From positions 256,001 through 320,000 of the forward strand of contig OZ253462.1 of assembly GCA_965261395.1 (NCBI GenBank): a DNA stretch of 64,000 nt. The letters run 5' to 3'. How positions within the stretch are numbered: position 1 is the stretch's first letter; each line of letters opens with the position of its first letter. The position numbers and the translations under genes are program-made. This document shows, in pieces, positions 1-64,000 of the stretch. The DNA is from Candidatus Latescibacterota bacterium (GTDB lineage: Bacteria > Latescibacterota > UBA2968 > UBA8231). Under the pieces are notes generated by a model. It was not told where the DNA came from and did no database searches. It saw nothing but the letters and a program-made list of their open reading frames with translations.

Positions 1-429
1 CACCACGACCACAGTCATGAAGAAGAGCACCACCACGATCACCCTCATGGGGAGCACGACCACAGCCATGAAGAAGAGCACCACGGCCACAGCCATGAGA
101 TACCCAGCAAAGTGACCCTCGGCAGTTTACTAACGTTGGGGATTTCCGGCGGTATCGTGCCTTGTCCAGGGGCGTTGGTGATCCTGTTGCTGGCCGTGGC
201 CCTACATCGCATTGCCTTTGGCTTGCTGCTTTTGGTGGCTTTCAGCGTCGGGCTAGCCGCAATCCTAATCGCCATCGGCGTACTCATCGTCAAGGCGCGA
301 CCGCTCGTGGAGCGCTTCTCGGGCGACGGCCGCTGGATTCAGCGGCTGCCCATTGCGAGTGCCGTGATCATCATCGTCGTCGGCTGCGCCATAACCCTCA
401 GAACGCTGATGGACTCGGGGGTTATGTAG
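1..429 (+). CDS. Nickel/cobalt efflux transporter RcnA/HoxN-like family (5'-truncated by window edge)
   Basis: Frame 1 is open from base 1: His-rich repeat HHDHSHEEEHHHDHPHGEHDHSHEEEHHGHSHE, then LGISGGIVPCPGAL and hydrophobic helices typical of RcnA-like proteins. Confidence 0.8.
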   Translation, partial: HHDHSHEEEHHHDHPHGEHDHSHEEEHHGHSHEIPSKVTLGSLLTLGISGGIVPCPGALVILLLAVALHRIAFGLLLLVAFSVGLAAILIAIGVLIVKARPLVERFSGDGRWIQRLPIASAVIIIVVGCAITLRTLMDSGVM

Positions 430-510
430 GGGAAGCACCCATTGCACTTGGCGCTGATCCCCGCTCGAGGTTGTCAGCGGGAAATGATGCCCAATCCCAG
501 TCCCTTACAC

Positions 511-547
511 AAAAAAAGGGGAACCTCTCAAGGAGGCCCCCCTTTTT
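511..547. terminator. Bidirectional intrinsic terminator between convergent genes
   Basis: AAAAAAAGGGGAACCTC-TCAAG-GAGGCCCCCCTTTTT hairpin flanked by A and T tracts, between rcnA-like (+) and gltD (-). Confidence 0.7.
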
Positions 548-565
548 CGTACAACCTATCGCCGC

Positions 566-2059
566 TCAGGGTAGCTGCGTGCTACCCATCAGATAGCGGT
601 CCACCTCGCGGGCGGCACCCCTGCCTTCGTTGATCGCCCACACGACCAAGCTCTGGCCGCGCCGCATATCGCCAGCGGCGAAAATACCTTCGACGCTAGT
701 GGCGTATTTCTCGTGTTCAGCACGAGCGTTGGAGCGCTGATCGCGCTCGACGCCTAGCTGTTCGAGCATTGCGTCTTCTGGCCCGCGGAACCCCATCGCC
801 AACAGCACCAAGTCGGCCGGCCAGACCTTCTCGGTGCCCGCGACCGGCACGGGCGTGAAGCGACCGTTTTCATCCTTATCCCACTCGATATTGACCGTGT
901 GTAGTTCCTTGACGCGGCCCTCACCGTTGCCGACGAACCGCTGGGTCATAATCAGATAGGTACGCGGATCATCGCCGAAGCGGGCTTTGGCCTCTTCCTG
1001 GCCGTAGTCGAGCTTATAGACGTTGGGCCACTGCGGCCAGGGGTTGTTGGGCGCGCGCTCGTCCGGTGGCCGAGGCATGATCTCGAATTGCGAGAGCGTC
1101 TTGCATCCGTGGCGCATCGACGTGCCAACGCAGTCGGTGCCGGTGTCGCCGCCACCGATGACGATCACGTGCTGGTCCTTGGCCGAGATGTAGTTGCCAT
1201 CCGCGTGATTGGAGTCGAGCAGGCTCTTGGTGTTGGCGCGCAAAAAGTCCATCGCAAAGTAGATGCCCGGCAGATCCCGTCCCTCAATCGGCAGATCGTT
1301 GGGCTTGGTGGCCCCGCCACAGAGCACCACTGAGTCGTTTTCTTCCACTAGCTGCGTCGCCGGGAGATCTACACCGATCTCGGTGCGGGTGACGAACTTG
1401 ACGCCCTCGGCCTCCATCAGATCAACGCGGCGCTGCACCACCTTTTTCTTGTCGAGCTTCATGTTGGGGATCCCGTACATCAGCAGGCCGCCGATGCGAT
1501 CGGCCCGCTCGTACACGGTCACCCAATGGCCAGCGCGATTGAGCTGGGCGGCACAGGCCAAGCCCGCCGGGCCTGAGCCAACGACGGCGACCTTTTTGCC
1601 GGTGCGCTTGTCGGGCGGCTCGGGCACAATCCAGCCCACCTCAAAGCCCTTATCGACAATGGCGCACTCGACGCTCTTGATCGTCACCGGCGGAGCGTTG
1701 ATCCCCAGCACGCAGGCTCCCTCGCAGGGTGCCGGGCAGACCCGGCCAGTAAACTCCGGGAAGTTGTTGGTCTTGTGCAGCCTCTCTAGCGCCTCCTGCC
1801 ACAATCCGCGATAGACCAAGTCGTTCCATTCGGGGATTAGGTTGTTGATCGGGCAGCCAGAGCCTTTGTCCCCCTGACTAACGATGTCGCCCAAGTGGCA
1901 GAAGGGGATGCCGCAGTCCATGCAGCGCGCGCCCTGATCGCGCAGGCGCTCGTCGGGAAAGTGCTCGTGGAACTCGTCCCAGTCCGCAACGCGCTCTAAT
2001 GGGTCGCGGTCTTGCGGTAACTCGCGTACAAATTCGATGAATCCGGTGGGTTTACCCAT
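566..2059 (-). CDS. gltD: Glutamate synthase small subunit
   Basis: MGKPTGF start, [10 protein letters not shown] and [12 protein letters not shown] Fe-S motifs, GSGPAG and GGGDTG dinucleotide-binding motifs, [20 protein letters not shown]. Confidence 0.97.
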
Positions 2060-2085
2060 TGATTTCTTTCCTGTTCAGTACCCTA

Positions 2086-5000
2086 TCAGGACGCTTCGGC
2101 CATGGCCTCGCGGAAGGCGACTAGCGCGGCCTCGTCGCCGGTCAGCCCCCGTTCCTCGACGCGCTTGAAGGCGTTGAGCATCTTGCGGTAGTCGCGCGGC
2201 ATGACCTTGACGAACTTAGGCAACACCGCGTCCCATTGGTCCAAGACGCGCTGGCCGAGTGCGCTGTTGGTGTGCTGCACGTGGCGCTCGATCATGGCCT
2301 GCAGCTCGGCGATGTCCTCGGCGTCTTCTACCGGCCCCATATCGGCCATCTCGTCGTTGAAGCGGATCGCAAAGTCGCCCTCTTCGTCGAGCACGTAGGC
2401 AACGCCGCCCGACATCCCCGCGCCAAAATTGCGGCCTGTACTACCCAGCACCACGACCCGCCCGCCGGTCATGTACTCGCAGCCGTGGTCGCCGACGCCC
2501 TCTACTACGGCGCGGACGCCGCTGTTGCGCACGCAGAAGCGCTCGCCGGCGATGCCGTGGATATACGCCTCGCCAGAGGTCGCACCATAGAAGGCGACAT
2601 TGCCGCAAATGATGTTCTCCCACGGCACGAAGGTAGAGCCTTTGGGCGGATAGAGCACCAGCTTGGCACCTGAAAGCCCCTTGCCGAAGTAGTCGTTGGC
2701 ATCGCCTTCGACTTCCATGGTCATGCCCTTAGGGGTGAAGGCGGCAAAGCTCTGGCCGGCGACGCCTTCGAACTTGAGGCGAATCGAGTCCTCGGGCAGG
2801 CCCTCGGGGCCGTAGCGCCTAGTCACCTCGCTGCCGAGAATCGTGCCTACGACTCGGTTGGTATTCTCGATCGGCAACACCGCCTCGACCGGCTCGCCGC
2901 TTTCAAGCGCCGATCTGCACAGTTCCAGCAAGGTAGTGTTGTCAAGGGCCTCGTCCAGCCCGTGGTCTTGCGGGATCTGGCAGTAGCGCCCGACTTGAGG
3001 GCCGACCTCGGGCTGGTGCAAGATCGGCGTCAGGTCAATGCCGGCGGCCTTCCACAATGCAATGGCCTTCTTGGGCTCGAGCCGGTCGGTGCGGCCAATC
3101 ATCTCATTGACGGTGCGGAAGCCGAGCGCGGCCATGATCTCGCGCATGTCCTCGGCGACAAAGCGCAAGAAGTTGACCACGTGATCGGGGCTACCCATGA
3201 ATTTGGCGCGCAACTCCGGGTTTTGGGTCGCCACGCCCACTGGACAGGTGTCGAGGTGGCAGACCCGCATCATAATGCAGCCCATCGCAACCAGCGCCGT
3301 GGTGGCGAAGCCGAATTCCTCAGCGCCCAGCAACGCGGCGATGGCCACGTCGCGTCCCGTCTTGAGCTGGCCGTCGGTCTCGACGACGATGCGGCTGCGC
3401 AGGTCGTTGAGTACCAGCGTCTGGTGCGTCTCGGCCAAGCCCAGCTCCCAAGGCAGGCCAGCGTGCTTAATCGAGGTCTGCGGCGAGGCCCCGGTGCCGC
3501 CGTCGTGGCCCGAAATAAGCACCACCTCCGCGTGGCCCTTGGCCACCCCAGCGGCGACAGTACCGACCCCGAATTCGGAGACTAGTTTGACGTTGATCCG
3601 CGCATCGACATTTGAATTTTTGAGATCGTGGATAAGCTGCGCCAAGTCCTCAATCGAGTAGATGTCGTGGTGTGGCGGCGGCGAGATCAACTCTACGCCT
3701 GGGGTCGAGTGGCGCACCTTGGCGATCCAGGGATAGACCTTGGGGCCGGGCAGTTCGCCGCCCTCGCCCGGCTTGGCACCTTGGGCCATCTTGATTTGCA
3801 GCTCTTTGGCCTGGGTCAGATAGTGGCTCGTCACGCCGAAGCGCCCAGAGGCTACCTGCTTAATAGCACTGTTTTTGGAATCGCCATTGGGCTCAATCAC
3901 GTAGCGGGCCGGGTCTTCGCCGCCCTCGCCGGTATTGCTCTTGCCGCCGAGGCGGTTCATGGCGATGGCCAAGCCTTCGTGCGCCTCCTTGCTAATCGAG
4001 CCGTAGGACATCGCCCCGCTCTTGAAGCGGCGGGTGATCTCCTCGACCGACTCGACCTCCTCGATGGGCACCGGCTCGGCATCGCCCCTGAACTCCAACA
4101 GGCTCCGCAAGGTCGCCAAGCGCTCGGACTGATCGTTGATCAACTCGGCGTACTGCTTGTACACCGCGTAGTCGTTGGCGCGCGACGCCCGCTGCAACAG
4201 GTGGATCGTCTTGGGGTTGAAGAGGTGATGCTCGCCGCCCTTGCGCCATTGATAGTGACCGCCCACATCGAGGGTGCGACCATTGGTCGGGATCTGGGGG
4301 AAAGCCGCCTCGTGGCGCGCTAGGGCCTCGCGGGCAATATCCTCAAGGCCCATGCCCTTCACTTGGGTCGTGGTCCAAGTGAAGTACTGATCGACCACGT
4401 CTTGATTTAGCCCCACGGCCTCGAAAATCTGCGCGCCCCGATACGACTTGATCGTCGAGATGCCCATCTTGGCCATCACCTTGACCGTGCCCTTGATCGC
4501 CGCGTAGATGTAGCGCTCCTCGGCCTCCGCGTAGGTATGGCCTTCGAGCATGTTTTCGCGGATCATGTCGTTGAGACTCTCAAAGGCCATGTAGGGGTTG
4601 ATCGCCTGAGCGCCGTAGCCCAACAGCAGGCAGTAGTGATGCACCTCGCGCGGCTCGCCCGACTCAAGCGCCAAGCCGACGCGCGTGCGAGTCTCCAACC
4701 GCACTAAGTGATGGTGAACCCCAGACACGGCCAACAGCGCCGGAATCGGCACGTTGTCGGCATCTACCTCCCGGTCCGAGAGGATAATCAGGTTGCACCC
4801 CCGCGCGATGGCCGCATCGACGTTGGCGCAGAGCGCGTCCATGGCTTTGGCGAGGCCAGCCTCGCCGTCCTCGCGCTTGAACAGGATCGGAATCGTCTCC
4901 GCCTTGTGGCCAAAGCGATCAACCTGCCGGAGCTTTTCTAGCTCGTCGTTTTTGAGAATCGGCCGCTGCAAGGTGATCTGGCGGCAGCTTGCCGGCTCGG

Positions 5001-6672
5001 GCACCAGCAAATTGCGCTCGGGGCCGATCTTGGTCTCGGCCGAGGTAATCAATTCCTCGCGCAGCGGGTCGAGCGGGGGATTGGTAACCTGGGCGAAGTG
5101 CTGCTTGAAGTAGTTGTAGAGGAGCTGCGGTCGCTCCGAGAGCGCCGCTAGCGCCGCGTCGTTGCCCATCGAGCCGACCGGGTCCTTGAGTACCTGGACC
5201 ATCGGCTTGATGAAGACGCGCAGGTCCTCAAACGTATAGCCGAAGGCCTGCTGCCAGTGGAGCACTTCTTCGTGGCTTGCTAACAGGGGCGCGCCTTGGG
5301 CCTCGGGCAAGTCCTCGAGCGCGACTAGGTTGGCGTCGAGCCACGCCTGATAGGGATGCTCCGTGGCGATCTGGTGCTTGATCTCCTCGTCGCTGATGAT
5401 CCGTCCCACTTCCGTATCAATCAAAAGCATCCGGCCCGGTTGCAGCCGGCCTTTGAAGACCACGTCTTCCGGCGGAATACTCAGCACGCCCGTCTCCGAA
5501 GAAAGCACCAGGGTATCGTCTTTCGCAATGTAGTAGCGCGAGGGTCTAAAGCCGTTGCGGTCGAGCATGCCGCCAACGACGGTGCCGTCGGTAAAGGCCA
5601 CCGAGGCCGGCCCGTCCCACGGCTCCATCAGACAGCTATGGTACTCGTAAAAGGCTCGCTTCTCAGCGCTCATGGTCTCGTGGTTTTCCCACGGCTCGGG
5701 GATCATCATCATCACCGCGTGTGCCAACGAGCGTCCCCCCAAGGTCAGCAGTTCGAGCGCATTGTCTAACTTGGCCGAATCAGAGCCGTCTTCGTGGATG
5801 ATGGGGAAGAGCTTGTCGATGTCGTCGCCGAAGTACTCGGAGGCCAGCATCCCCTCGCGCGCGCGCATCCAGTTGCCGTTGCCACGCACGGTGTTTATCT
5901 CGCCGTTGTGGATGATGTAGCGATAGGGATGCGCCCGCTCCCAGCTAGGGAAGGTGTTGGTGCTAAAGCGCGAATGCACCAAGGCGATGGCCGCCTCAAA
6001 GCGCTCGTCATTCAAGTCGGGGAAATAGTCCACGACTTGGTCGGAGATCAGCATGCCCTTATAGACGATGGTGCGGGAAGAGAGGCTGGCCGGGTAAAAG
6101 AAATCGCCGGCGGCGATTTCGCCACTGTAGCGAATCGCGTTTTCAGCGCGCTTGCAGATGACGTAGAGCTTGCGCTCAAAGGCCAGCGCGTCGTCGCCTT
6201 GCACCTCGCCGTGGCCGATAAAGACCTGGCGCTGAAACGGCTCGCGCATCTTGGCAGTGTGGCCCAAGGCGGCGTTGTGGGTGGGCACGTCCCGCCAGCC
6301 GAGCAGGCGCTGGCCCTCTTCCTCGACGATGCGGGCGAAGTGCTCCTCGCAGACTTGGCGCTGGGCGGAATCGGGCGGCAAAAACAACATGCCCACTCCG
6401 TACTCGCCTGGTGGGGGCAACTCAAAGTCGCAGATGGCGCTAAAGAACTTGTGGGGTAACTGCACCAACATGCCGGCACCGTCGCCCGTGTTGGCTTCGC
6501 AACCGCAGGCACCTCGGTGCTTGAGATGCTCCAAGACCTCCAAGGATTGGAGCACTAATTTGTGCGACTTGTGGCCCTTGATATTTACGACAAAGCCAAT
6601 CCCGCAGGCGTCGCTTTCGCGGGCAGGATCATAAAGACCCTGCTTTTGTGGGTATCCGGGAATACGGGTCAT
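2086..6672 (-). CDS. gltB: Glutamate synthase large subunit
   Basis: 1528 aa; DACGIGF Ntn cysteine, [40 protein letters not shown]. Confidence 0.98.
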
Positions 6673-6712
6673 TTTAATTTTCCCTTGCTCGATCTTCTAA
6701 AAAAGAAGGTCT

Positions 6713-6811
6713 AATATATGGATTACGACTACGTTGTCAAACACCCTTACGCCAGTTTCCACAACTTTCTTCAAACATCCCTTGACAGCACTATCACATA
6801 TGGCCTAAATT
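6713..6811. promoter_or_regulatory. Divergent sigma70-like promoters for gltB (-) and the Lrp/AsnC regulator (+)
   Basis: Minus strand TTGACA (6735-6740) -16 nt- TATATT (6713-6718); plus strand TTGACA (6782-6787) -18 nt- TAAATT. Confidence 0.45.
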
Positions 6812-6847
6812 GCGCTAAATTTCACTTCTAAAAGGACAATTCAGGCC

Positions 6848-7423
6848 ATGAGACGTTTCGACAAACAAGAGCAACAGATCATCCGCACCCTCATCCGCAA
6901 CCCCCGCTGCTCGGACAATCGCATCAGTACCTTGACCGGCGTGCCAGTGCGCACTGTCAGCCGCAAGCGCGCCCGCCTCGAACAGGAAGACATCCTCTTC
7001 TACTACGCGGCGGTCGATATGCAGGCTCAAGGCACGGGCCGCTTTTCGACCCAGCACATGCTAACCATCAAGTTCAAATTGGGCATCACCCGCAGCCAGA
7101 TCGTGCAGGAAATCCGCTCCGAACCCAATGTCGCCAACGTCTTCAGCGAGCTAATCCGCGACAGCTATATCGCCGAAGTAGATGGCCATATCGCGTTGGT
7201 GATGGTCGTCGAAGGCGAGTCCGACAGTGATGTGGCCGAAAGTGTCCAGGGCAAGATCATCCCCTCGCTGCAAAAAAATCACGGCGAGGACTCGATCCAA
7301 GAGATGCAAACCATCCGCTTGTTGGACCCCATCAGGCGGCTGCACAACTATTTGCCCATGGTAAATACGAAGGCGGGTTTCATCGTCGACTCTTGGCCCG
7401 ACGACGCTATTTTCGTCGAGTGA
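6848..7423 (+). CDS. Lrp/AsnC family transcriptional regulator
   Basis: N-terminal HTH (FDKQEQQIIRTLIRNPRCSDNRISTLTGVPVRTVSRKRARLEQEDIL) with a RAM-like C-terminal region; divergent from gltB. Confidence 0.7.
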   Translation: MRRFDKQEQQIIRTLIRNPRCSDNRISTLTGVPVRTVSRKRARLEQEDILFYYAAVDMQAQGTGRFSTQHMLTIKFKLGITRSQIVQEIRSEPNVANVFSELIRDSYIAEVDGHIALVMVVEGESDSDVAESVQGKIIPSLQKNHGEDSIQEMQTIRLLDPIRRLHNYLPMVNTKAGFIVDSWPDDAIFVE

Positions 7424-7440
7424 GCGCGGGAAAACGGCCC

Positions 7441-8814
7441 CTATCTGCTCTCCTTTACCGCGGCCACCAAATCCAATACTGCCTCCCGGGCATTGCCGAA
7501 AAACATCAGCGTATTCTCCGCGGCAAAAAGCGGATTGGGCAGCCCGGCAAACCCCGGGCTCAGGCTCCGCTTAATTACCACCACTGTGCGCGCATTATCC
7601 ACGTCGAGGATGGGCATTCCGGCAATCGGCCCGGAATCCGCGTCGCGGGCGAGGGGATTGACCACGTCGTTGGCGCCGATGATCAGCGCCACATCGGTCT
7701 GCTGGAAGGTCGGATTGATCCGATCCATCTCCACTAGCTTGTCGTAGGGCACTTCGGCTTCGGCCAATAGCACATTCATGTGGCCCGGCATCCGACCCGC
7801 CACCGGATGAATCGCGTACGCGACCTCGACACCGCGCTCTTCGAGCAAATTGGCCAAGTCCCGCACGGCGTGTTGCGCTTGGCCCACGGCCATGCCGTAG
7901 CCGGGGACCACCACCACGCGCCGGGCCGTGTCAAACAGCAACGCGACTTCCTCGGCCGAGGTTGACTTGATCTTGCCGGCATAGACCTCGTCGTCGCTGG
8001 TGCCGCTGGCGACCTCGGCACCGACGCCGCCGAAGAATACATTACCCAGCGAGCGGTTCATGGCCCGGCACATGATTTGCGTCAAAATCAGCCCCGAGGC
8101 CCCCACCAGCGACCCCGCGATAATCAGCACGTTGTTGTCGAGCACAAAGCCGGTAGCGGCCGCCGCCAGACCCGAACAAGAATTGAGCAAGGCAATCACC
8201 ACCGGCATATCGGCTCCGCCTATGGGCACCACGAGCAACACGCCCAACAGCGAGGCCACGCAGACCATGGCCCAGAAGGCGTCCGGCTCGCCCAGCACCA
8301 ACCAAGCACCCAAACCCGCGCTGCCGAGAGCCAGCACCCCGTTGCAAAACCGCTGGCCGGGAAACTGGATCAAGCCCTTGAGCACTTCCATCAGCTTGAG
8401 GAAGGCCACGATACTACCCCAGAAGGTCACCGCGCCGATGATCCCAGACGCGGCCGTGGCGGCCGTGAATTGGTAGGAAGGGGCCTGCGCCTCAATCAGC
8501 GCCGCGCCAGCCACCAGCGCGGAGGCACCGCCGCCCAAGCCGTTAAAACCCGCCACCAACTCGGGCATGGAGGTTAGGGGAATTTTTACCGCGAGGATCA
8601 TGCCAATCAGCGCACCGACGACTACGCCGAGCAAGATGTATTCGCCGGAGAGGATCCGCTGGTCCACCAGGGTGGCGACGACGGCCAACAACATCCCCAA
8701 GGCACCCAGCAAATTGCCGCGGACGGCCGTGCGCGGGTGCGTCAGCCCCTTGAGGCCGAGGATGAAGAAGACCGAGGCGACCAAGTAGGCGAAGTTAATC
8801 AGGGTCGCGCTCAT
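7441..8814 (-). CDS. pntB: NAD(P) transhydrogenase subunit beta
   Basis: MPELVAGFN, PIGGADMPVVIALLNS, VVVVPGYGMAVGQAQH, HPVAGRMPGHMNVLLAEA. Confidence 0.97.
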   Translation of the reverse strand: MSATLINFAYLVASVFFILGLKGLTHPRTAVRGNLLGALGMLLAVVATLVDQRILSGEYILLGVVVGALIGMILAVKIPLTSMPELVAGFNGLGGGASALVAGAALIEAQAPSYQFTAATAASGIIGAVTFWGSIVAFLKLMEVLKGLIQFPGQRFCNGVLALGSAGLGAWLVLGEPDAFWAMVCVASLLGVLLVVPIGGADMPVVIALLNSCSGLAAAATGFVLDNNVLIIAGSLVGASGLILTQIMCRAMNRSLGNVFFGGVGAEVASGTSDDEVYAGKIKSTSAEEVALLFDTARRVVVVPGYGMAVGQAQHAVRDLANLLEERGVEVAYAIHPVAGRMPGHMNVLLAEAEVPYDKLVEMDRINPTFQQTDVALIIGANDVVNPLARDADSGPIAGMPILDVDNARTVVVIKRSLSPGFAGLPNPLFAAENTLMFFGNAREAVLDLVAAVKESR

Positions 8815-8817
8815 GCG

Positions 8818-9099
8818 CTAGTCCCGTCTCCTAAACATCCCCAACATGCGGTGCGTCACCAGGAATCCACCCACCACGTTGATGGTGGCAAAGACGACAG
8901 CCGCCAGTCCCAAATAGGTAGCCAAAGCCGAGTGCTCTGAACCGGCCGAGAGCAGCGCACCGATCAGGGTGATGCCGGAGATGGCGTTGGACCCGGACAT
9001 CAGCGGCGTGTGCAGGGTCGGTGGGATCTTGGTGATGATTTCAAAGCCGACGAAGACAGCTAGTGCAAATACCGTCAGCGCGATTACGAGGACATCCAC
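8818..9099 (-). CDS. pntA: NAD(P) transhydrogenase subunit alpha, membrane part 2
   Basis: KIPPTLHTPLMSGSNAISGI and INVVGGFLVTHRMLGMF motifs. Confidence 0.95.
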   Translation of the reverse strand: MDVLVIALTVFALAVFVGFEIITKIPPTLHTPLMSGSNAISGITLIGALLSAGSEHSALATYLGLAAVVFATINVVGGFLVTHRMLGMFRRRD

Positions 9100-10247
9100 T
9101 ATAAGGCTCCTTTGCGGATGCGCGGATGGACGATCTCACCGCCGCGCAACACCAAGGTCTCGCGCGTGATTTCGTCTTCCATGTCGAATTGCAACGCTCC
9201 CTCGCCCGCCAAATGCCGGAAGAAGGTCGCTATATTGTGCGAGTACATTTGGCTGGCGTGGTGCGGCACAGTCGCCGGTAAATTGAGCGGCCCCATGATC
9301 TGCACTCCGTCCTCTACGACCGTCTCCCCAGGACGCGCCAGCTCGCAGTTGCCGCCGCGCTCGGCGGCCAAATCGACGATGACCGACCCCGGCCCCATGC
9401 TCTGCACGGCCGCGGCCGTAATCAACAAAGGGGCTGGTTGCCCTGGTATGGCGGCCGTGGTGATGATCACATCGCTCTGGCCAGCGACTTTGGCCAGTTC
9501 CTCGCGCTGGCGGCGGTAGAACACTTCGTCCTGTGCCCGCGCGTACCCGCCCGCGTCCTCGGAGTCGCCGGCGTCGATGTCCAGTTCCACGAACTTGGCC
9601 CCGAGGCTCTCGACCTGTTCTTTAACCGCCGGTCGCACGTCGTACGCCCGAATGACCGCTCCTAGGCGACGGGCCGTGGCAATGGCCTGGAGACCGGCGA
9701 CCCCTGCGCCGATGACCAGCACCCGAGCCGGGGTCAACGTGCCAGCGGCCGTCATCAAGAGCGGAAACATGCGCGGCAGAGCCGCAGCGGCCAAGAGCAC
9801 CGCTTTGTAGCCAGCGATCGTGGCCATAGACGAGAGCACATCCATGCTCTGGGCGCGAGTGATGCGCGGAATCAGTTCCATGGCGAACAGGGTCGCTCCG
9901 GCAGCGGCCAGCGCAGATAGTTGCGGACCAGCAGTCAGCGGGTCCGAAGCCCCAATGAGGACTTGACCGGAACGGATTCGGGCCAAGTCGGCGCGGCCGG
10001 CCTCCGGGTTCGCGCCGAGCGTGCGCACCTGGAACACCACGTCGGCGCGGGCGAATACCTCATCGCGGTCGGCAGCAATCTCAGCACCGCGGTCGGCATA
10101 GGCCGCGTCGGCATAGCCGGCTGCGGCACCCGCGCCCGGCTCTATTAGGATGTCCGCGTTGCAGGCCGACAACCCAGACGCAGCCTCCGGGACCAAGGCG
10201 ACCCGATGCTCTCCAGCGAAGGTCTCTCGTGCGATACCAACGATCAT
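9099..10247 (-). CDS. pntA: NAD(P) transhydrogenase subunit alpha, soluble part 1
   Basis: PRITRAQSMDVLSSMATIAGYKAV, GAGVAGLQAIATARRLGA, VDLAAERGGNC. Confidence 0.96.
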   Translation of the reverse strand: MIVGIARETFAGEHRVALVPEAASGLSACNADILIEPGAGAAAGYADAAYADRGAEIAADRDEVFARADVVFQVRTLGANPEAGRADLARIRSGQVLIGASDPLTAGPQLSALAAAGATLFAMELIPRITRAQSMDVLSSMATIAGYKAVLLAAAALPRMFPLLMTAAGTLTPARVLVIGAGVAGLQAIATARRLGAVIRAYDVRPAVKEQVESLGAKFVELDIDAGDSEDAGGYARAQDEVFYRRQREELAKVAGQSDVIITTAAIPGQPAPLLITAAAVQSMGPGSVIVDLAAERGGNCELARPGETVVEDGVQIMGPLNLPATVPHHASQMYSHNIATFFRHLAGEGALQFDMEDEITRETLVLRGGEIVHPRIRKGAL

Positions 10248-10250
10248 TTA

Positions 10251-10541
10251 TCAGTGGTGGGATACCAGCTTGTCGTGGTGCTTTTTTAGCTGGCTTTCGA
10301 TTTTGGACTCGGCTTCGGCGAGGGCCTTGTAGAGATTGTCCGCCGCCCCTGTGGCCGCAAACGTGCGGTTTGGTACCTTGACGATAATTTCCACTTTGTC
10401 GATGTGCTTTTCCTTGTCGAGGATGACTTCGCAATCCACGATGCGGTCGAAGTAGTTTTCGAGCTTATTACAAGAACTGGCAATGTGCGTTTTGGTTTCT
10501 TCTGAGATTTTGCCGTGGCGCATACTGATTCTGGGCTGCAT
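10251..10541 (-). CDS. hpf: Ribosome hibernation promoting factor / RaiA (short form)
   Basis: 96 aa S30AE-like domain: ISMRH...KLENYFDRIVDCEVIL...DNLYKALAEAESKIESQLKKHHDK. Confidence 0.85.
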   Translation of the reverse strand: MQPRISMRHGKISEETKTHIASSCNKLENYFDRIVDCEVILDKEKHIDKVEIIVKVPNRTFAATGAADNLYKALAEAESKIESQLKKHHDKLVSHH

Positions 10542-10592
10542 CCCCTAATCCTTTCTCAATTGTTTAGACAAAATTTAATCGCCGACCCGCGC

Positions 10593-11876
10593 TTAGGGCC
10601 GCTCTGCGAGAGGCTGATAGGTGCGCTGAACCGAGCCGGTGTAAACCTGACGCGGGCGGCTGATTTTGGTGGCTTTGCTCTCCTCGTACCAATGCGCGAT
10701 CCAGCCCGGCATGCGGCCGATGGCGAAGATCACGGTGAACATCTCCTTGGGAATACCGAGGGCGCGGAGAATGACGCCGCTGTAGAAATCCACGTTGGGA
10801 TAGAGCTTGCGCTGGACGAAGTAATCGTCTCCCAGCGCCACAGCTTCGAGCTCTTTCGCGATGTCGAGCAGGGGGTCGTTGATGTGGAGCTTGGCCAACA
10901 CTTTCTCGCAGCTCTTTTTGATGATCTTAGCGCGCGGGTCAAAATTCTTGTACACCCGATGCCCAAACCCCATCAAGCGGATCCCGGCTTTCTTGTCCTT
11001 GACCTGCGCGACGTAGTCCCTGACCGAAACGTTTTCGTCGCGAAATTTCTCTAGCATGTCCACCACTGCCACATTGGCCCCGCCGTGCAGCGGCCCCCAC
11101 AGGGCGGAGACGCCCGCCGCCACCGAGGCGAAGAGGTTGGCTTCGCTGCTGCCTACCATCCGCACCGTCGAGGTGCTGCAATTCTGCTCGTGGTCGGCGT
11201 GGAGGAGGAAGATCAAATCCAGCGCGTCGACCAACACGGGGTCCGCCTCAAACTCGTTGTACGGCTGGCTGAACATCATGTGCAGGAAATTTTCTGCGTA
11301 CCTCTTTTTTGGATGCGGGTACTCGATGTGGTGGCCTAGCTGCTGGCGATGGGAATAGGCGGCAATGGTGCGGACCTTGGACATGATGCGCGCGGCCGCT
11401 TCGATGAAGGTCTCCTCGTCCTGAATTTCCAACAGCTCGGGGTAGTAGCAGCTCAAGGCATTGAGCACCGAAGACAACACGGCCATCGGCGGCGAGTTGG
11501 GCGGAAAGAGGCTGAAGTGTTGCTTTAGCTCCTCGCGCAGCATCTGGTGCTTGGTCAGCAGCGCACTGAACTCATCTAGCTGCGCGGCGTTGGGCAACTC
11601 GCCCCAGATAAGCAAATAGGCGACCTCGATGAAGCGACTGTATTCGGCCAAATCCTCGATCGCGTAGCCCCGGTAGCGCAGGATGCCCGCATCGCCGTCG
11701 ATAAAGGTGATGTCGCTCTGGCAGGAGCCCGTATTGCCGTAGCCGGGATCTAGGGCGATATATCCGGTCTCGGCGCGCAATCTGGCAATATCGAGTGCCT
11801 TTTCGCCCTCGCTGCCAACGACGATGGGCAGTTCGACGATCTGGTCCCCGGCCAGCAAGCGGGCGGTTTCCGCCAT
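10593..11876 (-). CDS. gltA: Citrate synthase (type II)
   Basis: LDPGYGNTGSC, LHADHEQNCSTSTVR, GPLHGGAN, MGFGHRVYKNFDPRA, LYPNVDFYSG. Confidence 0.97.
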   Translation of the reverse strand: MAETARLLAGDQIVELPIVVGSEGEKALDIARLRAETGYIALDPGYGNTGSCQSDITFIDGDAGILRYRGYAIEDLAEYSRFIEVAYLLIWGELPNAAQLDEFSALLTKHQMLREELKQHFSLFPPNSPPMAVLSSVLNALSCYYPELLEIQDEETFIEAAARIMSKVRTIAAYSHRQQLGHHIEYPHPKKRYAENFLHMMFSQPYNEFEADPVLVDALDLIFLLHADHEQNCSTSTVRMVGSSEANLFASVAAGVSALWGPLHGGANVAVVDMLEKFRDENVSVRDYVAQVKDKKAGIRLMGFGHRVYKNFDPRAKIIKKSCEKVLAKLHINDPLLDIAKELEAVALGDDYFVQRKLYPNVDFYSGVILRALGIPKEMFTVIFAIGRMPGWIAHWYEESKATKISRPRQVYTGSVQRTYQPLAERP

Positions 11877-12062
11877 GTCTCGTTCTCCTTAATGTAACTC
11901 GGTCGCCGGGTGCGCTGAGTCGTGCCCCAAGCGCGATAGGTGTGCTGTTTTTATCAGATAGTAGGCCCTAAAATTTGCACTGTCAATTGTACTAGGGCTC
12001 CTCAGCGATACGCGCTGGCAGGTGCTTGATATCCGTAAAATTGGACGGTGACGAATAGCTAA

Positions 12063-13742
12063 CTACTGGTGCGGAATCACCGGCAAGAGTACATGAGACG
12101 GATGCGCTCTGGAGTGTTGCACCGTCTGTTGCGCGCTGCGCATTTCAGTGTCCGTACCGAGGTCGTTGCCGGTGTTGTGGTTTCTGTCGAAGCGCGGAAA
12201 ATTGGATGAAGACACTTCGATCCTGATCCTGTGCCCCTGCTTGAAGACATTGCCGGTGACGGCGAGATCAATCTCGTACTGGTACGTTTGATCGGGCTGG
12301 AGCAACTTGGGTGAGGTGAAGCCCTCGCGGTAGCGCGCCCGGACGATACCGTCGCAGAGATTCTTGGCGTATCCGCTGGTTGACACGTCCACCAGCTTGG
12401 CGGTCCAATCGGTATCTAGCCCGTCTGTAGCCGCGTATAGAACGAGCTTGATCGGCCCCGTTACCTCGAGGTCGGCTGCCAAAGGCTCGCTGGTGTAACA
12501 GAGCACGTCGCCCCTCATCTCCACATCGCGCTGGTCGTACGGCCCCCAAGGCACAATGTGGGGCGAGCAACAGTTGTTGCCGCCCACGGTCTGCACGGGA
12601 AAATCGGGATCGTACGCAAAGTGATCCGCAGGCTCGTCGCCCGGCTCAACCGGCGATAGACAGCCGTCGCCCAACAGCGAGTTGGCGTTTCCAGCAGAGT
12701 GCAGATACCACTTTTGCCAGTCGGTCCTAGCCAGCGGCCATTCGCACTCATCTCTCCATTCATTGACGCCCATTATGAAGAGCCGTAGCGGGGCCTCGCC
12801 GACGATACCGTTGTCAATGCCCCTCAGCCAATAATCAAACCAACGCAACTCCAACGCCTCCAAGTCGTACATCGAGTTCGCGCCGAAGTCGATGTCACCC
12901 GTCTTGGTAGAAACACTGAGCGCGTGCGGCCAAGGACCGACGATGAGCTGACTTTGTCTAGCTTCGGGCGTCCGCCCATGCAGCCTCAGACCGTTGAAGT
13001 TGATAAAGGTGTTGTGGGAGTAGAGGTCGTACCAGCCTCCCATTATCAGGGCGGGAGCCGCGATTTCGTCCCACTTATTCTCGACGTTGACCGAGTCCCA
13101 GTAGGAGTCGTATTCGGAGTGCGTTACCCAATCCCGCCAAAACTGTAGGGTTCGGCCCGCCTGTTGATCCATGTCGATGAGTGGGATCAAGCGAAAGGCC
13201 TCCGTCCAGTTGTGGTACTCAATGCTCTGAGCGGTGCGGCCATTGGTGCGCATCCCCCACGTGAGGGCGACGTTGAGTTGGAACGCCCCGCCGGGGTGAA
13301 TGAGGCCCGAGTACAGATCGCCGCACATGACCCTCGGTGCCATGCACGTCAGGTGCTGGCTGCGGTGAGGCGCGCTCTGCCACTGCACCCATCCGAGATA
13401 GGAGCCTCCGGCCATACCGATTTTGCCGTCGCTCCACTCCTGCTGACCAATCCATTCCTGCGTATCAAAACCATCCGGGCCGTGGTTGAACAGCGCGTAG
13501 TGAACGCCGTCGGAGTCCCAGCGGCCTCGCACGTCTTGGATGACGCAGGCATAGCCGTTATTGGCCAGCCGCATGGCCTTCTCGATCATGAGCGGCGTGT
13601 TGTTGTCGTACGGCGTGCGCATCAACACGGTCGGAAACCTACCCGATGCCCTCGGCAGATAGAGGTCGGAAGAAAGATCGACGCCGTCCCGCATCCGCGT
13701 TGGGACATTCAATCTCATATCGACTGCGTAATTTGGCTGCAT
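12063..13742 (-). CDS. CocE/NonD family serine hydrolase
   Basis: MRDGVDLSSDLYLP, RTPYD, QDVRGRWDSDG, GGSYLG nucleophile, GPWPH, SSSNFPRFDRN; start taken at MQPNY. Confidence 0.92.
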   Translation of the reverse strand: MQPNYAVDMRLNVPTRMRDGVDLSSDLYLPRASGRFPTVLMRTPYDNNTPLMIEKAMRLANNGYACVIQDVRGRWDSDGVHYALFNHGPDGFDTQEWIGQQEWSDGKIGMAGGSYLGWVQWQSAPHRSQHLTCMAPRVMCGDLYSGLIHPGGAFQLNVALTWGMRTNGRTAQSIEYHNWTEAFRLIPLIDMDQQAGRTLQFWRDWVTHSEYDSYWDSVNVENKWDEIAAPALIMGGWYDLYSHNTFINFNGLRLHGRTPEARQSQLIVGPWPHALSVSTKTGDIDFGANSMYDLEALELRWFDYWLRGIDNGIVGEAPLRLFIMGVNEWRDECEWPLARTDWQKWYLHSAGNANSLLGDGCLSPVEPGDEPADHFAYDPDFPVQTVGGNNCCSPHIVPWGPYDQRDVEMRGDVLCYTSEPLAADLEVTGPIKLVLYAATDGLDTDWTAKLVDVSTSGYAKNLCDGIVRARYREGFTSPKLLQPDQTYQYEIDLAVTGNVFKQGHRIRIEVSSSNFPRFDRNHNTGNDLGTDTEMRSAQQTVQHSRAHPSHVLLPVIPHQ

Positions 13743-13776
13743 AGTTGGCCCCGGTGGGTTGAAGAGTAGCCGTGCC

Positions 13777-14070
13777 CTACTGGTTGCGGATCGCTTCGAT
13801 TTTGGCGTCGCGCTCGGCAAAGAGTTCGTTGCGGACTTTGCTCATTTGCCCCTGCACTTGGCGACGCGCTGCGACGAGGGCCTGCGGGTCTGCGCCCGAG
13901 GCCTGTTCTAACAGCCCCTTGAGCGCGATCTCTTGCTCGGCCCACTTGGCCTCGTACTGCTTGCGCACTTGGTCTATGGCCTCTTTCTGCTCGTCTGTCA
14001 GCTTGATCCCCTCTGCGCCCCCGACCGCCTCGTTGGCCTTTTCCATGGCCAGTTCAAGTGCCGATTTCAT
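13777..14070 (-). CDS. Small helical hypothetical protein (MKSALELAMEK-type)
   Basis: RBS GGAGAG before the ATG at 14070; coiled-coil-like composition. Confidence 0.7.
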   Translation of the reverse strand: MKSALELAMEKANEAVGGAEGIKLTDEQKEAIDQVRKQYEAKWAEQEIALKGLLEQASGADPQALVAARRQVQGQMSKVRNELFAERDAKIEAIRNQ

Positions 14071-14225
14071 CGCAAACTCTCCTGTGTTGACATCGCCTGA
14101 TAACGGGCTTAACATCGGGAAAAAGATAGCGGCTGGCCGCAATCGCGACAAATTGCGTTATCCACCCTCTACTATCGAGCAGGCAGCGACCTGCCGCCCC
14201 AACTCACCACGCCAAAAGGAATCCC

Positions 14226-14669
14226 ATGTCCAAACAGTGGAAAGTCTATCTAGCCGGCGAGATTCACAGTGCCTGGCGCGAGCGCATCGCTCAAGCGGCC
14301 AGCGACCTACCGGTCGAGTTCACTGCTCCGGTCACCGATCACTCAGCCAGCGACAACTGCGGCATCGATATTCTCGGGCCGGAGGAAAGCAGCTTTTGGC
14401 AGGATCACAAAGGCGCTCAGCTCAATGCCATTCGCACCCGCACCCTAATCCGCGACGCCGACTTGGTGGTGGTGCGCTTCGGCGATCAGTACCGCCAGTG
14501 GAACGCGGCCTTTGACGCGGGATTTGCCGCCGCCTGTAACAAGCCGCTGATCATCCTCCATCCGCCCGAGTTGCAACACGCGCTCAAGGAGGTGGATGCA
14601 GCCGCGCTCGCCGTGGCGAGTGAGCCCGAGCAAGTCGCGGCCGTGCTGCGCTATGTCATCGAAGGGTAA
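14226..14669 (+). CDS. YtoQ family protein (nucleoside 2-deoxyribosyltransferase-like fold)
   Basis: VYLAGEIHSAWRE, VVVRFGDQYRQWNAAFDAG, HALKEVDAAA. Confidence 0.9.
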   Translation: MSKQWKVYLAGEIHSAWRERIAQAASDLPVEFTAPVTDHSASDNCGIDILGPEESSFWQDHKGAQLNAIRTRTLIRDADLVVVRFGDQYRQWNAAFDAGFAAACNKPLIILHPPELQHALKEVDAAALAVASEPEQVAAVLRYVIEG

Positions 14670-14675
14670 AACAGG

Positions 14676-17225
14676 TCAGCGCAGCAAGATCATCTTGTGC
14701 TGCGCGCGGTAGGAATCGGCTTTGAGCGCGTAGAAGTAGAGGCCGCTCCGGTAGCCGGTCGCGTCCCATTCCACCTCGTGCCGCCCCGGCGGCATCCGCC
14801 TCTCCACCAGCCGCGCGACCTCCTGCCCCAAGACGTTGTACACTGTTAGTTGCACTAAGCTGGCCATGGGCAAATCGAAGCGGATTTTGGTCGTCGGATT
14901 GAACGGGTTGGGCGCGTTGGGGTGCAGGGCGTAGCGCTCGGGACGCGGTTGCGCTCCCTTTTGCGCTTCGACGTGCTGGTCAGATCCCAATTCCAGCGTC
15001 CCCTCGCCCGCTAGCTCCAACACGATCATCTCGCCTTCAACGGCTGTACCCAGCCATGTGCCACCGAGCAAGCGAGCCGCAGTCCACTCATTCCCCGCAT
15101 GGGGTATTTTTAACTGGTAGCCCGCGCCGGGACCGCGCACAAAACCCCCAAAGTCGTCTCGCTCCATGCTCACGTCTATCATTTCGCTGGCCCGGAAGAC
15201 CGTCTCGCCGTCGGCCAAAAGGTAGGTCGCGTCTTGGGCTGCAAAGCGGGTGAGCTGGCCATCGACATAGCGCACGTAGCCGAAGCGGGCGTCGCTGACT
15301 AAGTGGGCATCCGGCCCGGATACAGTGCCCTCGGACGCATTGCTACTGCGCAGCCAAGCCAAATCCCGCACTCCGGCCAACGTCACCACGGCCGCCTCGG
15401 CTCCTTGCGCGGATGCAGTCTCAAACGCCGGCTCGGCCTCCCCAATCGCCCGCGGATACAGCACTGCTAGGTACCGCCCATCGACGCCCTCTTGCTGCAC
15501 CCGCAACACTGTGTGGGTCTGCTCTTGGCGATAGTCAAAGGAGTGTATCGCCTCGCTCTCCAGCGCAACCCGGCCGGGCTGATCGGGCAAAAACGCCAGC
15601 AACTCGGCTTTTTCCTGCGTCCACCGCGCCAAGTTGCCAGCGCGGGCATACGCGCCCCCGCTGGTGCCGCCGCCGTTGCCGTGCAGCCGCCACTCGTAGG
15701 TGTGGCGACGGCCCGGATCGTCGATCTCGTCGGCCACGAAGAAGTACCTGTGGTCGGCAAAAAAGACCCGCCGCCTTAGCTCGACACCCCGGTAGGCAGT
15801 GCAGACTTCCGCGTAGTCGCCAGCGGCACTGGTGAAGAATGCCTCGATAAAAGCGTCGTTGCGGTCGCCGATGGTCCCCACCACGGGCAAAATCCGGCGC
15901 GGCGGCCCATTGCCATCGACCAGCACCACGTTGTGATTGCGGCCTTTGTTGACCTTGTCGTGGTTGTCAAAATTGATGTAACCCGCATCTACGGCCAGCA
16001 TCTCGCCGCCGGCGTAGAGCACAAAGCTGGTCCCGTCGGGGTGCTCGTGCGCGAACCCATGCTCGCGTGCCGTGCCGTTTTCGCCGCGCAAGAGCATATA
16101 GGTAGCTGTGGCCGACCAGTCGCTGCGGAAAACGGCGTCTCCAGCCCCCGGCATAAAAACCGACGGACCGTGCGTCGGCTCTTGCGCGGGCACGCTGTCG
16201 TCGTACAGGGCGATGGCGTCCATCTCGGCAAACTGGCGCACATACAGGCCGCGCTCGTTGTTTTCCCAGTCCCAGCGATGAACCCCGCCGTTGGCTTGCA
16301 CGGCCGCGAGGTAATGCCCGTAGAAATCGTCCAAGTGGCCGTCGTCGATGTTGGGACGCCGGCCATTGGGCAGCCGCAGGTTCAGGGACCACTCGTGCAT
16401 CTTCTCGATCTTGGGATCGGCAAACAAGTCCAAGCCGGTGCGGTTCTTGAGCGCAAACAAGTAGGGCAAATAAACATCCGCAGCGTAGCGGCTGTAGAAC
16501 GGTCCCTCCGCGTACCCCCCGTCCCGCCCTTCGATCTGGAAATCGAGGCTGCTGGAGACCATCTCCAAGGCGCGGTCAGCCCATTCCTGCGGCGTGCCCT
16601 CGCCGCTGGTGTACTCGCTCAAGGCCATGGCCGCCAGCCCGAGGCCGCCGTATGTGCGGATGTGCCAGTTGTCGAGATGCGGAGTCTCGTGCAAGCGAAT
16701 TTTGACCTTGAACGGCCCCAACCCCACCTTGCCAATCACGATGCCCTTCCACAGGCGATCGGCTTCCTCGCCGAGAATCGACCGCATCGCTTGCAGGGCC
16801 TGGGGGTCGTTGGCCGCAGCATAGGCGTGCAGGATATCGTAGGCCACGGCGTACTGGGCCACGACCTCGCCCTCGTTGTGCGGCTCGCCCAAATCGCCTC
16901 CTCGCGGCGGGAACGCCACCCCCTGCATCACTGCCAACGCGCGCTCGGCAAACGCGGCATTGTCGGTCATCAGCCAAGCGAAGGCAAGGGACTTGGCGTA
17001 GCGGACCTCGGCGCGCTCGTCAACAAAGGTCGCCGGGGCGTTTCGCGCCCGCTGCAACACGATCTGCCACCACGTGGTATATGGTTCGCGCTGGATGCGC
17101 TCTTTGAGCAGGGAAATATCTTCGGCGGAAAAAAGCAGGCCCGGATGCACTTCGGCAGATAGCGTCTGCGCGGCAGCGCCCATCGGCACAAGAGCCAAGG
17201 TGGCGCAAAGGGCCAAGGCGATCAT
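14676..17225 (-). CDS. Secreted heparinase II/III-like polysaccharide lyase with C-terminal T9SS-type/FlgD-Ig sorting-like domain
   Basis: Signal peptide, HPGLLF, DNWHI, DGGYAEGPFY, HEHPD...HNVVLVDG, C-terminal LHPNAPNPFNPTTKIRFDLP...SGLYFYAL...KMILLR. Confidence 0.78.
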   Translation of the reverse strand: MIALALCATLALVPMGAAAQTLSAEVHPGLLFSAEDISLLKERIQREPYTTWWQIVLQRARNAPATFVDERAEVRYAKSLAFAWLMTDNAAFAERALAVMQGVAFPPRGGDLGEPHNEGEVVAQYAVAYDILHAYAAANDPQALQAMRSILGEEADRLWKGIVIGKVGLGPFKVKIRLHETPHLDNWHIRTYGGLGLAAMALSEYTSGEGTPQEWADRALEMVSSSLDFQIEGRDGGYAEGPFYSRYAADVYLPYLFALKNRTGLDLFADPKIEKMHEWSLNLRLPNGRRPNIDDGHLDDFYGHYLAAVQANGGVHRWDWENNERGLYVRQFAEMDAIALYDDSVPAQEPTHGPSVFMPGAGDAVFRSDWSATATYMLLRGENGTAREHGFAHEHPDGTSFVLYAGGEMLAVDAGYINFDNHDKVNKGRNHNVVLVDGNGPPRRILPVVGTIGDRNDAFIEAFFTSAAGDYAEVCTAYRGVELRRRVFFADHRYFFVADEIDDPGRRHTYEWRLHGNGGGTSGGAYARAGNLARWTQEKAELLAFLPDQPGRVALESEAIHSFDYRQEQTHTVLRVQQEGVDGRYLAVLYPRAIGEAEPAFETASAQGAEAAVVTLAGVRDLAWLRSSNASEGTVSGPDAHLVSDARFGYVRYVDGQLTRFAAQDATYLLADGETVFRASEMIDVSMERDDFGGFVRGPGAGYQLKIPHAGNEWTAARLLGGTWLGTAVEGEMIVLELAGEGTLELGSDQHVEAQKGAQPRPERYALHPNAPNPFNPTTKIRFDLPMASLVQLTVYNVLGQEVARLVERRMPPGRHEVEWDATGYRSGLYFYALKADSYRAQHKMILLR

Positions 17226-17232
17226 AAGACTT

Positions 17233-17865
17233 CTAAAAGACGTGGCGTAAATCAAAGCCCCACAGTATGCCCAAGGTGACGTAGCCCTTGCCGACTAGGA
17301 TCTTGAAGCCGCCGACGATCCGACCCGGAGCATCGAAAAACAACCCCAAGGTCCCATACGCCGTCCCTGGGTTTAGATGGCGGTAGCCCAATCCGGCGAA
17401 CAGCTTGCCCGGTCGGCCGGTAATCCACACTTCGTCGAGGACAATATAGGCCAGATCCGCACTGAGCGAGCGGAGCCAATCCGTGCCGCCCGAGCAGCGG
17501 TAGTCCGCCACGCGGTATCCAGTCCGACTATCGTAGCAGTAGCTGCGGGTGGGATAGGGCCGGATGTAACGCGGGTCGTAATCGTCGCCTTCATGAAAGC
17601 TCACATCGAGCATATTGGCCGAGCAGATGAGGCGCAAGCGGTTGAAGACAGCCCTAAACCCCAAGGGGACGCGCACGCCCGCGCCGCGATGATCCAAATT
17701 GATGAAACCTAGGCCTACCGCAGCATAGTATCCGTCGCGCTGCCGCTTGGGGACCTCTTCGGGCACGGCGTCTTGGATGCGCACGGCCTCGGCTCCGCTC
17801 GCCAACAGCAAGCCGATCCAGATGAGCTGTATGTATGCGCGCTGTATCACCCGTTCGTCCTCCAC
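17233..17865 (-). CDS. Hypothetical protein, probably exported/outer-membrane
   Basis: 210 aa, hydrophobic N-terminus, alternating beta-strand pattern, terminal Phe. Confidence 0.55.
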   Translation of the reverse strand: MEDERVIQRAYIQLIWIGLLLASGAEAVRIQDAVPEEVPKRQRDGYYAAVGLGFINLDHRGAGVRVPLGFRAVFNRLRLICSANMLDVSFHEGDDYDPRYIRPYPTRSYCYDSRTGYRVADYRCSGGTDWLRSLSADLAYIVLDEVWITGRPGKLFAGLGYRHLNPGTAYGTLGLFFDAPGRIVGGFKILVGKGYVTLGILWGFDLRHVF

Positions 17866-17932
17866 CTATACCTATACAGATGCTGTTCTTTACAGTATAT
17901 GAATGGGACGACGGATGTTCAACGCCACGGCA

Positions 17933-18592
17933 TCAGTGCGGAGGTTGAAAAAGATCTAATTGCAGATTGTACAATTTGCATATTTGCGCTAAAAATTGTG
18001 TCCGTCCACCATAGCTAGGGTGCCGTACTTGGATGACTCTATGCTGATATCCCAAGCGATGTACTGTTCCTGCCGCATCATTCCCAATCGCAACTAGTCG
18101 GCGCGGCTTTAGAAGAAGGATGAGTTGAGAGAGAAATTCCTCCCCGGTCCTGCGCTCAAGAAAATTATGAGATCGATTGCTGAAAGGATTACCGGGTTCG
18201 TGAGGGTGTAATGGGAAGACATTCCACAAAAAGACGGATACTTCGATTTGTGAGAGAACGCTCCAGATAACAGCAGCCGTCCTCTCAGCAGCTACGTCAC
18301 CTTTTGTTGGCCTCTGAATAGATAACCCCCACCTTGCTGCGTACTCGTGAACATGCACGTCATCTGTTAAGGCAAGCCCTGTTCGCCTACCGCCGCGATA
18401 GCCAAGATCGCGTCCAATCCATATAGAATCAATATCCTGTTTTGTTGCAGCCTCAAGTACAGTCAATAACGTTTGTAAACGACGTTGCGGTGCATCATCT
18501 AGATCGTGAACGACACAGCGATTTGAATAAGGGTTAAAGGAATTCTCAAATTTCAGCTTACTCAATGCCTCCACAAATTGCACCGGGTCCAT
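17933..18592 (-). CDS. Uracil-DNA glycosylase-like superfamily protein
   Basis: FNPY, IWIGRDLGYRGGRRTGLALTD, ERTAAVIW, LWNVFPLHPH, VAIGNDA, VRHPSYGG. Confidence 0.85.
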   Translation of the reverse strand: MDPVQFVEALSKLKFENSFNPYSNRCVVHDLDDAPQRRLQTLLTVLEAATKQDIDSIWIGRDLGYRGGRRTGLALTDDVHVHEYAARWGLSIQRPTKGDVAAERTAAVIWSVLSQIEVSVFLWNVFPLHPHEPGNPFSNRSHNFLERRTGEEFLSQLILLLKPRRLVAIGNDAAGTVHRLGYQHRVIQVRHPSYGGRTQFLAQICKLYNLQLDLFQPPH

Positions 18593-18661
18593 GCTCTATT
18601 CTCCATCAAAGGATATCTCCGTTTCAAATCCGGCAATTCGCACCTGTCGTGGGGGCATGGC

Positions 18662-19243
18662 CTATGGATTTTCTATTGACGCCATAAATTCTGAGCCGTT
18701 GGCGCATGTTCCGCCTGTGCTTGGAGCGAGTGCCCCGTCGTGGATCATTATGGCCCAGCGAAGCTCTTGGAACGACGCAACGAGATATTCAAACAGCTTG
18801 TCTAGGCGTTCCAAGTCTGCGAAGACCTCGGCTCCATATGCTTCTGATCCCCCTGTTCGCTGCAAAGCGTCCCGAACATCGCGCAGTTCTTCCCTTTCCT
18901 TGCGGAAGTATTCCTCGCTTTTCTCCAACTCCGGTACTGCGATGTCGTCAGGGTCCATTTCCCGGCCCGGAGGAAAATCTTCAGCCGCTCTCTGGAGTCT
19001 CTCCTGAAAAGTGGAACAGACAGTGGCTACGGAATCGTGCCGTTCACGAAAGCTTTCGGTTAATAATTTTATTGCGCCTTGCAATTTGTCCTTGTCTTGG
19101 TTCGCGAGCAGGTCTGCGAGCCAGTTCTGGTTTGGCGCTTCTGATTGTTTTGGAGGCCGCGCCAACCAGATCAATGTTCCGGCGACGTTGCGGACAGTTT
19201 CGCCGCTGAATTCAGCAATTTTTTGTTGAGTGGCCATATTCAA
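18662..19243 (-). CDS. Hypothetical helical protein
   Basis: 193 aa ORF co-oriented with the UDG-like gene; no recognised motif. Confidence 0.55.
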   Translation of the reverse strand: MNMATQQKIAEFSGETVRNVAGTLIWLARPPKQSEAPNQNWLADLLANQDKDKLQGAIKLLTESFRERHDSVATVCSTFQERLQRAAEDFPPGREMDPDDIAVPELEKSEEYFRKEREELRDVRDALQRTGGSEAYGAEVFADLERLDKLFEYLVASFQELRWAIMIHDGALAPSTGGTCANGSEFMASIENP

Positions 19244-19400
19244 ACTCGCTTTCCGAAGTCCACTATTCGACTCTCAGGCTAAATTAATGACACGGCATGT
19301 CGGTGCAAGGATGATGACGAAGCGAATGGCGTGGCGCGCATCGCAATCGGCAAGCCGCCCGCGTCTTGCTCTCTCTACCACGCCCCGTATTTTACCCTAC

Positions 19401-20237
19401 ATGATCCGCAAGGTACAGTCCACCGCCATCGCCCTGCTCTTGGCAACCCATGCTAGTTGTCTGGCCCCGTCTGACGACGGCGCTGAACCCGCTGTCCTCC
19501 AACCGCAAAAGCCCGCTGAAATCCCTACGTATTCCTACCGAGTCGTCTGCGCCTTCCCTCACGACCCCACAGCCTTCACCCAAGGCCTGCTCTACGACAA
19601 CGGCTTCCTCTACGAAAGCACCGGCCAGTACGGCCAGTCAACCCTGCGCAAGGTCGAGCTCGAAACCGGGACCGTCGTGCAGATCCACCAGCTAGACGAG
19701 CGCTTCTTCGCCGAGGGACTTGCCCTCTTCGGCAATCGCCTCCTCCAGCTAACTTGGCGGGCCAACAAGGGCTTTGCCTATAATCTCGATTCATTTGAGC
19801 CGCTAGCGGAGTTCGCCTATCCCACCGAGGGCTGGGGGCTGACGTACGACGGCGAACTACTCGTTATGAGCGATGGCAGCGCGACCCTGTACTTCCGCGA
19901 TCCGTTTACCTTTGCCGAAGTGAGCCGGGTCGCTGTGGTGGCCCACGGCAGCCCCGTATCTCAGCTCAACGAACTCGAATGGGTCGCCGGCGAGGTCTTT
20001 GCCAATATCTGGCAGACCGACACCATTGCCCGCATCGACCCGGCGAGCGGCCAAGTCGCAGGGTGGATAGACCTGACCGGGCTGCTAAGCGACGCAGACC
20101 GCCGTGGCTCCAACGCCGAAGTGCTCAATGGCATTGCCTACGACCCCGAGGGCGAGCGGCTGTTCGTCACCGGCAAGTGGTGGCCCAAGCTCTACCAAAT
20201 CGAACTCGTATCCCCTTCACCAAGAGGTACCCCATGA
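19401..20237 (+). CDS. Glutaminyl-peptide cyclotransferase (lipoprotein-like)
   Basis: FPHDPTAFTQGL, ESTGQYGQS, FAEGL, EGWGLT, LNELEW, VLNGIAYD, VTGKWWP. Confidence 0.93.
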   Translation: MIRKVQSTAIALLLATHASCLAPSDDGAEPAVLQPQKPAEIPTYSYRVVCAFPHDPTAFTQGLLYDNGFLYESTGQYGQSTLRKVELETGTVVQIHQLDERFFAEGLALFGNRLLQLTWRANKGFAYNLDSFEPLAEFAYPTEGWGLTYDGELLVMSDGSATLYFRDPFTFAEVSRVAVVAHGSPVSQLNELEWVAGEVFANIWQTDTIARIDPASGQVAGWIDLTGLLSDADRRGSNAEVLNGIAYDPEGERLFVTGKWWPKLYQIELVSPSPRGTP

Positions 20238-20749
20238 CCCAAGACCGCGTTCCCGTGTGCATCGCCGTGCTCACGGTCTCCGACACCCGTGACGAAGCAA
20301 CCGACAAGTCCGGCAAGCTGCTGGTCGAGCGCCTCGAAGCGGCCGGCCACATCCTGCACGAAAAGCAAATCCTGCCCGACGACATCTATCAGCTCCGCGC
20401 CCAAGTCTCGCAGTGGATCGCCGAGCCCCGCGTCCAAGCCATCGTCACCACCGGTGGCACCGGCCTCACCGGCCGCGACGGCACGCCCGAGGCCGTCAGC
20501 GTACTCTTTGACAAGGAAATCGAGGGCTTTGGCGAAGTCTTTCGCATGCTGTCCTACGACGAGATCGGCACTGCGACCTTGCAGTCGCGCTGCATAGCCG
20601 GCGTCGCCAACAGCACCTATATCTTCTGCTTGCCCGGCTCCTCGGGGGCTTGCGCCACCGGCTGGGACAAGCTCATCGGGCCGCAGCTAGATTCCACCAA
20701 CCAGCCCTGTAACCTCGTCGATCTGATGCCGAGATTGTCCGAAACTTAG
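20234..20749 (+). CDS. moaB: Molybdenum cofactor biosynthesis protein B
   Basis: IAVLTVSDTR...DKSG, TTGGTGLTGRDGTPEA, FCLPGSSGAC; ATG overlaps the upstream stop (ATGA). Confidence 0.95.
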   Translation: MTQDRVPVCIAVLTVSDTRDEATDKSGKLLVERLEAAGHILHEKQILPDDIYQLRAQVSQWIAEPRVQAIVTTGGTGLTGRDGTPEAVSVLFDKEIEGFGEVFRMLSYDEIGTATLQSRCIAGVANSTYIFCLPGSSGACATGWDKLIGPQLDSTNQPCNLVDLMPRLSET

Positions 20750-20781
20750 ACGAGAGGGGCTACGTGGTCTTTCAAAAAAGT

Positions 20782-20808
20782 GTCATTCCCGCGAAAGCGG
20801 GAATCCAG
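20782..20808. repeat. REP-like palindrome GTCATTCCCGCGAAAGCGGGAATCCAG
   Basis: ATTCCCGC-GAAA-GCGGGAAT hairpin between convergent moaB and uvrA; resembles the widespread ATTCCC-N8-GGGAAT (dRS3-like) repeat. Confidence 0.7.
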
Positions 20809-20851
20809 TTTTGTTAGGGCCTCTTAATTGAAAGACCTCTACGCGCCCAGC

Positions 20852-23725
<2,874 letters not shown>

Positions 23726-23743
23726 AGTGTGTGCCCTCTTGCG

Positions 23744-24682
23744 TTAGTGCAGGCCCCAATCGGACCCGTCGCCGTCGTAGTGATAGGCCGCTTCCTGTAG
23801 CTCTATGCGGCTCTTTTCGGTGAGGCGCAGCGGCGCCGACATCTTTTGCAGCAAGCCCTTTTCAACCAGCCACTCGCAGGCAAAGTCCGCGCCTTCCATC
23901 TTGAAGTGCTCCTCTATTTCCGACACCGTGCGCATGGCCTCGGCCTCCTCCAAATAGTCGATCAGGGGCTGGAACAGGTCCCAGAGGTGGTCGTTGAGGT
24001 AGGTCTCTACGCGCTGGAGGGCCACCTTGAGGGTGCGGGCACTTTTTTTGGCGGCGATGAGATCTGTGTAGATGGCGTTGAAGAACTCGGGATTAAAGGC
24101 GAGGGCTTGGTGAATGACCTCGCGGCCTGGGGCTTGGCCGTTGAGGATGCACTCGACGCTGGCGAGCTGGTCGGCCACGTTGAGGAGCCACAGGAAGCTG
24201 TAGTTGTAGTCCTTCTTCACCTGGTACCACTTCTGGGCTTTGGCCAAGGTGGCCAACAGCGGAAGGGCGCGCCGCAGCAACTGGTAGTCGCGGTCGCGCG
24301 CGCCAATGCGCTCGGCGTCTTGGTACCACGCGGCAATGGACTCGTCTTTGGAGAACAGGAGGGTGCTGTGGGCGAAGGTAAAGTCGAGCCAACCGCCTTG
24401 GCGCGAGCCTTCTATGTTCAACTGGAAACGCTTGCGCGGGATGAGGTTGGCGTGGATGATGACGCTTTCTTCGGTGAGGCAGTGGTCCTCATAGCGCCGC
24501 ACCTTGGGGTCGTCGGCCATGACGATCCACAAGTCGATGTCGGACTTCTCCCAAACTTGGTCGTACGAATAGGAACCATAGACGATGGCGGCCAAGACCG
24601 TGCGGTCTTGTTGGAGCTTTTGGGTCAAGGCGTCGAGCGCCCGGCGATAGCGCTCTTGGACTGCTTGCTGAGACCGAGACAT
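23744..24682 (-). CDS. Nucleotidyltransferase (Pol-beta superfamily) domain protein
   Basis: [26 protein letters not shown] (GS...DxD) followed by a helical domain; start taken at MSRSQQ. Confidence 0.75.
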
Positions 24683-24904
24683 GGCAGTTCCTGACGAGGA
24701 AATCAACGTGTGAGCGGCACAAAATATACTGAACATACGTATAGTTGTCAAGCTGCCGCACGCTAAACACGCCGAGCGATTCGAGGTAGGGACGAGCATC
24801 TTGTGGTTAAGCAAATAACGGCGGATATGAGGATCTACTGCGTGGTATCTTCTCGGGCGTCCGTGAGCCGCATTATATATAAAGGATAGAGAAGCTGTTT
24901 TTCT

Positions 24905-24938
24905 GAGCCGCCCGCTTGCGAGCGCAGGCGGCTTTTTG
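24905..24938 (+). terminator. Intrinsic terminator-like hairpin
   Basis: GAGCCGCC...GGCGGCTT stem followed by TTTTTG. Confidence 0.5.
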
Positions 24939-24966
24939 TTGACAATGGGAATAGCCGTCCTATTTT
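24939..24966 (+). promoter_or_regulatory. Sigma70-like promoter in front of the candidate ncRNA
   Basis: TTGACA -16 nt- TATTTT, putting +1 near 24972. Confidence 0.45.
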
Positions 24967-24971
24967 TATTC

Positions 24972-25140
24972 GTGCCTTCATCGAACAGAGTGCCCGCACT
25001 ACGTCGGGTTATCTGTTGAATAAAATAGCCTGTATTCGGCACAGGGTAGCTCCCTGAAGCCCGGCGAATAGGCAGAACTATCTCAATCACTCTGTGAGAT
25101 GGAGGCATGGCCCGGCACCCTGCAGGGTCGTTGGCTCTTT
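24972..25140 (+). ncRNA. Candidate structured non-coding RNA, family unassigned
   Basis: Nested complementarity GTGCCTTCATC/GATGGAGGCAT, ACAGAGTG/CACTCTGT, GCCTGTATTCG/CGAATAGGC, CAGGG/CCCTG; upstream promoter and a 3' hairpin. Confidence 0.45.
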
Positions 25141-25615
25141 ATACTCAGCGGAGGAGCGGCGAGAAAGTTCTGACTTAAAAAATATCCCGAACATAACTAA
25201 GCATCTTTTTAGAGCCGTTTTTTTTAGATCTATCTGAAAACGTGTTCACGGAGTTCTCTGATCATCGTGGTTTTGTAACCATGACGATTAGGTGTACGGC
25301 CTCGTACTACTCCATATAGAATTTCCACTTATATCACGGCAGATCAACCCATTGAAAGGGAGGGGAATTTTTGCCATGAACAAAATTCTTGTGATTGCTT
25401 TCTGCGCTATCAGTCTGTTCTCGGCGCGAGGTATCGAAGCCCAGAACGCCGAGAAGAAGAGTGGGGATATGAAATAATAATGATCAGACGACTTTGATAG
25501 TAATCCGATTAAAAAAAGGAGACAACCCGATGCGAACTCTCTCAGTTTCAGGTCTTGGCAGTGTGTTATTTGAAATTGATGTGAACGACCCATTTACGTA
25601 CAGGAAGGCTAAGGC

Positions 25616-26332
25616 ATGAGCGATAACTACCGATTGTTGTTGTTGGAGGCGGCGCGGCTTTACGAGAAACATGAAGCCGGACGCCCGGAGCCTTTCGATG
25701 AACCCGCGCTACGGGAGTCGGTTGCCCAGTACCTGCACTTGATCGCAAAGCTGACAGGTACGGACTATAAGGAGGCCTATATGACGGACTTGAAGGAACT
25801 TTGCCTGAAAGACAACAACCTCGTTCTCGTCCATGACTTGCAAGAGGCTATGGTCGAAGCGAGAGTTTCACTATTGCACAAGCTGTGGCAAGAGATCGCT
25901 TGTAAGCTGAAGGAGGAAATTACGGATCTTCCCGACCTCTCCGAAGAAGATTCGGACATCACCGAAGAGAGGATCAGGCGTTTTATCCAGGAAAACTCCA
26001 GATACCACGGCATATGGTATAAGTTTGGCCATCATGCCTTTCTCGGCGTTGAGGTTGGAGATTCTATTTACTTCGGCGTCCTATGCCCAAAAGAAGAAAG
26101 CGAAGACGAGTACAACAGGCTCAAGGAAGTACTTGAGAAAGTTCCCGGGCAAGGCCATAGCGACGAATCATGGCCTTGGTATCAAGATGCCCCTGATCTG
26201 AATCTGAAATGCCCGACCCGCGAGGACCTCAAACTGCTGGCAAACGAACGAGAGAGGCAGAGTTATGTCGCGGAAGTGGTGTATGGCGTAGGTAAGCTAT
26301 GGAGAAGCATCAATGATAGCGGCCTCGCTTGA
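25616..26332 (+). pseudogene. PD-(D/E)XK nuclease family gene apparently lacking its catalytic core (in-frame internal deletion)
   Basis: The N-terminal helix ends at ...RPEPF and joins directly to DEPALRESVAQYLHLIAKLTG, which normally follows the nuclease domain; no IDI/IENK motifs. RBS GGAAGG. Lower GC. Confidence 0.45.
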
Positions 26333-26799
26333 CGTCGCCGCGATAAAATAAGGATAAAGAAGAGATGATGCCCCTTAAAGCGGGTGAACCTACCGCGTCT
26401 TTACGTGCGCGTACTGCAGTATTTTTCGATCAACCGTGGGCAGCTCACAGTCGTACTCGCGGGCGGTTGCAACGATGATTTGATCGGCCGGGTCGCGGTG
26501 AAATTCACCTTCCTGAACATGTTAGAAGCTGTTTTAGTTTCGAGTCCCTCTCGTTGCTTTCTCATACTCTCTGTTCTGCGTCGTTTTCATGTCTCAATAT
26601 GTGTCTTTGGTCTGCAAATATCAACGCATCTCATAAATGCTAGGACCGGCCCTTGGGCCTCACCTGTACCCCGTCGGACATCGCCTAGCACGTGTCGCCG
26701 GAACAACACCTCGGCTTCCGGCCCAACGGCAATAGCGCCTATTGCGCTGCCGCCGCTGAGCCCTTATCGTAGCCATTTTTCTACGTCTCCGAGGAAACC

Positions 26800-27813
26800 A
26801 TGTCCAATACACCCACCATCCAAACCACAACCGTCGGCTCCTACCCCGTCCCGGAATGGCTCCAAGCCCTGCCCTCTGAGCAGGGCCTCGTCGATGCCAC
26901 CCGCGTGGTGTTCGACACCCAGCGCCAAGCCGGCATTGACCTACCCACCGACGGCGAGCTGTACCGCTTCGACATCAACCATCCGGACACCAACGGCATG
27001 ATCGAGTACTTCGTCCGGCCCATGGGCGGCACCCGCGCGGAATTTGGCCGCCGCGAGGCCGAGGAATTCGCCGCCAAACAAAGTATGGACTTCCGGGCCA
27101 AGCCCGCGGCCGTGGTGGAAACCGAACTCGGCGCGGGCAGCCTCGACCTGTTCGCCGACTGCGCCCGCGCCGCAGCCGTGGCCGGCGGCCCCTTCAAGTT
27201 CACCCTGACCAGCCCCTACATGCTGGCCCGCACCCTCCTCGATCACCACTACGGCGACTTTGCCGCGCTCTTGATGGCCGTTGCCCACGTCCTCGCCGAC
27301 CAAGTCCGCGGCCTGCCCTGCGCCTGCGTCCAAATCGACGAGGCCAATATCCCCGGCAACCCAGCCGATGGCCCCCTCGCAGCCCGCGCCATCAACGCCG
27401 TACTCGACAGCATCGACACAGGCACCCAAAAGGCCGTCCACTTCTGCTTTGGCAACTACGGCGGCCAGACTATCCAGCAGGGCAAGTGGCGCGCCCTGCT
27501 CGACTTTCTCAACGGGCTGCGCGCCGATCATTTAGTGCTCGAACTCGCCCACCGCCCGGCAAGCGACCTGAGCGCCCTGCGACACATCGACCCGCGCATC
27601 GGCATCGGCATCGGCGTGATCGACATCAAGGTCAACCACATCGAGACGGCCGAAGCAATCGCCCGCCGCATAGAAGCCGCTGCCGCCGCTGCCGGACCCG
27701 ACCGCATCCGCTTCATCCACCCAGACTGCGGCTTTTGGATGCTCAAACGCTCCATCGCCGACCGCAAGATCGAGGCATTGGCCGAAGGACGGGATCTGTA
27801 CTTGGGAATCTAG
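26800..27813 (+). CDS. Cobalamin-independent methionine synthase II family (MetE C-terminal domain only)
   Basis: TTTVGSYPVP, QRQAGIDLPTDGE, QIDEAN, HFCFGNY, LELA, HPDCGF zinc ligands. Confidence 0.88.
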   Translation: MSNTPTIQTTTVGSYPVPEWLQALPSEQGLVDATRVVFDTQRQAGIDLPTDGELYRFDINHPDTNGMIEYFVRPMGGTRAEFGRREAEEFAAKQSMDFRAKPAAVVETELGAGSLDLFADCARAAAVAGGPFKFTLTSPYMLARTLLDHHYGDFAALLMAVAHVLADQVRGLPCACVQIDEANIPGNPADGPLAARAINAVLDSIDTGTQKAVHFCFGNYGGQTIQQGKWRALLDFLNGLRADHLVLELAHRPASDLSALRHIDPRIGIGIGVIDIKVNHIETAEAIARRIEAAAAAAGPDRIRFIHPDCGFWMLKRSIADRKIEALAEGRDLYLGI

Positions 27814-27823
27814 TTAGACACTC

Positions 27824-28558
27824 TTAAGGACTAGTGCGGCGCATGATGCTGAGGATCTGGCCGGTCATGCCGCTGGCTGGGGGTTGAGCGGCGAGGAAAA
27901 GTGCCGAGGCGACGACCTGTTCTGGCTCCTTCCACGGGTCGCTCGCGGCGCGGAAGCTGCTAGCTGCTTGCCAAGATGGTTTTGACAGCTCCGTCTTGAC
28001 CGGGCCGGGTATGAGAACGTTGGCGATGATGCCCTCGCTCCACACTTCTTCTGCAATGGCTTGGGTCAACCCGTGCAAGGCCGCTTTAGACGCGCAATAG
28101 ACGCTGAGGTCCGCGTGGCCGACTTGGCCCATGCCGGAGCCGACGTTGATGATGTTCCCACTGCCCTGTCGCTGCATAATGGGCAATACCGCGCGGCAAC
28201 AGCGGACGACGCCCATGACGTTAATTTGCCACGCCTGCTCCCACTGTTCATCTGTCGCGTCTAAAAACAGCCCGCGCGGATTGACGCCGGCGTTGTTGAC
28301 GAGAATATCGATCCGACCGAACCGCTCTACTGTTTTCTGCACGAGGCGTTCCACCGCTGCGCGCTCCCGCAAATCGGTCGGCACAGCGAGGGCTTCACCG
28401 CCCTGCGCAGCAATCGCCGCGGCAACCTCGTCGAGTTGCGCCGTACTGCGCGCGGCAATGGCGACCTGCGCCCCTTCGGCAGCGTAGCCCATAGCAATAG
28501 CGCGACCAATGCCGCGACCTCCGCCCGTGATGAGGGCGACTTTGTCTTTGAGTTGCAT
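27824..28558 (-). CDS. SDR family oxidoreductase
   Basis: ITGGGRGIG, LVNNAG, YCASK. Confidence 0.92.
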   Translation of the reverse strand: MQLKDKVALITGGGRGIGRAIAMGYAAEGAQVAIAARSTAQLDEVAAAIAAQGGEALAVPTDLRERAAVERLVQKTVERFGRIDILVNNAGVNPRGLFLDATDEQWEQAWQINVMGVVRCCRAVLPIMQRQGSGNIINVGSGMGQVGHADLSVYCASKAALHGLTQAIAEEVWSEGIIANVLIPGPVKTELSKPSWQAASSFRAASDPWKEPEQVVASALFLAAQPPASGMTGQILSIMRRTSP

Positions 28559-28565
28559 AGTTGAG

Positions 28566-29537
28566 TTATTCGCGCAAGTACCCGGCGACCTCTTTGGCAA
28601 AATAAGTCAAGATCATGTCTGCGCCGGCCCGCTTAATCCCAGTCAACACCTCCATAACGGCCTGCTCGCGCTGGACCCACCCCCGCTCTACAGCCGCCAC
28701 AATCATCCCGTACTCGCCGGAGACATTGTACGCGGCAATCGGCACGTCAAAGGCTTGGCGAGCGGCGGCAATTACGTCGAGATAGGCCAGCGCCGGCTTG
28801 ACCATCACCACGTCGGCTCCTTCCTCAATGTCGAGCGCGATTTCTTTGAGTGCCTCGCGGCCATTGGCCGGATCCATCTGATAGGTCTTCTTGTCGCCCT
28901 TCTTGGGTGCCGACTGGAGCGCGTCGCGGAACGGGCCGTAAAAGCACGAGGCGTATTTAGCCGAATACGCCAAGATACCGACGTTTTTATAACCGGCCGC
29001 GTCGAGTGCCCGGCGGATGCCTCCGACCCGGCCGTCCATCATGTCTGAGGGTGCGACCCAATCGACGCCCGCTTCGGCGTGCGAAAGCGCCATCTTGCAC
29101 AGCACCTCTACGGTCTCGTCGTTGACGACCTCGTCATCGACGACCAAGCCGTCGTGGCCGTGGTGAGTATAGGGGTCGAGGGCCACATCGGTCTGCACGC
29201 AGAGCTCGGGCACCGAAGCTTTGAGGCTGCGGATTGCTCGTTGGATCAAGCCCTGCGGGTCGTAGGACTGGGTGGCCTGATCGTCCTTGTGGGTCGAGTA
29301 GCCAAAGAGATTGACCGCTGGGATGCCCAGCTCCCACAGCTCGCGGCATTCATCGACCAACTCGTCAACCGAGAAGCGATATTGGCCGGGCATGTCGTCG
29401 ATGGGTGCGCGCGTTTTTTCGCCTTCGGTGACAAACAGCGGGCAAATCAGATCATCGACGCGCAAGTGGGTCTCGCGCACCAAGCTGCGCACTGCTTCTG
29501 AGCGCCTGAGTCGTCGGGGCCTCTTGGTCAATTCCAC
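28566..29537 (-). CDS. hemB: Porphobilinogen synthase (delta-aminolevulinate dehydratase)
   Basis: RPRRLR, DVALDPYTHHGHDG, APSDMMDGR, YSAKYASCFYGPFRDA, MVKPA. Confidence 0.97.
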   Translation of the reverse strand: MELTKRPRRLRRSEAVRSLVRETHLRVDDLICPLFVTEGEKTRAPIDDMPGQYRFSVDELVDECRELWELGIPAVNLFGYSTHKDDQATQSYDPQGLIQRAIRSLKASVPELCVQTDVALDPYTHHGHDGLVVDDEVVNDETVEVLCKMALSHAEAGVDWVAPSDMMDGRVGGIRRALDAAGYKNVGILAYSAKYASCFYGPFRDALQSAPKKGDKKTYQMDPANGREALKEIALDIEEGADVVMVKPALAYLDVIAAARQAFDVPIAAYNVSGEYGMIVAAVERGWVQREQAVMEVLTGIKRAGADMILTYFAKEVAGYLRE

Positions 29538-29681
29538 GGCAGTCTCCTAGTCAAATTCCTCTTCGAGCGAGCGAGGCAGATTGGGGTTATCGCACAGACT
29601 AATGTTAAAAGATCGTCTAGCGGAAGCAATTCAGACGCAGGGTTTCAAGCGGAACCTTCAAAGAGAATGGGACAACCGTGC

Positions 29682-30974
29682 TCACAGACAAAATTTCAGA
29701 AACTCGTCCTCTGTTTTCTCGCACCATGCTCGCAGGCGACGGCGATGATCGTCGAGCTCATCCTTGAACCGCGCGTTGACGGCGAGGTTGACCATTTCGC
29801 CCGGATCTGTTTGCAGATCGACGAGCTGTTCGCGGTAGCGGCCCATGGGATAGGCGCTGTATTTGTAGCGGTCGGTTAGCACGGCACGCGAAGCACCGCC
29901 ACCGCCTGGGCCCGAGCCAATGTCCATGATGGTTTCAACGACGAGGTCACTGCGCCATTCGGGAGCGTTGCCCTCGGCAAGCGGTCGCAGGCTCAGCCCT
30001 TCGAGGCCATCGGGGACGCTCGCACCGCCGACATCGCATAGCGTGGGCAGCAAGTCGAGGCCGAGGGAGACGAGATGGGTGTTGTCAACGCTACCGGCCC
30101 GCGTGATCCCTTTGTAGCTGATAATAAAAGGAATGTTGATAACCTCTTCGTAGAGGCTGGTTTTTTGATTCCAGTTGTGGGCACCGTGCCCATCGCCGTG
30201 ATCTGAGGTGAAGACGATATAGGTCTCTTCTTCGAGGTCGAGGTCGCGCAGACCATTGAGCAGCACGCCGATTTCAGCATCGACTTTTTCGCACAGGCGA
30301 TAGTAGTAAAATCGGAGCCGTCGCCAGTCGTCTTCAGTGTATTCGATGGTGGAATAGACGCGGCGGTTGGCCTGCCGCAGCATCTGCAGGATGTCGGGTG
30401 CATAGGGTGGGATGGCAAAGTTTGCGGGCAGATTCGGGCATTCTTCTACGGTGGCCGGTTCCGGCACCGGTCCTTGCGGCAGCGGCTGACTGCGCGCGAC
30501 TTGGCAGATGTCGTGGGGATTGAGGAATGACGCGAAGAGGAAGAAGGGATTGTCGCGGTCGCGCTGCATGAATTCGATGGCGCGCTGAGGCACCTCGTCG
30601 TCGCGACTGCCGCAGATGACTTCGAGGCCGCTTTCTTCGGGCGTGGTGCCGGGGACATGCCATTTTCCCGACAGGGCGCAGTCATACCCTGCGTTGGCGA
30701 GGAGGTTGCCGAGCGTTCGGCCTCTGTACTCGGGCTTGATTGGTGTGTTATTGCTGGTCGCGCCATTTTGATGGGAAAAAAGACCAGTCATAAAGCTGGC
30801 GCGCTGGGGGCCGCACAAGGGATGCGTGCAATAGGCGCGGGTGAACCGTACCCCCGTTGCGGCGAGGCTGTCCATATTGGGGGTGTACACGTCGGGGTTG
30901 CCGGCACAGGACATGGCTCCGGCGTATTGCTGGTCCGTGATGATGAAGAGAATATTGGGACGATGTTTTGGCAT
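29682..30974 (-). CDS. Sulfatase-like hydrolase
   Basis: RPNILFIITDQ, CGPQRASFMTG (CxPxR), GKWH, NPHD, FTSDHG. Confidence 0.93.
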   Translation of the reverse strand: MPKHRPNILFIITDQQYAGAMSCAGNPDVYTPNMDSLAATGVRFTRAYCTHPLCGPQRASFMTGLFSHQNGATSNNTPIKPEYRGRTLGNLLANAGYDCALSGKWHVPGTTPEESGLEVICGSRDDEVPQRAIEFMQRDRDNPFFLFASFLNPHDICQVARSQPLPQGPVPEPATVEECPNLPANFAIPPYAPDILQMLRQANRRVYSTIEYTEDDWRRLRFYYYRLCEKVDAEIGVLLNGLRDLDLEEETYIVFTSDHGDGHGAHNWNQKTSLYEEVINIPFIISYKGITRAGSVDNTHLVSLGLDLLPTLCDVGGASVPDGLEGLSLRPLAEGNAPEWRSDLVVETIMDIGSGPGGGGASRAVLTDRYKYSAYPMGRYREQLVDLQTDPGEMVNLAVNARFKDELDDHRRRLRAWCEKTEDEFLKFCL

Positions 30975-31129
30975 ACTTGATCTTCGCTCCTATCTAGTCT
31001 TCAGGCGGAAGGCGAAAATACGAATCAGCAGATGGAACGTCCAACGCCGAAGTAACAAACCGTCCTCGACATCGTTCTATAAGCGTGTGCACACGAGAAT
31101 TGTTCAACACCTGACATCACGGAGATGCA

Positions 31130-31651
31130 ATGCACGTAGAACAGGCGGTTGAAAGATACGGGCCACTGGTCATGAGTCTGATATGGCGGATCAACGGAAA
31201 CCAAGAAGAGACAGCCGATCTCTACCAAGAAGTATTCGTGAAGTTCCACGAGACTACGAGCGAGCGCGGTCCGCTGCAACAGCCCAAGGCGTGGTTGTGT
31301 CGCACGGCGATCAATGCCGCCATCGATTTCAACCGTCAGCGAGCGCGATTTGTCTCTTGGAGCGAGTCGGCGGAGAAACCTCACAACTGGGAGGCGAACG
31401 ATGCACTCGAAAATGGTCTTATGGTCGAAAAGATCCGCCGTCTCACTGTGGATTTGCCCGAGCGCCGCAGAGAAGTCTTCGTCCTCCGCTACTTCCAAGG
31501 CTGTTCCTTCGAGCAGATCGCCCGGCTGCTAAATTGCTCTGCGGGAGCAGCACGTGCCGCAGCGTTCCAAGCATCAAAACAAATTCGCGCGTGGCTCACC
31601 TGCGACAGTCCATCCGCAACGACATCAAACCCCAAGGAAGCTAACCGATGA
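31130..31651 (+). CDS. ECF RNA polymerase sigma factor
   Basis: DLYQEVF...KAWLCRTAINAAIDFNR (region 2) and LPERRREVFVLRYFQGCSFEQIA (region 4). Confidence 0.9.
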   Translation: MHVEQAVERYGPLVMSLIWRINGNQEETADLYQEVFVKFHETTSERGPLQQPKAWLCRTAINAAIDFNRQRARFVSWSESAEKPHNWEANDALENGLMVEKIRRLTVDLPERRREVFVLRYFQGCSFEQIARLLNCSAGAARAAAFQASKQIRAWLTCDSPSATTSNPKEANR

Positions 31652-32523
31652 TTACGACTGAGCAGTTTGAACACAAACTCATCGAATACCTCGACGGCGA
31701 ACTGTCCGACGCCGAGAAGCGAGAAGTAGAGGAGTACCTGCAGGCCCATCCCGAAGCCATCGAGCTCAAAGGCGATTTCTCCCTGCTGTGCGCGGCCGGA
31801 AAATCAATCCGCGAGTCCGCCTTTCCCGCAGATTTGCTCTTGGAAGCCAATCGCAAGCTCACCGCTCGTCTGGCCGATTCGCGTCCCGAGGATGCGACCT
31901 CCACCCCCGTCGCGTCGAGCAATGGATCGCCGGAGATCGCCCCCAGCCGGACCTGGCTGCCGAACCTCCGGCGGCGGTTGCGGCCGCCCGTGCTAGCCGC
32001 CGCACTCGCCGCGCTAGCGATCCTCCTAGTAGGTGCTGTCACTCAGAGGGCAGCCCTCGCTGACATTGCCAACAGCCTACTACACGCGGTGACCTTCAAC
32101 GACGAGCCCCTGTCCGATAGCCAACAGCAGGCGTTCGACGACCTTGTTGAGATCACGGAAACCGTAGATGAGAATGGCGATCAGGCCGTCACCGTCAACT
32201 TCGGTGGTGCGACCGAGGCCACCGTCGATCAAATTCTCCAAAAACTCGGAGACGAAGACGGTGTCCTGAAAATGGTAATCAGCGACGACTCAAGCACAGT
32301 AAGTGTAGTCAACCTCGTTTCGAGCCGTGCCATGCTTGATTTGTTTTCCGCCGTGTCTCCGGACGACATCACCGAGGAAGACGGTGTCCTGAAAGTAGTT
32401 CTCGATTCACTACCCGCACTACCTGCCGCGAAGATCGGCTCCCAGTCTCCGGGCGTCGCCGAGGATAAGAGCTGGGGCGACATCAAGAGAGCCGCCGGTT
32501 CCACCACCGACCACTCTCACTGA
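31648..32523 (+). CDS. Membrane-anchored anti-sigma factor
   Basis: Overlaps the sigma gene stop; LIEYLDGELSDAEKREVEEYL (zf-HC2-like without Cys), one transmembrane helix, extracytoplasmic tail. Confidence 0.8.
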   Translation: MITTEQFEHKLIEYLDGELSDAEKREVEEYLQAHPEAIELKGDFSLLCAAGKSIRESAFPADLLLEANRKLTARLADSRPEDATSTPVASSNGSPEIAPSRTWLPNLRRRLRPPVLAAALAALAILLVGAVTQRAALADIANSLLHAVTFNDEPLSDSQQQAFDDLVEITETVDENGDQAVTVNFGGATEATVDQILQKLGDEDGVLKMVISDDSSTVSVVNLVSSRAMLDLFSAVSPDDITEEDGVLKVVLDSLPALPAAKIGSQSPGVAEDKSWGDIKRAAGSTTDHSH

Positions 32524-32563
32524 TCAAGCGGATCGCTCGGCTTCAAGCCAAGCCTTCAAAGAG

Positions 32564-32610
32564 AACGGGCCCTAGGTCATCATCGACCGGGGGCCGTTTG
32601 TCTTTCCTTT
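32564..32610. terminator. Probable terminator hairpin between convergent genes
   Basis: AACGG-GCCCTAGGTC...GACCGGGGG-CCGTT followed by a T-rich tail. Confidence 0.45.
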
Positions 32611-32675
32611 CTTGGAGTGTCGATTCAGCGGAACCAAGCACCCCAAGCGATCCCAACGGATAGAATATCCATCGC

Positions 32676-33485
32676 TTATTGCGTCGCGCTTGCTTGCAGG
32701 GATTCAAGCGTTGCGAGTATTTCTTCGAGTGTACGGCGCTGTTGTTCGGTACGATCGATTGTCGCATGACCATCGAAGAGCTGATGTCCGTAGTAACCAA
32801 ACTGCGAGTGATTGCCGCCGACGATTTCGATCCATTGCGTGTGTTCTGGAAGATTCCGCTTCGTCGATTCGATCATTTCCACCGTTGCAATACCGTCATT
32901 GCTGGCGAAGACCTTCTTTACTGGAACCACAATGTTGGATAGATCGAAGTCCTTTGGATGCGAAGTACCGATCAAAATGAGTGCGCTTACCAATGATCGA
33001 TCAGCGTGGACAAGTTCGGTCGCTATTCTGCCGCCTTTGGAATGTCCAGCGACAACCCACTTATCCACGGCTTCAGTTTGAGTAACGATCTGTTGCGCGC
33101 GGCTAATCGCCTCGCGTCTGTGGGATTTGAACGGAGCAAAGCGATAGGGCAGCTTCACGATTACCGCAATGAAGCCGTTTTCCGCAACAGCACGGATGAG
33201 AGGTGCGTAGGCGCTAGGCTCAACGCCACCACCGTGAAAGAACAGTAAGCCCATCGGACCTTTCGGCTCCGTAGGTGTAAACACAATCGCCTCGTCAGTG
33301 TCGGCGACAGTAATTTGGACGTTGCTTTGGAGTGTTTTCTCGTCGATGCCTCTTGCTCGGAATGAATCGTATAGCCAAAGTGTGAATGCAATACCGGCGG
33401 CGATCCAGACAATCCGAAAGATCCTCCAGATTCGCCGTCCAAGTCGCTTCGGGGGCTTCGAGGGAGTTTCATCAGTACGATTCAT
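32676..33485 (-). CDS. Alpha/beta hydrolase (Abhydrolase_5-like)
   Basis: LFFHGGGVEPSAYAP, AGHSKGG, IVGGNHSQFGYYG; N-terminal TM helix. Confidence 0.88.
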   Translation of the reverse strand: MNRTDETPSKPPKRLGRRIWRIFRIVWIAAGIAFTLWLYDSFRARGIDEKTLQSNVQITVADTDEAIVFTPTEPKGPMGLLFFHGGGVEPSAYAPLIRAVAENGFIAVIVKLPYRFAPFKSHRREAISRAQQIVTQTEAVDKWVVAGHSKGGRIATELVHADRSLVSALILIGTSHPKDFDLSNIVVPVKKVFASNDGIATVEMIESTKRNLPEHTQWIEIVGGNHSQFGYYGHQLFDGHATIDRTEQQRRTLEEILATLESLQASATQ

Positions 33486-33574
33486 AGCAGCACCATGCAA
33501 TGTTTTGTTGCTTAACTTGTAATTAATAGGACATCCAAATCAGACGCTCCGCACACAGATCCACAGGAAAGACA

Positions 33575-34264
33575 ATGAGCCATTCCGTCCGACGCCATCT
33601 GCGCGTTGAAATCGAGGCGTACGATAAGACCATTCGCGCTTTCATTCCCGCCTACGAAGAAATGCTAGCGCGAGCCGCAGACGCCGTTGCCGAAACCAAG
33701 CCGAAAAAAGTAATCGACCTCGGCGCTGGCACGGGCGCATTGGCGCAAGCCGTATTGCAGCGATGCGAGGGAGCCACGGTCGAGCTAATCGACGCCGACG
33801 CCGAGATGCTCGATCAGGCCCGCGAGCGGCTCGCACCCTTTGCTGCACGAGTGCAGTACACCGTGCGAGCGTTCCAAGGCCCGCTACCTGACTGCGACGC
33901 AGTGGTCGCCTCCCTCGCGTTGCACCACGTTCCCACAATGACCGAAAAACGGACGATCTTCAGCGCGATTCACGCCGCATTGCGCCCGGGCGGCGTGTTC
34001 GTCAACGCGGATGCGACCATGCCCGCCGACCCGTCCGTTCGCCAAGCCGAATACGAGACTTGGGCGGCCCACCTCGTCTCCTGCGGCATCGCCGAAGAAC
34101 GCGCCTATGGCCATTTTGAGGAATGGGCCGACGAAGACACTTACTTTCCCGTGGAAGACGAACTCGCCGCGCTGACAGACGCTGGTTTTGACGCGGCCTG
34201 CCTGTGGCGCGTCGTACCCGTCACAGTCATAAAAGCGGTTAAAGCCGCAGCACAGGGTGAGTGA
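33575..34264 (+). CDS. Class I SAM-dependent methyltransferase
   Basis: VIDLGAGTG, SLALHH, LRPGGVFVNAD. Confidence 0.9.
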   Translation: MSHSVRRHLRVEIEAYDKTIRAFIPAYEEMLARAADAVAETKPKKVIDLGAGTGALAQAVLQRCEGATVELIDADAEMLDQARERLAPFAARVQYTVRAFQGPLPDCDAVVASLALHHVPTMTEKRTIFSAIHAALRPGGVFVNADATMPADPSVRQAEYETWAAHLVSCGIAEERAYGHFEEWADEDTYFPVEDELAALTDAGFDAACLWRVVPVTVIKAVKAAAQGE

Positions 34265-34295
34265 CGAGCCGCAGCAGGAGACACCCGTGCGGCCC

Positions 34296-34323
34296 TGTCA
34301 TGCTGAGCGGAGCAAAGCATCTC
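34296..34323. repeat. REP-like element TGTCATGCTGAGCGGAGCAAAGCATCTC
   Basis: Resembles the GTCATGCTGAGC..AGCGAAGCATC intergenic repeat type; lies between convergent genes. Confidence 0.5.
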
Positions 34324-34384
34324 ATACCTAGCAGCGCATAGGCAGGACGATGCAGAACGCTGGCGAGCCGCAGAGGCCGAGCGG

Positions 34385-35323
34385 CTACAGCAGCTTGGGC
34401 AGCAGCAAGGCGAGGGCGATGCTGATGAGGAGACCGGCGAAGATCTTCGCCAAATCGGATAACACCAGCCGCGACACCTCCTGACGGCTGCGGTGCTTCT
34501 CGTTCCAGGCGATGGCGATCTCGCGTCCAGCTAGCAGACCAACGAAGACCCAAGTCGTGCTCATCGGGAGGTGGCTGACCTCCTTGAACAGGAACAGCAC
34601 GATGCCGTAGATCAGGTCCACGAACGTCGCCGAGCGGATGTCGGTAGTGTTCGTCTTCGTCAGCACCACTTTCTGGATGGCACCGCCGTGGGTGTAAAAG
34701 ATGAAGGCGAGCAAGGCCAGCATGACGACGATACTTGCCGCGAACCATCCCGCGGACAGTTCGCGCGGCAGGAAAACATAGATGTTCGCCAAGTCCTGTA
34801 TCAGCCACTGGCTCCAGAGGAAACCGGTCGAACACCACTGAGCCACAATCCACCAAGGGCTCGTCGGCCCCTCCGTCCGGTTGAAGCGGGACTCAAGACC
34901 TCGGGTGACCAGTCTGTAAATGAGAATAGCGGCCACGAAGGCGGTCGCGTACCCCGACAACGACTTGATCAGCATGCTCGGCAGCGCCTTCGGCGCGAAG
35001 ATCGTCAGGGTCAGGAAGGTGGTGCTGACCGGGATGCCCCAGCGGGTCAGCAAGAGCAGGACGAAAGGCGGAACGCAGTAAATCCAGCTAAAGTGCTCCG
35101 GCACCGGGATCGTCTGCAGCCTGCCGTAGGAGACATCGCCGTGGGCCATCCACCCATATACGAGGACCACCGTCATGATACTGCCGGCGAAGAGCCAGAG
35201 CACCCACCACGGACGGTGGTCGTTGGAACTGAGAAAGGTCCCCAAAGTCTGAATTGCGTCGTTGCCGACAATCGAATACGAGCCGAGCAAGAACCCGACG
35301 ACCATCAGTACTTCCTGACTCAT
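34385..35323 (-). CDS. Integral membrane protein, possibly related to PiT-type phosphate transporters
   Basis: About 9 TM segments; GNDAIQTLGTF, IPVSTTF, QDLANI, PMSTTWVFVG recall PiT signature elements. Confidence 0.65.
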   Translation of the reverse strand: MSQEVLMVVGFLLGSYSIVGNDAIQTLGTFLSSNDHRPWWVLWLFAGSIMTVVLVYGWMAHGDVSYGRLQTIPVPEHFSWIYCVPPFVLLLLTRWGIPVSTTFLTLTIFAPKALPSMLIKSLSGYATAFVAAILIYRLVTRGLESRFNRTEGPTSPWWIVAQWCSTGFLWSQWLIQDLANIYVFLPRELSAGWFAASIVVMLALLAFIFYTHGGAIQKVVLTKTNTTDIRSATFVDLIYGIVLFLFKEVSHLPMSTTWVFVGLLAGREIAIAWNEKHRSRQEVSRLVLSDLAKIFAGLLISIALALLLPKLL

Positions 35324-35515
35324 TTTTAAATACTCCTCGGGGATTTCCGATAATATTCAGGAAATGAAAATCAACCACCTCGGCGAGCGAATGTATCTAC
35401 TCGGCCGCAGCCGAGCAATGGCCGAGCCTCTGCTGTGCTCGGCAAGGAAATTTGGCCTCGCCCCGTTGCGCCATTACTTTCTCAGGCCACCATTCACCGC
35501 AGCCCCGAGCTATTT

Positions 35516-37264
35516 ATGACCGCTAAAATTCTCGCCGTCCTCCTCCTATTCGCCCTACCTATTCAAGCCAAAACTCGGATCGAAGCGGCCTACGCAGCCG
35601 GCGAACTCGACTTGGAGACGGCCCTGATCTACCAAGTCCTCAGCGTGCGCGCTCCCGACCAACTGCCGGCCATTTATCGAGAGTCTGGCGGGCTGGCGGT
35701 TTGCGGGACCCCGCACCTAGTCCAAGCCATGAGCACGGCTCCCAGCCTGAGCGCCGACTTCCAGGCGCGTTTGGGCAAACTTGTGAAAGACCGGCCGGAC
35801 GCCCAGCACAATCTCCTCTCGCCATCGGGACACTTTCGCGTCCACTACGATACCGCAGGAGTCAACGCGGTTTCGTCTAGAGACGACGACGCCAACGACA
35901 TCCCGGACTACATCGACCGCACGCTCTCCATCCTCGACAGCACTTGGGTGCTCGAAATCGAGCAACTCGGCTACAATCCACCCCCTTCGGACAACGGCTT
36001 GGGCGGCGGAGGCGAATACGACGTTCATGTTGTCGAGCTAGGAGTTGGCAGGAGTTTTTATGGGTTCGCCTATCCTGGGACGTCCGGCGCGACCACCTAC
36101 AGCCATCTAGAAATTGACAACAACTTCACCGACCCAGGCTACAAGCAGACCCGCGGACTGGACGCCCTGCGAGTGACCATCGCCCACGAGTTCCACCACG
36201 CCCTTCAGTTTGGCTACTACGCGACATTCGACGGCAGTTGGTGGCAGGAGTCAACCTCGACGTGGATGGAGGAAGTAGCCTATCCGCACATCGACGATTA
36301 TCTCCAGTACTTGACCTACTTCCTCGGCGAACCCCAACGCGCCCTCAACTCCGGCCCTTATCAAAGCCTCCACACCTACGGCAGTGCGATCTTTTCCCTC
36401 TTCCTCGATCAGCGCTACAACCGCGAACTCAACCGCCTGATCTGGGAAGAAGTGGGCCGGCGCAAAAGCGTCGATCTCGATCATTTCGACCGCATCATCC
36501 GCCAAGTCGAGCCGGGAGGACTAGGCATCGTCATGGGCGAATTTGCCGTCTGGAATTATTTCACCGGCACTCGCTACCGCGACGAATACTATGCCGAGGG
36601 GGACAAATACCCGACCGTCCCCACCCGCGACATCGCCGTCGCCGCCGAGACCGTCGTCCGCGACACCAGCCTAGTAGTCGAAGCCACCGGCAGCGCCTAT
36701 CTGCGCCTTGAGCCGCAACTGCGCTCGGGCGGGGTCGATCTGTTTTTTGACGCAAACCAAGGGGCGTGGCGTCGCCACTTGCTCTTAGTCGGCCCAGATA
36801 GCGTCTCCGTGCAGCTAGTTTCTGAACCGACGATCCGCGTCAGTAGCTGGGACCAGTTCGACGAGATCGTCCTCGTCGCTACCTCGGCTAAGCACACGGG
36901 CCTAGCCTACCAGCACCTGTTTACCGCGCAATTCGATCCCGACCTAACCGACGCGCCGACCGCCCTCGCCACCCTGCTCAAACCCAACTACCCCAACCCA
37001 TTCCGCCCCGGCCAACACCCGCACACCCGGTTGGCGTTCGACCTAGCCTTCCCCAGCAGAAAAACCCGCCTCGCGCTCTTTACCGCCAACGGCACGCTCG
37101 TCTGGGAGCAAGACTTAGGCGAACGTGCGGCGCGAGCAGACCACGCCGTGCTGTGGGACGGCCGCAACGACGCCGGCAATCTCGTAGCCAGCGGCATCTA
37201 TCACCTGCTCCTCGAAGCCGACGGCACAGCGGCCAAGCGCACACTAGCCGTGGTGCGCGATTGA
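35516..37264 (+). CDS. Secreted zinc metalloprotease (MXAN_6640-like) with C-terminal FlgD-Ig/sorting-like domain
   Basis: Signal peptide, CGTP, HFRVHY, AHEFHHALQ (HExxH), WWQESTSTWME, NYPNPF...WDGRNDAGNLVASGIY. Confidence 0.8.
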   Translation: MTAKILAVLLLFALPIQAKTRIEAAYAAGELDLETALIYQVLSVRAPDQLPAIYRESGGLAVCGTPHLVQAMSTAPSLSADFQARLGKLVKDRPDAQHNLLSPSGHFRVHYDTAGVNAVSSRDDDANDIPDYIDRTLSILDSTWVLEIEQLGYNPPPSDNGLGGGGEYDVHVVELGVGRSFYGFAYPGTSGATTYSHLEIDNNFTDPGYKQTRGLDALRVTIAHEFHHALQFGYYATFDGSWWQESTSTWMEEVAYPHIDDYLQYLTYFLGEPQRALNSGPYQSLHTYGSAIFSLFLDQRYNRELNRLIWEEVGRRKSVDLDHFDRIIRQVEPGGLGIVMGEFAVWNYFTGTRYRDEYYAEGDKYPTVPTRDIAVAAETVVRDTSLVVEATGSAYLRLEPQLRSGGVDLFFDANQGAWRRHLLLVGPDSVSVQLVSEPTIRVSSWDQFDEIVLVATSAKHTGLAYQHLFTAQFDPDLTDAPTALATLLKPNYPNPFRPGQHPHTRLAFDLAFPSRKTRLALFTANGTLVWEQDLGERAARADHAVLWDGRNDAGNLVASGIYHLLLEADGTAAKRTLAVVRD

Positions 37265-39195
37265 CACCTCCACCTCCGCGCCGCGTCTCCCTCCGCGCCA
37301 TCGCCATCGGGGCCATCGGCTGCCTCGCCATCGCCGCGGGCGAACCGTTTGGCGTCTTGGTGATGCGCAGCTCGCCCATGGCCGCCGACTACTCGACCGG
37401 CGCGGCCCTGTTCTTGTTTTTTCTCGTCACCTTGCTCATCAACCCGCTCGCCAAATTGCTCACCGGCACCAGCCTGCACACCGGCGAGCTGGCCACCGTG
37501 TACATAATGATGGTCGTGGGGGCCGCCATTCCCTCTTGGGGCCTGACCATGAACCTGATCCCGCTCCTCGGCGGGTTCTTTTACTACGCCACCCCGGAAA
37601 ACGACTGGGCCAACATCATCCAGCCCTATATATCGCAGCTCCTCGTGCCGGAGGACAGCGCCGCCATCCAAAAGCTGTTTGAAGGCAACGCCCAAGGCGA
37701 ACGCATCCCTTGGGGGGCTTGGGCGACGCCGCTTATGGCGTGGGGCCTGTTTGTCGTCAACATGTACTTCACCACGCTGTGCGTGCTCGTCGTGCTGCGC
37801 AAGCAGTGGGTCGAGCGCGAGCGGCTCAACTTCCCGCTGGCCACCTTGCCCATCGAAATGAGTGCCCGCGCCAAAGACCAAGTCGTCGCACCTTTTTACC
37901 GCAATTACCTTACTTGGGTCGGCTTTGCCATTCCCGCGCTCATCGGCTCGGTCAACGCCCTGCACCGCTATTTCAACTTCGTCCCACAGATCGACCTCAA
38001 CCTCTGGGTGCCCCTTTTGCGCCGCTCCATCGGGGTCAACTTTCGCCCGCACTTCGAGGTCGTCGGCCTCTCCTACTTGCTCAATCTCGACATCTCCATG
38101 GGCGTGTGGTTTTTTGCCTTCCTCAACATGGTGGCCATAGGCTTGTGCCGTATGACAGGGTGGAATATCGGCCCGGAGCAGCCCTATTCCTCGCCGTCGC
38201 CGCCCAGCGTCGCCCACATCGCCCTCGGTGCGTTGTTTTTTCTCGTGCTGTCCAGCTTGTGGAGCGGGCGTCAGCACTTGCGCCAGGTCTGGCGCAAGGC
38301 TCTGCGCGGCGACGACTCCATCGACGACAGCGGGGAATTGCTCCCGTACCGCGTCGCGGTCTTTGGATTTATCGTCAGCTTTTTGCTCGGCCTGTTCGCG
38401 CTCTATGCTACCAACATGAACCTGCCGACCGCCTTTGTCTTTCAGCTTTCGGCCCTCGTCATATTCGTCGGCTTGGCCCGCATCATCTCGCAGGCCGGGC
38501 TGGCCTATTGCCGCGCTCCGGTGGCTCCGGCCGTGTTTACCGTCAACACGCTCGGGTCGTCGTCGGTGGGTGCCCCGGGCCTGACGGCGCTGGCGCTCAA
38601 CTTCCCTTGGTCGGCCGACATCCGCACCTTCGTCATGGCCTCGGCCGCCACGGGCCTCAAGCTGGCGGAAGTGACGCGCCTCGAATACCGTCGCTTGTTC
38701 TGGGCCATTGCCGTGGCCATTGTCGTCACTATGGCTGGCTCCATCACCGCAGTCATCCACCTCGCGTACACCTATGGGGGCATCAACCTGAGCAGTTGGC
38801 AGTTCGGCTATATGACGACCTATACCGGCAACTGGATTACCAACAACCTCAACAACCTCCAACCCACCCACGCTTGGCATTTGTCCTTTGCCGGCCTCGG
38901 CGCGCTCTTGATGGGCCTGTTGACGTTTATAAAAAACCGCTTCGTCGGCTTTCCCATTCACCCCATCGGCTTGGCCATCGGGCTGCCGCATCCCGTGCAA
39001 CTAATCTGGCCGTCGGTCTTTATGGCTTGGCTGCTTAAGGCGCTCATTCTCAAATACGGCGGTCCCCGGCTCTACACGCGCTTGCGCCCGTTCTTCTTGG
39101 GGCTGGTGCTAGGCGCGTTTGGCACCGCCGGGTTGTGGCTCATCATCGACTTCTGCACCGGCATGACGGGCAACCGGCTGATTAACATCGGCTGA
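37261..39195 (+). CDS. Polytopic membrane protein (DUF6785/DUF6784-like putative transporter)
   Basis: Many TM helices; LRKQWVERERLNFPL, FPIHPIG, LILKYGG, PFFLGLVLG; TTG start overlaps the upstream stop. Confidence 0.75.
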   Translation: MTPPPPRRVSLRAIAIGAIGCLAIAAGEPFGVLVMRSSPMAADYSTGAALFLFFLVTLLINPLAKLLTGTSLHTGELATVYIMMVVGAAIPSWGLTMNLIPLLGGFFYYATPENDWANIIQPYISQLLVPEDSAAIQKLFEGNAQGERIPWGAWATPLMAWGLFVVNMYFTTLCVLVVLRKQWVERERLNFPLATLPIEMSARAKDQVVAPFYRNYLTWVGFAIPALIGSVNALHRYFNFVPQIDLNLWVPLLRRSIGVNFRPHFEVVGLSYLLNLDISMGVWFFAFLNMVAIGLCRMTGWNIGPEQPYSSPSPPSVAHIALGALFFLVLSSLWSGRQHLRQVWRKALRGDDSIDDSGELLPYRVAVFGFIVSFLLGLFALYATNMNLPTAFVFQLSALVIFVGLARIISQAGLAYCRAPVAPAVFTVNTLGSSSVGAPGLTALALNFPWSADIRTFVMASAATGLKLAEVTRLEYRRLFWAIAVAIVVTMAGSITAVIHLAYTYGGINLSSWQFGYMTTYTGNWITNNLNNLQPTHAWHLSFAGLGALLMGLLTFIKNRFVGFPIHPIGLAIGLPHPVQLIWPSVFMAWLLKALILKYGGPRLYTRLRPFFLGLVLGAFGTAGLWLIIDFCTGMTGNRLINIG

Positions 39196-39221
39196 TTACC
39201 AGCTCGTGAGTCGTTTGGCCG

Positions 39222-40256
39222 CTACGCCAGCCCGTGATCGATGCCGAGCTTGATCGAGCGCTCGGGATGCTGGTCGATCTCTTGATAGGCGTCAGCGGCT
39301 GCGGCAAAGGGCACGACCGGGTCGATGAGGTCGTCGGCTTGCAAACGGCCTTCGACCAACAGGGCCAGCGACTCCGCGCGGATGCGGGCGAAATTCCAAC
39401 TCGCCTGCGGCAACGGCTCGCTGCAAGCGCGGCTGGAGATGACCTGAATGCGGTTGCGGTGCCACTCGCCGGCCAAGCGCAAGCCCTGTTCCCCGTGGTA
39501 ATACGCAGTCGAGACCAAGGTGCCGGCGTAGCAGGTCGCGCGCATGGCGTCTTCAAACGCGCGGTAGGAGCCGCTCGTTTCAAAGGCGATATCCGCGCCG
39601 ATCTTGTCGGTGTGTTGCTTGATCTCCAAGCCAGCGTCCATGGCCACCGGGTCCAGCGCCAAGTCGGCGTGGTGGCGCAGAGCCGCAGCGCGGCGGCGTT
39701 CAATGGGATCGACGACCGCCACCCAACGCGCACCGCACAGACGCGCGGCCTGCGCGACCATCAGCCCGATAGCACCGAGTCCAAAGACGGCGACGCGGTC
39801 GCCCAAGCGCACCGCGCCATCGCGCACTGCGCCGACGGCAAAGTCGGCCGGGTCCCAATACATGATGGCTTGCGGCGAAATTCCGTCTGGGGCCTTTTGC
39901 ACGCGCGCCGCCGCTATAGTGTGCGTTTCGCGGATGGGCAAATGCGCGAAGACCCGGTCGCCTTCCCGCAGCGCTGTGACCTCAGCACCCACTTCGACGA
40001 CCGCGCCCAAGCACATGTTGCCGAGGTGTCGAGGGAAGCCAGTGGCCACCGATTCGCCGCGGCGGTGCAGGCGCAGTTCGCCGTCCCAGCGGTCGGATGC
40101 GTCGGGTGTGTCGGCGCGGAAGCCGCGCAGTTCGGTGCCGTGCTTGACCGAACTGAAGAGGCTTTGAACGCGGATTTCGTCCGGGGCTAAGGGCGGTTCT
40201 TGATACGAACTGAGGACAGCATGGCCGGGACGATCGGCAATCAATTCGAGCGGCAT
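39222..40256 (-). CDS. Zinc-binding alcohol dehydrogenase family (MDR) protein
   Basis: SSVKHGTE, VEVGAEVT..GDRV, VAVFGLGAIG, FETSG; RBS GGAG upstream of MPLEL. Confidence 0.85.
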   Translation of the reverse strand: MPLELIADRPGHAVLSSYQEPPLAPDEIRVQSLFSSVKHGTELRGFRADTPDASDRWDGELRLHRRGESVATGFPRHLGNMCLGAVVEVGAEVTALREGDRVFAHLPIRETHTIAAARVQKAPDGISPQAIMYWDPADFAVGAVRDGAVRLGDRVAVFGLGAIGLMVAQAARLCGARWVAVVDPIERRRAAALRHHADLALDPVAMDAGLEIKQHTDKIGADIAFETSGSYRAFEDAMRATCYAGTLVSTAYYHGEQGLRLAGEWHRNRIQVISSRACSEPLPQASWNFARIRAESLALLVEGRLQADDLIDPVVPFAAAADAYQEIDQHPERSIKLGIDHGLA

Positions 40257-40288
40257 GAGGTAAACTCCTATGAGAGAGGTTGAGTCGG

Positions 40289-40377
40289 GTTGACATGGAC
40301 GGGCGTTTGCAACCATTGGACGTTGACATGAATGGGCATTTGCAATCATGTTGACATGAATGGACGGGTTGCAATCA
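40289..40377. repeat. Three tandem ~27-28 nt direct repeats GTTGACATG(A/G)A..G..TTGCAA(T/C)CA
   Basis: Copies start at 40289, 40322 and 40350. Confidence 0.8.
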
Positions 40378-40379
40378 GA

Positions 40380-40409
40380 TGTAGGGGCGACCGGCCGGTC
40401 GCCCCTACA
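40380..40409. repeat. GTAG-family REP: perfect 30-bp palindrome TGTAGGGGCGACCGGCCGGTCGCCCCTACA
   Basis: Exact inverted repeat seen in the sequence, with the GTAG terminal motif. Confidence 0.8.
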
Positions 40410-40444
40410 AATATGTATCTGTCAACACAACCTGATTATAATTA

Positions 40445-41554
40445 ATGAACGCATACCAACGCTTCGTCCGCCCCCTCCTGTTCCGCTGTGATCCAGAGCG
40501 CATCCACGAGCAGGCCCTCGCGCTTGGCGAGCGGGTCGGTTCTTCCGCAGCGGGCCGCCATCTGCTCTCCAGCCTCTTTGCCTTTGCGGACGCGCGGTTG
40601 ACGACCCAAGTGGGCGGCTTGCGCTTTGCCAATCCGCTGGGCATGGCGGCGGGGTTCGACAAGAACGGCCGGGTGATCCAAGCGCTTGCGGCCATGGGCT
40701 TTGGGTTTGTGGAGGTGGGGTCGGTATCGGCCCATCCTTCGGCTGGGAATCCGCGGCCCCGCTTGTTCCGCCTGCCATTAGACGAGGCCATTGTGGTCAA
40801 CTATGGAGTGCCCAATGACGGGGCCACAGTCGTGGCGGATCGCGTGGCCCAGCGGCCGACGGCCGTGCCCTTGGGGATCAACCTAGTCGAAACCAATACC
40901 GGGCAGGCCATTGCACCCGATGCGGTCGTGGCGGAGCTAGCCGCGGCCCTAGTGCCCTTTGTCGGGCGGGCCGACTACATCGCGTTCAATCTCAATTGTC
41001 CGAACACGACCGGCGGCGTCAGCCCATTCACCGGCGGGAATCATTTGCGCGACCTGCTGCGCGAATGCGCTGCCATCGACGACCTGCCGCCGATCTTTCT
41101 CAAGCTCACGGCGCACACCGATCCGGCGCGGCTGGACTGGATGCTGGAGTCGGTCGATCCGTTTGCTTTCGTCAAGGGCTTCATCTTCAACCTGCCGCCA
41201 GGAACGAACTATCCGCTCAAGTCGCCAGCCCACCACCTAGCCTCCCTGCCCGGAACCTTGTGCGGCCGGCCCGTTCAGAGCCTGATCGACGAAACCGTGC
41301 GCTTCTGGTACGGGCGGATCGACCACCAGCGGCACGCGATCATCGGCGTGGGGGGGATTTCATCGGCCCGCGACGCATACCGCAAAATTCGCCTTGGGGC
41401 TTCGCTCGTGCAGCTATACTCAGCGCTGGTTTTCAGGGGACCGGGAGTCGTGCGGCAAATCAACGCGGGGTTGGCACACCTGTTGGAGCGCGATGGGTTT
41501 GCCCGAGTGGCAGACGCGGTCGGCATCGACAATCAAGCAAAAGCCGCGGTGTAG
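40445..41554 (+). CDS. pyrD: Quinone-dependent dihydroorotate dehydrogenase
   Basis: DPERIHE, NPLGMAAGFDKNG, GNPRPRLFRL, NLNCPNT, IIGVGGI, GASLVQLYS. Confidence 0.9.
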   Translation: MNAYQRFVRPLLFRCDPERIHEQALALGERVGSSAAGRHLLSSLFAFADARLTTQVGGLRFANPLGMAAGFDKNGRVIQALAAMGFGFVEVGSVSAHPSAGNPRPRLFRLPLDEAIVVNYGVPNDGATVVADRVAQRPTAVPLGINLVETNTGQAIAPDAVVAELAAALVPFVGRADYIAFNLNCPNTTGGVSPFTGGNHLRDLLRECAAIDDLPPIFLKLTAHTDPARLDWMLESVDPFAFVKGFIFNLPPGTNYPLKSPAHHLASLPGTLCGRPVQSLIDETVRFWYGRIDHQRHAIIGVGGISSARDAYRKIRLGASLVQLYSALVFRGPGVVRQINAGLAHLLERDGFARVADAVGIDNQAKAAV

Positions 41555-41558
41555 CTAC

Positions 41559-42446
41559 CTACCGAATGCGGGGGTTGATCTGCAAATCCCACGCGCGCCA
41601 GTAGTACTTGAGCGGGTCGTCCGCGTCCCATTTGGCGTAAATGTCCTCCCAATCCGTAAAGTGCATGTGCAGCTCCAGCGAATCTTCGCGGACGGGGTGG
41701 CTCATGGGCTGATAGCGATAGTCGAGCGAGATGCGCAGGAGATCACCGCTTTCGTTGTCTTGGCCCTGATGCGCGGTGAGACTGTGGCATATCAGCACGT
41801 CGCCAGCGCAAAAGTCGCCGCCCGCCCACAGCGTGTCCTCGGGCAGCTCGACGGCGTTACCGCCCGCGCCAGTCGCCTTTTGAACGTCTAGCTTGCCCAG
41901 CTTGTGGCTGCCCGGCGCCACTGCCAAGCTGCCCAGCGTGGCCGGACAGTCACCGGCCGGGATCCAAGCGGTCCACGTCTCGTCAGTGCCGCCGATGTAG
42001 AAATTGTCTTGGTGCGGCGGGGTGGTGTGCGTTAGGGCGTTGGGGAAAATTACCCGGCAGATATTGCGGCTGTGGGGCAGAGCCTCCTCGCCGAAGAGCG
42101 TGGCAAACATCGCCAAGATCGCCGGGTGCAAAGCCAAGGCGTTGAAGGTGCGCAACCGCTGGACATCGGTGTAAAAGGCGATCCACTCGGGCGAGAGGCC
42201 TTCGATGAAAAGCTGTCCGTCGCGGGAGACCCCGTCCATCAAGGGCGCGTCGTCGTCGAGCCAGCCGTGCTTTTGGCATACTTCGAGGATTTGGCGGCGC
42301 AGGTCGAGCACCGACTCTGTATCCAGCAGCGAGCGGAAGAACAAATAGCCCTGCTCGGTCGCGCGCGCGCGCAAGGCGTCGGCCGCGTCGAGCAGGGGGG
42401 TGGAGTCGACGAAATTTTCGATGTTGAGCATGGTTTGCTGGGCCAT
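41559..42446 (-). CDS. Phytanoyl-CoA dioxygenase family (Fe/2OG) protein
   Basis: TPPHQD, TAWIP, PGSHK, GDVLICHSLTAH, RISLDYRYQP. Confidence 0.9.
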   Translation of the reverse strand: MAQQTMLNIENFVDSTPLLDAADALRARATEQGYLFFRSLLDTESVLDLRRQILEVCQKHGWLDDDAPLMDGVSRDGQLFIEGLSPEWIAFYTDVQRLRTFNALALHPAILAMFATLFGEEALPHSRNICRVIFPNALTHTTPPHQDNFYIGGTDETWTAWIPAGDCPATLGSLAVAPGSHKLGKLDVQKATGAGGNAVELPEDTLWAGGDFCAGDVLICHSLTAHQGQDNESGDLLRISLDYRYQPMSHPVREDSLELHMHFTDWEDIYAKWDADDPLKYYWRAWDLQINPRIR

Positions 42447-42450
42447 TGGA

Positions 42451-42903
42451 TCACTCCTGTTCTTTGTCCCAAAAGGCGCGTAAGGTGTCGATGTACGCGG
42501 CGGAAAGGCCGTGTTCGACAGCTCCCTGGATCACGGCTTTGAGGTATTCTTCCGAGGGCGAATAGTGGTGTCCGGCGTCGAGGCGAGAGAGATACGTCCA
42601 AACTTCGCCGAGCTTAGGTATCGTTATCGTGTCCCGCCGGTACTTGATGCCCTCGCTTTCGTAGTGGTCGAGGCGTCTGAAGTCGTCCGCCGTCATTTCG
42701 TATATGACGCCTTCGACGTAAGCGTCCTCGTTGGGCCGGATGCTGGCTACGCCCATGCCACCGCGCGTGAAGGAAATCATCGGAAAACACAGCTCATAGC
42801 CTTCTACGCGCACCACAGAGTGGAGACGGGCACCCGGGCAGCGGGCCTGCATCTGGTGCTTGAGCAAGTTGGACCCATAGGTGAAGTAGAGCATTTCGGC
42901 CAT
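42451..42903 (-). CDS. Gamma-glutamylcyclotransferase family protein
   Basis: YFTYGSNL...RCPGA, VEGVIYE, LDHYE, PSEEYL. Confidence 0.9.
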   Translation of the reverse strand: MAEMLYFTYGSNLLKHQMQARCPGARLHSVVRVEGYELCFPMISFTRGGMGVASIRPNEDAYVEGVIYEMTADDFRRLDHYESEGIKYRRDTITIPKLGEVWTYLSRLDAGHHYSPSEEYLKAVIQGAVEHGLSAAYIDTLRAFWDKEQE

Positions 42904-42945
42904 TACCCGACCTCTTTCTGTTGGGGGAGAGCCATACCGCGCACG

Positions 42946-44118
42946 CTACCACCCCTTCCACGAGCCGTCGGCGTGCCGGTATTGGCGATAGGCCATCGGC
43001 TGGTAGGGCTGCGCGGCCAGATCGGCTTCCTTGACCTCAACGCCGAGGCCGGGCGCGTCGGAGAGGGCAATATGGCCACCCTCGACGTGCCAATCGTGCT
43101 CGACATAGCGGTCGTAGATCGAAAGCCAGAAGTGGTTGGTCTCCTGGATGAGGAAATTGCCCATCAGCGCATCGGCCTGCAGGGTAGCCGCCGTGCAGAG
43201 CGGGCCGCCGGCATTGTGCGGAGCCATCAGCATCTGTTCGGCTGCGGCAGCGCGGGCGATTTCAAGCAGATGCGCGATGCCGAAACAGTGGGTGAGATCC
43301 GGCTGCAAATAGGCGCAGGCGCGCTCGGCGATTAGGGGACGAAATTGTTCTAACGTAAAGAGCTTCTCGCCGGTGGCGATGGGAATGGGGCTTTTGCGCG
43401 TCACTTCTAAGAGGGCCTCCACCGAGCCGGTTTTGACTGGTTCTTCGAGCAGCAGCGGGCGGCTGGCCGCGGTGCGCCGCGCGAATTCAACGCTCATTTC
43501 GGGGGTGGGACTGCCGTGGGCGTCGAGGAGAATGTCGAACTCGGCACCCACTTCCCGCCGCATCGCTTCGACGCAAGCGACCGAGTGGTCGATAGCCGCG
43601 CCATCCATCGGCCACGTGCGACTCTCCAAGGGATTGCCTTTGACGCCGGCAAAGCCCTGGTCTTGGATCTGGCGCGCGCCCGCAGCGGCTTGTTCCGGCG
43701 CGGCAAAGCTGCCGCCGTTGCTATAGACGCGAATTTTGTCGCGCCGCCGGCCGCCCAGCAGCGTGTGGACCGGCACGCCCCAAGCTTTGCCGGCTAGGTC
43801 GTGCAGCGCGGCGTCAATGGCGGCGATGGCCGTGCCGAAGACCGGGCCGCCCTTCCACGGCAGGCGGTTTTGGATATCCTCGGTTAGCGCGCGGTAGTGG
43901 AGCGGGTCGCGGTCCAAGAGCAGTTCTTGCCACGCGGCGAGCGTGGCCTCGACCGAGGGCACCAGCCACTCGCCGCTGCCTTCGCCCCAGCCGCTGAGAC
44001 CTACATCCGTCTCGATCTTGAAGAAAAGCCACGTCTTGGAAGAACTGGCAATTAGCGCGGCGGTGTCTTGGCCCGTGGGGACGCTGAACTTATAGGTTTT
44101 GGTTGCGGTAATTTTCAC
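42946..44118 (-). CDS. Mandelate racemase/galactonate dehydratase-like enolase superfamily enzyme
   Basis: FKIETDVGLSGWGE, DLAGKAWGVPVHTLLGG, LDAHG, LEEP, IATGE, LQPD, APHN. Confidence 0.9.
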   Translation of the reverse strand: MKITATKTYKFSVPTGQDTAALIASSSKTWLFFKIETDVGLSGWGEGSGEWLVPSVEATLAAWQELLLDRDPLHYRALTEDIQNRLPWKGGPVFGTAIAAIDAALHDLAGKAWGVPVHTLLGGRRRDKIRVYSNGGSFAAPEQAAAGARQIQDQGFAGVKGNPLESRTWPMDGAAIDHSVACVEAMRREVGAEFDILLDAHGSPTPEMSVEFARRTAASRPLLLEEPVKTGSVEALLEVTRKSPIPIATGEKLFTLEQFRPLIAERACAYLQPDLTHCFGIAHLLEIARAAAAEQMLMAPHNAGGPLCTAATLQADALMGNFLIQETNHFWLSIYDRYVEHDWHVEGGHIALSDAPGLGVEVKEADLAAQPYQPMAYRQYRHADGSWKGW

Positions 44119-44206
44119 GGCCGCATCCTTTGGATTTTGATAAAGAGTGCGGATATAGTACCATTCAGGCTCGCCGCACGCAAACCTTCATCTCCTCGGA
44201 GGAATC

Positions 44207-45295
44207 ATGGCCCAACAACGCTTTCAGCGCACCGCGCCCAGCGACCTGCTCCGCGTCGGAGTGATCATCGGCCCCGGCGGCCACACCTTCAATATCTGGG
44301 GCGAAAAGATGAATCCCCCGCCCGGCGCCCTTCGCACGACGGGCATGATGATGACCTGCGCTTGGTGCCTCGATGCGGGGATGAGCCAGCGTTTTACGGA
44401 AAAGTACCCAGAGGTCCGCATGGTCGCCGACCCTCGGGACATGATCGGCCAAATCGACGGGGTCTATATCGACGACATCAACGCGATTTCGCTCTACCCC
44501 CTGTTGGCGCGGCCTTTTCTGGAAGCGGGCATTCCGACTTTTGTCAATCGGCCCTTTGCCACCTCTATGGCCAAGGGAAGGGAGATGGTGGAAACGGCCA
44601 CGCAACACGGCACGGCGCTGTTGACCGCCTCGACGTGGGAATTTTCCGAGAGCGCCGGCGACTTGCGCGCCAAGGCCGCGGACCTGCCCGACATCAAGGG
44701 CTATGTGGCGCACAACTCCATGAGCGACTACTACACTCACGGCCTGCACGGCGTCTGGTACATCCACTCGATTTTGCGCGACGAGATCGCCAAGGGACGG
44801 GGTCGGCTGCGCGCCGCTGCGTACCACACCCCCAATTGGCGGGTCCCCGGCGGGATGATCGCATACGAACACGAGAGTCCGACGCGCCCGTACTACGGGG
44901 CACTGCACATGAGCTCGGGTGCCGACGGCAACGCCTACATGCGGATCTTCGGCGACCACCGAGGCGATGCCGAGGGGCGGATTCCGGGGCGGCCCGGCTA
45001 CTTCATGTACAACGCTTGGAACGCGCTCCAACTCGGCATTCAGGAAATGTTTGAGACCGGCCAGTCGCCGGAGACGGGCGAGCAGCTTTTGGAGAAGCTG
45101 ATGATGTTTCTCCTGCCGTTCTATTCGGCATTGGAGCGCGGCGGCGCGCTAGTGCAGCGAGAGGAATTGGGCGACTGGGAGTTGCCGCCCCCGTCCGCCG
45201 TGCTCATGGAAGACGGCCTGCCGACCGACAGCGCCTTTGCATCTCCCTACACCCAAGCCCAGCTTGAAGAAGCAGCGCAGATGCTGGGTGGGTAA
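44207..45295 (+). CDS. Gfo/Idh/MocA-like oxidoreductase (divergent)
   Basis: LRVGVI, MIGQIDGVYI, PFLEAGIPTFVNRPFA, YYTHGLHGV; RBS GGAGG. Confidence 0.65.
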   Translation: MAQQRFQRTAPSDLLRVGVIIGPGGHTFNIWGEKMNPPPGALRTTGMMMTCAWCLDAGMSQRFTEKYPEVRMVADPRDMIGQIDGVYIDDINAISLYPLLARPFLEAGIPTFVNRPFATSMAKGREMVETATQHGTALLTASTWEFSESAGDLRAKAADLPDIKGYVAHNSMSDYYTHGLHGVWYIHSILRDEIAKGRGRLRAAAYHTPNWRVPGGMIAYEHESPTRPYYGALHMSSGADGNAYMRIFGDHRGDAEGRIPGRPGYFMYNAWNALQLGIQEMFETGQSPETGEQLLEKLMMFLLPFYSALERGGALVQREELGDWELPPPSAVLMEDGLPTDSAFASPYTQAQLEEAAQMLGG

Positions 45296-45315
45296 TTCCA
45301 GCGAAGAATGCATCC

Positions 45316-46863
45316 ATGAACAAGCGCAGACTACCCATCGGCATTCAGACCTTCCGCGAGGTCCGCGAAGATACCTGCTACTACGTCGATAAAACCGCCT
45401 ACATCCGCCGGCTGCTCGACGAGGGTAAGCACTACTTCCTGTCGCGCCCACGGCGCTTTGGCAAGAGCCTATTCTTGGACACGCTCAAGGAAGTGTTCGA
45501 AGGCAACGAACCGCTGTTCGCGGGGCTGGACATTCACGACCGCTGGGATTGGTCGGTGCGTCATCCGGTGCTGCGGCTCGACTTCAGCAGTGGCACCTAC
45601 CAGGGGCCGGACGACTTGCGGAAGGAAGTGGCGGCGCAATTAAACACCTTGGAGGCCGAAGCGGAGATCGTCCCGCGCGACGACGAAGCGCCCGTCCGCT
45701 TCCGCCACTTGATGAAGGTGCTGCACGAGCGCAGCGGTCAGCGCGTTGCGGTGCTGGTCGATGAGTACGACAAGCCGATTCTCGATGCACTGGAAGTACC
45801 GGAGGTCGCCCGCGCCAACCGCGACTTTCTGCGCGGCCTGTATTCGACCGTGAAGTTTGCCGACGCGCACATCCGCTTCACGTTCATCACCGGGGTGAGC
45901 AAGTTTTCCAAGGTCAGCCTGTTTTCCGGCCTCAACAACCTCACCGATATCACCCTCGAACCCGAATACTCGGCCCTCTGCGGCTATACCGACGCCGATC
46001 TAGACGCCGTGTTCGCCCCGGAGTTGCCCGGCTTAGACCGGGACCAGATCCGCGACTGGTACAACGGTTATAGCTGGCTCGGCGACGAGAAGGTGTACAA
46101 CCCTTTTGACATCCTCCTGCTGTTTCGCCGCCGCCGATTCGCCGCCTATTGGTTTGAAACCGGCACTCCGACGTTTCTGATCGAAACGCTGTTCAAGCGC
46201 CGCGTCAGTTCCCTAGCACTCGATGAGATGGTCGGCAGCGACGAACTACTATCGACTTTTGATGTCGATGACATCGCAACCGAGGCACTGCTGTTCCAGA
46301 CCGGCTACCTGACGATAACCGACGAGGAAGACGTTGGCGGCGAGCCCGTCTATCGCTTGGGCTATCCCAACCGGGAGGTACGGCAGAGCCTGAACCGCAG
46401 CCTGCTGCGCTACTTGGTGCGCGATTCAACGCGGCAGATGGCCAACAGCGTGCAACTCTACCGGCTGCTGGAGGCTAACGACTTCGCCGGGCTGGAGACC
46501 CTGTTCCACGCCTTTTTCGCCAGCATTCCCTACGAGTGGTATTCCAACAACGACATCGCTAATTACGAGGGCTACTACGCCAGCGTGTTCTACTCCTATT
46601 TCGCGGGGCTGGGGCTGGACATCACAGTGGAGGACAGCAGCAGCCACGGACGCTTAGACATGGCGGTTCTATTCAATGGCAACATCTATCTATTTGAGTT
46701 CAAGGTGGTCGAGATGGCGTCTGCGGGTGCGGCGATGGCGCAGTTGCAGGAGCGGCGCTACGCGGACAAGTACCGCGCCTTGGGCCAGCCGATTTACCTG
46801 ATTGGCGTGGAGTTCAGCAAGGATGAGCACAACCTAGCGGCGTTTGAGGTGGAACGCGCCTGA
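45316..46863 (+). CDS. AAA-ATPase-like domain plus C-terminal PD-(D/E)XK nuclease protein
   Basis: LPIGIQTF, YYVDKT, SRPRRFGKSL (Walker A), LVDEYDKP (Walker B), YNPFD, GRLDM...IYLFEFK. Confidence 0.9.
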   Translation: MNKRRLPIGIQTFREVREDTCYYVDKTAYIRRLLDEGKHYFLSRPRRFGKSLFLDTLKEVFEGNEPLFAGLDIHDRWDWSVRHPVLRLDFSSGTYQGPDDLRKEVAAQLNTLEAEAEIVPRDDEAPVRFRHLMKVLHERSGQRVAVLVDEYDKPILDALEVPEVARANRDFLRGLYSTVKFADAHIRFTFITGVSKFSKVSLFSGLNNLTDITLEPEYSALCGYTDADLDAVFAPELPGLDRDQIRDWYNGYSWLGDEKVYNPFDILLLFRRRRFAAYWFETGTPTFLIETLFKRRVSSLALDEMVGSDELLSTFDVDDIATEALLFQTGYLTITDEEDVGGEPVYRLGYPNREVRQSLNRSLLRYLVRDSTRQMANSVQLYRLLEANDFAGLETLFHAFFASIPYEWYSNNDIANYEGYYASVFYSYFAGLGLDITVEDSSSHGRLDMAVLFNGNIYLFEFKVVEMASAGAAMAQLQERRYADKYRALGQPIYLIGVEFSKDEHNLAAFEVERA

Positions 46864-46870
46864 TATAGAT

Positions 46871-47818
46871 ATGCTGAACGAACTGCGCAAAATCCGCTAC
46901 GCCCGCTTCCGCCTAGAGATGACCGCAGCTAGCCAATTGCGGTTGCCTCCCTACAAGGGATCCACCTTTAGAGGGGCCTTTGGCCATACCTTCAAACAGC
47001 TAGTCTGTGTCAAGCGGGATCTGGACTGTTCCACCTGTCTGATCAGCGACCGGTGCGTGTATTACTATGTCTTCGAGACCCCGTCCAATAGTGAGGGAGA
47101 GAAGGACAGTCGCGGATATACCTTTGCGCCGCATCCTTTTGTGATTGAACCGCCCGAGGAAACGCGGGAAATCTACGAGCCGGGAGCCGAATTGCGGGTC
47201 GGACTGGTTTTGGTGGGGCGTGCCTTGGACTACCTGCCCTACTTCATCTACGCCTTTGAGGAAATGGGGCAGCGAGGGTTAGGGGCCGGGCGCGGCAAAG
47301 CTGCTTTGCAGCGAGTTATTGCCCTCGGTCCTGAGCCTAGCGACGATAGGTGCATCTATCAGACCGGTACTGGGCAACTGGAGCAGGACTATCCGGTCGG
47401 CGTTGGTGCGCCTGACACCGAGGCCGTTGGAACGCGGCTCCGGCTGCGGCTGCACACGCCGCTGCGGCTCAAGAACGAGGGGCGCTATACTCGCCAGCTT
47501 GACTTTTCTCTATTGGTGCGATCCTTGTTGCGGCGCGCTTCGGATCTGGCCCGCTTTCACTGCGGGGCTGAGCTGGACCTAGACTATCGGCAGTGGATTG
47601 AGCGGGCAGCCGGGGTATCGGCGGCGACGACACTGCGCTGGCACGACTGGGAGCGGTATTCGCAACGGCAGGATCGGAGAATGAAGTTAGGTGGCTTGGT
47701 CGGCGAAGTGGAATTCGCTGGTGAGTGGCAACCCTTCATGCCACTGTTGCGGCTGGGCGCGGATCTACACGTGGGCAAGGGGACGGGGTTTGGACTAGGA
47801 CGCTACGAGATTTTGTAA
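46871..47818 (+). CDS. cas6: CRISPR pre-crRNA processing endoribonuclease Cas6
   Basis: GSTFRGAFG, Cys cluster, PHPFVIEP, TPLRL, C-terminal Gly loop HVGKGTGFGLGRY. Confidence 0.92.
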   Translation: MLNELRKIRYARFRLEMTAASQLRLPPYKGSTFRGAFGHTFKQLVCVKRDLDCSTCLISDRCVYYYVFETPSNSEGEKDSRGYTFAPHPFVIEPPEETREIYEPGAELRVGLVLVGRALDYLPYFIYAFEEMGQRGLGAGRGKAALQRVIALGPEPSDDRCIYQTGTGQLEQDYPVGVGAPDTEAVGTRLRLRLHTPLRLKNEGRYTRQLDFSLLVRSLLRRASDLARFHCGAELDLDYRQWIERAAGVSAATTLRWHDWERYSQRQDRRMKLGGLVGEVEFAGEWQPFMPLLRLGADLHVGKGTGFGLGRYEIL

Positions 47819-47835
47819 AGGAGCAGGATGAAGAC

Positions 47836-49524
47836 ATGAAACACAAACTAATCGCTGTGATCGGCAACACACCGCAAGTTATGACAGAGACTTTCTGGGC
47901 ATTGCGTTTCCAACTCCATGTGCCCATTGATGAAGTATTTGTGATGACGACAACTATGGGTAAAGCAACCTGCCAGCAACGCCTTTTGGACGAAGGCCGA
48001 TTTGCAAAGATGTTGTCGGACTACGATATCGACCCCGATACGGCCAAGTTCGACGCCGATCATATCCGTGTATTTAAAGATGCCGAGGGCAATTTTTTAG
48101 ACGATATCCGCACCTCTGATGATAATCGCCTAGCCAGGAATCAACTTTTCCGCTGGATTGAGGATTGGACCCAGAAGGATCATGTCGCTTTACACTGCTC
48201 GCTTGCAGGCGGACGTAAGTCAATGGGATACTTGCTCGGTGCTGCTATTCAATTTTTTGGCCGCCCACAAGATCGCCTGTATCATGCGCTGGTTACACCG
48301 CCAGAGATTGAAATGAATCGCGATTTTTTCTTTCCACCTGTTCGTGAAACGCAAATCCCCACGTCAGACGGGCAACACATTTCTACTGCTGATGTGCGTA
48401 TTGAGTTGGCAGAGTTACCCTATGTATCGGTAAGAGATATATCCGTATTTGGCGATGAAAGCTACGACCGAATTCTACAGAGAACACAAGAAGAGGTGAG
48501 GCGTATTCCACGTCTAAGAGCAGAAAACAAGCGATTGAGAGAAACATCGAGTAATGCCGGTGGATTGATCGGAAACAGTGCTGCTATGCGGAAAACCAAA
48601 GAACAGATTCGGCAAGCTGCTGATGCAGATGATGCAACCGTATTGCTCTTGGGTGAAACGGGAACGGGAAAAGAACGCGCAGGTGAAGAACTGCATGAGC
48701 AGAGCACGAGAAAAGATCGACCATTCATACCGATTAACTGTAGTGCATTCCCGGATACACTTTTAGAGGCAGAGCTATTCGGTGCGACACGAGGTACTTA
48801 TACCGGACAAGCCGGGCCGCGTAAGGGTGCGTTTCGCATGGCCGAAGGCGGTATCCTTTTTCTCGATGAAATAGGAGAATTATCACGTGATGGGCAGGCG
48901 AGGCTGTTGCGCGTATTACAAGAAAAGAAAATGCGCGCGGTTGGCAGCGATGAACCGGAGAAAGACATTGATGTACGCATTGTTGCGGCGACCAATCGCG
49001 ACTTAGAATCCATGGTTCGAGAAGGGGCTTTCCGAGAGGACCTGTTGTATCGCCTCAATGCTTTGACCATTTACATGCCACCGTTGCGAGAACTACGCGA
49101 AGATATACCGGAGCTAATCGACCTGTTTTGTGAACAGTTTAATGAAAAATACAAACGCAATGTTGTGGGCTTTGATGCCTCAGCTATAGACGCTATGTGC
49201 CGCTATACCTGGCCGGGTAACGTGCGCGAGCTTGAAAATGAAGTTCAGCGTATCGTCATTGCCGCGCCTCCGGGTGCATTTCGAGTACACAAGGAAAACT
49301 TAGCCAAGCATATTATTGAATCGACAGATTTAGACACGGGTAGTGGTACGCTCAAAGAACAAGTGGCACAGTTTGAGAAGCAAAAAATTGAGGAAGCGTT
49401 GGCGCAAACTCAGGGCGAAAGAGGATCTGCCGCAGAGATACTGGGTATCGACCCTACAACGCTGGGTAGAAAAGCTGAAAAGTATGGCTTATCTCTAAAA
49501 AAGAGTCATAAGGATCGTGAGTGA
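47836..49524 (+). CDS. CARF (NE0113/Csx14-like) domain fused to sigma54 enhancer-binding AAA+ and Fis-type HTH
   Basis: N-term LIAVIGNTPQVMTETFWAL, MTTT, LDDIRT, LHCSLAGGRKSM, RPQDRLYHALV, FFFP; C-term GETGTGKE, EAELFG, GTYTGQ, LFLDEIGEL, AATNRDL, FREDLLYRL, WPGNVREL, AAEILGIDPTTLGRK. Confidence 0.88.
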   Translation: MKHKLIAVIGNTPQVMTETFWALRFQLHVPIDEVFVMTTTMGKATCQQRLLDEGRFAKMLSDYDIDPDTAKFDADHIRVFKDAEGNFLDDIRTSDDNRLARNQLFRWIEDWTQKDHVALHCSLAGGRKSMGYLLGAAIQFFGRPQDRLYHALVTPPEIEMNRDFFFPPVRETQIPTSDGQHISTADVRIELAELPYVSVRDISVFGDESYDRILQRTQEEVRRIPRLRAENKRLRETSSNAGGLIGNSAAMRKTKEQIRQAADADDATVLLLGETGTGKERAGEELHEQSTRKDRPFIPINCSAFPDTLLEAELFGATRGTYTGQAGPRKGAFRMAEGGILFLDEIGELSRDGQARLLRVLQEKKMRAVGSDEPEKDIDVRIVAATNRDLESMVREGAFREDLLYRLNALTIYMPPLRELREDIPELIDLFCEQFNEKYKRNVVGFDASAIDAMCRYTWPGNVRELENEVQRIVIAAPPGAFRVHKENLAKHIIESTDLDTGSGTLKEQVAQFEKQKIEEALAQTQGERGSAAEILGIDPTTLGRKAEKYGLSLKKSHKDRE

Positions 49525-49528
49525 ATGG

Positions 49529-49561
49529 CTGCAACCTTGCAGGGATTTCTGCAGAATTGCA
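49529..49561. promoter_or_regulatory. Tandem TGCA-N4-TGCA palindromes, candidate upstream activator sequences
   Basis: CTGCAACCTTGCAG (49529-49542) and TGCAGAATTGCA (49550-49561), centres 20 bp apart, about 130-150 bp upstream of the predicted sigma54 start site. Confidence 0.6.
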
Positions 49562-49660
49562 TGACTGAACATGTTGTCGTCCATTTCCTGTTTCAGGAAA
49601 ACATCGCACAACCTATTGTTTTTCTTGATCTTTGAGAAAATTCGAAGGTTTTTTTGTGTT

Positions 49661-49676
49661 TGGCACGGGGATTGCG
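49661..49676 (+). promoter_or_regulatory. Sigma54 (RpoN) -24/-12 promoter
   Basis: TGGCACG-GGGA-TTGCG matches the consensus TGGCACG-N4-TTGC; GG (49662-63) and GC (49674-75) are separated by exactly 10 nt; predicted +1 near 49687. Confidence 0.82.
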
Positions 49677-49740
49677 ACTGTATAAGCAAAAGGTGAACAG
49701 TTTCAGTAAATCCGCAGCAAACATTAAATGGAGGAACAAC

Positions 49741-50091
49741 ATGAACACTCTAATCAATCAGGGGGATGAGCAATATTATTCTCAGGCCGGTTTCTGGAAT
49801 AAGTTGCGCAACTTCGCACGTACCGCGGGTCGGGAAGTCGTCGAGCATGCCCTGTCGCTCTACTACACCGCACAGGATCCTAACACACCGGCCTGGGCCA
49901 AGACGGTTATCTACGGAGTGTTGGGGTACTTCATCCTGCCGGTCGATCTAATTCCCGACCTGATCCCAGTCGTCGGCTTCAGCGACGATTTGGCTGCGTT
50001 TGTCGCCGCACTCGCTACCGTGGGGATCCATGTGACGCCTGAGATTAAAAACCGCGCCAAGAAGAAAGCAGCCGAGTGGTTTGGTAAGTGA
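49741..50091 (+). CDS. YkvA / DUF1232 family small membrane protein
   Basis: FWNKL, TPAWAK, LGYFILPVDLIPDLIPVVGFSDD; RBS GGAGG. Confidence 0.9.
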   Translation: MNTLINQGDEQYYSQAGFWNKLRNFARTAGREVVEHALSLYYTAQDPNTPAWAKTVIYGVLGYFILPVDLIPDLIPVVGFSDDLAAFVAALATVGIHVTPEIKNRAKKKAAEWFGK

Positions 50092-50206
50092 GCAATGCAA
50101 GCAGAAGAGTTTTTAAGCATATTTATGAGTTTGGGTTGGCTCTGTACGTGGGCTAAGAGACGGGTTTGGGCTGGGATGCTACGGGATTTTATACAGGAGA
50201 AGGTTG

Positions 50207-52540
50207 ATGGTATCAAGAGACGCCCTAGTTGTCGGGGCCTTGCTGCACGATATAGGCAAATTTGAATTCAGGACATCGGACCGACGTACGCGCCACACCA
50301 CCTACGGGGATTTTTTTGTAGGCAAGTATCTGAGTCGTTTCCGCTGCTTGGAACCGATTCGGGAGGAGGTTCGCCGGTTGGTCGCCCATCACCACGATAG
50401 TGAGTTGGGTGATCCCTTTCTGCGGGAGGCCGACCATCTAGCGGCGGCGGATCGGCAGGTGGACGGCAGTCCCGAGACCCTGCGGTCGCTGGTGAGTATC
50501 CTGACCGCCGTGAACATTGGGAAGGGATCCTCACCACAGGATGTGCATCGGTATGCGCCGGGGCCGGTGGATTTTGCCAACCCCTTTCCCGAACACGTAT
50601 CAGGGGTCACGCCCGTCGAGTGGAAGCCCGACCGGGACCAAGCGCGAGACGAGCACGCCCGCGCTTGGGAGCAATTTTGCGCCGAGATCGGCACAATGCC
50701 CGATGGCGAGTTGGCGAGTTGGATTGAGACGTTCTTGGCGGTGGCTCGCAAGCATCTGAGTCGCGTGGCCTCGGCTGCCTACAAATCGCATCCAGATATT
50801 TCGCTCTACGATCACGCCCGCTCGGTGGCCGCCATTGCGGTGTGCCTACACGAGGCACATCAGCAAGCGGAGCCTTTCCTATTGATTCAGGGGGATATAT
50901 CGGGCGTTCAGTCCTTTCTCTATAAACTGGCTAGCCCAGCCGAAGAGGGAGGGACGAAAAATACCGCCAAGCGTTTACGGGGACGGTCGCTATTTCTAGT
51001 GCTACTAGCCGAGACCGTAGCACGTTATTACTTGCGTAAATTGAATTTGCCTCCGACCAACCTGCTGTACTGTGGCGGGGGGCACTTTTCGATCCTTGCG
51101 CCCCATACTGACGAGCTGAAAACCAAGCTGGCCGAGGCCGAAGAGCAGGTCAACCGCTGGTTGATCGACCAGCACCGGGGCGATCTGGCACTAGTGAGCG
51201 CAGCCACCTCGGCCGATAAGGAGTTGCTGGCCAATTTCCCTCGTTTGATGCAGCAATCGGGCTACGAGCTGGGCCGGGCCAAGCGGCAGAAATTCCGCTC
51301 CGTACTGGATGAGCGACTGTTCGCGTTGCCGGACTATGACCAGACCATGGACGTCTGCCCGGTATGCCAAGCTGATTTCGTCAAAGGCTCCGGGAAGACC
51401 TGTATGACCTGTAAACAACATGTGGAGACCGGGAGCCAAATCGTCCGGGCAGAGTTCTTGGTGCGGTTTGAAGGGGAAAATTTGGACGGGGAATTCGCCC
51501 AATTAGGTTTTGCTTGGGAATTGGCTGCCGACTGGAAAGAGGTTGTCCAGCTAGTAGGGGAAACCCCAGCCGAGCGCGTACATGTGGAACGGCTCAACCG
51601 CAGTGATTTCCTGACTCAGGCCGGCGCGGCCTTGGGTACGCGACATAGCCTCAGCTTCGGGTTCCGGCCACTCGGCCAGTACGCCCCCATTGACGAGCAA
51701 GAGAAGGGGCCGCTGGACTTTGAACACTTGGCCCAAATCAATAGTGAAAAATACCCGCTATTGGGAGTGGTACGCCTCGATGTCGATGCGCTGGGCGCAG
51801 TATTCGCTTCGGGGTTGGGGGAACAGCGATCTCTATCGCGCACAGCCACTTTGAGCCGCGAATTGGAGACCTTCTTCTCTGGCTATGTCAACACCTTGGC
51901 CAAAGATCATTATATGTACATCACCTACGCCGGAGGCGACGACCTGTTCGCCGTAGGCTCTTGGATCAACGCCCTTGAATTCAGTCGCGCCTTGCGGCGG
52001 GACTTTGGTCAGTTCAGCGGTGGCAATCCCAATCTGACCTTTTCCGGCGGTCTGTTTTTTTGCAAGCCGGATTTCCCCATCGGACGGGCTGCCGAAGCCG
52101 CTGGCAAACTGGAGAAGCGGGCCAAGGATTTCCCAGACAAGAATGCCGCCTGCCTGTTTGACGAAGAGGTCTCTTGGGAACGGCTCGACAAGTTGCTCGC
52201 CTTTGGCGACGAACTACTGTACTTGGTGACCGAAGCGGACCCAAACAACCGCTTGCCCCGCTCGTTTGTGCATCGTCTGTTGAGCTTGGGAGCCGAGCGC
52301 CGGTTGGCCCAAGAAGAAGGAAAATTAAAAGCCGAAATAAAAACTCAAATACAGCTCAAATATCTCGTAGCCCGACGCGGGGCCACCAGCAAGGCGATCA
52401 GCGACAATCAGGAGATGGAGGCAGACCGACGCAGAATAGGTGCCTTGGGACGACTGGTCAACGAGCCGGAATTGATGCGCCAGATCGCCGTACCTGCATC
52501 ATACGTACTGTACAAGACGCGAAACCTCAACACAGAGTAG
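50207..52540 (+). CDS. cas10: Type III-A Cas10/Csm1 with HD nuclease and intact GGDD cyclase motif
   Basis: GALLHDIGKF (HD), PDISLYDHAR, GDISGVQSFLY, LRGRS, CPVC..CMTC, RLDVDALG, YAGGDDLF. Confidence 0.96.
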   Translation: MVSRDALVVGALLHDIGKFEFRTSDRRTRHTTYGDFFVGKYLSRFRCLEPIREEVRRLVAHHHDSELGDPFLREADHLAAADRQVDGSPETLRSLVSILTAVNIGKGSSPQDVHRYAPGPVDFANPFPEHVSGVTPVEWKPDRDQARDEHARAWEQFCAEIGTMPDGELASWIETFLAVARKHLSRVASAAYKSHPDISLYDHARSVAAIAVCLHEAHQQAEPFLLIQGDISGVQSFLYKLASPAEEGGTKNTAKRLRGRSLFLVLLAETVARYYLRKLNLPPTNLLYCGGGHFSILAPHTDELKTKLAEAEEQVNRWLIDQHRGDLALVSAATSADKELLANFPRLMQQSGYELGRAKRQKFRSVLDERLFALPDYDQTMDVCPVCQADFVKGSGKTCMTCKQHVETGSQIVRAEFLVRFEGENLDGEFAQLGFAWELAADWKEVVQLVGETPAERVHVERLNRSDFLTQAGAALGTRHSLSFGFRPLGQYAPIDEQEKGPLDFEHLAQINSEKYPLLGVVRLDVDALGAVFASGLGEQRSLSRTATLSRELETFFSGYVNTLAKDHYMYITYAGGDDLFAVGSWINALEFSRALRRDFGQFSGGNPNLTFSGGLFFCKPDFPIGRAAEAAGKLEKRAKDFPDKNAACLFDEEVSWERLDKLLAFGDELLYLVTEADPNNRLPRSFVHRLLSLGAERRLAQEEGKLKAEIKTQIQLKYLVARRGATSKAISDNQEMEADRRRIGALGRLVNEPELMRQIAVPASYVLYKTRNLNTE

Positions 52541-52549
52541 GAGACCATC

Positions 52550-53008
52550 ATGGCTAACGAACACAGAGGAAGTGGGGGTGGAGGAGCCGACCGTCGGAGG
52601 GACCAGACCACCAGGGCTAACAAACAGCCCATTAATTTGGGCACCATTACTCCCCAGGAACTGAACCGCCGGGGTGAAGAGTTGGGCAAGGAACTGGCAA
52701 GGAACATTAAGGCCAACCAGATCCGCAATATCTACGGTGCGGTCCAGCACATTCGCGTCCGCGCGAGTCGGCCCCAACCCGATACCGAAGATATCAATCG
52801 CCGCCTGATCTTCCTCAAGCCAAAACTGGCCTATGCCAGTGGTCGGCAAAATAATTTGAGGGGCTTACGGGATGTATTGGTGGAGGCGATTGATAGCGTA
52901 GTACGAAGCGAAGACCCCCAAAAAGCGCAAAAAGCGCGGGATAACTTTTTCATCCTGATGGAATCTATCGTGGCCTACCACAAATTCTACGGCGGCAAAG
53001 ATTCGTAA
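52550..53008 (+). CDS. csm2: Type III-A small subunit Csm2
   Basis: NQIRNIY, LKPKLAYASGR, MESIVAYHKFYGG. Confidence 0.93.
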   Translation: MANEHRGSGGGGADRRRDQTTRANKQPINLGTITPQELNRRGEELGKELARNIKANQIRNIYGAVQHIRVRASRPQPDTEDINRRLIFLKPKLAYASGRQNNLRGLRDVLVEAIDSVVRSEDPQKAQKARDNFFILMESIVAYHKFYGGKDS

Positions 53009-53030
53009 ACCATAGGAGAACAGTACCATT

Positions 53031-53852
53031 ATGGCTCAATTTATTGGCAATATCATTATGCGCGGCAAAATCGAGTGCCTCACCGGTCTGCACATTGGGG
53101 CGGGCAAGGACACTGCCGAGATCGGCGGAGTCGATAGCCCGGTAGTGCGCGACCCCCATAGCCGCCGGCCCTATATCCCTGGCTCTTCCCTCAAAGGCAA
53201 GATGCGTTCCATGCTGGAGTTCGCTACGGGCAAAGTGAAGGATGGCAAGGTGCATACTTGTAACGAGGCCCGCTGCGAGGTGTGTCGGCCTTTTGGGTCG
53301 TCGGCCGCAGATGCGCGCAAATGCGGTCCCACGCGGCTGTTGGTAAGGGACGCCTATCCCGACGAGCAGACCCAAAGCATGTGGGAGAATCTGAGTACCG
53401 ACTTACTCTACGCGGAGATGAAATCGGAAAACTTTTTGGATCGCATCACTTCGGCGGCCAATCCCCGTTTCATCGAGCGGGTGGTCAAGGGATCGTGCTT
53501 CAATTTGGAAATGATCTATGGAGTCTATCAGGTGGACGGCGTCAACGACCTCGACTTTTTCGCCCATGTAGTGACCGCGCTGCGCCTGCTTGAAGACGGC
53601 ACCTTGGGCGGCAACGGCAGCCGAGGCTACGGCCAGATACGCCTGAAGCTGGCCGACCCTGTTTTCTTAAGTGGGCAAGACTACTGCGAAGGTAGCGATG
53701 CCTGGAAACAAGCCCGTCAGTGGCCAGCCGACGAAGCCATTGTGCGGGGCATGGGTGACTTCTCGTTGAACCGAGAGGATGCTACCTGCCAATCATGGGA
53801 TGAGATAATGAAGTCGCCAGAGGACGAGGTGGGCAAAGAGGGGCATGGATGA
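53031..53852 (+). CDS. csm3: Type III-A RAMP Csm3
   Basis: LTGLHIG, IGGVDSPVVRDP (catalytic Asp retained), PYIPGSSLKGKMRS, ANPRFIERV, LGGNGSRGYG. Confidence 0.95.
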   Translation: MAQFIGNIIMRGKIECLTGLHIGAGKDTAEIGGVDSPVVRDPHSRRPYIPGSSLKGKMRSMLEFATGKVKDGKVHTCNEARCEVCRPFGSSAADARKCGPTRLLVRDAYPDEQTQSMWENLSTDLLYAEMKSENFLDRITSAANPRFIERVVKGSCFNLEMIYGVYQVDGVNDLDFFAHVVTALRLLEDGTLGGNGSRGYGQIRLKLADPVFLSGQDYCEGSDAWKQARQWPADEAIVRGMGDFSLNREDATCQSWDEIMKSPEDEVGKEGHG

Positions 53853-54814
53853 AAGCGATCTATCTGCAATCCCGAGGGGCCTATCGCAACGAGCTGCATT
53901 CGGACACCCTATTCGGACTGATTTGCTGGGCGATCCGTCAGGTCTTTTCGGAGGCGAGGTTGGTGGAGTTGCTAAAAGCCTTTTATGCTGGCCAGCCCCC
54001 CTTCCTGCTTAGCTCAGCTTTCCCCTGCGCCAAAGACGGCACCGCCGTCTGGAAGCCCTTTTTGCCTCGTCCGTTGCTTCCACCTCCGGCGCCTGTGGAA
54101 GATCTGAGCCCCGAAGAAGCTCAGCGGCTCAAACGGTACAAGCGGCTCCGCTATATTCCCGCCGATCACTTCAATCAATTTTTGCAGGGCGACTATTCGG
54201 AGGGTTCGTATTATGAGTCCGATGTCTGGGAAAAAACTACGGTGCCGATTCCCCGGCGTACTGACCGCTTGCATGGCACCATTGATCGATTGAGCGGCAC
54301 TACCGATGGAGAGGGCACACTGTTCTCCGAGCCCGAATACCGGACGGACGGACTCTACTTCTTGCTCGACGGGGAAGAAGCCGAACTAGTGGAAAACGCG
54401 CTCCGTTTTCTGGAGGATTTCGGCTGGGGTGGAGGCAATAGCGTGGGCTATGGCCACTTTGCTGCGACCGTAGGTGAAAGCCCGCTCGCCGTCGCCGTCT
54501 CTGCGCCGGATCGCTTTATCACCCTGTCCCTGTACCATCCTCGATCCGACGAACTCGCGCATTTCAAAACTGGGGAAGCGTGGTACGAGTTGGTGGTTCG
54601 CAAGGGCAAGGTGGGCGGCCACTTCCTCCAAACGGGCGACTTTTGGAAGCGCTCGGTATTGATGTTTGCTCCCGGCTCGACCTTCCCAGCGATGGCGGAA
54701 AAGCAAGTGTACGGACGCAATCCCATTGTAAAGGGGCGGAAGGACGGGCTACCCTTCGACGTGCAGCAATTCGGCTATGCCCTTGCCGTGGGCATGAAAA
54801 CGGCCAGAGAGTAG
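53849..54814 (+). CDS. csm4: Type III-A RAMP Csm4
   Basis: HSDTLFG, LSSAFP, GWGGGNSVGYG, ITLSLYHP, MFAPGSTF. Confidence 0.92.
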   Translation: MKAIYLQSRGAYRNELHSDTLFGLICWAIRQVFSEARLVELLKAFYAGQPPFLLSSAFPCAKDGTAVWKPFLPRPLLPPPAPVEDLSPEEAQRLKRYKRLRYIPADHFNQFLQGDYSEGSYYESDVWEKTTVPIPRRTDRLHGTIDRLSGTTDGEGTLFSEPEYRTDGLYFLLDGEEAELVENALRFLEDFGWGGGNSVGYGHFAATVGESPLAVAVSAPDRFITLSLYHPRSDELAHFKTGEAWYELVVRKGKVGGHFLQTGDFWKRSVLMFAPGSTFPAMAEKQVYGRNPIVKGRKDGLPFDVQQFGYALAVGMKTARE

Positions 54815-54819
54815 AAATT

Positions 54820-56562
54820 ATGGAACGAAGAGTGCAGTGTCTGTCGCCGGTACACATTGGCACGGGTAAGGAACTAGAACCTTTCGACTATATCGTGGAT
54901 GGCCAACGCTATATTCGCGTCCACTTGGATGCAGTCCTCGAACGGATGACGACCGAACAAGTGGACGATCTGGCTGCCTGGGTGAGCGAGCGGGCTGACC
55001 AGATGGTAGAACTGGGAAGGAAGCAAAGCGATGATATCCGGCGGGAGATGCAGCTATCGAACTTCCCCGGCGCTGATGTCGCGTTACGGGAGGCTCTTCG
55101 AACGGACTCAGCCCTAGCTCGCTACCACGGCAATAAGGGATTTGATCGCAATTTGCAGGTGCGAGAGCAGGTCAAAGATGCCGATGAGACGCCTCTCATT
55201 CCGGGCAGTTCGCTCAAGGGTGCTCTGCGTACGGCCCTCGCTTTTGCCGCTTTGGAGGAAATGGAACTGGCCGAGCGGGAGGCGTTGAGACAGTCGCTTG
55301 AACGACGACTGAACGAGAGAGGCCCTCGTCTGCAAGAACGTATCGGCCAAGAGATAGAACAGGCCGTCTTCCGCTGTGGGAAGGAGCAGAGGGGGCGCAC
55401 TAGCTATGGAGACATCCACTACGACTTGATGAGGGCAGTCTCCGTCTCGGACACGTACGATGCCCAAGCGGAATTGATCGTGCCGCAGATATACACCTTT
55501 GTCGAGTCGCGCACCCGGGAGGGAAATACCAGACTCGCCGCCCAAGCGCCGCTTATCGTCGAAGCGCACGCACCGGGCAATATCTTCAGTCTGCGTCTGC
55601 GGATTGACGGTGGTCTCCTGCGGGCGATTAGTCAGAATGGTCGCAGAGGCGAGTGGATCAACTTTGAGCAACGGGTGCAGCGGGCCTTTGGCTCTGAGGT
55701 GGCGCGGCTGTTGCCGGGAGCATCGGACGAGCAAGTGGAGCAGGCCGTGGTAGGCCGGCTCGAAGCCGCGGCGCGGAGCTTTGCCAAGGCAATCGTGTCG
55801 GCTGAACAGGGCTGGGAGGAAGCACACGGGCACAGTTCCCGCGATCTAAAGGACTTTTACAATCGGCTAGACGACCTGATAGGAAAGGGATTGGTGCCGC
55901 TGCGGTTGGGCTGGGGCAGTCACTTTATGGCCACTACTTTGTTGCTGGCGCTCAAAGAGGATGCGGGCTGGCGTCCTATACTGGAAAGGTGCTTCCGGGC
56001 GTTTGATATAGGCGTTCCTCCAGGACGACATAGAGATAGGGGCAGAGATTCGGAGCGCCAAATTGAGCTCGACGACTTCCCCCGCTCCCGTCGGCTGGTT
56101 GCGGCCGGAAGGAGGCCTGTAGCCCCCTTGGGCTGGATCGCATTAGTGCCTACAGTGGAAGAGTTGCCCGGACCGCTGGTGGAAAAGGAGCGGCTGCTCG
56201 CCCGAACTCAGGAGAGCGAACCTAGGCGAGGGGAAAGGCCACAGGCGGACAGATATAGAGATGGGCGCGGCGGGCGCAGCGAGCCGGGACCGGCTCCACG
56301 CCCCGAACGACCTCTCCCGCAGATCAAGCTTCCGAAGCCTGCCTCGAAACCGCCGCCCCGCCAAGGGTCTCGGCCGGGCGACCGAGTCAATGTGGAAATC
56401 GTGGCCAACGACAACGCTCAGGTTACGGTAAAAGTGCTGGACGGTCAGGGCGAGGAGGTGCGGTTCCGGCAGCCTTACTATCCGGGCCGACCTGGAGAAA
56501 AGAGAAAGATGAAGGTCAGAGCAGTGGACTCCCAAGGCAAGATCACGCAGGTGGCCCCTTGA
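54820..56562 (+). CDS. csm5: Type III-A RAMP Csm5 with C-terminal extension
   Basis: LSPVHIGTG, IPGSSLKGALRTA, VSVSD, LRLGWGS, PLGWI, followed by a Pro/Arg-rich linker and a beta-rich tail. Confidence 0.9.
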   Translation: MERRVQCLSPVHIGTGKELEPFDYIVDGQRYIRVHLDAVLERMTTEQVDDLAAWVSERADQMVELGRKQSDDIRREMQLSNFPGADVALREALRTDSALARYHGNKGFDRNLQVREQVKDADETPLIPGSSLKGALRTALAFAALEEMELAEREALRQSLERRLNERGPRLQERIGQEIEQAVFRCGKEQRGRTSYGDIHYDLMRAVSVSDTYDAQAELIVPQIYTFVESRTREGNTRLAAQAPLIVEAHAPGNIFSLRLRIDGGLLRAISQNGRRGEWINFEQRVQRAFGSEVARLLPGASDEQVEQAVVGRLEAAARSFAKAIVSAEQGWEEAHGHSSRDLKDFYNRLDDLIGKGLVPLRLGWGSHFMATTLLLALKEDAGWRPILERCFRAFDIGVPPGRHRDRGRDSERQIELDDFPRSRRLVAAGRRPVAPLGWIALVPTVEELPGPLVEKERLLARTQESEPRRGERPQADRYRDGRGGRSEPGPAPRPERPLPQIKLPKPASKPPPRQGSRPGDRVNVEIVANDNAQVTVKVLDGQGEEVRFRQPYYPGRPGEKRKMKVRAVDSQGKITQVAP

Positions 56563-56579
56563 ACGGACAAAGGAAGACA

Positions 56580-56732
56580 ATGGATTATCAGCATATCATC
56601 ACCATTGAACCTGGCAAGCGCAGTGGTACGCCGTGTATTCGCGGCATGAGGATTACCGTCTATGATGTGCTTGACTATCTCGCCTCGGATATGTCCGTCG
56701 AAGAGATGAGGACGTCGGTACCACAACGCTAA
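56580..56732 (+). pseudogene. Truncated DUF433 family (antitoxin-like) protein, 50 aa, absent from the ORF track
   Basis: Translates as MDYQHIITIEPGKRSGTPCIRGMRITVYDVLDYLASDMSVEEMRTSVPQR*; the DUF433 core is present but the usual C-terminal helix is missing. Confidence 0.75.
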
Positions 56733-56813
56733 TCGAGTATCGGTATCCAACAGCAGACCTGATCGGTAGAGGGTTAAATCGAATATACACCGATCAATGA
56801 TAGGAGACTTATC

Positions 56814-57950
56814 ATGCGTTTCGTTCTGTCAACCGTTGGCACAAGCATCCTGACAAATCTCATTGATAACAGCAATCCTGACGAATCTATCTGGCGGAAT
56901 AGATTGCGGGATTCGGCGAATCTCAAACAGGGCGAACTAGAACCGGAAACTGAGACGGCGATCAATACACTTTCTGACCGGGCACTCGAAAAACTGATGC
57001 AAGATGATGCCGAAATCAACCGCCGAATTAGTGCCGAGTTGAACGGCATTTACGGTATCTACGGAAGTCAATTGCCTAAAAACAGCCCCGATGAGCACTA
57101 TCTCATCTGCACCGACACCGCACAGGGGCAGAAGACGGGCGAACTGATTGAGGATTTCCTTGGAGGGATGGGATTTAGGGTAGGAATCGTCACGCCTCCT
57201 CGGCTTTCGACACAAGATCCAGAATCCTTCACCACAGGCACGAAGGAACTCATTAAGTGGCTGGAGGACAACGTGCCGTGGCGACGTGATAGTGGCTATC
57301 GCGTGATTTTCAATCTGGTTGGCGGCTTCAAAAGTCTGCAAGGTTACATGAATACTTTCGGTGCATTTTACGCTGATGAGGTGATATACATCTTTGAGGC
57401 ACCAACCGCTGACTTAATCAAGATTCCGCGCCTGCCAATTCAGATTGACACCACCGTGGTTGAAAACCATCGGATGCAATTTGCATTGATGGATGCTGGA
57501 AAACTGTATCCGATTGAGGAACTCGAAGGTATCCCAGAAACGCTGCTTGAATTCGTAGAAGATAATGGCGTGAATTATGGGGGATTATCGGCGTGGGGAC
57601 AGTTGATCTGGAACCGAACGAAATCGGATCTATTGATAGATGCGTTATTGCCATTTCCACGATTGACATACGAGCAAGACTTCATCAACGACTGCGAGAC
57701 TTTGCACAACAAGCAACGCATTGATCTTCAAGAGACTTTAGCGAAGATCGCCGCCGTGCTCGAAGATAGCAGCGGCAACATAACACTGCTTAATAAGAGA
57801 ATTTCTGGACTGAACTTTGAAAAACTTCAAAATCTTGATATCTATACATTCCGTATTACTCTTGCCTACCGCGTCAGTTGCAAGGTTTCTAGAGATACAT
57901 TAATCCTTCGGCGCTATGGCGTTCATGACTACGTGTACCAAAATCCATAG
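56814..57950 (+). CDS. cami1: CARF (APE2256/Crn1-like)-wHTH-RelE effector, Cami1-like
   Basis: LSTVGTSILTN, SAELNG, TDTAQG, FNLVGGFKS, YIFE...LIKIPRLPI; C-terminal RelE-like FEKL...YTFRITLAYRV...LRRYGVHD. Confidence 0.8.
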   Translation: MRFVLSTVGTSILTNLIDNSNPDESIWRNRLRDSANLKQGELEPETETAINTLSDRALEKLMQDDAEINRRISAELNGIYGIYGSQLPKNSPDEHYLICTDTAQGQKTGELIEDFLGGMGFRVGIVTPPRLSTQDPESFTTGTKELIKWLEDNVPWRRDSGYRVIFNLVGGFKSLQGYMNTFGAFYADEVIYIFEAPTADLIKIPRLPIQIDTTVVENHRMQFALMDAGKLYPIEELEGIPETLLEFVEDNGVNYGGLSAWGQLIWNRTKSDLLIDALLPFPRLTYEQDFINDCETLHNKQRIDLQETLAKIAAVLEDSSGNITLLNKRISGLNFEKLQNLDIYTFRITLAYRVSCKVSRDTLILRRYGVHDYVYQNP

Positions 57951-58026
57951 GAAACATGGGTTGAACTCCAGGAGGACGCCCAGCTACGCGCCTATCGGGC
58001 ACTCGAATTTTCCAAGGGGTATCGCC

Positions 58027-59058
58027 ATGCCCACCCTGTACGTCACAGAACCCAGATCGGTCGTCCGGCGTTCGGTCGGCTCCGTCGTGGTAACGCTCAA
58101 CGAGGACCCCGACGGGCCGGGGCCACTGCCCGAACGCCAGCGGCGCTTGCTCGAAGTCGAGCCACATCGGCTGGAACTGATCGCCCTGGTAGGCCGCGTT
58201 CATATCACCGCAGACGCGCTCCAACTTTGCTTGGAGCAGGGCATTGCGGTCGCTTGGTTGCAGGCGAATGGGAATTTTATGGGCCGTCTCGTGCCGGAGT
58301 TGTCGCGCACGGCCGATCTGCGTTTGGCGCAGTTCCGCATGGCCGACGACGAGCCGCAGGCGCTGGCACTGGCTCAGACCTTTGTCGCAGCCAAGCTCCA
58401 CAATGCGGTTGGCCTGCTGACGGCTTTGCGCTCCAATCGCCGCAGCCAGCCTGCTTTGGGACGGGCCATCGGGGAACTCAGGGCCATGGCCGATACCGTG
58501 GCGCAGGCGACTAGCCGGGAGGTGCTACTGGGCTATGAGGGCGATGCGGCCCGGCGCTACTTTGCGGGGCTGCGGCTCGGTTTCACGGGTGCCATCGGCT
58601 TTGACGGCCGTGCTCGTCGGCCACCGCCGGACCCGGCCAATGCCTTGCTGTCGTTCGGCTATGTGTTGCTGGCTAATGTACTGGCGAGTCTGCTGGAGGC
58701 CTGCGGCTTCGATCCCTACTTGGGCTTTATGCACACAGTCCGTTCTGGGCGGCCCAGTTTGGCACTCGACCTTTTGGAGGAATTGCGGCATCCGGTCGTG
58801 GATCGCTTTGTGCTGCGGGTGTGCAATCGGGGACAATTGCGTCCCGAGCATTTTGAGACTGATGCCGAACGGGGCGGTGTGCGCCTCACCCGTGCAGGTA
58901 TGCGAATTTTCTTTCGCACTTGGGAAGCCTTTATGGACGCTCCACTGCCGGGGATTGGCACAGAGATGTCACCAGAAGAATTGCTTCGCCGTCAGGTTGA
59001 TCGTCTAGCGGCCCACGTGCGAGATCAAGCGCCATACCAACCCTTGCTTCTACGCTGA
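58027..59058 (+). CDS. cas1: CRISPR integrase Cas1
   Basis: TLYVTE, LLGYEGDAARRYF, RRPPPDPANALLSFGY, DPYLGFMH, LALDLLEELR. Confidence 0.96.
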   Translation: MPTLYVTEPRSVVRRSVGSVVVTLNEDPDGPGPLPERQRRLLEVEPHRLELIALVGRVHITADALQLCLEQGIAVAWLQANGNFMGRLVPELSRTADLRLAQFRMADDEPQALALAQTFVAAKLHNAVGLLTALRSNRRSQPALGRAIGELRAMADTVAQATSREVLLGYEGDAARRYFAGLRLGFTGAIGFDGRARRPPPDPANALLSFGYVLLANVLASLLEACGFDPYLGFMHTVRSGRPSLALDLLEELRHPVVDRFVLRVCNRGQLRPEHFETDAERGGVRLTRAGMRIFFRTWEAFMDAPLPGIGTEMSPEELLRRQVDRLAAHVRDQAPYQPLLLR

Positions 59059-59070
59059 GGAGGCTTGCCT

Positions 59071-59358
59071 ATGTCCCGCTTTGTTGTGTGCTACGATATA
59101 GCCGACAATAAACGCCGCTATAAGGTGGCCGCCTGCCTAGATGGGTATGGCGACCGCGTACAGGGCAGCGTATTCGAGTTGCGGGTCGAGCGCACCCTTC
59201 TCGACCGATGCTTAGACGAGGTATCCGGCCTGATCGATGCGGCTGAGGACAGCGTGGTCGTCTATCGCCTTTGCGCGGCCTGCGAGAAAGAGCGGGTTTA
59301 TTGGGGCGTAGGCGAACAGGTTGCCCATATTGGCGAGGAAGATGTATTTATCGCATGA
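59071..59358 (+). CDS. cas2: CRISPR-associated Cas2
   Basis: VVCYDIADNKRR, YGDRVQGSVFE, DSVVVYRLCAAC. Confidence 0.95.
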   Translation: MSRFVVCYDIADNKRRYKVAACLDGYGDRVQGSVFELRVERTLLDRCLDEVSGLIDAAEDSVVVYRLCAACEKERVYWGVGEQVAHIGEEDVFIA

Positions 59359-59551
59359 ACAGTCGTAACCTCGGATGGCCCGTCAATTTCCTTGGAGTTA
59401 CGAATTTGGCTAACCGATTGAAATTACTGCAATTCGGCATTACCTGCCGGATCGGAGACAGCCGTGATAGGTGTCGTTGGCCGCTCTGGCCATTGGGTTA
59501 CGAAAAGTGTTCCCGCAACCTATTGCAAGACAAGGAAAACTATGGCATACT
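59359..59551 (+). promoter_or_regulatory. CRISPR leader
   Basis: Non-coding region between cas2 and the first repeat, containing repeated GTTACGA motifs and IHF-like sites. Confidence 0.75.
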
Positions 59552-62500
59552 GTTTGGAATATTGACCCGATTACTAGGGGATTGAAACCATGAGAACCTG
59601 GACGATTGTCGGATTCATCTTCTTCCGTTTGGAATATTGACCCGATTACTAGGGGATTGAAACTTCACCTCTGACGGAGCATAATCATATGGCATATTGT
59701 GTTTGGAATATTGACCCGATTACTAGGGGATTGAAACTCAGCATCTCCAAGATGCCGGACCCTTCTCCATTCGTGTCGTTTGGAATATTGACCCGATTAC
59801 TAGGGGATTGAAACCGCGAAGGGTCTCAAACCGACGTAAGTCCCACAGGTACTGTTTGGAATATTGACCCGATTACTAGGGGATTGAAACTCGAGAGGAG
59901 AATCGATCTTGTTTTCACGCAGGATTAGACGTTTGGAATATTGACCCGATTACTAGGGGATTGAAACCTACTGCGGTCAAGGACATCATAGCGTGTCTCC
60001 ATATGTCTTAGTTTGGAATATTGACCCGATTACTAGGGGATTGAAACTCAACCCGGACAACAAGATAAGCATCTCGGATATAGCTGTTTGGAATATTGAC
60101 CCGATTACTAGGGGATTGAAACGCTAACAGCACAAGCCTTGGCAATGTCCGTTTCCGTTGTTTGGAATATTGACCCGATTACTAGGGGATTGAAACTAGC
60201 ATTGTCCGATATGACCAAGCTATCGACATAGGTGTGTTTGGAATATTGACCCGATTACTAGGGGATTGAAACAGACCATGCCAAAAAAATGGGAGAGGAA
60301 ATGAATGTCTTGTTTGGAATATTGACCCGATTACTAGGGGATTGAAACCTTCTGGGCGAACTCGACTAAGTTTGCGACTTTTTCTTGGCATGTTTGGAAT
60401 ATTGACCCGATTACTAGGGGATTGAAACCTGGCCGACGGCGAGCACTGGTCCACTCGCCATCCCGGCATGAGTTTGGAATATTGACCCGATTACTAGGGG
60501 ATTGAAACCCTTGTCTTGCTCATTTACTGGAAGCGGACCCTCCCAGCACCATGTTTGGAATATTGACCCGATTACTAGGGGATTGAAACCGCTCCAGCGT
60601 GCCGTTGACCACCCCTTCTCCTTTCTCTTTGGTTTGGAATATTGACCCGATTACTAGGGGATTGAAACCTGTACTCGGTGGATGTGTCGGACGCCTCAAC
60701 AACAGAGATGTTTGGAATATTGACCCGATTACTAGGGGATTGAAACCGCGACTGGCTGTAGGTTCGACCACCACCGGCAGGATGCGTTTGGAATATTGAC
60801 CCGATTACTAGGGGATTGAAACGAAGAGACCCAGTACTGGGTACAGGTGCGGTTTGTCAATGTTTGGAATATTGACCCGATTACTAGGGGATTGAAACTG
60901 GGATCGACAGTTGGCCGGCATACGCGAAGTGGCCCAAACGTTTGGAATATTGACCCGATTACTAGGGGATTGAAACCGAGAAGATCGCCGGTTGGCCCGA
61001 ACGGATCGAGCTGCGCGCCGTTTGGAATATTGACCCGATTACTAGGGGATTGAAACCGCCCTATGTTGGGTTAGGGGAGGACAGGGGACACATGAGAGTT
61101 TGGAATATTGACCCGATTACTAGGGGATTGAAACGGGACATGGTGATGAACGAGCGTGGCAGCCGGCGACGGCGGTTTGGAATATTGACCCGATTACTAG
61201 GGGATTGAAACCTGAGAACTGTTGTTATGCACCTGCGCCAGCAACGATGTTTGGAATATTGACCCGATTACTAGGGGATTGAAACATAGATCAGACATGC
61301 TGCGCGACCTCGTTGAAATAGGGCTGGTTTGGAATATTGACCCGATTACTAGGGGATTGAAACCGTCATCGGCGTAGCCTAGGTGCACCTTGTGAGCCCC
61401 TTGTGTTTGGAATATTGACCCGATTACTAGGGGATTGAAACATCTTTCTTACTCCTCGGGAAAAAAGGCTTGCACTGCAGTTTGGAATATTGACCCGATT
61501 ACTAGGGGATTGAAACGACGGAATCCCTGGGCCGCAAGCCAGTATTCCTTTTCCGCGGTTTGGAATATTGACCCGATTACTAGGGGATTGAAACGCGGGG
61601 TGTGCTGCGGTCTACTTGGTCAATTCGTATCCATGTTTGGAATATTGACCCGATTACTAGGGGATTGAAACCAACGGCAGCTTCAAGAAGTGTGATACCA
61701 TAGAAAATCAGGTTTGGAATATTGACCCGATTACTAGGGGATTGAAACCAACGGCAGCTTCAAGAAGTGTGATACCATAGAAAATCAGGTTTGGAATATT
61801 GACCCGATTACTAGGGGATTGAAACTGGATTAATGCTATGATGGGAGGCGTCAATACCTCCGATCGTTTGGAATATTGACCCGATTACTAGGGGATTGAA
61901 ACGTGAAGAATGTTTCTTGCTCTTATGAAACTTTGGCCTTGATGTTTGGAATATTGACCCGATTACTAGGGGATTGAAACAGCACCTTGACCACCCGATG
62001 GTCCTTGCGGTCCGGGTGGTGTTTGGAATATTGACCCGATTACTAGGGGATTGAAACGGTCGTGAGGTATTGTTCAAACGTGCAGTCCTGCCGGTGTTTG
62101 GAATATTGACCCGATTACTAGGGGATTGAAACGGGAGTACATCTGATCTTGCTTTAGGGTCGTCATTAGAGTTTGGAATATTGACCCGATTACTAGGGGA
62201 TTGAAACATCTGTGCGAGGGCGTGATGACCAAGTTCCGTCATCCGTTGTTTGGAATATTGACCCGATTACTAGGGGATTGAAACTTCAACAGTTGAATGA
62301 GGCTGTCGGCATGGACGCGGGCGTTTGGAATATTGACCCGATTACTAGGGGATTGAAACACATCTTCTTTCTCTTCGCTGTTATACTTGGTCTGTTCGGT
62401 TTGGAATATTGACCCGATTACTAGGGGATTGAAACTAAACGGAGTTATGACTACGGAACAGATAAGCCTTGGTATTGGTTTGGAATATTGACCCGATTAC

Positions 62501-64000
62501 TAGGGGATTGAAACGCCAATTTATTGATATTCTGTACTCGGCCAATCTGCCAAGGTTTGGAATATTGACCCGATTACTAGGGGATTGAAACATGATCGTC
62601 AGATTCTTGTAGATCGACCACTATATCTTCCGTTTGGAATATTGACCCGATTACTAGGGGATTGAAACTCTCTCTCCGCTCTCCTTTCTGCCTTTTTCTT
62701 TTCGCGGTTTGGAATATTGACCCGATTACTAGGGGATTGAAACTTCCATATAGCAACACGATCCTTCAATAATCCTTTATGTTTGGAATATTGACCCGAT
62801 TACTAGGGGATTGAAACTCAGGACCGCGACGACATAAAGGATCAAGACTCTCGCTACGTTTGGAATATTGACCCGATTACTAGGGGATTGAAACCATGTA
62901 GGTCTTGGAGTCGGGGTCTCGATACTCGTCTTCGTTTGGAATATTGACCCGATTACTAGGGGATTGAAACCAATCATGGCGTCCTCCTCACCAGTGATAC
63001 TCGCCCTTGCGTTTGGAATATTGACCCGATTACTAGGGGATTGAAACTCTTCGTGCAGCCGGGCGGCCCGGCGAGCAAGCAGCCCTGTTTGGAATATTGA
63101 CCCGATTACTAGGGGATTGAAACATTATCTCAAAAAGGAATTTTTACCTCGTTTCGAGTCCAGTAGTTTGGAATATTGACCCGATTACTAGGGGATTGAA
63201 ACCGATGGCGCCGTCGCGTATGGACGCTATGAGGTTCTCAGACGTTTGGAATATTGACCCGATTACTAGGGGATTGAAACTGCTATTCAGCAACGACAGG
63301 TAGCTCTCGACATTCTGCTCGGTTTGGAATATTGACCCGATTACTAGGGGATTGAAACCTTTACAAGCGAAATTAAGTCAATTAGTGTCGGTCGTGGCGA
63401 CACTAAGTTTGGAATATTGACCCGATTACTAGGGGATTGAAACAAAGGAAGTTGGCGTATTATCGGAGGATACCGGCTTGTCGTGTTTGGAATATTGACC
63501 CGATTACTAGGGGATTGAAACCCGCCGGCGCGTAAGATGTTCGGCCCCCCACAAGACCGGTTTGGAATATTGACCCGATTACTAGGGGATTGAAACCCTT
63601 TTTAGTGAACATTTGGGCAGCGTATCCCCACCCTACTGTTTGGAATATTGACCCGATTACTAGGGGATTGAAACCCCGACCGCTTACGGGCGTCGAGATG
63701 GCCGCTACGTCGTTTGGAATATTGACCCGATTACTAGGGGATTGAAACGTCAAGCAATGGCTTACAGAGTTCAAACTCAGGATAAGATGTTTGGAATATT
63801 GACCCGATTACTAGGGGATTGAAACTTCTCTTCGTGATCCCTGTCGACGAAGGCGTAGTCTGCGTTTGGAATATTGACCCGATTACTAGGGGATTGAAAC
63901 TTCCACGACTCCTCCGTCGCCATCGAGAAGTTGCAAACCGGCGTTTGGAATATTGACCCGATTACTAGGGGATTGAAACGTGCGACCATTGAAATACCCC
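59552..64000 (+). CRISPR. CRISPR array; 37-nt repeat GTTTGGAATATTGACCCGATTACTAGGGGATTGAAAC; 58 repeats visible; spacers about 37-48 nt; continues beyond the window
   Basis: Apparently invariant repeats from 59552 to 63979 at about 77-nt period (manual count). The 3' ATTGAAAC handle and the position of the leader fix the orientation as +. Confidence 0.99.

Follow-up and report, generated by a model that had tools for sequence, protein, structure and literature searches.

A CARF5-sigma-54 activator fusion and its adjoining enhancer-dependent promoter in a type III-A CRISPR-Cas locus of a Candidatus Latescibacterota bacterium

Organization of the locus

The window analyzed in this work is a 64,000-nt stretch of a Candidatus Latescibacterota genome (assembly GCA_965261395.1, contig OZ253462.1, positions 256,001 to 320,000). 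It contains a CRISPR-Cas locus that is classified as type III-A on the basis of cas10/csm1 (with HD and GGDD motifs), csm2-5, cas6, cas1-cas2, and a CRISPR array. The features used below are as follows.

45316-46863, + strand: AAA-ATPase_like and PDDEXK_9 gene (Pfam PF09820, 215 bits; PF08011, 74 bits)
46844-47818, + strand: cas6, crRNA-processing endonuclease (Pfam CRISPR_Cas6, 76.6 bits; PADLOC Cas6, 367 bits)
47836-49524, + strand: activator, a CARF (Cas_NE0113/CARF5)-AAA+ (sigma-54 interaction)-HTH_8 enhancer-binding protein of 562 aa (Pfam, NCBIfam, PADLOC)
49530-49561, + strand: upstream activating sequence, two TGCA-N4-TGCA palindromes 20 nt apart, presumed HTH_8 site
49566-49655, + strand: conserved A/T-rich block in the enhancer-promoter interval
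49661-49676, + strand: sigma-54 promoter TGGCACGgggaTTGCg, TGGCACG-N4-TTGC (motif match, recurring in related loci)
49741-50091, + strand: ykvA (DUF1232), 116 aa, first gene past the promoter (Pfam DUF1232, 50 bits)
50204-52540, + strand: cas10/csm1 (TIGR02578, 550 bits; Pfam, NCBIfam)
52550-53008, + strand: csm2 (Pfam, NCBIfam)
53031-53852, + strand: csm3 (Pfam, NCBIfam)
53849-54814, + strand: csm4 (Pfam, NCBIfam)
54820-56562, + strand: csm5, probable ATG at 54820 read from the translation (Pfam, NCBIfam)
56559-56732, + strand: small DUF433 gene (Pfam PF04255, 55 bits)
56814-57950, + strand: CARF-RelE effector, Cami1-like (Pfam Cas_APE2256; PADLOC CARF7--CARF_RelE)
57916-59058, + strand: cas1 (Pfam, NCBIfam)
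59065-59358, + strand: cas2 (Pfam, NCBIfam)
59552-64000, + strand: CRISPR array, 58 copies of a 37-nt repeat, reaching the window end

The AAA-ATPase_like and PDDEXK_9 gene, which is also found upstream in two related loci (L106 and L111), stands first in an upstream block that continues through cas6 to the activator gene. In the window, cas6 precedes the activator gene by 17 nt and is outside the enhancer-promoter cassette, not behind the sigma-54 promoter. Further downstream, the same-strand order proposed earlier from a sequence-only reading, namely ykvA, cas10, csm2-5, DUF433 and cami1, was found with every element in its place. The single cas10 gene of this genome encodes a protein with an intact HD nuclease motif at residue 15 and, as that reading had maintained, an intact GGDD cyclase motif at residue 577. 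The hydropathy profile of YkvA reveals a hydrophobic core at about residues 50-100. The CARF-RelE protein has the Cami1-like layout, in which a CARF domain of the APE2256 type, matching PDB chains of that family, is joined to a C-terminal RelE-like domain. It aligns with the PADLOC CARF7--CARF_RelE model over positions 3-358 of 359 (424.9 bits) and is presumed to be the effector of the locus activated by cyclic oligoadenylate (cOA).

The activator and its sensor domain

Judged from its sequence, the activator (562 aa) belongs to the sigma-54 enhancer-binding proteins (bEBPs), and it carries as its regulatory domain a canonical CRISPR CARF of the Cas_NE0113 (CARF5) family. Pfam and NCBIfam domains confirmed that a CARF-AAA+-HTH gene occupies 47836-49524. 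The sensor matches Cas_NE0113 (PF09623, 124 bits), NCBIfam TIGR02584 cas_NE0113 (176.6 bits against a cut-off of 80.65, positions 2-206 of 209), and PADLOC CARF5--CARF (238.6 bits), while the remainder matches Sigma54_activat (PF00158, 207 bits, model positions 1-167 of 168), AAA_lid_14, and, at the C-terminus, HTH_8 (Pfam, 43.8 bits). The Walker A (GETGTGKE at 273) and Walker B (ILFLDE at 340) motifs are both intact. The sigma-54-contacting L1 loop reads GTYTGQ at 320 and shares three of six residues with GAFTGA; the threonine, the glycine and an aromatic residue are kept, and two alanines are replaced. In relatives, this loop is GAYTGQ, GAFTGA, GAFTDA or NAFTGA, with GAYTGQ characteristic of the close relatives and GAFTGA-like loops of the clade at 46-48% identity.

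The structure model of the CARF domain (pLDDT 88.4) has a Rossmann-like fold, and in Foldseek every one of its top matches is a CARF protein that binds cOA. Cad1 with cA4/cA6 (E = 1e-6) leads, followed by the ring nucleases Sis0455 and Sso2081 with cA4, and then by Csm6, Cam1, Can2 and Csa3. In an alignment of 16 fused and non-fused relatives, the motifs TPQ(V/I)xTE and S-x-AGGRK vary little or not at all; these pocket motifs follow strands 1 and 4 and map to the predicted two-fold interface. Dimer prediction gave a score of 0.78 against 0.01 for the best control, with contacts agreeing at 90% or more between runs and partner pLDDT of at least 87. Of 30 solved homodimers, 20 attained the mark applied to this score, as did 1 of 23 monomers; the pass may reflect likeness, because CARF dimers have already been solved. 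In the full-length model, a long helix (210-237), predicted with low confidence, links CARF to AAA+.

Taken together with these folds and motifs, the ligand of the CARF domain would be a cyclic oligoadenylate, most likely cA4. TIGR02584 is now labelled a ring nuclease in NCBIfam, and Csx20 is, we assume, a member of the NE0113 family. Csx20 has been reported to degrade cA4 (PMC12409355). The CARF domain of the activator may also reset the signal as a ring nuclease.

Enhancer, promoter and RpoN

The two phased palindromes and the near-perfect sigma-54 promoter that the sequence-only reading had placed between the activator gene and ykvA were both recovered. The palindromes, TGCAACCTTGCA (49530-49541) and TGCAGAATTGCA (49550-49561), are 20 nt apart start to start and are presumed to be the binding site of the HTH_8 domain. 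This double palindrome occurs once in the 6,549,484 bases of the genome, at the window locus, against 0.007 copies expected. In relatives, the enhancer sites lie at about -132 and -111 relative to the -24 element; 55 of them were counted in 17 upstream regions against a background of 0.12 per 260 nt, which is an enrichment of about 25-fold. An A/T-rich block, TTGAACAT...TTTCCTGTTTCA...ATCACACAACCTGTTGTTTTT, is common to the same 17 promoter regions. We guess that it could be a DNA-bending (IHF-like) site, the IHF consensus being matched partially when judged by eye.

The promoter, TGGCACGGGGATTGCG at 49661-49676, agrees with the specified bases at 10 of 11 positions; its GG lies at 49662-3 and its GC at 49674-5. 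Transcription is expected to start near 49687. Taken alone, the motif TGGCAC-N5-TTGC is no rarity: the genome has 23 sites, against about 15 expected. The presence of rpoN is a direct observation: the gene was found in the host, as the proposal of sigma-54 control called for, and, across the phylum, in 162 of 168 genomes, among them all 12 that carry the fusion.

Recurrence of the cassette in related loci

Homologues combining Cas_NE0113, Sigma54_activat and HTH_8 do exist, as had been anticipated: the full-length fusion is present in 12 genomes of the phylum, and the same architecture was seen in about 100 clusters among the 120 matches listed. Gene calls in relatives come from a simple ORF picker, and their labels from tblastn and from Pfam searches of representative members only. 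In all 12 loci, the enhancer-promoter cassette lies 136-279 nt after the activator gene on the same strand; the promoter motif matches at least 10 of 11 bases in each, and five loci hold a second copy, giving 17 promoters. The whole cassette thus recurs in 11 of 11 loci besides that of the window. The expected linkage to type III genes was also upheld, with a cas10-type gene in 11 of the 12 loci and the remaining one cut by a contig end. A thirteenth fusion gene (L118) is itself cut by a contig end and shows no motif, the contig having no sequence downstream of it.

The motif did not appear downstream of the CARF gene in any of four non-fused CARF loci of the phylum, nor directly downstream in any of 79 metagenome loci with a non-fused NE0113 CARF. 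Most of these 79 genes, from a scan of 80, encode 350-400 aa and carry no fused AAA+. The single fused metagenome locus (L163), from a distant sediment relative, has TGGCATagtgtTTGCA 92 nt downstream of the activator. The co-occurrence of promoter and enhancer with the fused gene is therefore strict, and this, like the architecture itself, is directly observed. So is the portability of the cassette: it precedes modules of types III-A and III-B and III-D-like ones, and in L163 it stands before a type I cassette for interference and adaptation. The L163 promoter leads first to a hydrophobic peptide of roughly 45 aa and then to a DUF4258 gene.

The first gene past the 17 promoters is ykvA in eight cases, cas6 in eight and an inserted gene in one, and the conserved direct targets are ykvA and cas6. 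The ykvA gene occurs in 9 of 11 related loci with 68-93% identity (46-83% for the activator) and in none of the 80 metagenome loci with NE0113 CARF genes. The strongest case for control of an entire type III operon comes from two loci with gap-free operons. In L107, which has no ykvA, the promoter is followed by cas6, cas10, csm2, csm3, csm4, csm5 and a CARF gene, with gaps of at most 62 nt; in L115, cas6 overlaps ykvA, and next come a CARF gene after 22 nt and a cas10-like gene after 75 nt. Elsewhere, ykvA is separated from the first effector-complex gene by 229-816 nt (L109, L110, L112 and L113), which leaves room for separate promoters; the longest gap, that of L109, contains a short unannotated 87-aa ORF. 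Past the L106 promoter come FGE-sulfatase, ankyrin and kinase genes, and cas10 is 12.5 kb away.

Transcription across ykvA and cas10

The gap between ykvA and cas10 in the window is 112 nt. No terminator-like and no sigma-70-like or other promoter-like site was found in this spacer (50092-50203), and it folds no better than its shuffles (z = 0.20). The earlier statement that no terminator separates the two genes thus held, and a separate promoter for cas10 at 50092-50200, which would have spoken against the proposed circuit, did not appear. A 710-nt contig from a metatranscriptome library, derived from a related strain, aligns to 49550-50240 at about 95% identity and so covers ykvA and reaches 37 nt into cas10. 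Its start at 49550 lies 137 nt before the position where transcription is expected to begin, so the contig is not proof of a sigma-54 start; it may represent read-through from the activator gene or DNA carry-over in the library. Co-transcription of ykvA and cas10 in the window is suggested by these data, and the transcript would extend accordingly.

Proposed mechanism and alternative explanations

We propose, with a probability of about 55%, that a cOA-gated CARF5-bEBP drives RpoN-dependent transcription of ykvA and probably also of cas10-csm2-5 and the CARF-RelE gene. The Csm complex would bind target RNA, and Cas10, with its intact GGDD, would make cyclic oligoadenylate, most likely cA4, which would bind the CARF dimer. 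This binding would free or assemble the AAA+ ring, held by HTH_8 on the two TGCA-N4-TGCA sites, and the ring would remodel RpoN-RNA polymerase at 49661-49676. Transcription would then enter ykvA and probably continue into cas10-csm2-5 and the CARF-RelE gene; in relatives, a second cassette copy would drive cas6 too. We infer the positive sign of this control from two features, the joining of CARF to an activator of sigma-54 and the enhancer-dependent promoter that this protein has before the immunity genes; by this arrangement, the type III system probably raises its own expression upon invader detection. Of the infection-triggered positive-feedback loop in the sequence-only reading, the homologues, their linkage to type III genes and -24/-12 motifs, and rpoN turned out as predicted. 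The purely positive form of the loop requires amendment: sigma-54 promoters are normally tight, and with only one cas10 in the genome, another source has to supply basal expression, as a cas10 wholly dependent on its own product could not start the loop.

A rather unlikely alternative is that the activator controls short units only (ykvA here, ykvA and cas6 in relatives), with the Csm genes served by their own constitutive promoter, which the single cas10 would make necessary for sensing. YkvA, a small membrane protein, would then be a transcription-deployed effector or accessory and not the leader of a cas operon, consistent with its tie to the fused activator (9/11 related loci versus 0/80 metagenome loci), its higher conservation (68-93% versus 46-83%), the gaps past ykvA of 112 nt in the window to 816 nt in L109, and the peptide and DUF4258 genes behind the L163 promoter. 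This sits poorly with the uninterrupted cas6-cas10-csm operon of L107 that lacks ykvA, with the tight packing in L115, with the featureless spacer at 50092-50203 and, weakly, with the RNA-library contig.

A second alternative, modelled on RtcR and improbable, is that the sensor domain responds to a signal other than type III cOA. RtcR is reported to answer damaged tRNA and to bind RtcA and RtcB via its CARF (PMC7790460, PMC9650030); the AAA+-HTH half of the window protein is best matched by PADLOC RtcR_PspF2--CARF_AAA_HTH (332 bits), and the RNases of the locus (Csm3 and CARF-RelE) would generate such RNA ends. However, RtcR-type models match AAA+-HTH only (profile positions 150-480 of 481) and not the CARF, and the NCBIfam RtcR model falls short of its cut-off (294 versus 650 bits). 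The sensor is a full-length Cas_NE0113/CARF5 with pocket motifs identical to those of non-fused type III relatives, and its nearest folds bind cA4/cA6. The GTYTGQ loop raises the further thought that, with GAFTGA degenerate, the fusion no longer activates sigma-54 and acts only as a DNA-bound ring nuclease or repressor. We regard this as very improbable, as a near-perfect -24/-12 adjoins the gene in 12/12 loci, including all seven with a GxYTGQ-type loop, the Walker motifs are intact, and PspF tolerates a Phe-to-Tyr change in this loop.

A broader extension of the favored cOA-gated circuit is put forward tentatively: a portable sensor-plus-promoter cassette would make CRISPR immunity self-inducing. 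The cA4 from the first few Csm complexes would switch on the CARF5-bEBP, which via sigma-54 would raise cas6 (crRNA maturation), the effector complex, CARF-RelE and YkvA, the last as a small membrane effector deployed by transcription and not by allostery, and resetting the switch would fall to the ring-nuclease-type CARF. This one cassette would have been inserted ahead of modules of types III-A and III-B, of III-D-like modules and, in L163, of a type I cassette.

Comparison with known systems

RtcR shares the three-part layout of a sigma-54 enhancer-binding protein with an N-terminal CARF-superfamily regulatory domain, and the AAA+-HTH half of the window protein is nearest to the PADLOC RtcR_PspF2 model. 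In contrast, the window sensor is canonical Cas_NE0113/CARF5, whereas the CARF of RtcR is divergent and its models fail to match, and the targets are CRISPR genes in a type III locus instead of the rtcBA RNA-repair operon. Identity with RtcR was rejected: NF038308 covers residues 221-525 only (294 bits, cut-off 650), Pfam found no RtcR domain in the activator at E <= 0.01, and the neighbors are cas6, ykvA and cas10-csm, not rtcB/rtcA.

Csa3, a cA4-binding CARF-wHTH protein of type I-A loci, likewise turns a CARF-sensed CRISPR signal into cas gene transcription. It is reported to link type III to type I (PMC8844856, PMC8699464), as the L163 cassette would do. Csa3 is a one-step winged-helix factor at sigma-70/archaeal-type promoters, whereas the window protein has an ATPase and would act via RpoN at a distance from the enhancer, off by default; its AAA+ and Fis-type HTH_8 exclude the Csa3 type, in which CARF is followed directly by a winged HTH. 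In the CalpL-CalpT-CalpS system, a cA4-activated SAVED-Lon protease is reported to free an ECF sigma factor (PMC12751052, bioRxiv 2024.05.08.593097). That system also leads from type III signalling to transcription through an alternative sigma factor, but by a SAVED sensor, anti-sigma proteolysis and an ECF sigma, and not by CARF fused to a sigma-54 activator.

The Csx20/Cas_NE0113 ring nucleases belong to the same CARF family by HMM (TIGR02584, 176.6 bits; PADLOC CARF5--CARF, 239 bits), and Cad1 (CARF-adenosine deaminase) is among the nearest folds, but these proteins are stand-alone or have enzymatic or unknown C-terminal domains, whereas the output here is an AAA+-HTH module. A sigma-54 promoter before CRISPR-associated genes is also reported for the Nla28-dependent MXAN7280 operon of Myxococcus xanthus (PMC9765219). 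Nla28 is a starvation-response regulator encoded elsewhere and is not known to have a CARF or a cOA link. Our literature search found no paper describing a CARF5-sigma-54 activator fusion.

Significance

Type III CRISPR signalling is known mainly as the allosteric activation of ready-made effectors, and, to our knowledge, its transcriptional outputs so far comprise Csa3 and the CalpL/T/S sigma-factor cascade only. If true, a cOA-gated sigma-54 activator would be a third transcriptional route, tightly off and ATP-dependent, by which the cas genes themselves, including cas6, are governed by the alarm signal. Such control bears on how cells keep down the cost of type III systems and their risk of autoimmunity, on how the response is amplified and later reset, and on whether one CRISPR type is able to arm another; as a portable cassette, it would be a bacterial, ATP-driven counterpart of archaeal Csa3 cross-talk. 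Being compact (one gene and about 150 nt of DNA), the cassette could also provide a cA4-responsive genetic switch.

The type III-A locus and its activator gene

Between 44 and 64 kb, the window contains a type III-A CRISPR-Cas locus that is complete and has every gene on the plus strand, in the following order.

45316-46863, +, AAA-ATPase_like/PDDEXK_9 gene
46844-47818, +, cas6 (Pfam CRISPR_Cas6, 76.6 bits; PADLOC Cas6, 367 bits)
47836-49524, +, activator gene (Pfam Cas_NE0113, 124 bits; Sigma54_activat, 207 bits; AAA_lid_14; HTH_8)
Spacer of 216 nt between the activator gene and ykvA
49741-50091, +, ykvA/DUF1232, with a ribosome-binding site before the ATG at 49741
50204-52540, +, cas10, with HD at residue 15 and GGDD at residue 577
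After cas10, +, csm2, csm3, csm4 and csm5, then a DUF433 gene
56814-57950, +, CARF-RelE gene (PADLOC CARF7--CARF_RelE, 425 bits, full length)
After the CARF-RelE gene, +, cas1 and cas2
Up to the window end, CRISPR array of 58 repeats of 37 nt

The elements described in the sequence-only reading, namely a CARF-AAA+-HTH gene, palindromes, a sigma-54 promoter and type III-A genes, were all found in their places, and the GGDD motif of Cas10 is intact, as had been stated. The label cami1, proposed there for the downstream CARF protein, is reasonable because the CARF_RelE model matches over its full length. The genome carries one rpoN. Two side observations concern other parts of the locus. Two adjacent repeat-spacer units (61632-61785) are 99% identical, so a spacer has been duplicated. 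The gene at 45316-46863 shows a summed contig depth several-fold above its neighbours in all four sequencing runs examined, with many partial contigs and joints, as is expected of a multi-copy family in these communities.

A CRISPR-type CARF domain on a sigma-54 output module

Residues 1-227 of the 562-residue activator match PADLOC CARF5--CARF (239 bits), and NCBIfam TIGR02584 cas_NE0113 is matched over the whole model with 176.6 bits (cut-off 80.65). Residues 222-552 correspond to PADLOC RtcR_PspF2--CARF_AAA_HTH (332 bits), only at profile positions 150-480, which represent the output half of that family without its CARF. Identity with RtcR was considered and rejected: with 294 bits the protein falls short of the NCBIfam RtcR cut-off of 650, and that model covers the AAA+ part only, so that RtcR-type models account for the output half and the protein is not an RtcR. 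The PADLOC matches of the activator include no CARF5 model with an AAA-HTH output; the names of the PADLOC CARF models presumably follow the 2020 CARF classification. By its domain content, the protein looks like an RtcR/PspF-type output module bearing a canonical CRISPR CARF, that is, a putative sigma-54 activator with a canonical CRISPR CARF sensor.

The predicted structure of the CARF domain (pLDDT 88.4) has as its nearest folds the Cad1 CARF domain (structures with cA4/cA6, E = 1e-6) and two ring nucleases acting on cA4, Sis0455 and Sso2081; Csm6, Cam1, Can2, Csa3 and Card1 come next. Two motifs, TPQ-V/I-x-TE after strand 1 and S-x-AGGRK after strand 4, are the same in fused and non-fused relatives, and both lie within the predicted dimer interface. 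The dimer prediction scored 0.78 (best control 0.01; the mark used was reached by 20 of 30 solved homodimers vs 1 of 23 monomers), with at least 90% of contacts agreeing between runs and a partner pLDDT of at least 87; since solved CARF dimers exist, the prediction shows likeness at least. The full-length model (pLDDT 77.7, pTM 0.47) places a long helix, residues 210-237, between CARF and AAA+ at low confidence. We take Csx20 to belong to the NE0113 family, in agreement with the current NCBIfam name of TIGR02584, 'ring nuclease'. Degradation of cA4 by Csx20 has been demonstrated (PMC12409355).

The loop that contacts sigma-54 reads GTYTGQ in the window activator, GAYTGQ in close relatives and GAFTGA-like in a clade at 46-48% identity. 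A Phe-to-Tyr change in this loop is tolerated in PspF. Near-perfect promoters are kept beside both kinds of loop, which argues that the GTYTGQ form would work.

The enhancer-promoter cassette in the window

Two palindromes, TGCAACCTTGCA (49530) and TGCAGAATTGCA (49550), lie 20 nt apart right behind the activator stop codon; an A/T-rich block follows, and then the sigma-54 promoter TGGCACGGGGATTGCG (49661-49676). TGGCAC-N5-TTGC alone is not rare in the 6.55-Mb genome, with 23 copies observed and about 15 expected. The double palindrome occurs once, in the activator-ykvA spacer, where 0.007 copies would be expected for the genome. An exact IHF consensus in the A/T block was considered and dropped, as only a partial match was seen by eye, and a sigma-54 promoter at the CRISPR leader was dropped likewise, as 45001-64000 contains no further motif of at least 10 of 11 bases.

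The sequence-only reading had seen no terminator between ykvA and cas10 and had named a separate promoter at 50092-50200 as evidence against the circuit. Simple scans of the ykvA-cas10 interval found neither a terminator-like nor a sigma-70-like site, and the 112-nt spacer folds no better than shuffled sequence (z = 0.20). No Rfam family matched in 49450-50300. For YkvA itself, the protein atlas returned DUF1232/YkvA clusters only, with no lead to a function, and the literature search found no report linking DUF1232 with CRISPR, its sole match being unrelated.

Conservation of the cassette among relatives

Homologues of the same architecture, Cas_NE0113 with Sigma54_activat (and HTH_8), proved numerous: about 100 clusters among the best 120 matches of the protein search, with identities to the window protein from 100% down to 42% among those listed; one partial member of one such cluster is labelled Candidatus Poribacteria. 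The CARF part alone was searched in 168 genomes of the phylum and matched in 22. Twelve of these, counting the host, encode the full-length fusion in an open frame of 560-636 aa; a further fused copy (G155) is cut by a contig end, and the match in G123 lies at a contig end, where its fusion state cannot be judged. The other matching genomes hold non-fused forms or fragments of 24-56 residues.

We compared 16 neighbourhoods using tblastn with the window proteins, a sigma-54 motif scan, and a simple ORF picker with clustering, so that gene calls in relatives come from that picker and labels rest on representative members assigned through Pfam. The cassette survey covers 12 loci, all from one phylum, and a single metagenome contig. 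All 12 full-length-fusion loci with downstream sequence (window, L106-L116) carry TGGCAC-N5-TTGCA at 10 or more of 11 bases, on the same strand, 136-279 nt past the activator stop, as the sequence-only reading had predicted for homologues. In five of them (L109, L110, L112, L113, L114) the motif recurs about 1.2-1.4 kb beyond the first copy, giving 17 promoters in total; the scan returned six more matches elsewhere in these loci. The motif was absent from the non-fused CARF loci L117, L119, L120 and L121 and from L118, where the fused copy itself runs into a contig end.

One architecture is common to all 17 promoter regions: two or three TGCA-N4-TGCA palindromes at about -132/-111 or -201/-182/-111 from the -24 element, a conserved block, TTGAACAT...TTTCCTGTTTCA...ATCACACAACCTGTTGTTTTT, and the -24/-12 element. 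At no more than one mismatch, 55 palindromic sites fall within the 17 upstream regions of 260 nt, against a background of 110 in the remaining 229,590 nt of the same loci, or 0.12 per 260 nt.

Genes behind the promoters

The first gene is ykvA at eight of the 17 promoters (window, L108, L111 and the second promoters of L109, L110, L112, L113 and L114), cas6 at another eight (L107, L115, L116 and the first promoters of the same five loci), the cas6 cluster being identified through the window copy (CRISPR_Cas6, 76.6 bits; PADLOC Cas6, 367 bits), and an FGE-sulfatase gene at one (L106). A cas10-type gene follows the promoter in 11 of 12 loci, which bears out the expected linkage; the exception is L116, where the sequence stops 1.3 kb past the promoter. 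The module after ykvA is Csm (III-A) in the window and Cmr2/Cmr3 (III-B) in L109 and L110; in L108, L111 and L113 the module combines a short Cas10-like protein with a cold-shock-domain/RAMP fusion, and L112, L114 and L115 carry other RAMP-rich modules. In L106, 12.5 kb containing sulfatase-modifying, ankyrin and kinase genes separate promoter and cas10, as if an insertion or a rearrangement had taken place downstream of the promoter. This stretch of the same-genus relative (oriented 4613-16742; record strand minus) also holds DUF4407, ClpB-like AAA and radical-SAM genes, and ykvA is missing.

How far transcription from these promoters would extend was judged from gene spacing. The order in L107 is promoter, cas6, cas10, csm2, csm3, csm4, csm5 and a CARF gene, with gaps of at most 62 nt; in L115, cas6 and ykvA overlap by 8 nt, a CARF gene (22 nt) comes next and then a cas10-like gene (75 nt). 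The spacing in these two loci argues that whole operons depend on the promoter. In L109, L110, L112 and L113, 229-816 nt lie between ykvA and the first effector-complex gene, gaps that could hold separate promoters; the one in L109 contains a short unannotated ORF of 87 aa.

An EcsC-family gene (PADLOC candidate PDC-S29, 290 bits) adjoins ykvA or cas10 in L111 (5027-5656) and L112 (oriented 16590-17222); in the type III-B locus of an Allochromatium vinosum plasmid (L202, 8290-8922) it lies directly upstream of a non-fused NE0113 gene.

Distribution and mobility

Occurrence is patchy: within the host genus, the CARF search matched only 3 of 30 genomes, and another family of the class has proteins with 79-83% full-length identity. 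The G+C content of the activator gene region is 48% vs 59% for the genome. Together, these features fit a mobile module.

Further observations in the phylum concern the make-up of single loci. In L111 (G142), from the same genus as the window, ykvA, cas1 and cas2 are 93%, 95% and 97% identical to the window copies; the activator is only 47% identical, and the locus has another effector complex, III-D-like and with a cold-shock-domain/RAMP fusion. Around the promoter cassette, modules have been reshuffled. The first 24-25 activator residues alone, at 79-92% identity, are found inside small ORFs at G074:C84:12080-12154, G077:C29:47140-47211, G089:C1:5221050-5221121 and G084:C1:5246765-5246836, and may be scars of lost or recombined copies. 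L117 (G004, oriented 893-2524) encodes a 543-aa protein with an N-terminal NE0113 CARF and a C-terminal half unlike the AAA+ module, next to a cas10 that seems to be broken into two ORFs (411 and 390 aa).

Loci outside the phylum

An alignment of the CARF domain alone was used to scan metagenomes, and 80 of 534 confirmed loci were kept. In 79 of these the NE0113 CARF gene, mostly of 350-400 aa, lacks the AAA+ fusion; cas6 and cas10 lie near many of them. All 79 lack ykvA, and no same-strand sigma-54 motif stands directly downstream in any of them. In this common form (L122-L201 and the phylum loci L119-L121; about 350-400 aa), the C-terminal 150 or so residues carry no Pfam domain, cas6 is very often directly upstream, and the PGAP name is 'ring nuclease Csm6'. 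A search of plasmids with the CARF domain gave 10 records, all annotated as ring nucleases (nine as 'ring nuclease Csm6'); H1, the one examined, is non-fused. The full-length alignment retrieved from genome_contigs 80 generic sigma-54 activators, none covering the CARF domain (match start at query residue 192 or later in 79, and at residue 107 in L037), and 36 pattern-matching stretches from viral_contigs, scanned with the CARF alignment, included none encoding a relative.

The one fused case among the 80 kept loci, L163 (2531-19811), comes from a sediment assembly and encodes 568 aa with Cas_NE0113, Sigma54_activat, AAA_lid_14 and HTH_8. Here a type III-A operon is followed by a CARF gene and, at the operon end, the CARF-activator fusion. 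The motif TGGCATAGTGTTTGCA stands at 11796, 92 nt past the fusion stop, with upstream repeats that differ from those of the phylum loci; behind it lie an ORF for a hydrophobic peptide of about 45 aa, a gene with DUF4258 and, making up a type I cassette, cas8 (CXXC_CXXC), cas7 (DevR), cas5, cas3, cas4 and cas1. Though only one contig, this is an independent instance of the fusion and a sigma-54 promoter beside cas genes, and it may represent cross-talk from type III to type I through sigma-54.

Basal transcription and strain variation

The genome has one Cas10 palm domain, that of the type III-A locus in the window, and a second type III system as the source of cyclic oligoadenylate (cOA) was therefore dropped. 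With a single cas10, a strictly cOA-dependent cas10 promoter could not start, and basal transcription is needed. In the metatranscriptome library X20, a contig of 710 nt aligns to 49550-50240 at about 95% identity and spans ykvA, reaching 37 nt into cas10. Its first base lies just past the activator stop, 137 nt before the expected start near 49687, and the contig could be read-through supplying the basal level or DNA in the library; it stems from a strain other than that of the window, and an assembled contig does not reveal where a transcript starts. The X20 bins 48272-49339, 50408-51475 and several later ones are without cover, which has no bearing on expression.

In contigs from the public DNA runs X1, X5 and X6, 108 other letters stand in place of the 124 bases at 49594-49717, a segment that takes in the A/T block, the sigma-54 promoter and the beginning of the leader. 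It follows that the promoter segment is variable among related strains.

Relation to known systems and the proposed circuit

Described routes from type III signalling to transcription include Csa3 and CalpL/T/S. The 2014 CARF survey treats RtcR and RtcR-like CARF-NtrC-type activators as unlinked to CRISPR and lists NE0113 with those CARF families that lack effector domains and may act in transcriptional regulation (PMC4012209). For Nla28 of Myxococcus xanthus, a sigma-54 promoter is described that stands, as in the window, at CRISPR-associated genes; unlike the window activator, Nla28 appears in that account without a CARF domain (PMC9765219). The 2025 CRISPR classification names transcriptional regulators among cOA effectors in a passage that gives no detail (PMC12669027). 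The sequence-only reading knew of no characterised sigma-54 activator with this CARF type in a type III locus, and our full-text literature search likewise found no paper on a Cas_NE0113/CARF5-sigma-54 activator fusion in a CRISPR locus, which the 2020 CARF classification (PMC7498327) may list.

The same reading had proposed that a cOA-sensing activator switches on the type III-A operon in an infection-triggered positive-feedback loop. The architecture, the cassette and the linkage to cas genes stood; that cOA would be the signal, that its binding would activate the protein and that cas10-csm would belong to the transcript, we infer. The self-inducing circuit is thus supported as far as sequence goes. 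Across the loci surveyed, the activator travels with its own enhancer-promoter cassette, which is placed before ykvA, cas6 and the gene sets of type III systems, and once before those of type I.

What the first reader, a model, noticed from the sequence alone, without database searches (positions are those of the whole stretch)
47836..49524. NE0113-type CARF domain fused to a complete bEBP (AAA+ and Fis HTH)
The first ~210 aa carry NE0113/Csx14-like CARF motifs (GNTPQVMTET, DDIRT, SLAGGRKSM, QDRLYHALV). A coiled-coil linker (ILQRTQEEVRRIPRLRAENKRLRE) joins them to an NtrC-type AAA+ with Walker A/B, sensor I, arginine finger, sensor II and HTH all present. A transcription activator is an unusual output for a type III ancillary protein, since most are nucleases, proteases, deaminases or membrane proteins. 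The gene looks visibly AT-richer than cas6 and cas10, suggesting a separately acquired cassette. This CARF family is also predicted to have ring-nuclease activity, so the switch might be self-limiting.
Basis: partly seen in the sequence, partly recalled or inferred. Interest (0 to 1): 0.85.

Follow-up and report, generated by a model that had tools for sequence, protein, structure and literature searches.

The report
CRISPR signal sensor fused to sigma-54 activator
A gene inside a type III CRISPR locus joins a sensor domain for CRISPR alarm nucleotides to a sigma-54 transcription activator, and its own enhancer and promoter lie just downstream, so infection sensing here probably switches genes on instead of activating a nuclease directly.

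Summary
ORF 47836-49524 (+) encodes 562 aa: a Cas_NE0113/TIGR02584 CARF domain (aa 1-205), a helical linker, and a complete sigma-54 activator (AAA+, lid, Fis-type HTH). It lies between cas6 and a III-A csm operon with a GGDD Cas10, a Cami1-like CARF-RelE effector, cas1/cas2 and a CRISPR array.

The CARF is not RtcR-type. It matches the CARF5 profile and folds most like Crn1 ring nucleases and the Cad1 CARF. It keeps the Thr and Arg-Lys pocket residues that Crn1 needs to bind and cut cA4.

New here is the target. The only perfect sigma-54 promoter in the window (49661-49675) lies 137 bp after the stop codon. Two TGCA-N4-TGCA palindromes sit upstream of it (49530-49561), a tandem pair found once in the 6.5-Mb genome. 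The promoter is followed by a DUF1232 gene (49741-50091) and cas10.

All 12 related fused loci with downstream DNA carry the same promoter; none of 9 unfused CARF loci does. All are Latescibacterota.

Best reading (about 0.6): a cOA-gated, possibly self-resetting, sigma-54 switch that induces DUF1232 and type III genes. Ligand, sign of control and DUF1232 function are inferred. I rate it a new variant of a known kind.

The parts
46844..47818 (+). cas6, ending 17 bp before the CARF-bEBP start and probably co-transcribed with it
   Evidence: Pfam CRISPR_Cas6 E 2.5e-21. Homologues align from about aa 7.
47836..49524 (+). CARF(NE0113/CARF5)-bEBP gene, 562 aa
   Evidence: 101 of the 120 listed relatives carry both PF09623 and PF00158.
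47836..48450 (+). CARF domain (aa 1-205). Predicted pocket residues are T12, D89/D90, R127 and K128.
   Evidence: TIGR02584 176.6 bits. PADLOC CARF5--CARF E 4.1e-71. AF2 pLDDT 84.9. Foldseek top hits are Crn1 ring nucleases and the Cad1 CARF. Profile alignment to Sso2081/Sis0455. Homodimer model 0.78 against best control 0.00.
48451..48564 (+). Helical linker (aa 206-243) between the CARF and AAA+ domains
   Evidence: Helices 210-222 and 225-234 in the AF2 model, with pLDDT 37-69. Coiled coil not verified.
48565..49326 (+). Sigma-54 interaction AAA+ domain plus lid (aa 244-497). The L1 loop GTYTGQ lies at aa 320-325 (48793-48810).
   Evidence: Pfam calls. Best solved relatives are FleQ, ZraR and NtrC, E 2.4e-73 to 1e-68. 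Invariant ATPase residues.
49363..49485 (+). Fis-type HTH (aa 510-550)
   Evidence: Pfam HTH_8 E 1.9e-11.
49530..49561 (+). Predicted enhancer (UAS): two palindromes, TGCAAccTTGCA (49530-49541) and TGCAGaaTTGCA (49550-49561), spaced 20 bp apart and about 106-126 bp upstream of the -24 element
   Evidence: Sequence. This tandem pair is the only one in the 6.55-Mb genome. The proximal site is conserved in 16 aligned promoters.
49562..49660 (+). Conserved A/T-rich spacer with an invariant AAC-N3-TTG-N-TTT block. It may be a site for a DNA-bending protein (inferred).
   Evidence: Alignment A4 of 16 promoter regions.
49661..49675 (+). Sigma-54 promoter TGGCACGGGGATTGC (-24 GG / -12 GC). The inferred transcription start is near 49687.
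   Evidence: It is the only 0-mismatch match in the window. It is one of 23 in the genome and the only one with TGCA-N4-TGCA upstream. A perfect promoter is conserved in 12 of 12 fused loci.
49741..50091 (+). DUF1232/YkvA-family gene (116 aa), with GGAGG 7 nt before the ATG. It is the first gene behind the sigma-54 promoter.
   Evidence: Pfam DUF1232 E 3.5e-13. Start checked. It is the only DUF1232 in this genome. Orthologues of 69-93% identity follow the bEBP in 8 other loci.
50207..56562 (+). III-A effector genes: cas10/csm1 (50207-52540; HD and GGDD present), csm2, csm3, csm4, csm5
   Evidence: The simple scan found no terminator-like site between DUF1232 and cas10.
56814..57950 (+). Cami1-like CARF-RelE effector (47% GC)
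   Evidence: PADLOC CARF7--CARF_RelE E 5.8e-128, full length. Pfam Cas_APE2256.
57916..59358 (+). cas1 (57916-59058) and cas2 (59065-59358)
   Evidence: Pfam Cas_Cas1 E 4e-86. CRISPR_Cas2 E 9.1e-20.
59627..64000 (+). CRISPR array with a 37-nt repeat, running to the end of the window
   Evidence: Tandem Repeats Finder.

Best explanation
The gene encodes a second-messenger-gated sigma-54 enhancer-binding protein that belongs to the type III CRISPR locus.

Shown:
- It is a CARF5/NE0113 domain fused to a complete NtrC-type AAA+ and HTH module.
- The genome has rpoN.
- An enhancer-like tandem palindrome plus a perfect -24/-12 promoter lie directly downstream. This arrangement is conserved in every related fused locus and absent from unfused ones.
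- The promoter faces DUF1232 and the csm operon. In relatives it faces cas6, DUF1232 and other type III modules.

Inferred:
1. On target-RNA recognition, Cas10 (GGDD intact) makes cyclic oligoadenylate. cA4 is the likely species, because the locus also has a Cami1-like effector and the CARF pocket matches cA4-specific Crn1.
2. cOA binds at the two-fold axis of the CARF dimer (K128/K128').
3. This releases the AAA+ domains to form the active ring on the TGCA-N4-TGCA enhancer. By analogy, the regulatory domains of NtrC1/DctD-type and RtcR-type activators hold the ATPase inactive (recalled; no call saw this).
4. ATP hydrolysis opens the sigma-54 promoter. DUF1232 is induced, and with it the downstream type III genes (in the window) or cas6 and the interference operon (in relatives). 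This gives a feed-forward boost comparable to Csa3.
5. The CARF may slowly cleave cOA as a ring nuclease, which would reset the switch.

DUF1232 is a strongly conserved small hydrophobic protein. I take it as a membrane-associated product deployed by this switch, either as an effector or as a protectant. Its function is unknown.
For: Architecture.

CARF identity: TIGR02584 scores above its cut-off. PADLOC CARF5--CARF gives 4.1e-71. The AF2 model has pLDDT 84.9. The Foldseek top hits are Sis0455, Sso2081 and the Cad1 CARF, at E about 1e-6 and probability 1.00. The profile alignment puts T12 on Crn1 S11 and R127-K128 on R105-K106, within an identical GGRKSM string. R105 and K106 are required for cA4 binding and cleavage in Sis0455 (passages of PMC9638899).

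Dimer: the model scores 0.78, best of 3 controls 0.00. The runs agree in at least 90% of their contacts, the partner pLDDT is at least 89, and K128 touches K128'. That mark was reached by 20 of 30 proteins solved as pairs of one chain and 1 of 23 solved as single chains. CARF dimers have been solved, so the pass may reflect likeness.

Context: a cyclase-competent Cas10 (GGDD at aa 576), a Cami1-like effector (Cami1 is cA4-activated per PMC11229360), and rpoN in the genome.

Target: the window has one perfect TGGCAC-N5-TTGC. Genome-wide there are 23 perfect sites, and only this one has TGCA-N4-TGCA within 200 bp upstream. The tandem palindrome is unique in the genome.

Comparative evidence: 12 of 12 fused loci with downstream DNA have a perfect same-strand promoter 137-280 bp after the stop codon. 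5 of them have a second one directly before DUF1232. 0 of 9 unfused NE0113-type loci have a perfect match. 0 of 7 DUF1232 loci lying away from any fused bEBP gene have a promoter, palindrome or cas gene within about 6 kb. In alignment A4, the invariant columns fall on the palindrome, a spacer block and the -24/-12 elements.

In L005 the promoter directly precedes a contiguous cas6-cas10-csm2-5-Cami1 operon.

A Tyr in the GAFTGA loop is compatible with sigma-54 activation. HrpS always has GAYTGA (passage of PMC3105312), and such variants are accepted in Clostridiales EBPs (passage of PMC6615313).
Against: - There is no experimental datum; every locus is from a metagenome-assembled genome of one phylum. 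The 12 loci are kin, so shared ancestry inflates the 12/12 count.
- The ligand is not shown. Cad1, the other CARF5 relative, binds both cA4 and cA6 (PDB titles).
- The sign of control is not shown. Ligand binding could switch the protein off.
- The loop GTYTGQ departs from GAFTGA at three positions. I found no tested example of the Thr-2 or Gln-6 changes.
- Conserved Ser/Thr and Lys do not prove ring-nuclease activity, since Card1 keeps them and does not cleave (PMC9638899).
- If the csm operon depends wholly on this promoter, cOA production needs basal expression first.
- DUF1232 is not specific to CRISPR. 80 of 168 genomes of the phylum have one, and those away from the bEBP sit among unrelated genes.
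- In L002 the promoter faces FGE-sulfatase, ankyrin and kinase genes instead of cas genes.
- DUF1232 is 93% identical between the window and L008 while the bEBP is 47% identical. This argues against a tight, co-evolving contact between the two proteins.
Confidence: 0.6

Rival explanations
1. Inverse logic. The unliganded protein is a constitutive activator that keeps DUF1232 and the type III genes expressed. cOA binding switches it off. Alternatively, the CARF serves mainly as a tethered ring nuclease or sponge that limits signalling.
For: The direction of control cannot be read from sequence. NE0113/Csx14 has been predicted to be a ring nuclease (passage in PMC8284326) and filed with Crn1 (PMC12409355). 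A constitutive activator would avoid the problem that Cas10 must be made before cOA exists.
Against: From recall (no call saw this), regulatory domains of NtrC1-type and RtcR-type bEBPs repress until the signal arrives. A dedicated enhancer and sigma-54 promoter is an expensive way to obtain constitutive expression. Csa3, the known CARF transcription factor, is stimulated by cA4 (PMC8284326).
Confidence: 0.13
2. The CARF senses something other than Cas10-made cOA. Candidates are RNA ends with 2',3'-cyclic phosphate, as proposed for RtcR, or the linear A2>P / A4>P products of ring nucleases and RelE-type or Csm3 cleavage. The switch would then report RNA damage and not target recognition itself.
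For: RtcR has the same overall architecture and is proposed to respond to tRNA fragments with cyclic phosphate ends (abstracts of PMC7790460 and PMC10159003, listed). RtcR-like CARF-bEBPs are predicted to control other defence loci (PMC4012209; PMC11090510). In L002 the module sits without type III effector genes within 9 kb downstream.
Against: The CARF is not RtcR-type. Its pocket residues match cA4-binding Crn1, including the Arg that PMC9638899 calls exclusive to the small Crn1 group. 11 of the 12 loci with downstream DNA carry type III or cas6 genes behind the promoter.
Confidence: 0.12
3. The protein does not work through sigma-54. With a degenerate GAFTGA loop it would act as an ordinary DNA-binding repressor or sigma-70 activator, as I recall some loop-less NtrC relatives do. 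The downstream -24/-12 match would then be served by another activator.
For: The loop is GTYTGQ in the window's clade.
Against: The invariant Thr323 is kept, and Tyr-for-Phe is functional in HrpS. A sister clade of the same family has GAFTGA, GAFTDA or GAFTNA and carries the same promoter and palindromes. The perfect promoter co-occurs with the fused gene in 12 of 12 loci and in 0 of 9 unfused loci. All ATPase motifs are intact.
Confidence: 0.04

Closest known systems
RtcR (CARF-AAA+-HTH activator of the rtcBA RNA-repair operon) and RtcR-like regulators of restriction and CoCoNuT loci
   Same: The order of domains is the same: CARF, NtrC-type AAA+, Fis HTH. It is a sigma-54 activator placed directly upstream of the operon it controls. 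A CARF-bEBP controlling defence genes was predicted in PMC4012209 and PMC11090510.
   Different: The CARF belongs to another family. RtcR profiles align only from aa 221-231 onward, and no Pfam RtcR-domain hit appears. The neighbours are cas genes, not rtcA/rtcB. The predicted ligand is cOA and not damaged tRNA.
Csa3 (CARF-HTH transcription factor of type I/III CRISPR loci)
   Same: It is a CARF-gated transcription regulator inside CRISPR loci. It is reported to be stimulated by cA4 and to raise cas gene and CRISPR expression as positive feedback (passages of PMC8284326).
   Different: Csa3 is a simple CARF plus DNA-binding domain. Here the output is an ATP-driven AAA+ machine that needs sigma-54, an enhancer and a -24/-12 promoter.
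Crn1 ring nucleases (Sso2081, Sis0455)
   Same: They are the closest solved folds and the only significant sequence-profile hits for the N-terminal motif (E 1.5e-4). They share GxT/SP and an identical GGRKSM string. Their R105/K106 are needed for cA4 binding and cleavage.
   Different: Crn1 proteins are small stand-alone enzymes. Here the domain is a sensor fused to an effector, and cleavage is untested.
Cad1 (CARF-adenosine deaminase)
   Same: The CARF falls in the same profile group: PADLOC CARF5 profiles, including CARF5--CARF_ADA. Foldseek hits to the Cad1 CARF have TM up to 0.52/0.72. One set of depositors names Cad1 a 'ring nuclease and adenosine deaminase'.
   Different: The output domain is a deaminase, not a transcription activator.
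CalpL-CalpT-CalpS
   Same: Type III cOA signalling ends in a change of transcription through an alternative sigma factor (PMC11229360).
   Different: That route uses a SAVED-Lon protease that frees an ECF-type sigma factor. Here a single polypeptide would couple cOA to sigma-54.
PspF-PspA (phage shock)
   Same: A sigma-54 bEBP whose operon begins with a small membrane-associated protein. The 2014 paper drew this comparison for RtcR-like proteins.
   Different: PspF has no sensor domain and is controlled by PspA binding. No relation between DUF1232 and PspA was found, and none was tested.

Membership tests
Cas_NE0113 / TIGR02584 (Csx14-type CARF; 'CARF5' in the PADLOC profile names) | Matches the family HMM above its curated cut-off | tested here: met
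   TIGR02584 scores 176.6 bits against a cut-off of 80.65. PF09623 scores 124.5 against 23. PADLOC CARF5--CARF gives E 4.1e-71.
Cas_NE0113 / TIGR02584 (Csx14-type CARF; 'CARF5' in the PADLOC profile names) | CARF Rossmann-like fold | tested here: met
   AF2 model with pLDDT 84.9 and pTM 0.82. Among the top 50 Foldseek hits with E <= 0.001, all listed rows but one (a UDP-GlcNAc 2-epimerase at rank 35) are CARF proteins.
Cas_NE0113 / TIGR02584 (Csx14-type CARF; 'CARF5' in the PADLOC profile names) | Homodimer with the ligand pocket on the two-fold axis | tested here: inconclusive
   The model supports a dimer: 0.78 against best control 0.00, runs agreeing in at least 90% of contacts, partner pLDDT at least 89, with K128 touching K128'. 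The pass may come from likeness to solved CARF dimers.
Cas_NE0113 / TIGR02584 (Csx14-type CARF; 'CARF5' in the PADLOC profile names) | Encoded in a type III CRISPR-Cas locus | tested here: met
   It lies between cas6 and cas10. The same holds in relatives.
Cas_NE0113 / TIGR02584 (Csx14-type CARF; 'CARF5' in the PADLOC profile names) | Binds cyclic oligoadenylate | not testable with these tools
   Only the pocket residues T12, R127 and K128 could be aligned.
Bacterial enhancer-binding proteins (sigma-54 activators) | Sigma54_activat AAA+ domain with intact Walker A/B, sensor and arginine residues | tested here: met
   PF00158 E 1.8e-61. Invariant residues in 15 members.
Bacterial enhancer-binding proteins (sigma-54 activators) | GAFTGA sigma-54 contact loop | tested here: inconclusive
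   The loop is GTYTGQ in this clade and GAFT(G/D/N)A in the sister clade. Thr323 is invariant. Tyr is tolerated in HrpS. The other two changes are untested.
Bacterial enhancer-binding proteins (sigma-54 activators) | C-terminal DNA-binding HTH and a cognate upstream activating sequence | tested here: met
   HTH_8 E 1.9e-11. Conserved tandem palindromes lie about 106-126 bp upstream of the promoter and are unique in the genome. Binding itself is not shown.
Bacterial enhancer-binding proteins (sigma-54 activators) | A -24/-12 promoter to act on, and rpoN in the genome | tested here: met
   Perfect promoter at 49661-49675. rpoN match E 3.5e-60.
RtcR | RtcR-type divergent CARF at the N-terminus | tested here: not met
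   NF038308 aligns only aa 221-525 to model positions 157-486. PADLOC RtcR, RtcR_PspF1 and RtcR_PspF2 align only from aa 222-247 onward. No Pfam RtcR-domain hit at E <= 0.1.
RtcR | Adjacent rtcB/rtcA operon | tested here: not met
   The neighbours are cas6, DUF1232 and csm genes.
Crn1 ring nucleases | Conserved Ser/Thr in the first loop and Lys (with Arg in the small Crn1 group) at the pocket floor | tested here: met
   T12 aligns with S11, and R127-K128 with R105-K106. Their roles are taken from PMC9638899.
Crn1 ring nucleases | Cleaves cA4 | not testable with these tools
   Card1 keeps the same residues and does not cleave, so the sequence cannot decide this.
Csa3 | CARF fused directly to a winged-helix/HTH domain, with no ATPase | tested here: not met
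   A 250-aa AAA+ module lies between the CARF and the HTH.

The most novel reading that the evidence does not exclude
Type III CRISPR signalling is here wired straight into sigma-54 transcription. cA4 from Cas10 turns on a CARF5-bEBP that has its own private enhancer and promoter. This boosts the CRISPR locus and deploys DUF1232, an uncharacterised small membrane protein, as a transcriptionally induced immune effector or protectant. A built-in ring nuclease resets the switch. The unit (bEBP, enhancer, sigma-54 promoter, DUF1232, often cas6) moves as a cassette between III-A, III-B and other type III modules.
Probability: 0.35. Interest if true: 0.8.

Novelty: new variant of a known kind. Interest (0 to 1): 0.68.

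Why it matters
Most known outputs of type III cOA signalling act directly on nucleic acids, proteins, membranes or nucleotides. The known transcriptional outputs are Csa3 and the CalpL/CalpS route.

A cOA-gated sigma-54 activator would be a third and mechanistically different route. It would be an ATP-driven, tightly off/on promoter switch with an identifiable, unique target site, so it can be tested directly with a reporter.

It would also give the first functional handle on DUF1232/YkvA proteins. And it shows the RtcR-style design (CARF plus bEBP) built with a different, Crn1/Cad1-like CARF inside CRISPR loci. Such a part could serve as a cOA-to-transcription biosensor.

Tried and rejected
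1. My first tblastn query for DUF1232 was translated one base out of frame (from 49742). It matched only because the DNA is conserved. One search flagged the stops, fixed the start at 49741, and searches repeated the search in frame. Only those two are used for identities.

2. Metagenome scans failed. With the CARF alignment A5, 596 stretches matched a pattern and 0 encoded a relative. With P0100, the 80 loci kept were generic bEBPs matched only in the AAA+ part, and none covered the CARF. No wider sample was gained.

3. The AF2 model of DUF1232 from 8 sequences was poor (pLDDT 63.9, with the other four models at 44-46), so no fold search was made. The ESM Atlas gave only 'DUF1232 / YkvA family'. 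NCBIfam and PADLOC gave nothing for it.

4. RNA evidence was inconclusive. Four metatranscriptome runs hold small parts at 90-99% likeness. One 710-nt contig spans 49550-50240, but contigs cannot show a start, a strand or transcription, and this one begins upstream of the promoter. I draw no conclusion from it.

5. Rfam found no family at gathering score in 45000-64000.

6. The simple sigma-70/terminator scan gave counts at or below the shuffle level. I use it only for the absence of a terminator-like site between DUF1232 and cas10.

7. At up to 2 mismatches the sigma-54 pattern is not enriched in the window: 68 found against 71.7 expected. Only the perfect match is meaningful.

8. The neighbours of three DUF1232 genes that lie away from the bEBP are unrelated metabolic, toxin-antitoxin or unknown genes, which gives no functional clue.

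9. Literature. The Makarova 2020 CARF classification is not held, and supplements are closed. Whether that paper or its tables list an NE0113/CARF5-AAA+-HTH architecture could not be checked. PADLOC, whose CARF profile names I recall as coming from that work, returned no single profile covering the whole protein. Searches found no paper describing a CARF-bEBP inside type III loci. Searches found no functional work on DUF1232.

10. I considered whether the AAA+/HTH half derives specifically from the RtcR_PspF2 group (332 bits). NCBIfam models of unrelated bEBPs score about the same (PrdR 313.8, NifA 311.8), so no such claim is made.
Full report
THE OBSERVATION

ORF 47836-49524 (+) is open and encodes 562 aa.

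Pfam finds Cas_NE0113 (aa 12-201, E 6.7e-36), Sigma54_activat (244-412, 1.8e-61), AAA_lid_14 (418-497) and HTH_8 (510-550). NCBIfam's TIGR02584 scores 176.6 bits against a cut-off of 80.65.

The ATPase residues are invariant across 15 family members. The best solved relatives of the C-terminal two thirds are FleQ, ZraR and NtrC.

The gene has 48-49% GC in a 58% GC window. One detail was missed: the sigma-54 contact loop reads GTYTGQ and not GAFTGA.

SURROUNDINGS

The gene sits in a complete type III-A locus, all on the + strand:
- an AAA-ATPase_like/PDDEXK_9 gene
- cas6 (46844-47818)
- the CARF-bEBP
- a DUF1232 gene (49741-50091)
- cas10/csm1, with an HD domain and GGDD at aa 576
- csm2, csm3, csm4, csm5
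- a CARF-RelE protein that matches the PADLOC CARF7--CARF_RelE profile end to end (E 5.8e-128), so it is Cami1-like
- cas1 and cas2
- a CRISPR array with a 37-nt repeat, running to the end of the window

Cami1 is described as cA4-activated, and effectors that use different cOA species rarely share a locus (passages of PMC11229360).

WHICH KIND OF CARF

RtcR models align only to the AAA+/HTH part. NF038308 covers aa 221-525, and the PADLOC RtcR, RtcR_PspF1 and RtcR_PspF2 profiles start at aa 222-247. No Pfam RtcR-domain hit appears.

The N-terminus matches PADLOC CARF5--CARF (E 4.1e-71). The CARF5--CARF_TM and CARF5--CARF_ADA profiles also match.

An AF2 model of aa 1-235, built from 15 sequences, has pLDDT 84.9. 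Its best Foldseek matches are the Crn1 ring nucleases Sis0455 and Sso2081 and the CARF of Cad1 (E about 1e-6, probability 1.00).

A profile of the domain finds Sso2081 and Sis0455 by sequence (E 1.5e-4). It aligns T12 with S11, and R127-K128 with R105-K106, inside an identical GGRKSM string. In Sis0455, R105 and K106 are required for cA4 binding and cleavage, and R105 is called exclusive to that small Crn1 group (passages of PMC9638899).

A two-copy model of aa 1-205 scores 0.78 against a best control of 0.00. The runs agree in at least 90% of contacts, the partner pLDDT is at least 89, and K128 touches K128'. Because CARF dimers have been solved, this shows likeness more than proof.

Csx14/NE0113 has been predicted to be a ring nuclease (PMC8284326) and was filed with Crn1 (PMC12409355). 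Card1 keeps the same Ser/Lys and does not cleave, so ring-nuclease activity stays an inference.

THE TARGET

The window contains one perfect TGGCAC-N5-TTGC, at 49661-49675 (+). That is 137 bp after the stop codon and 66 nt before the DUF1232 ATG, which has a GGAGG in front of it. At up to two mismatches the pattern is not enriched (68 against 71.7 expected), so only the perfect site counts.

Two palindromes, TGCAAccTTGCA and TGCAGaaTTGCA, lie 106-126 bp upstream of the -24 element and 20 bp apart.

In the whole 6.55-Mb genome there are 23 perfect -24/-12 matches. Only this one has a TGCA-N4-TGCA within 200 bp upstream. The tandem palindrome occurs exactly once. The genome encodes sigma-54.

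COMPARATIVE TEST

The fused architecture is a family. Of the 120 relatives listed for the CARF part, 101 carry both PF09623 and PF00158. The next 18 are roughly 380-aa unfused TIGR02584/Csx14 proteins.

In species-representative genomes the fused gene was found only in Candidatus Latescibacterota. 19 of 168 genomes of the phylum have a CARF match, and 13 of these, counting the window's own genome, are the fused form. One further hit (L039) is a 41%-identical fused-type gene that aligns only from aa 77 and has no downstream DNA. One public record in the family is labelled Candidatus Poribacteria, with the generic name 'sigma 54-interacting transcriptional regulator'.

Of the 13 loci, one ends at a contig edge inside the gene. 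All 12 others have a perfect sigma-54 promoter on the same strand, 137-280 bp after the stop codon. Where cas6 lies downstream of the bEBP, the first promoter faces cas6. In five loci (L006, L009, L010, L011, L127) a second perfect promoter, with its own palindromes, sits directly before DUF1232.

None of 9 loci with an unfused NE0113-type CARF has a perfect match.

An alignment of 16 promoter regions (mean identity 70%) has its invariant columns on the proximal palindrome, on a spacer block (AAC-N3-TTG-N-TTT) and on TTTGGCAC/TTGC.

These loci are relatives, so the counts are not independent events. Still, conservation is concentrated on exactly the functional elements.

WHAT IS DRIVEN

A DUF1232 orthologue (69-93% identical, in-frame searches) follows the bEBP in 9 of the 12 loci. 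In 8 of those it has its own promoter 50-80 nt upstream. In L012 it is the second gene of the sigma-54-driven cas6 unit. L003 ends too early to tell, and L002 and L005 lack DUF1232.

DUF1232 is strongly conserved (88% mean column identity). It has a hydrophobic stretch at aa 50-100. It is the only DUF1232 in this genome.

The family is not specific to CRISPR. 80 of 168 genomes of the phylum have one. Seven DUF1232 loci lying away from any fused bEBP gene show no cas gene, promoter or palindrome within about 6 kb, and their neighbours are unrelated. So one particular DUF1232 lineage has been recruited behind this promoter.

Downstream of the module the interference genes differ:
- III-A in the window and L005
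- Cmr2/Cmr3 in L006
- a short Cas10 with several RAMPs in L009, L011 and L012
- an 845-875-aa cold-shock-domain/RAMP protein with a Cas10-like protein in L004, L008 and L010
- FGE-sulfatase, ankyrin, kinase and FHA genes in L002

In L005 the promoter directly precedes a contiguous cas6-cas10-csm2-5-Cami1 operon. In the window, no terminator-like site was found in the 115 bp between DUF1232 and cas10.

MECHANISM

Shown:
- the fusion
- an intact ATPase and HTH
- rpoN in the genome
- a private enhancer-promoter pair
- co-inheritance of the gene with that pair

Inferred:
- cOA, probably cA4, binds the CARF dimer.
- Binding relieves inhibition of AAA+ ring assembly.
- The ring on the palindromes opens the sigma-54 promoter.
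- DUF1232 and type III genes are induced.
- The CARF degrades cOA and resets the switch.

The variant loop is probably compatible with this. Thr323 is invariant, HrpS always carries GAYTGA and is active (PMC3105312), and a sister clade with GAFT(G/D/N)A uses the same promoter and palindromes.

COMPARISON AND NOVELTY

The architecture is that of RtcR, but with a different CARF and different neighbours. The logic is that of Csa3, but executed through sigma-54. The pocket is that of Crn1 and Cad1.

CARF-bEBPs controlling defence loci were predicted for RtcR-like proteins (PMC4012209; PMC11090510). The 2014 paper expected NE0113 proteins to regulate transcription.

I found no paper describing an NE0113/CARF5-bEBP in type III loci or its promoter. 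I found none on DUF1232 function. The 2020 CARF classification and all supplements could not be read, so prior listing of the architecture cannot be excluded.

I therefore rate it a new variant of a known kind. The newly defined regulon is the part most worth testing.

CASSETTE BEHAVIOUR

The bEBP gene has 47-49% GC in all 11 loci measured, the window and ten relatives, while the locus GC ranges from 46 to 58%.

The window and L008 share flanks. Cas6 is 95% identical and DUF1232 93% identical, but the bEBP is only 47% identical. Nucleotide homology stops at 48312, inside the CARF, and resumes at 49550, at the second palindrome.

Noticed in passing
window 46866-48312 and 49550-50084, compared with L008 9010-10477 and 11863-12356: Nucleotide homology with L008 (same genus) is 90% through cas6 and the first ~159 codons of the bEBP. 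It then vanishes and returns at 83% from the second palindrome through DUF1232. The rest of the CARF, the linker, the AAA+, the HTH and the first palindrome have been exchanged between two clades of the family.
   Followed up: partly
L002 11945-20387: In a locus otherwise syntenic with the window, the sigma-54 promoter faces two FGE-sulfatase-domain proteins, an ankyrin-repeat protein, a Ser/Thr kinase, DUF4407 and an FHA protein. There is no DUF1232 or csm operon.
   Followed up: no
L004 12346-17708, L008 13088-18468, L010 13968-19252: The module is followed by an 845-875-aa protein with an N-terminal cold-shock domain and a RAMP region, then a ~360-400-aa protein with no Pfam hit, then a 531-547-aa protein with a weak Cas10 palm2 match. 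This looks like an unusual type III variant.
   Followed up: no
L005 6825-7006; similar in L010, L027, L003 and L011: A conserved 190-300-nt leader lies between the first sigma-54 promoter and cas6 in several loci, with shared blocks of sequence. It could be a small ORF or an RNA element. It was not analysed.
   Followed up: no
L034, L035: In other Latescibacterota an unfused NE0113-type CARF gene (tblastn match to the CARF part only) occupies the same place, between cas6 and cas10, without any sigma-54 promoter. This suggests the bEBP module replaced the C-terminal part of such a protein.
   Followed up: partly
window 45316-46863: A gene with AAA-ATPase_like (PF09820) and PDDEXK_9 domains sits directly upstream of cas6 and overlaps it by 20 bp. 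It is conserved there in L002, L007 and L008. Its role is unknown, and PADLOC and NCBIfam give no match.
   Followed up: no
window 56814-57950: The Cami1-like CARF-RelE gene is also AT-rich (47% GC) compared with the csm genes (57-60%). A 70%-identical copy follows DUF1232 directly in L012.
   Followed up: no
L008 12437-13066: An EcsC-family protein is encoded between DUF1232 and the effector genes.
   Followed up: no
window 49550-50240: A 710-nt contig from a metatranscriptome run (about 95% alike) spans the second palindrome, the promoter, DUF1232 and the start of cas10. It comes from a relative and cannot show transcription or a start site.
   Followed up: partly
L011 13882-14748: An IS4/IS5-type transposase gene is inserted between DUF1232 and cas10.
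   Followed up: no
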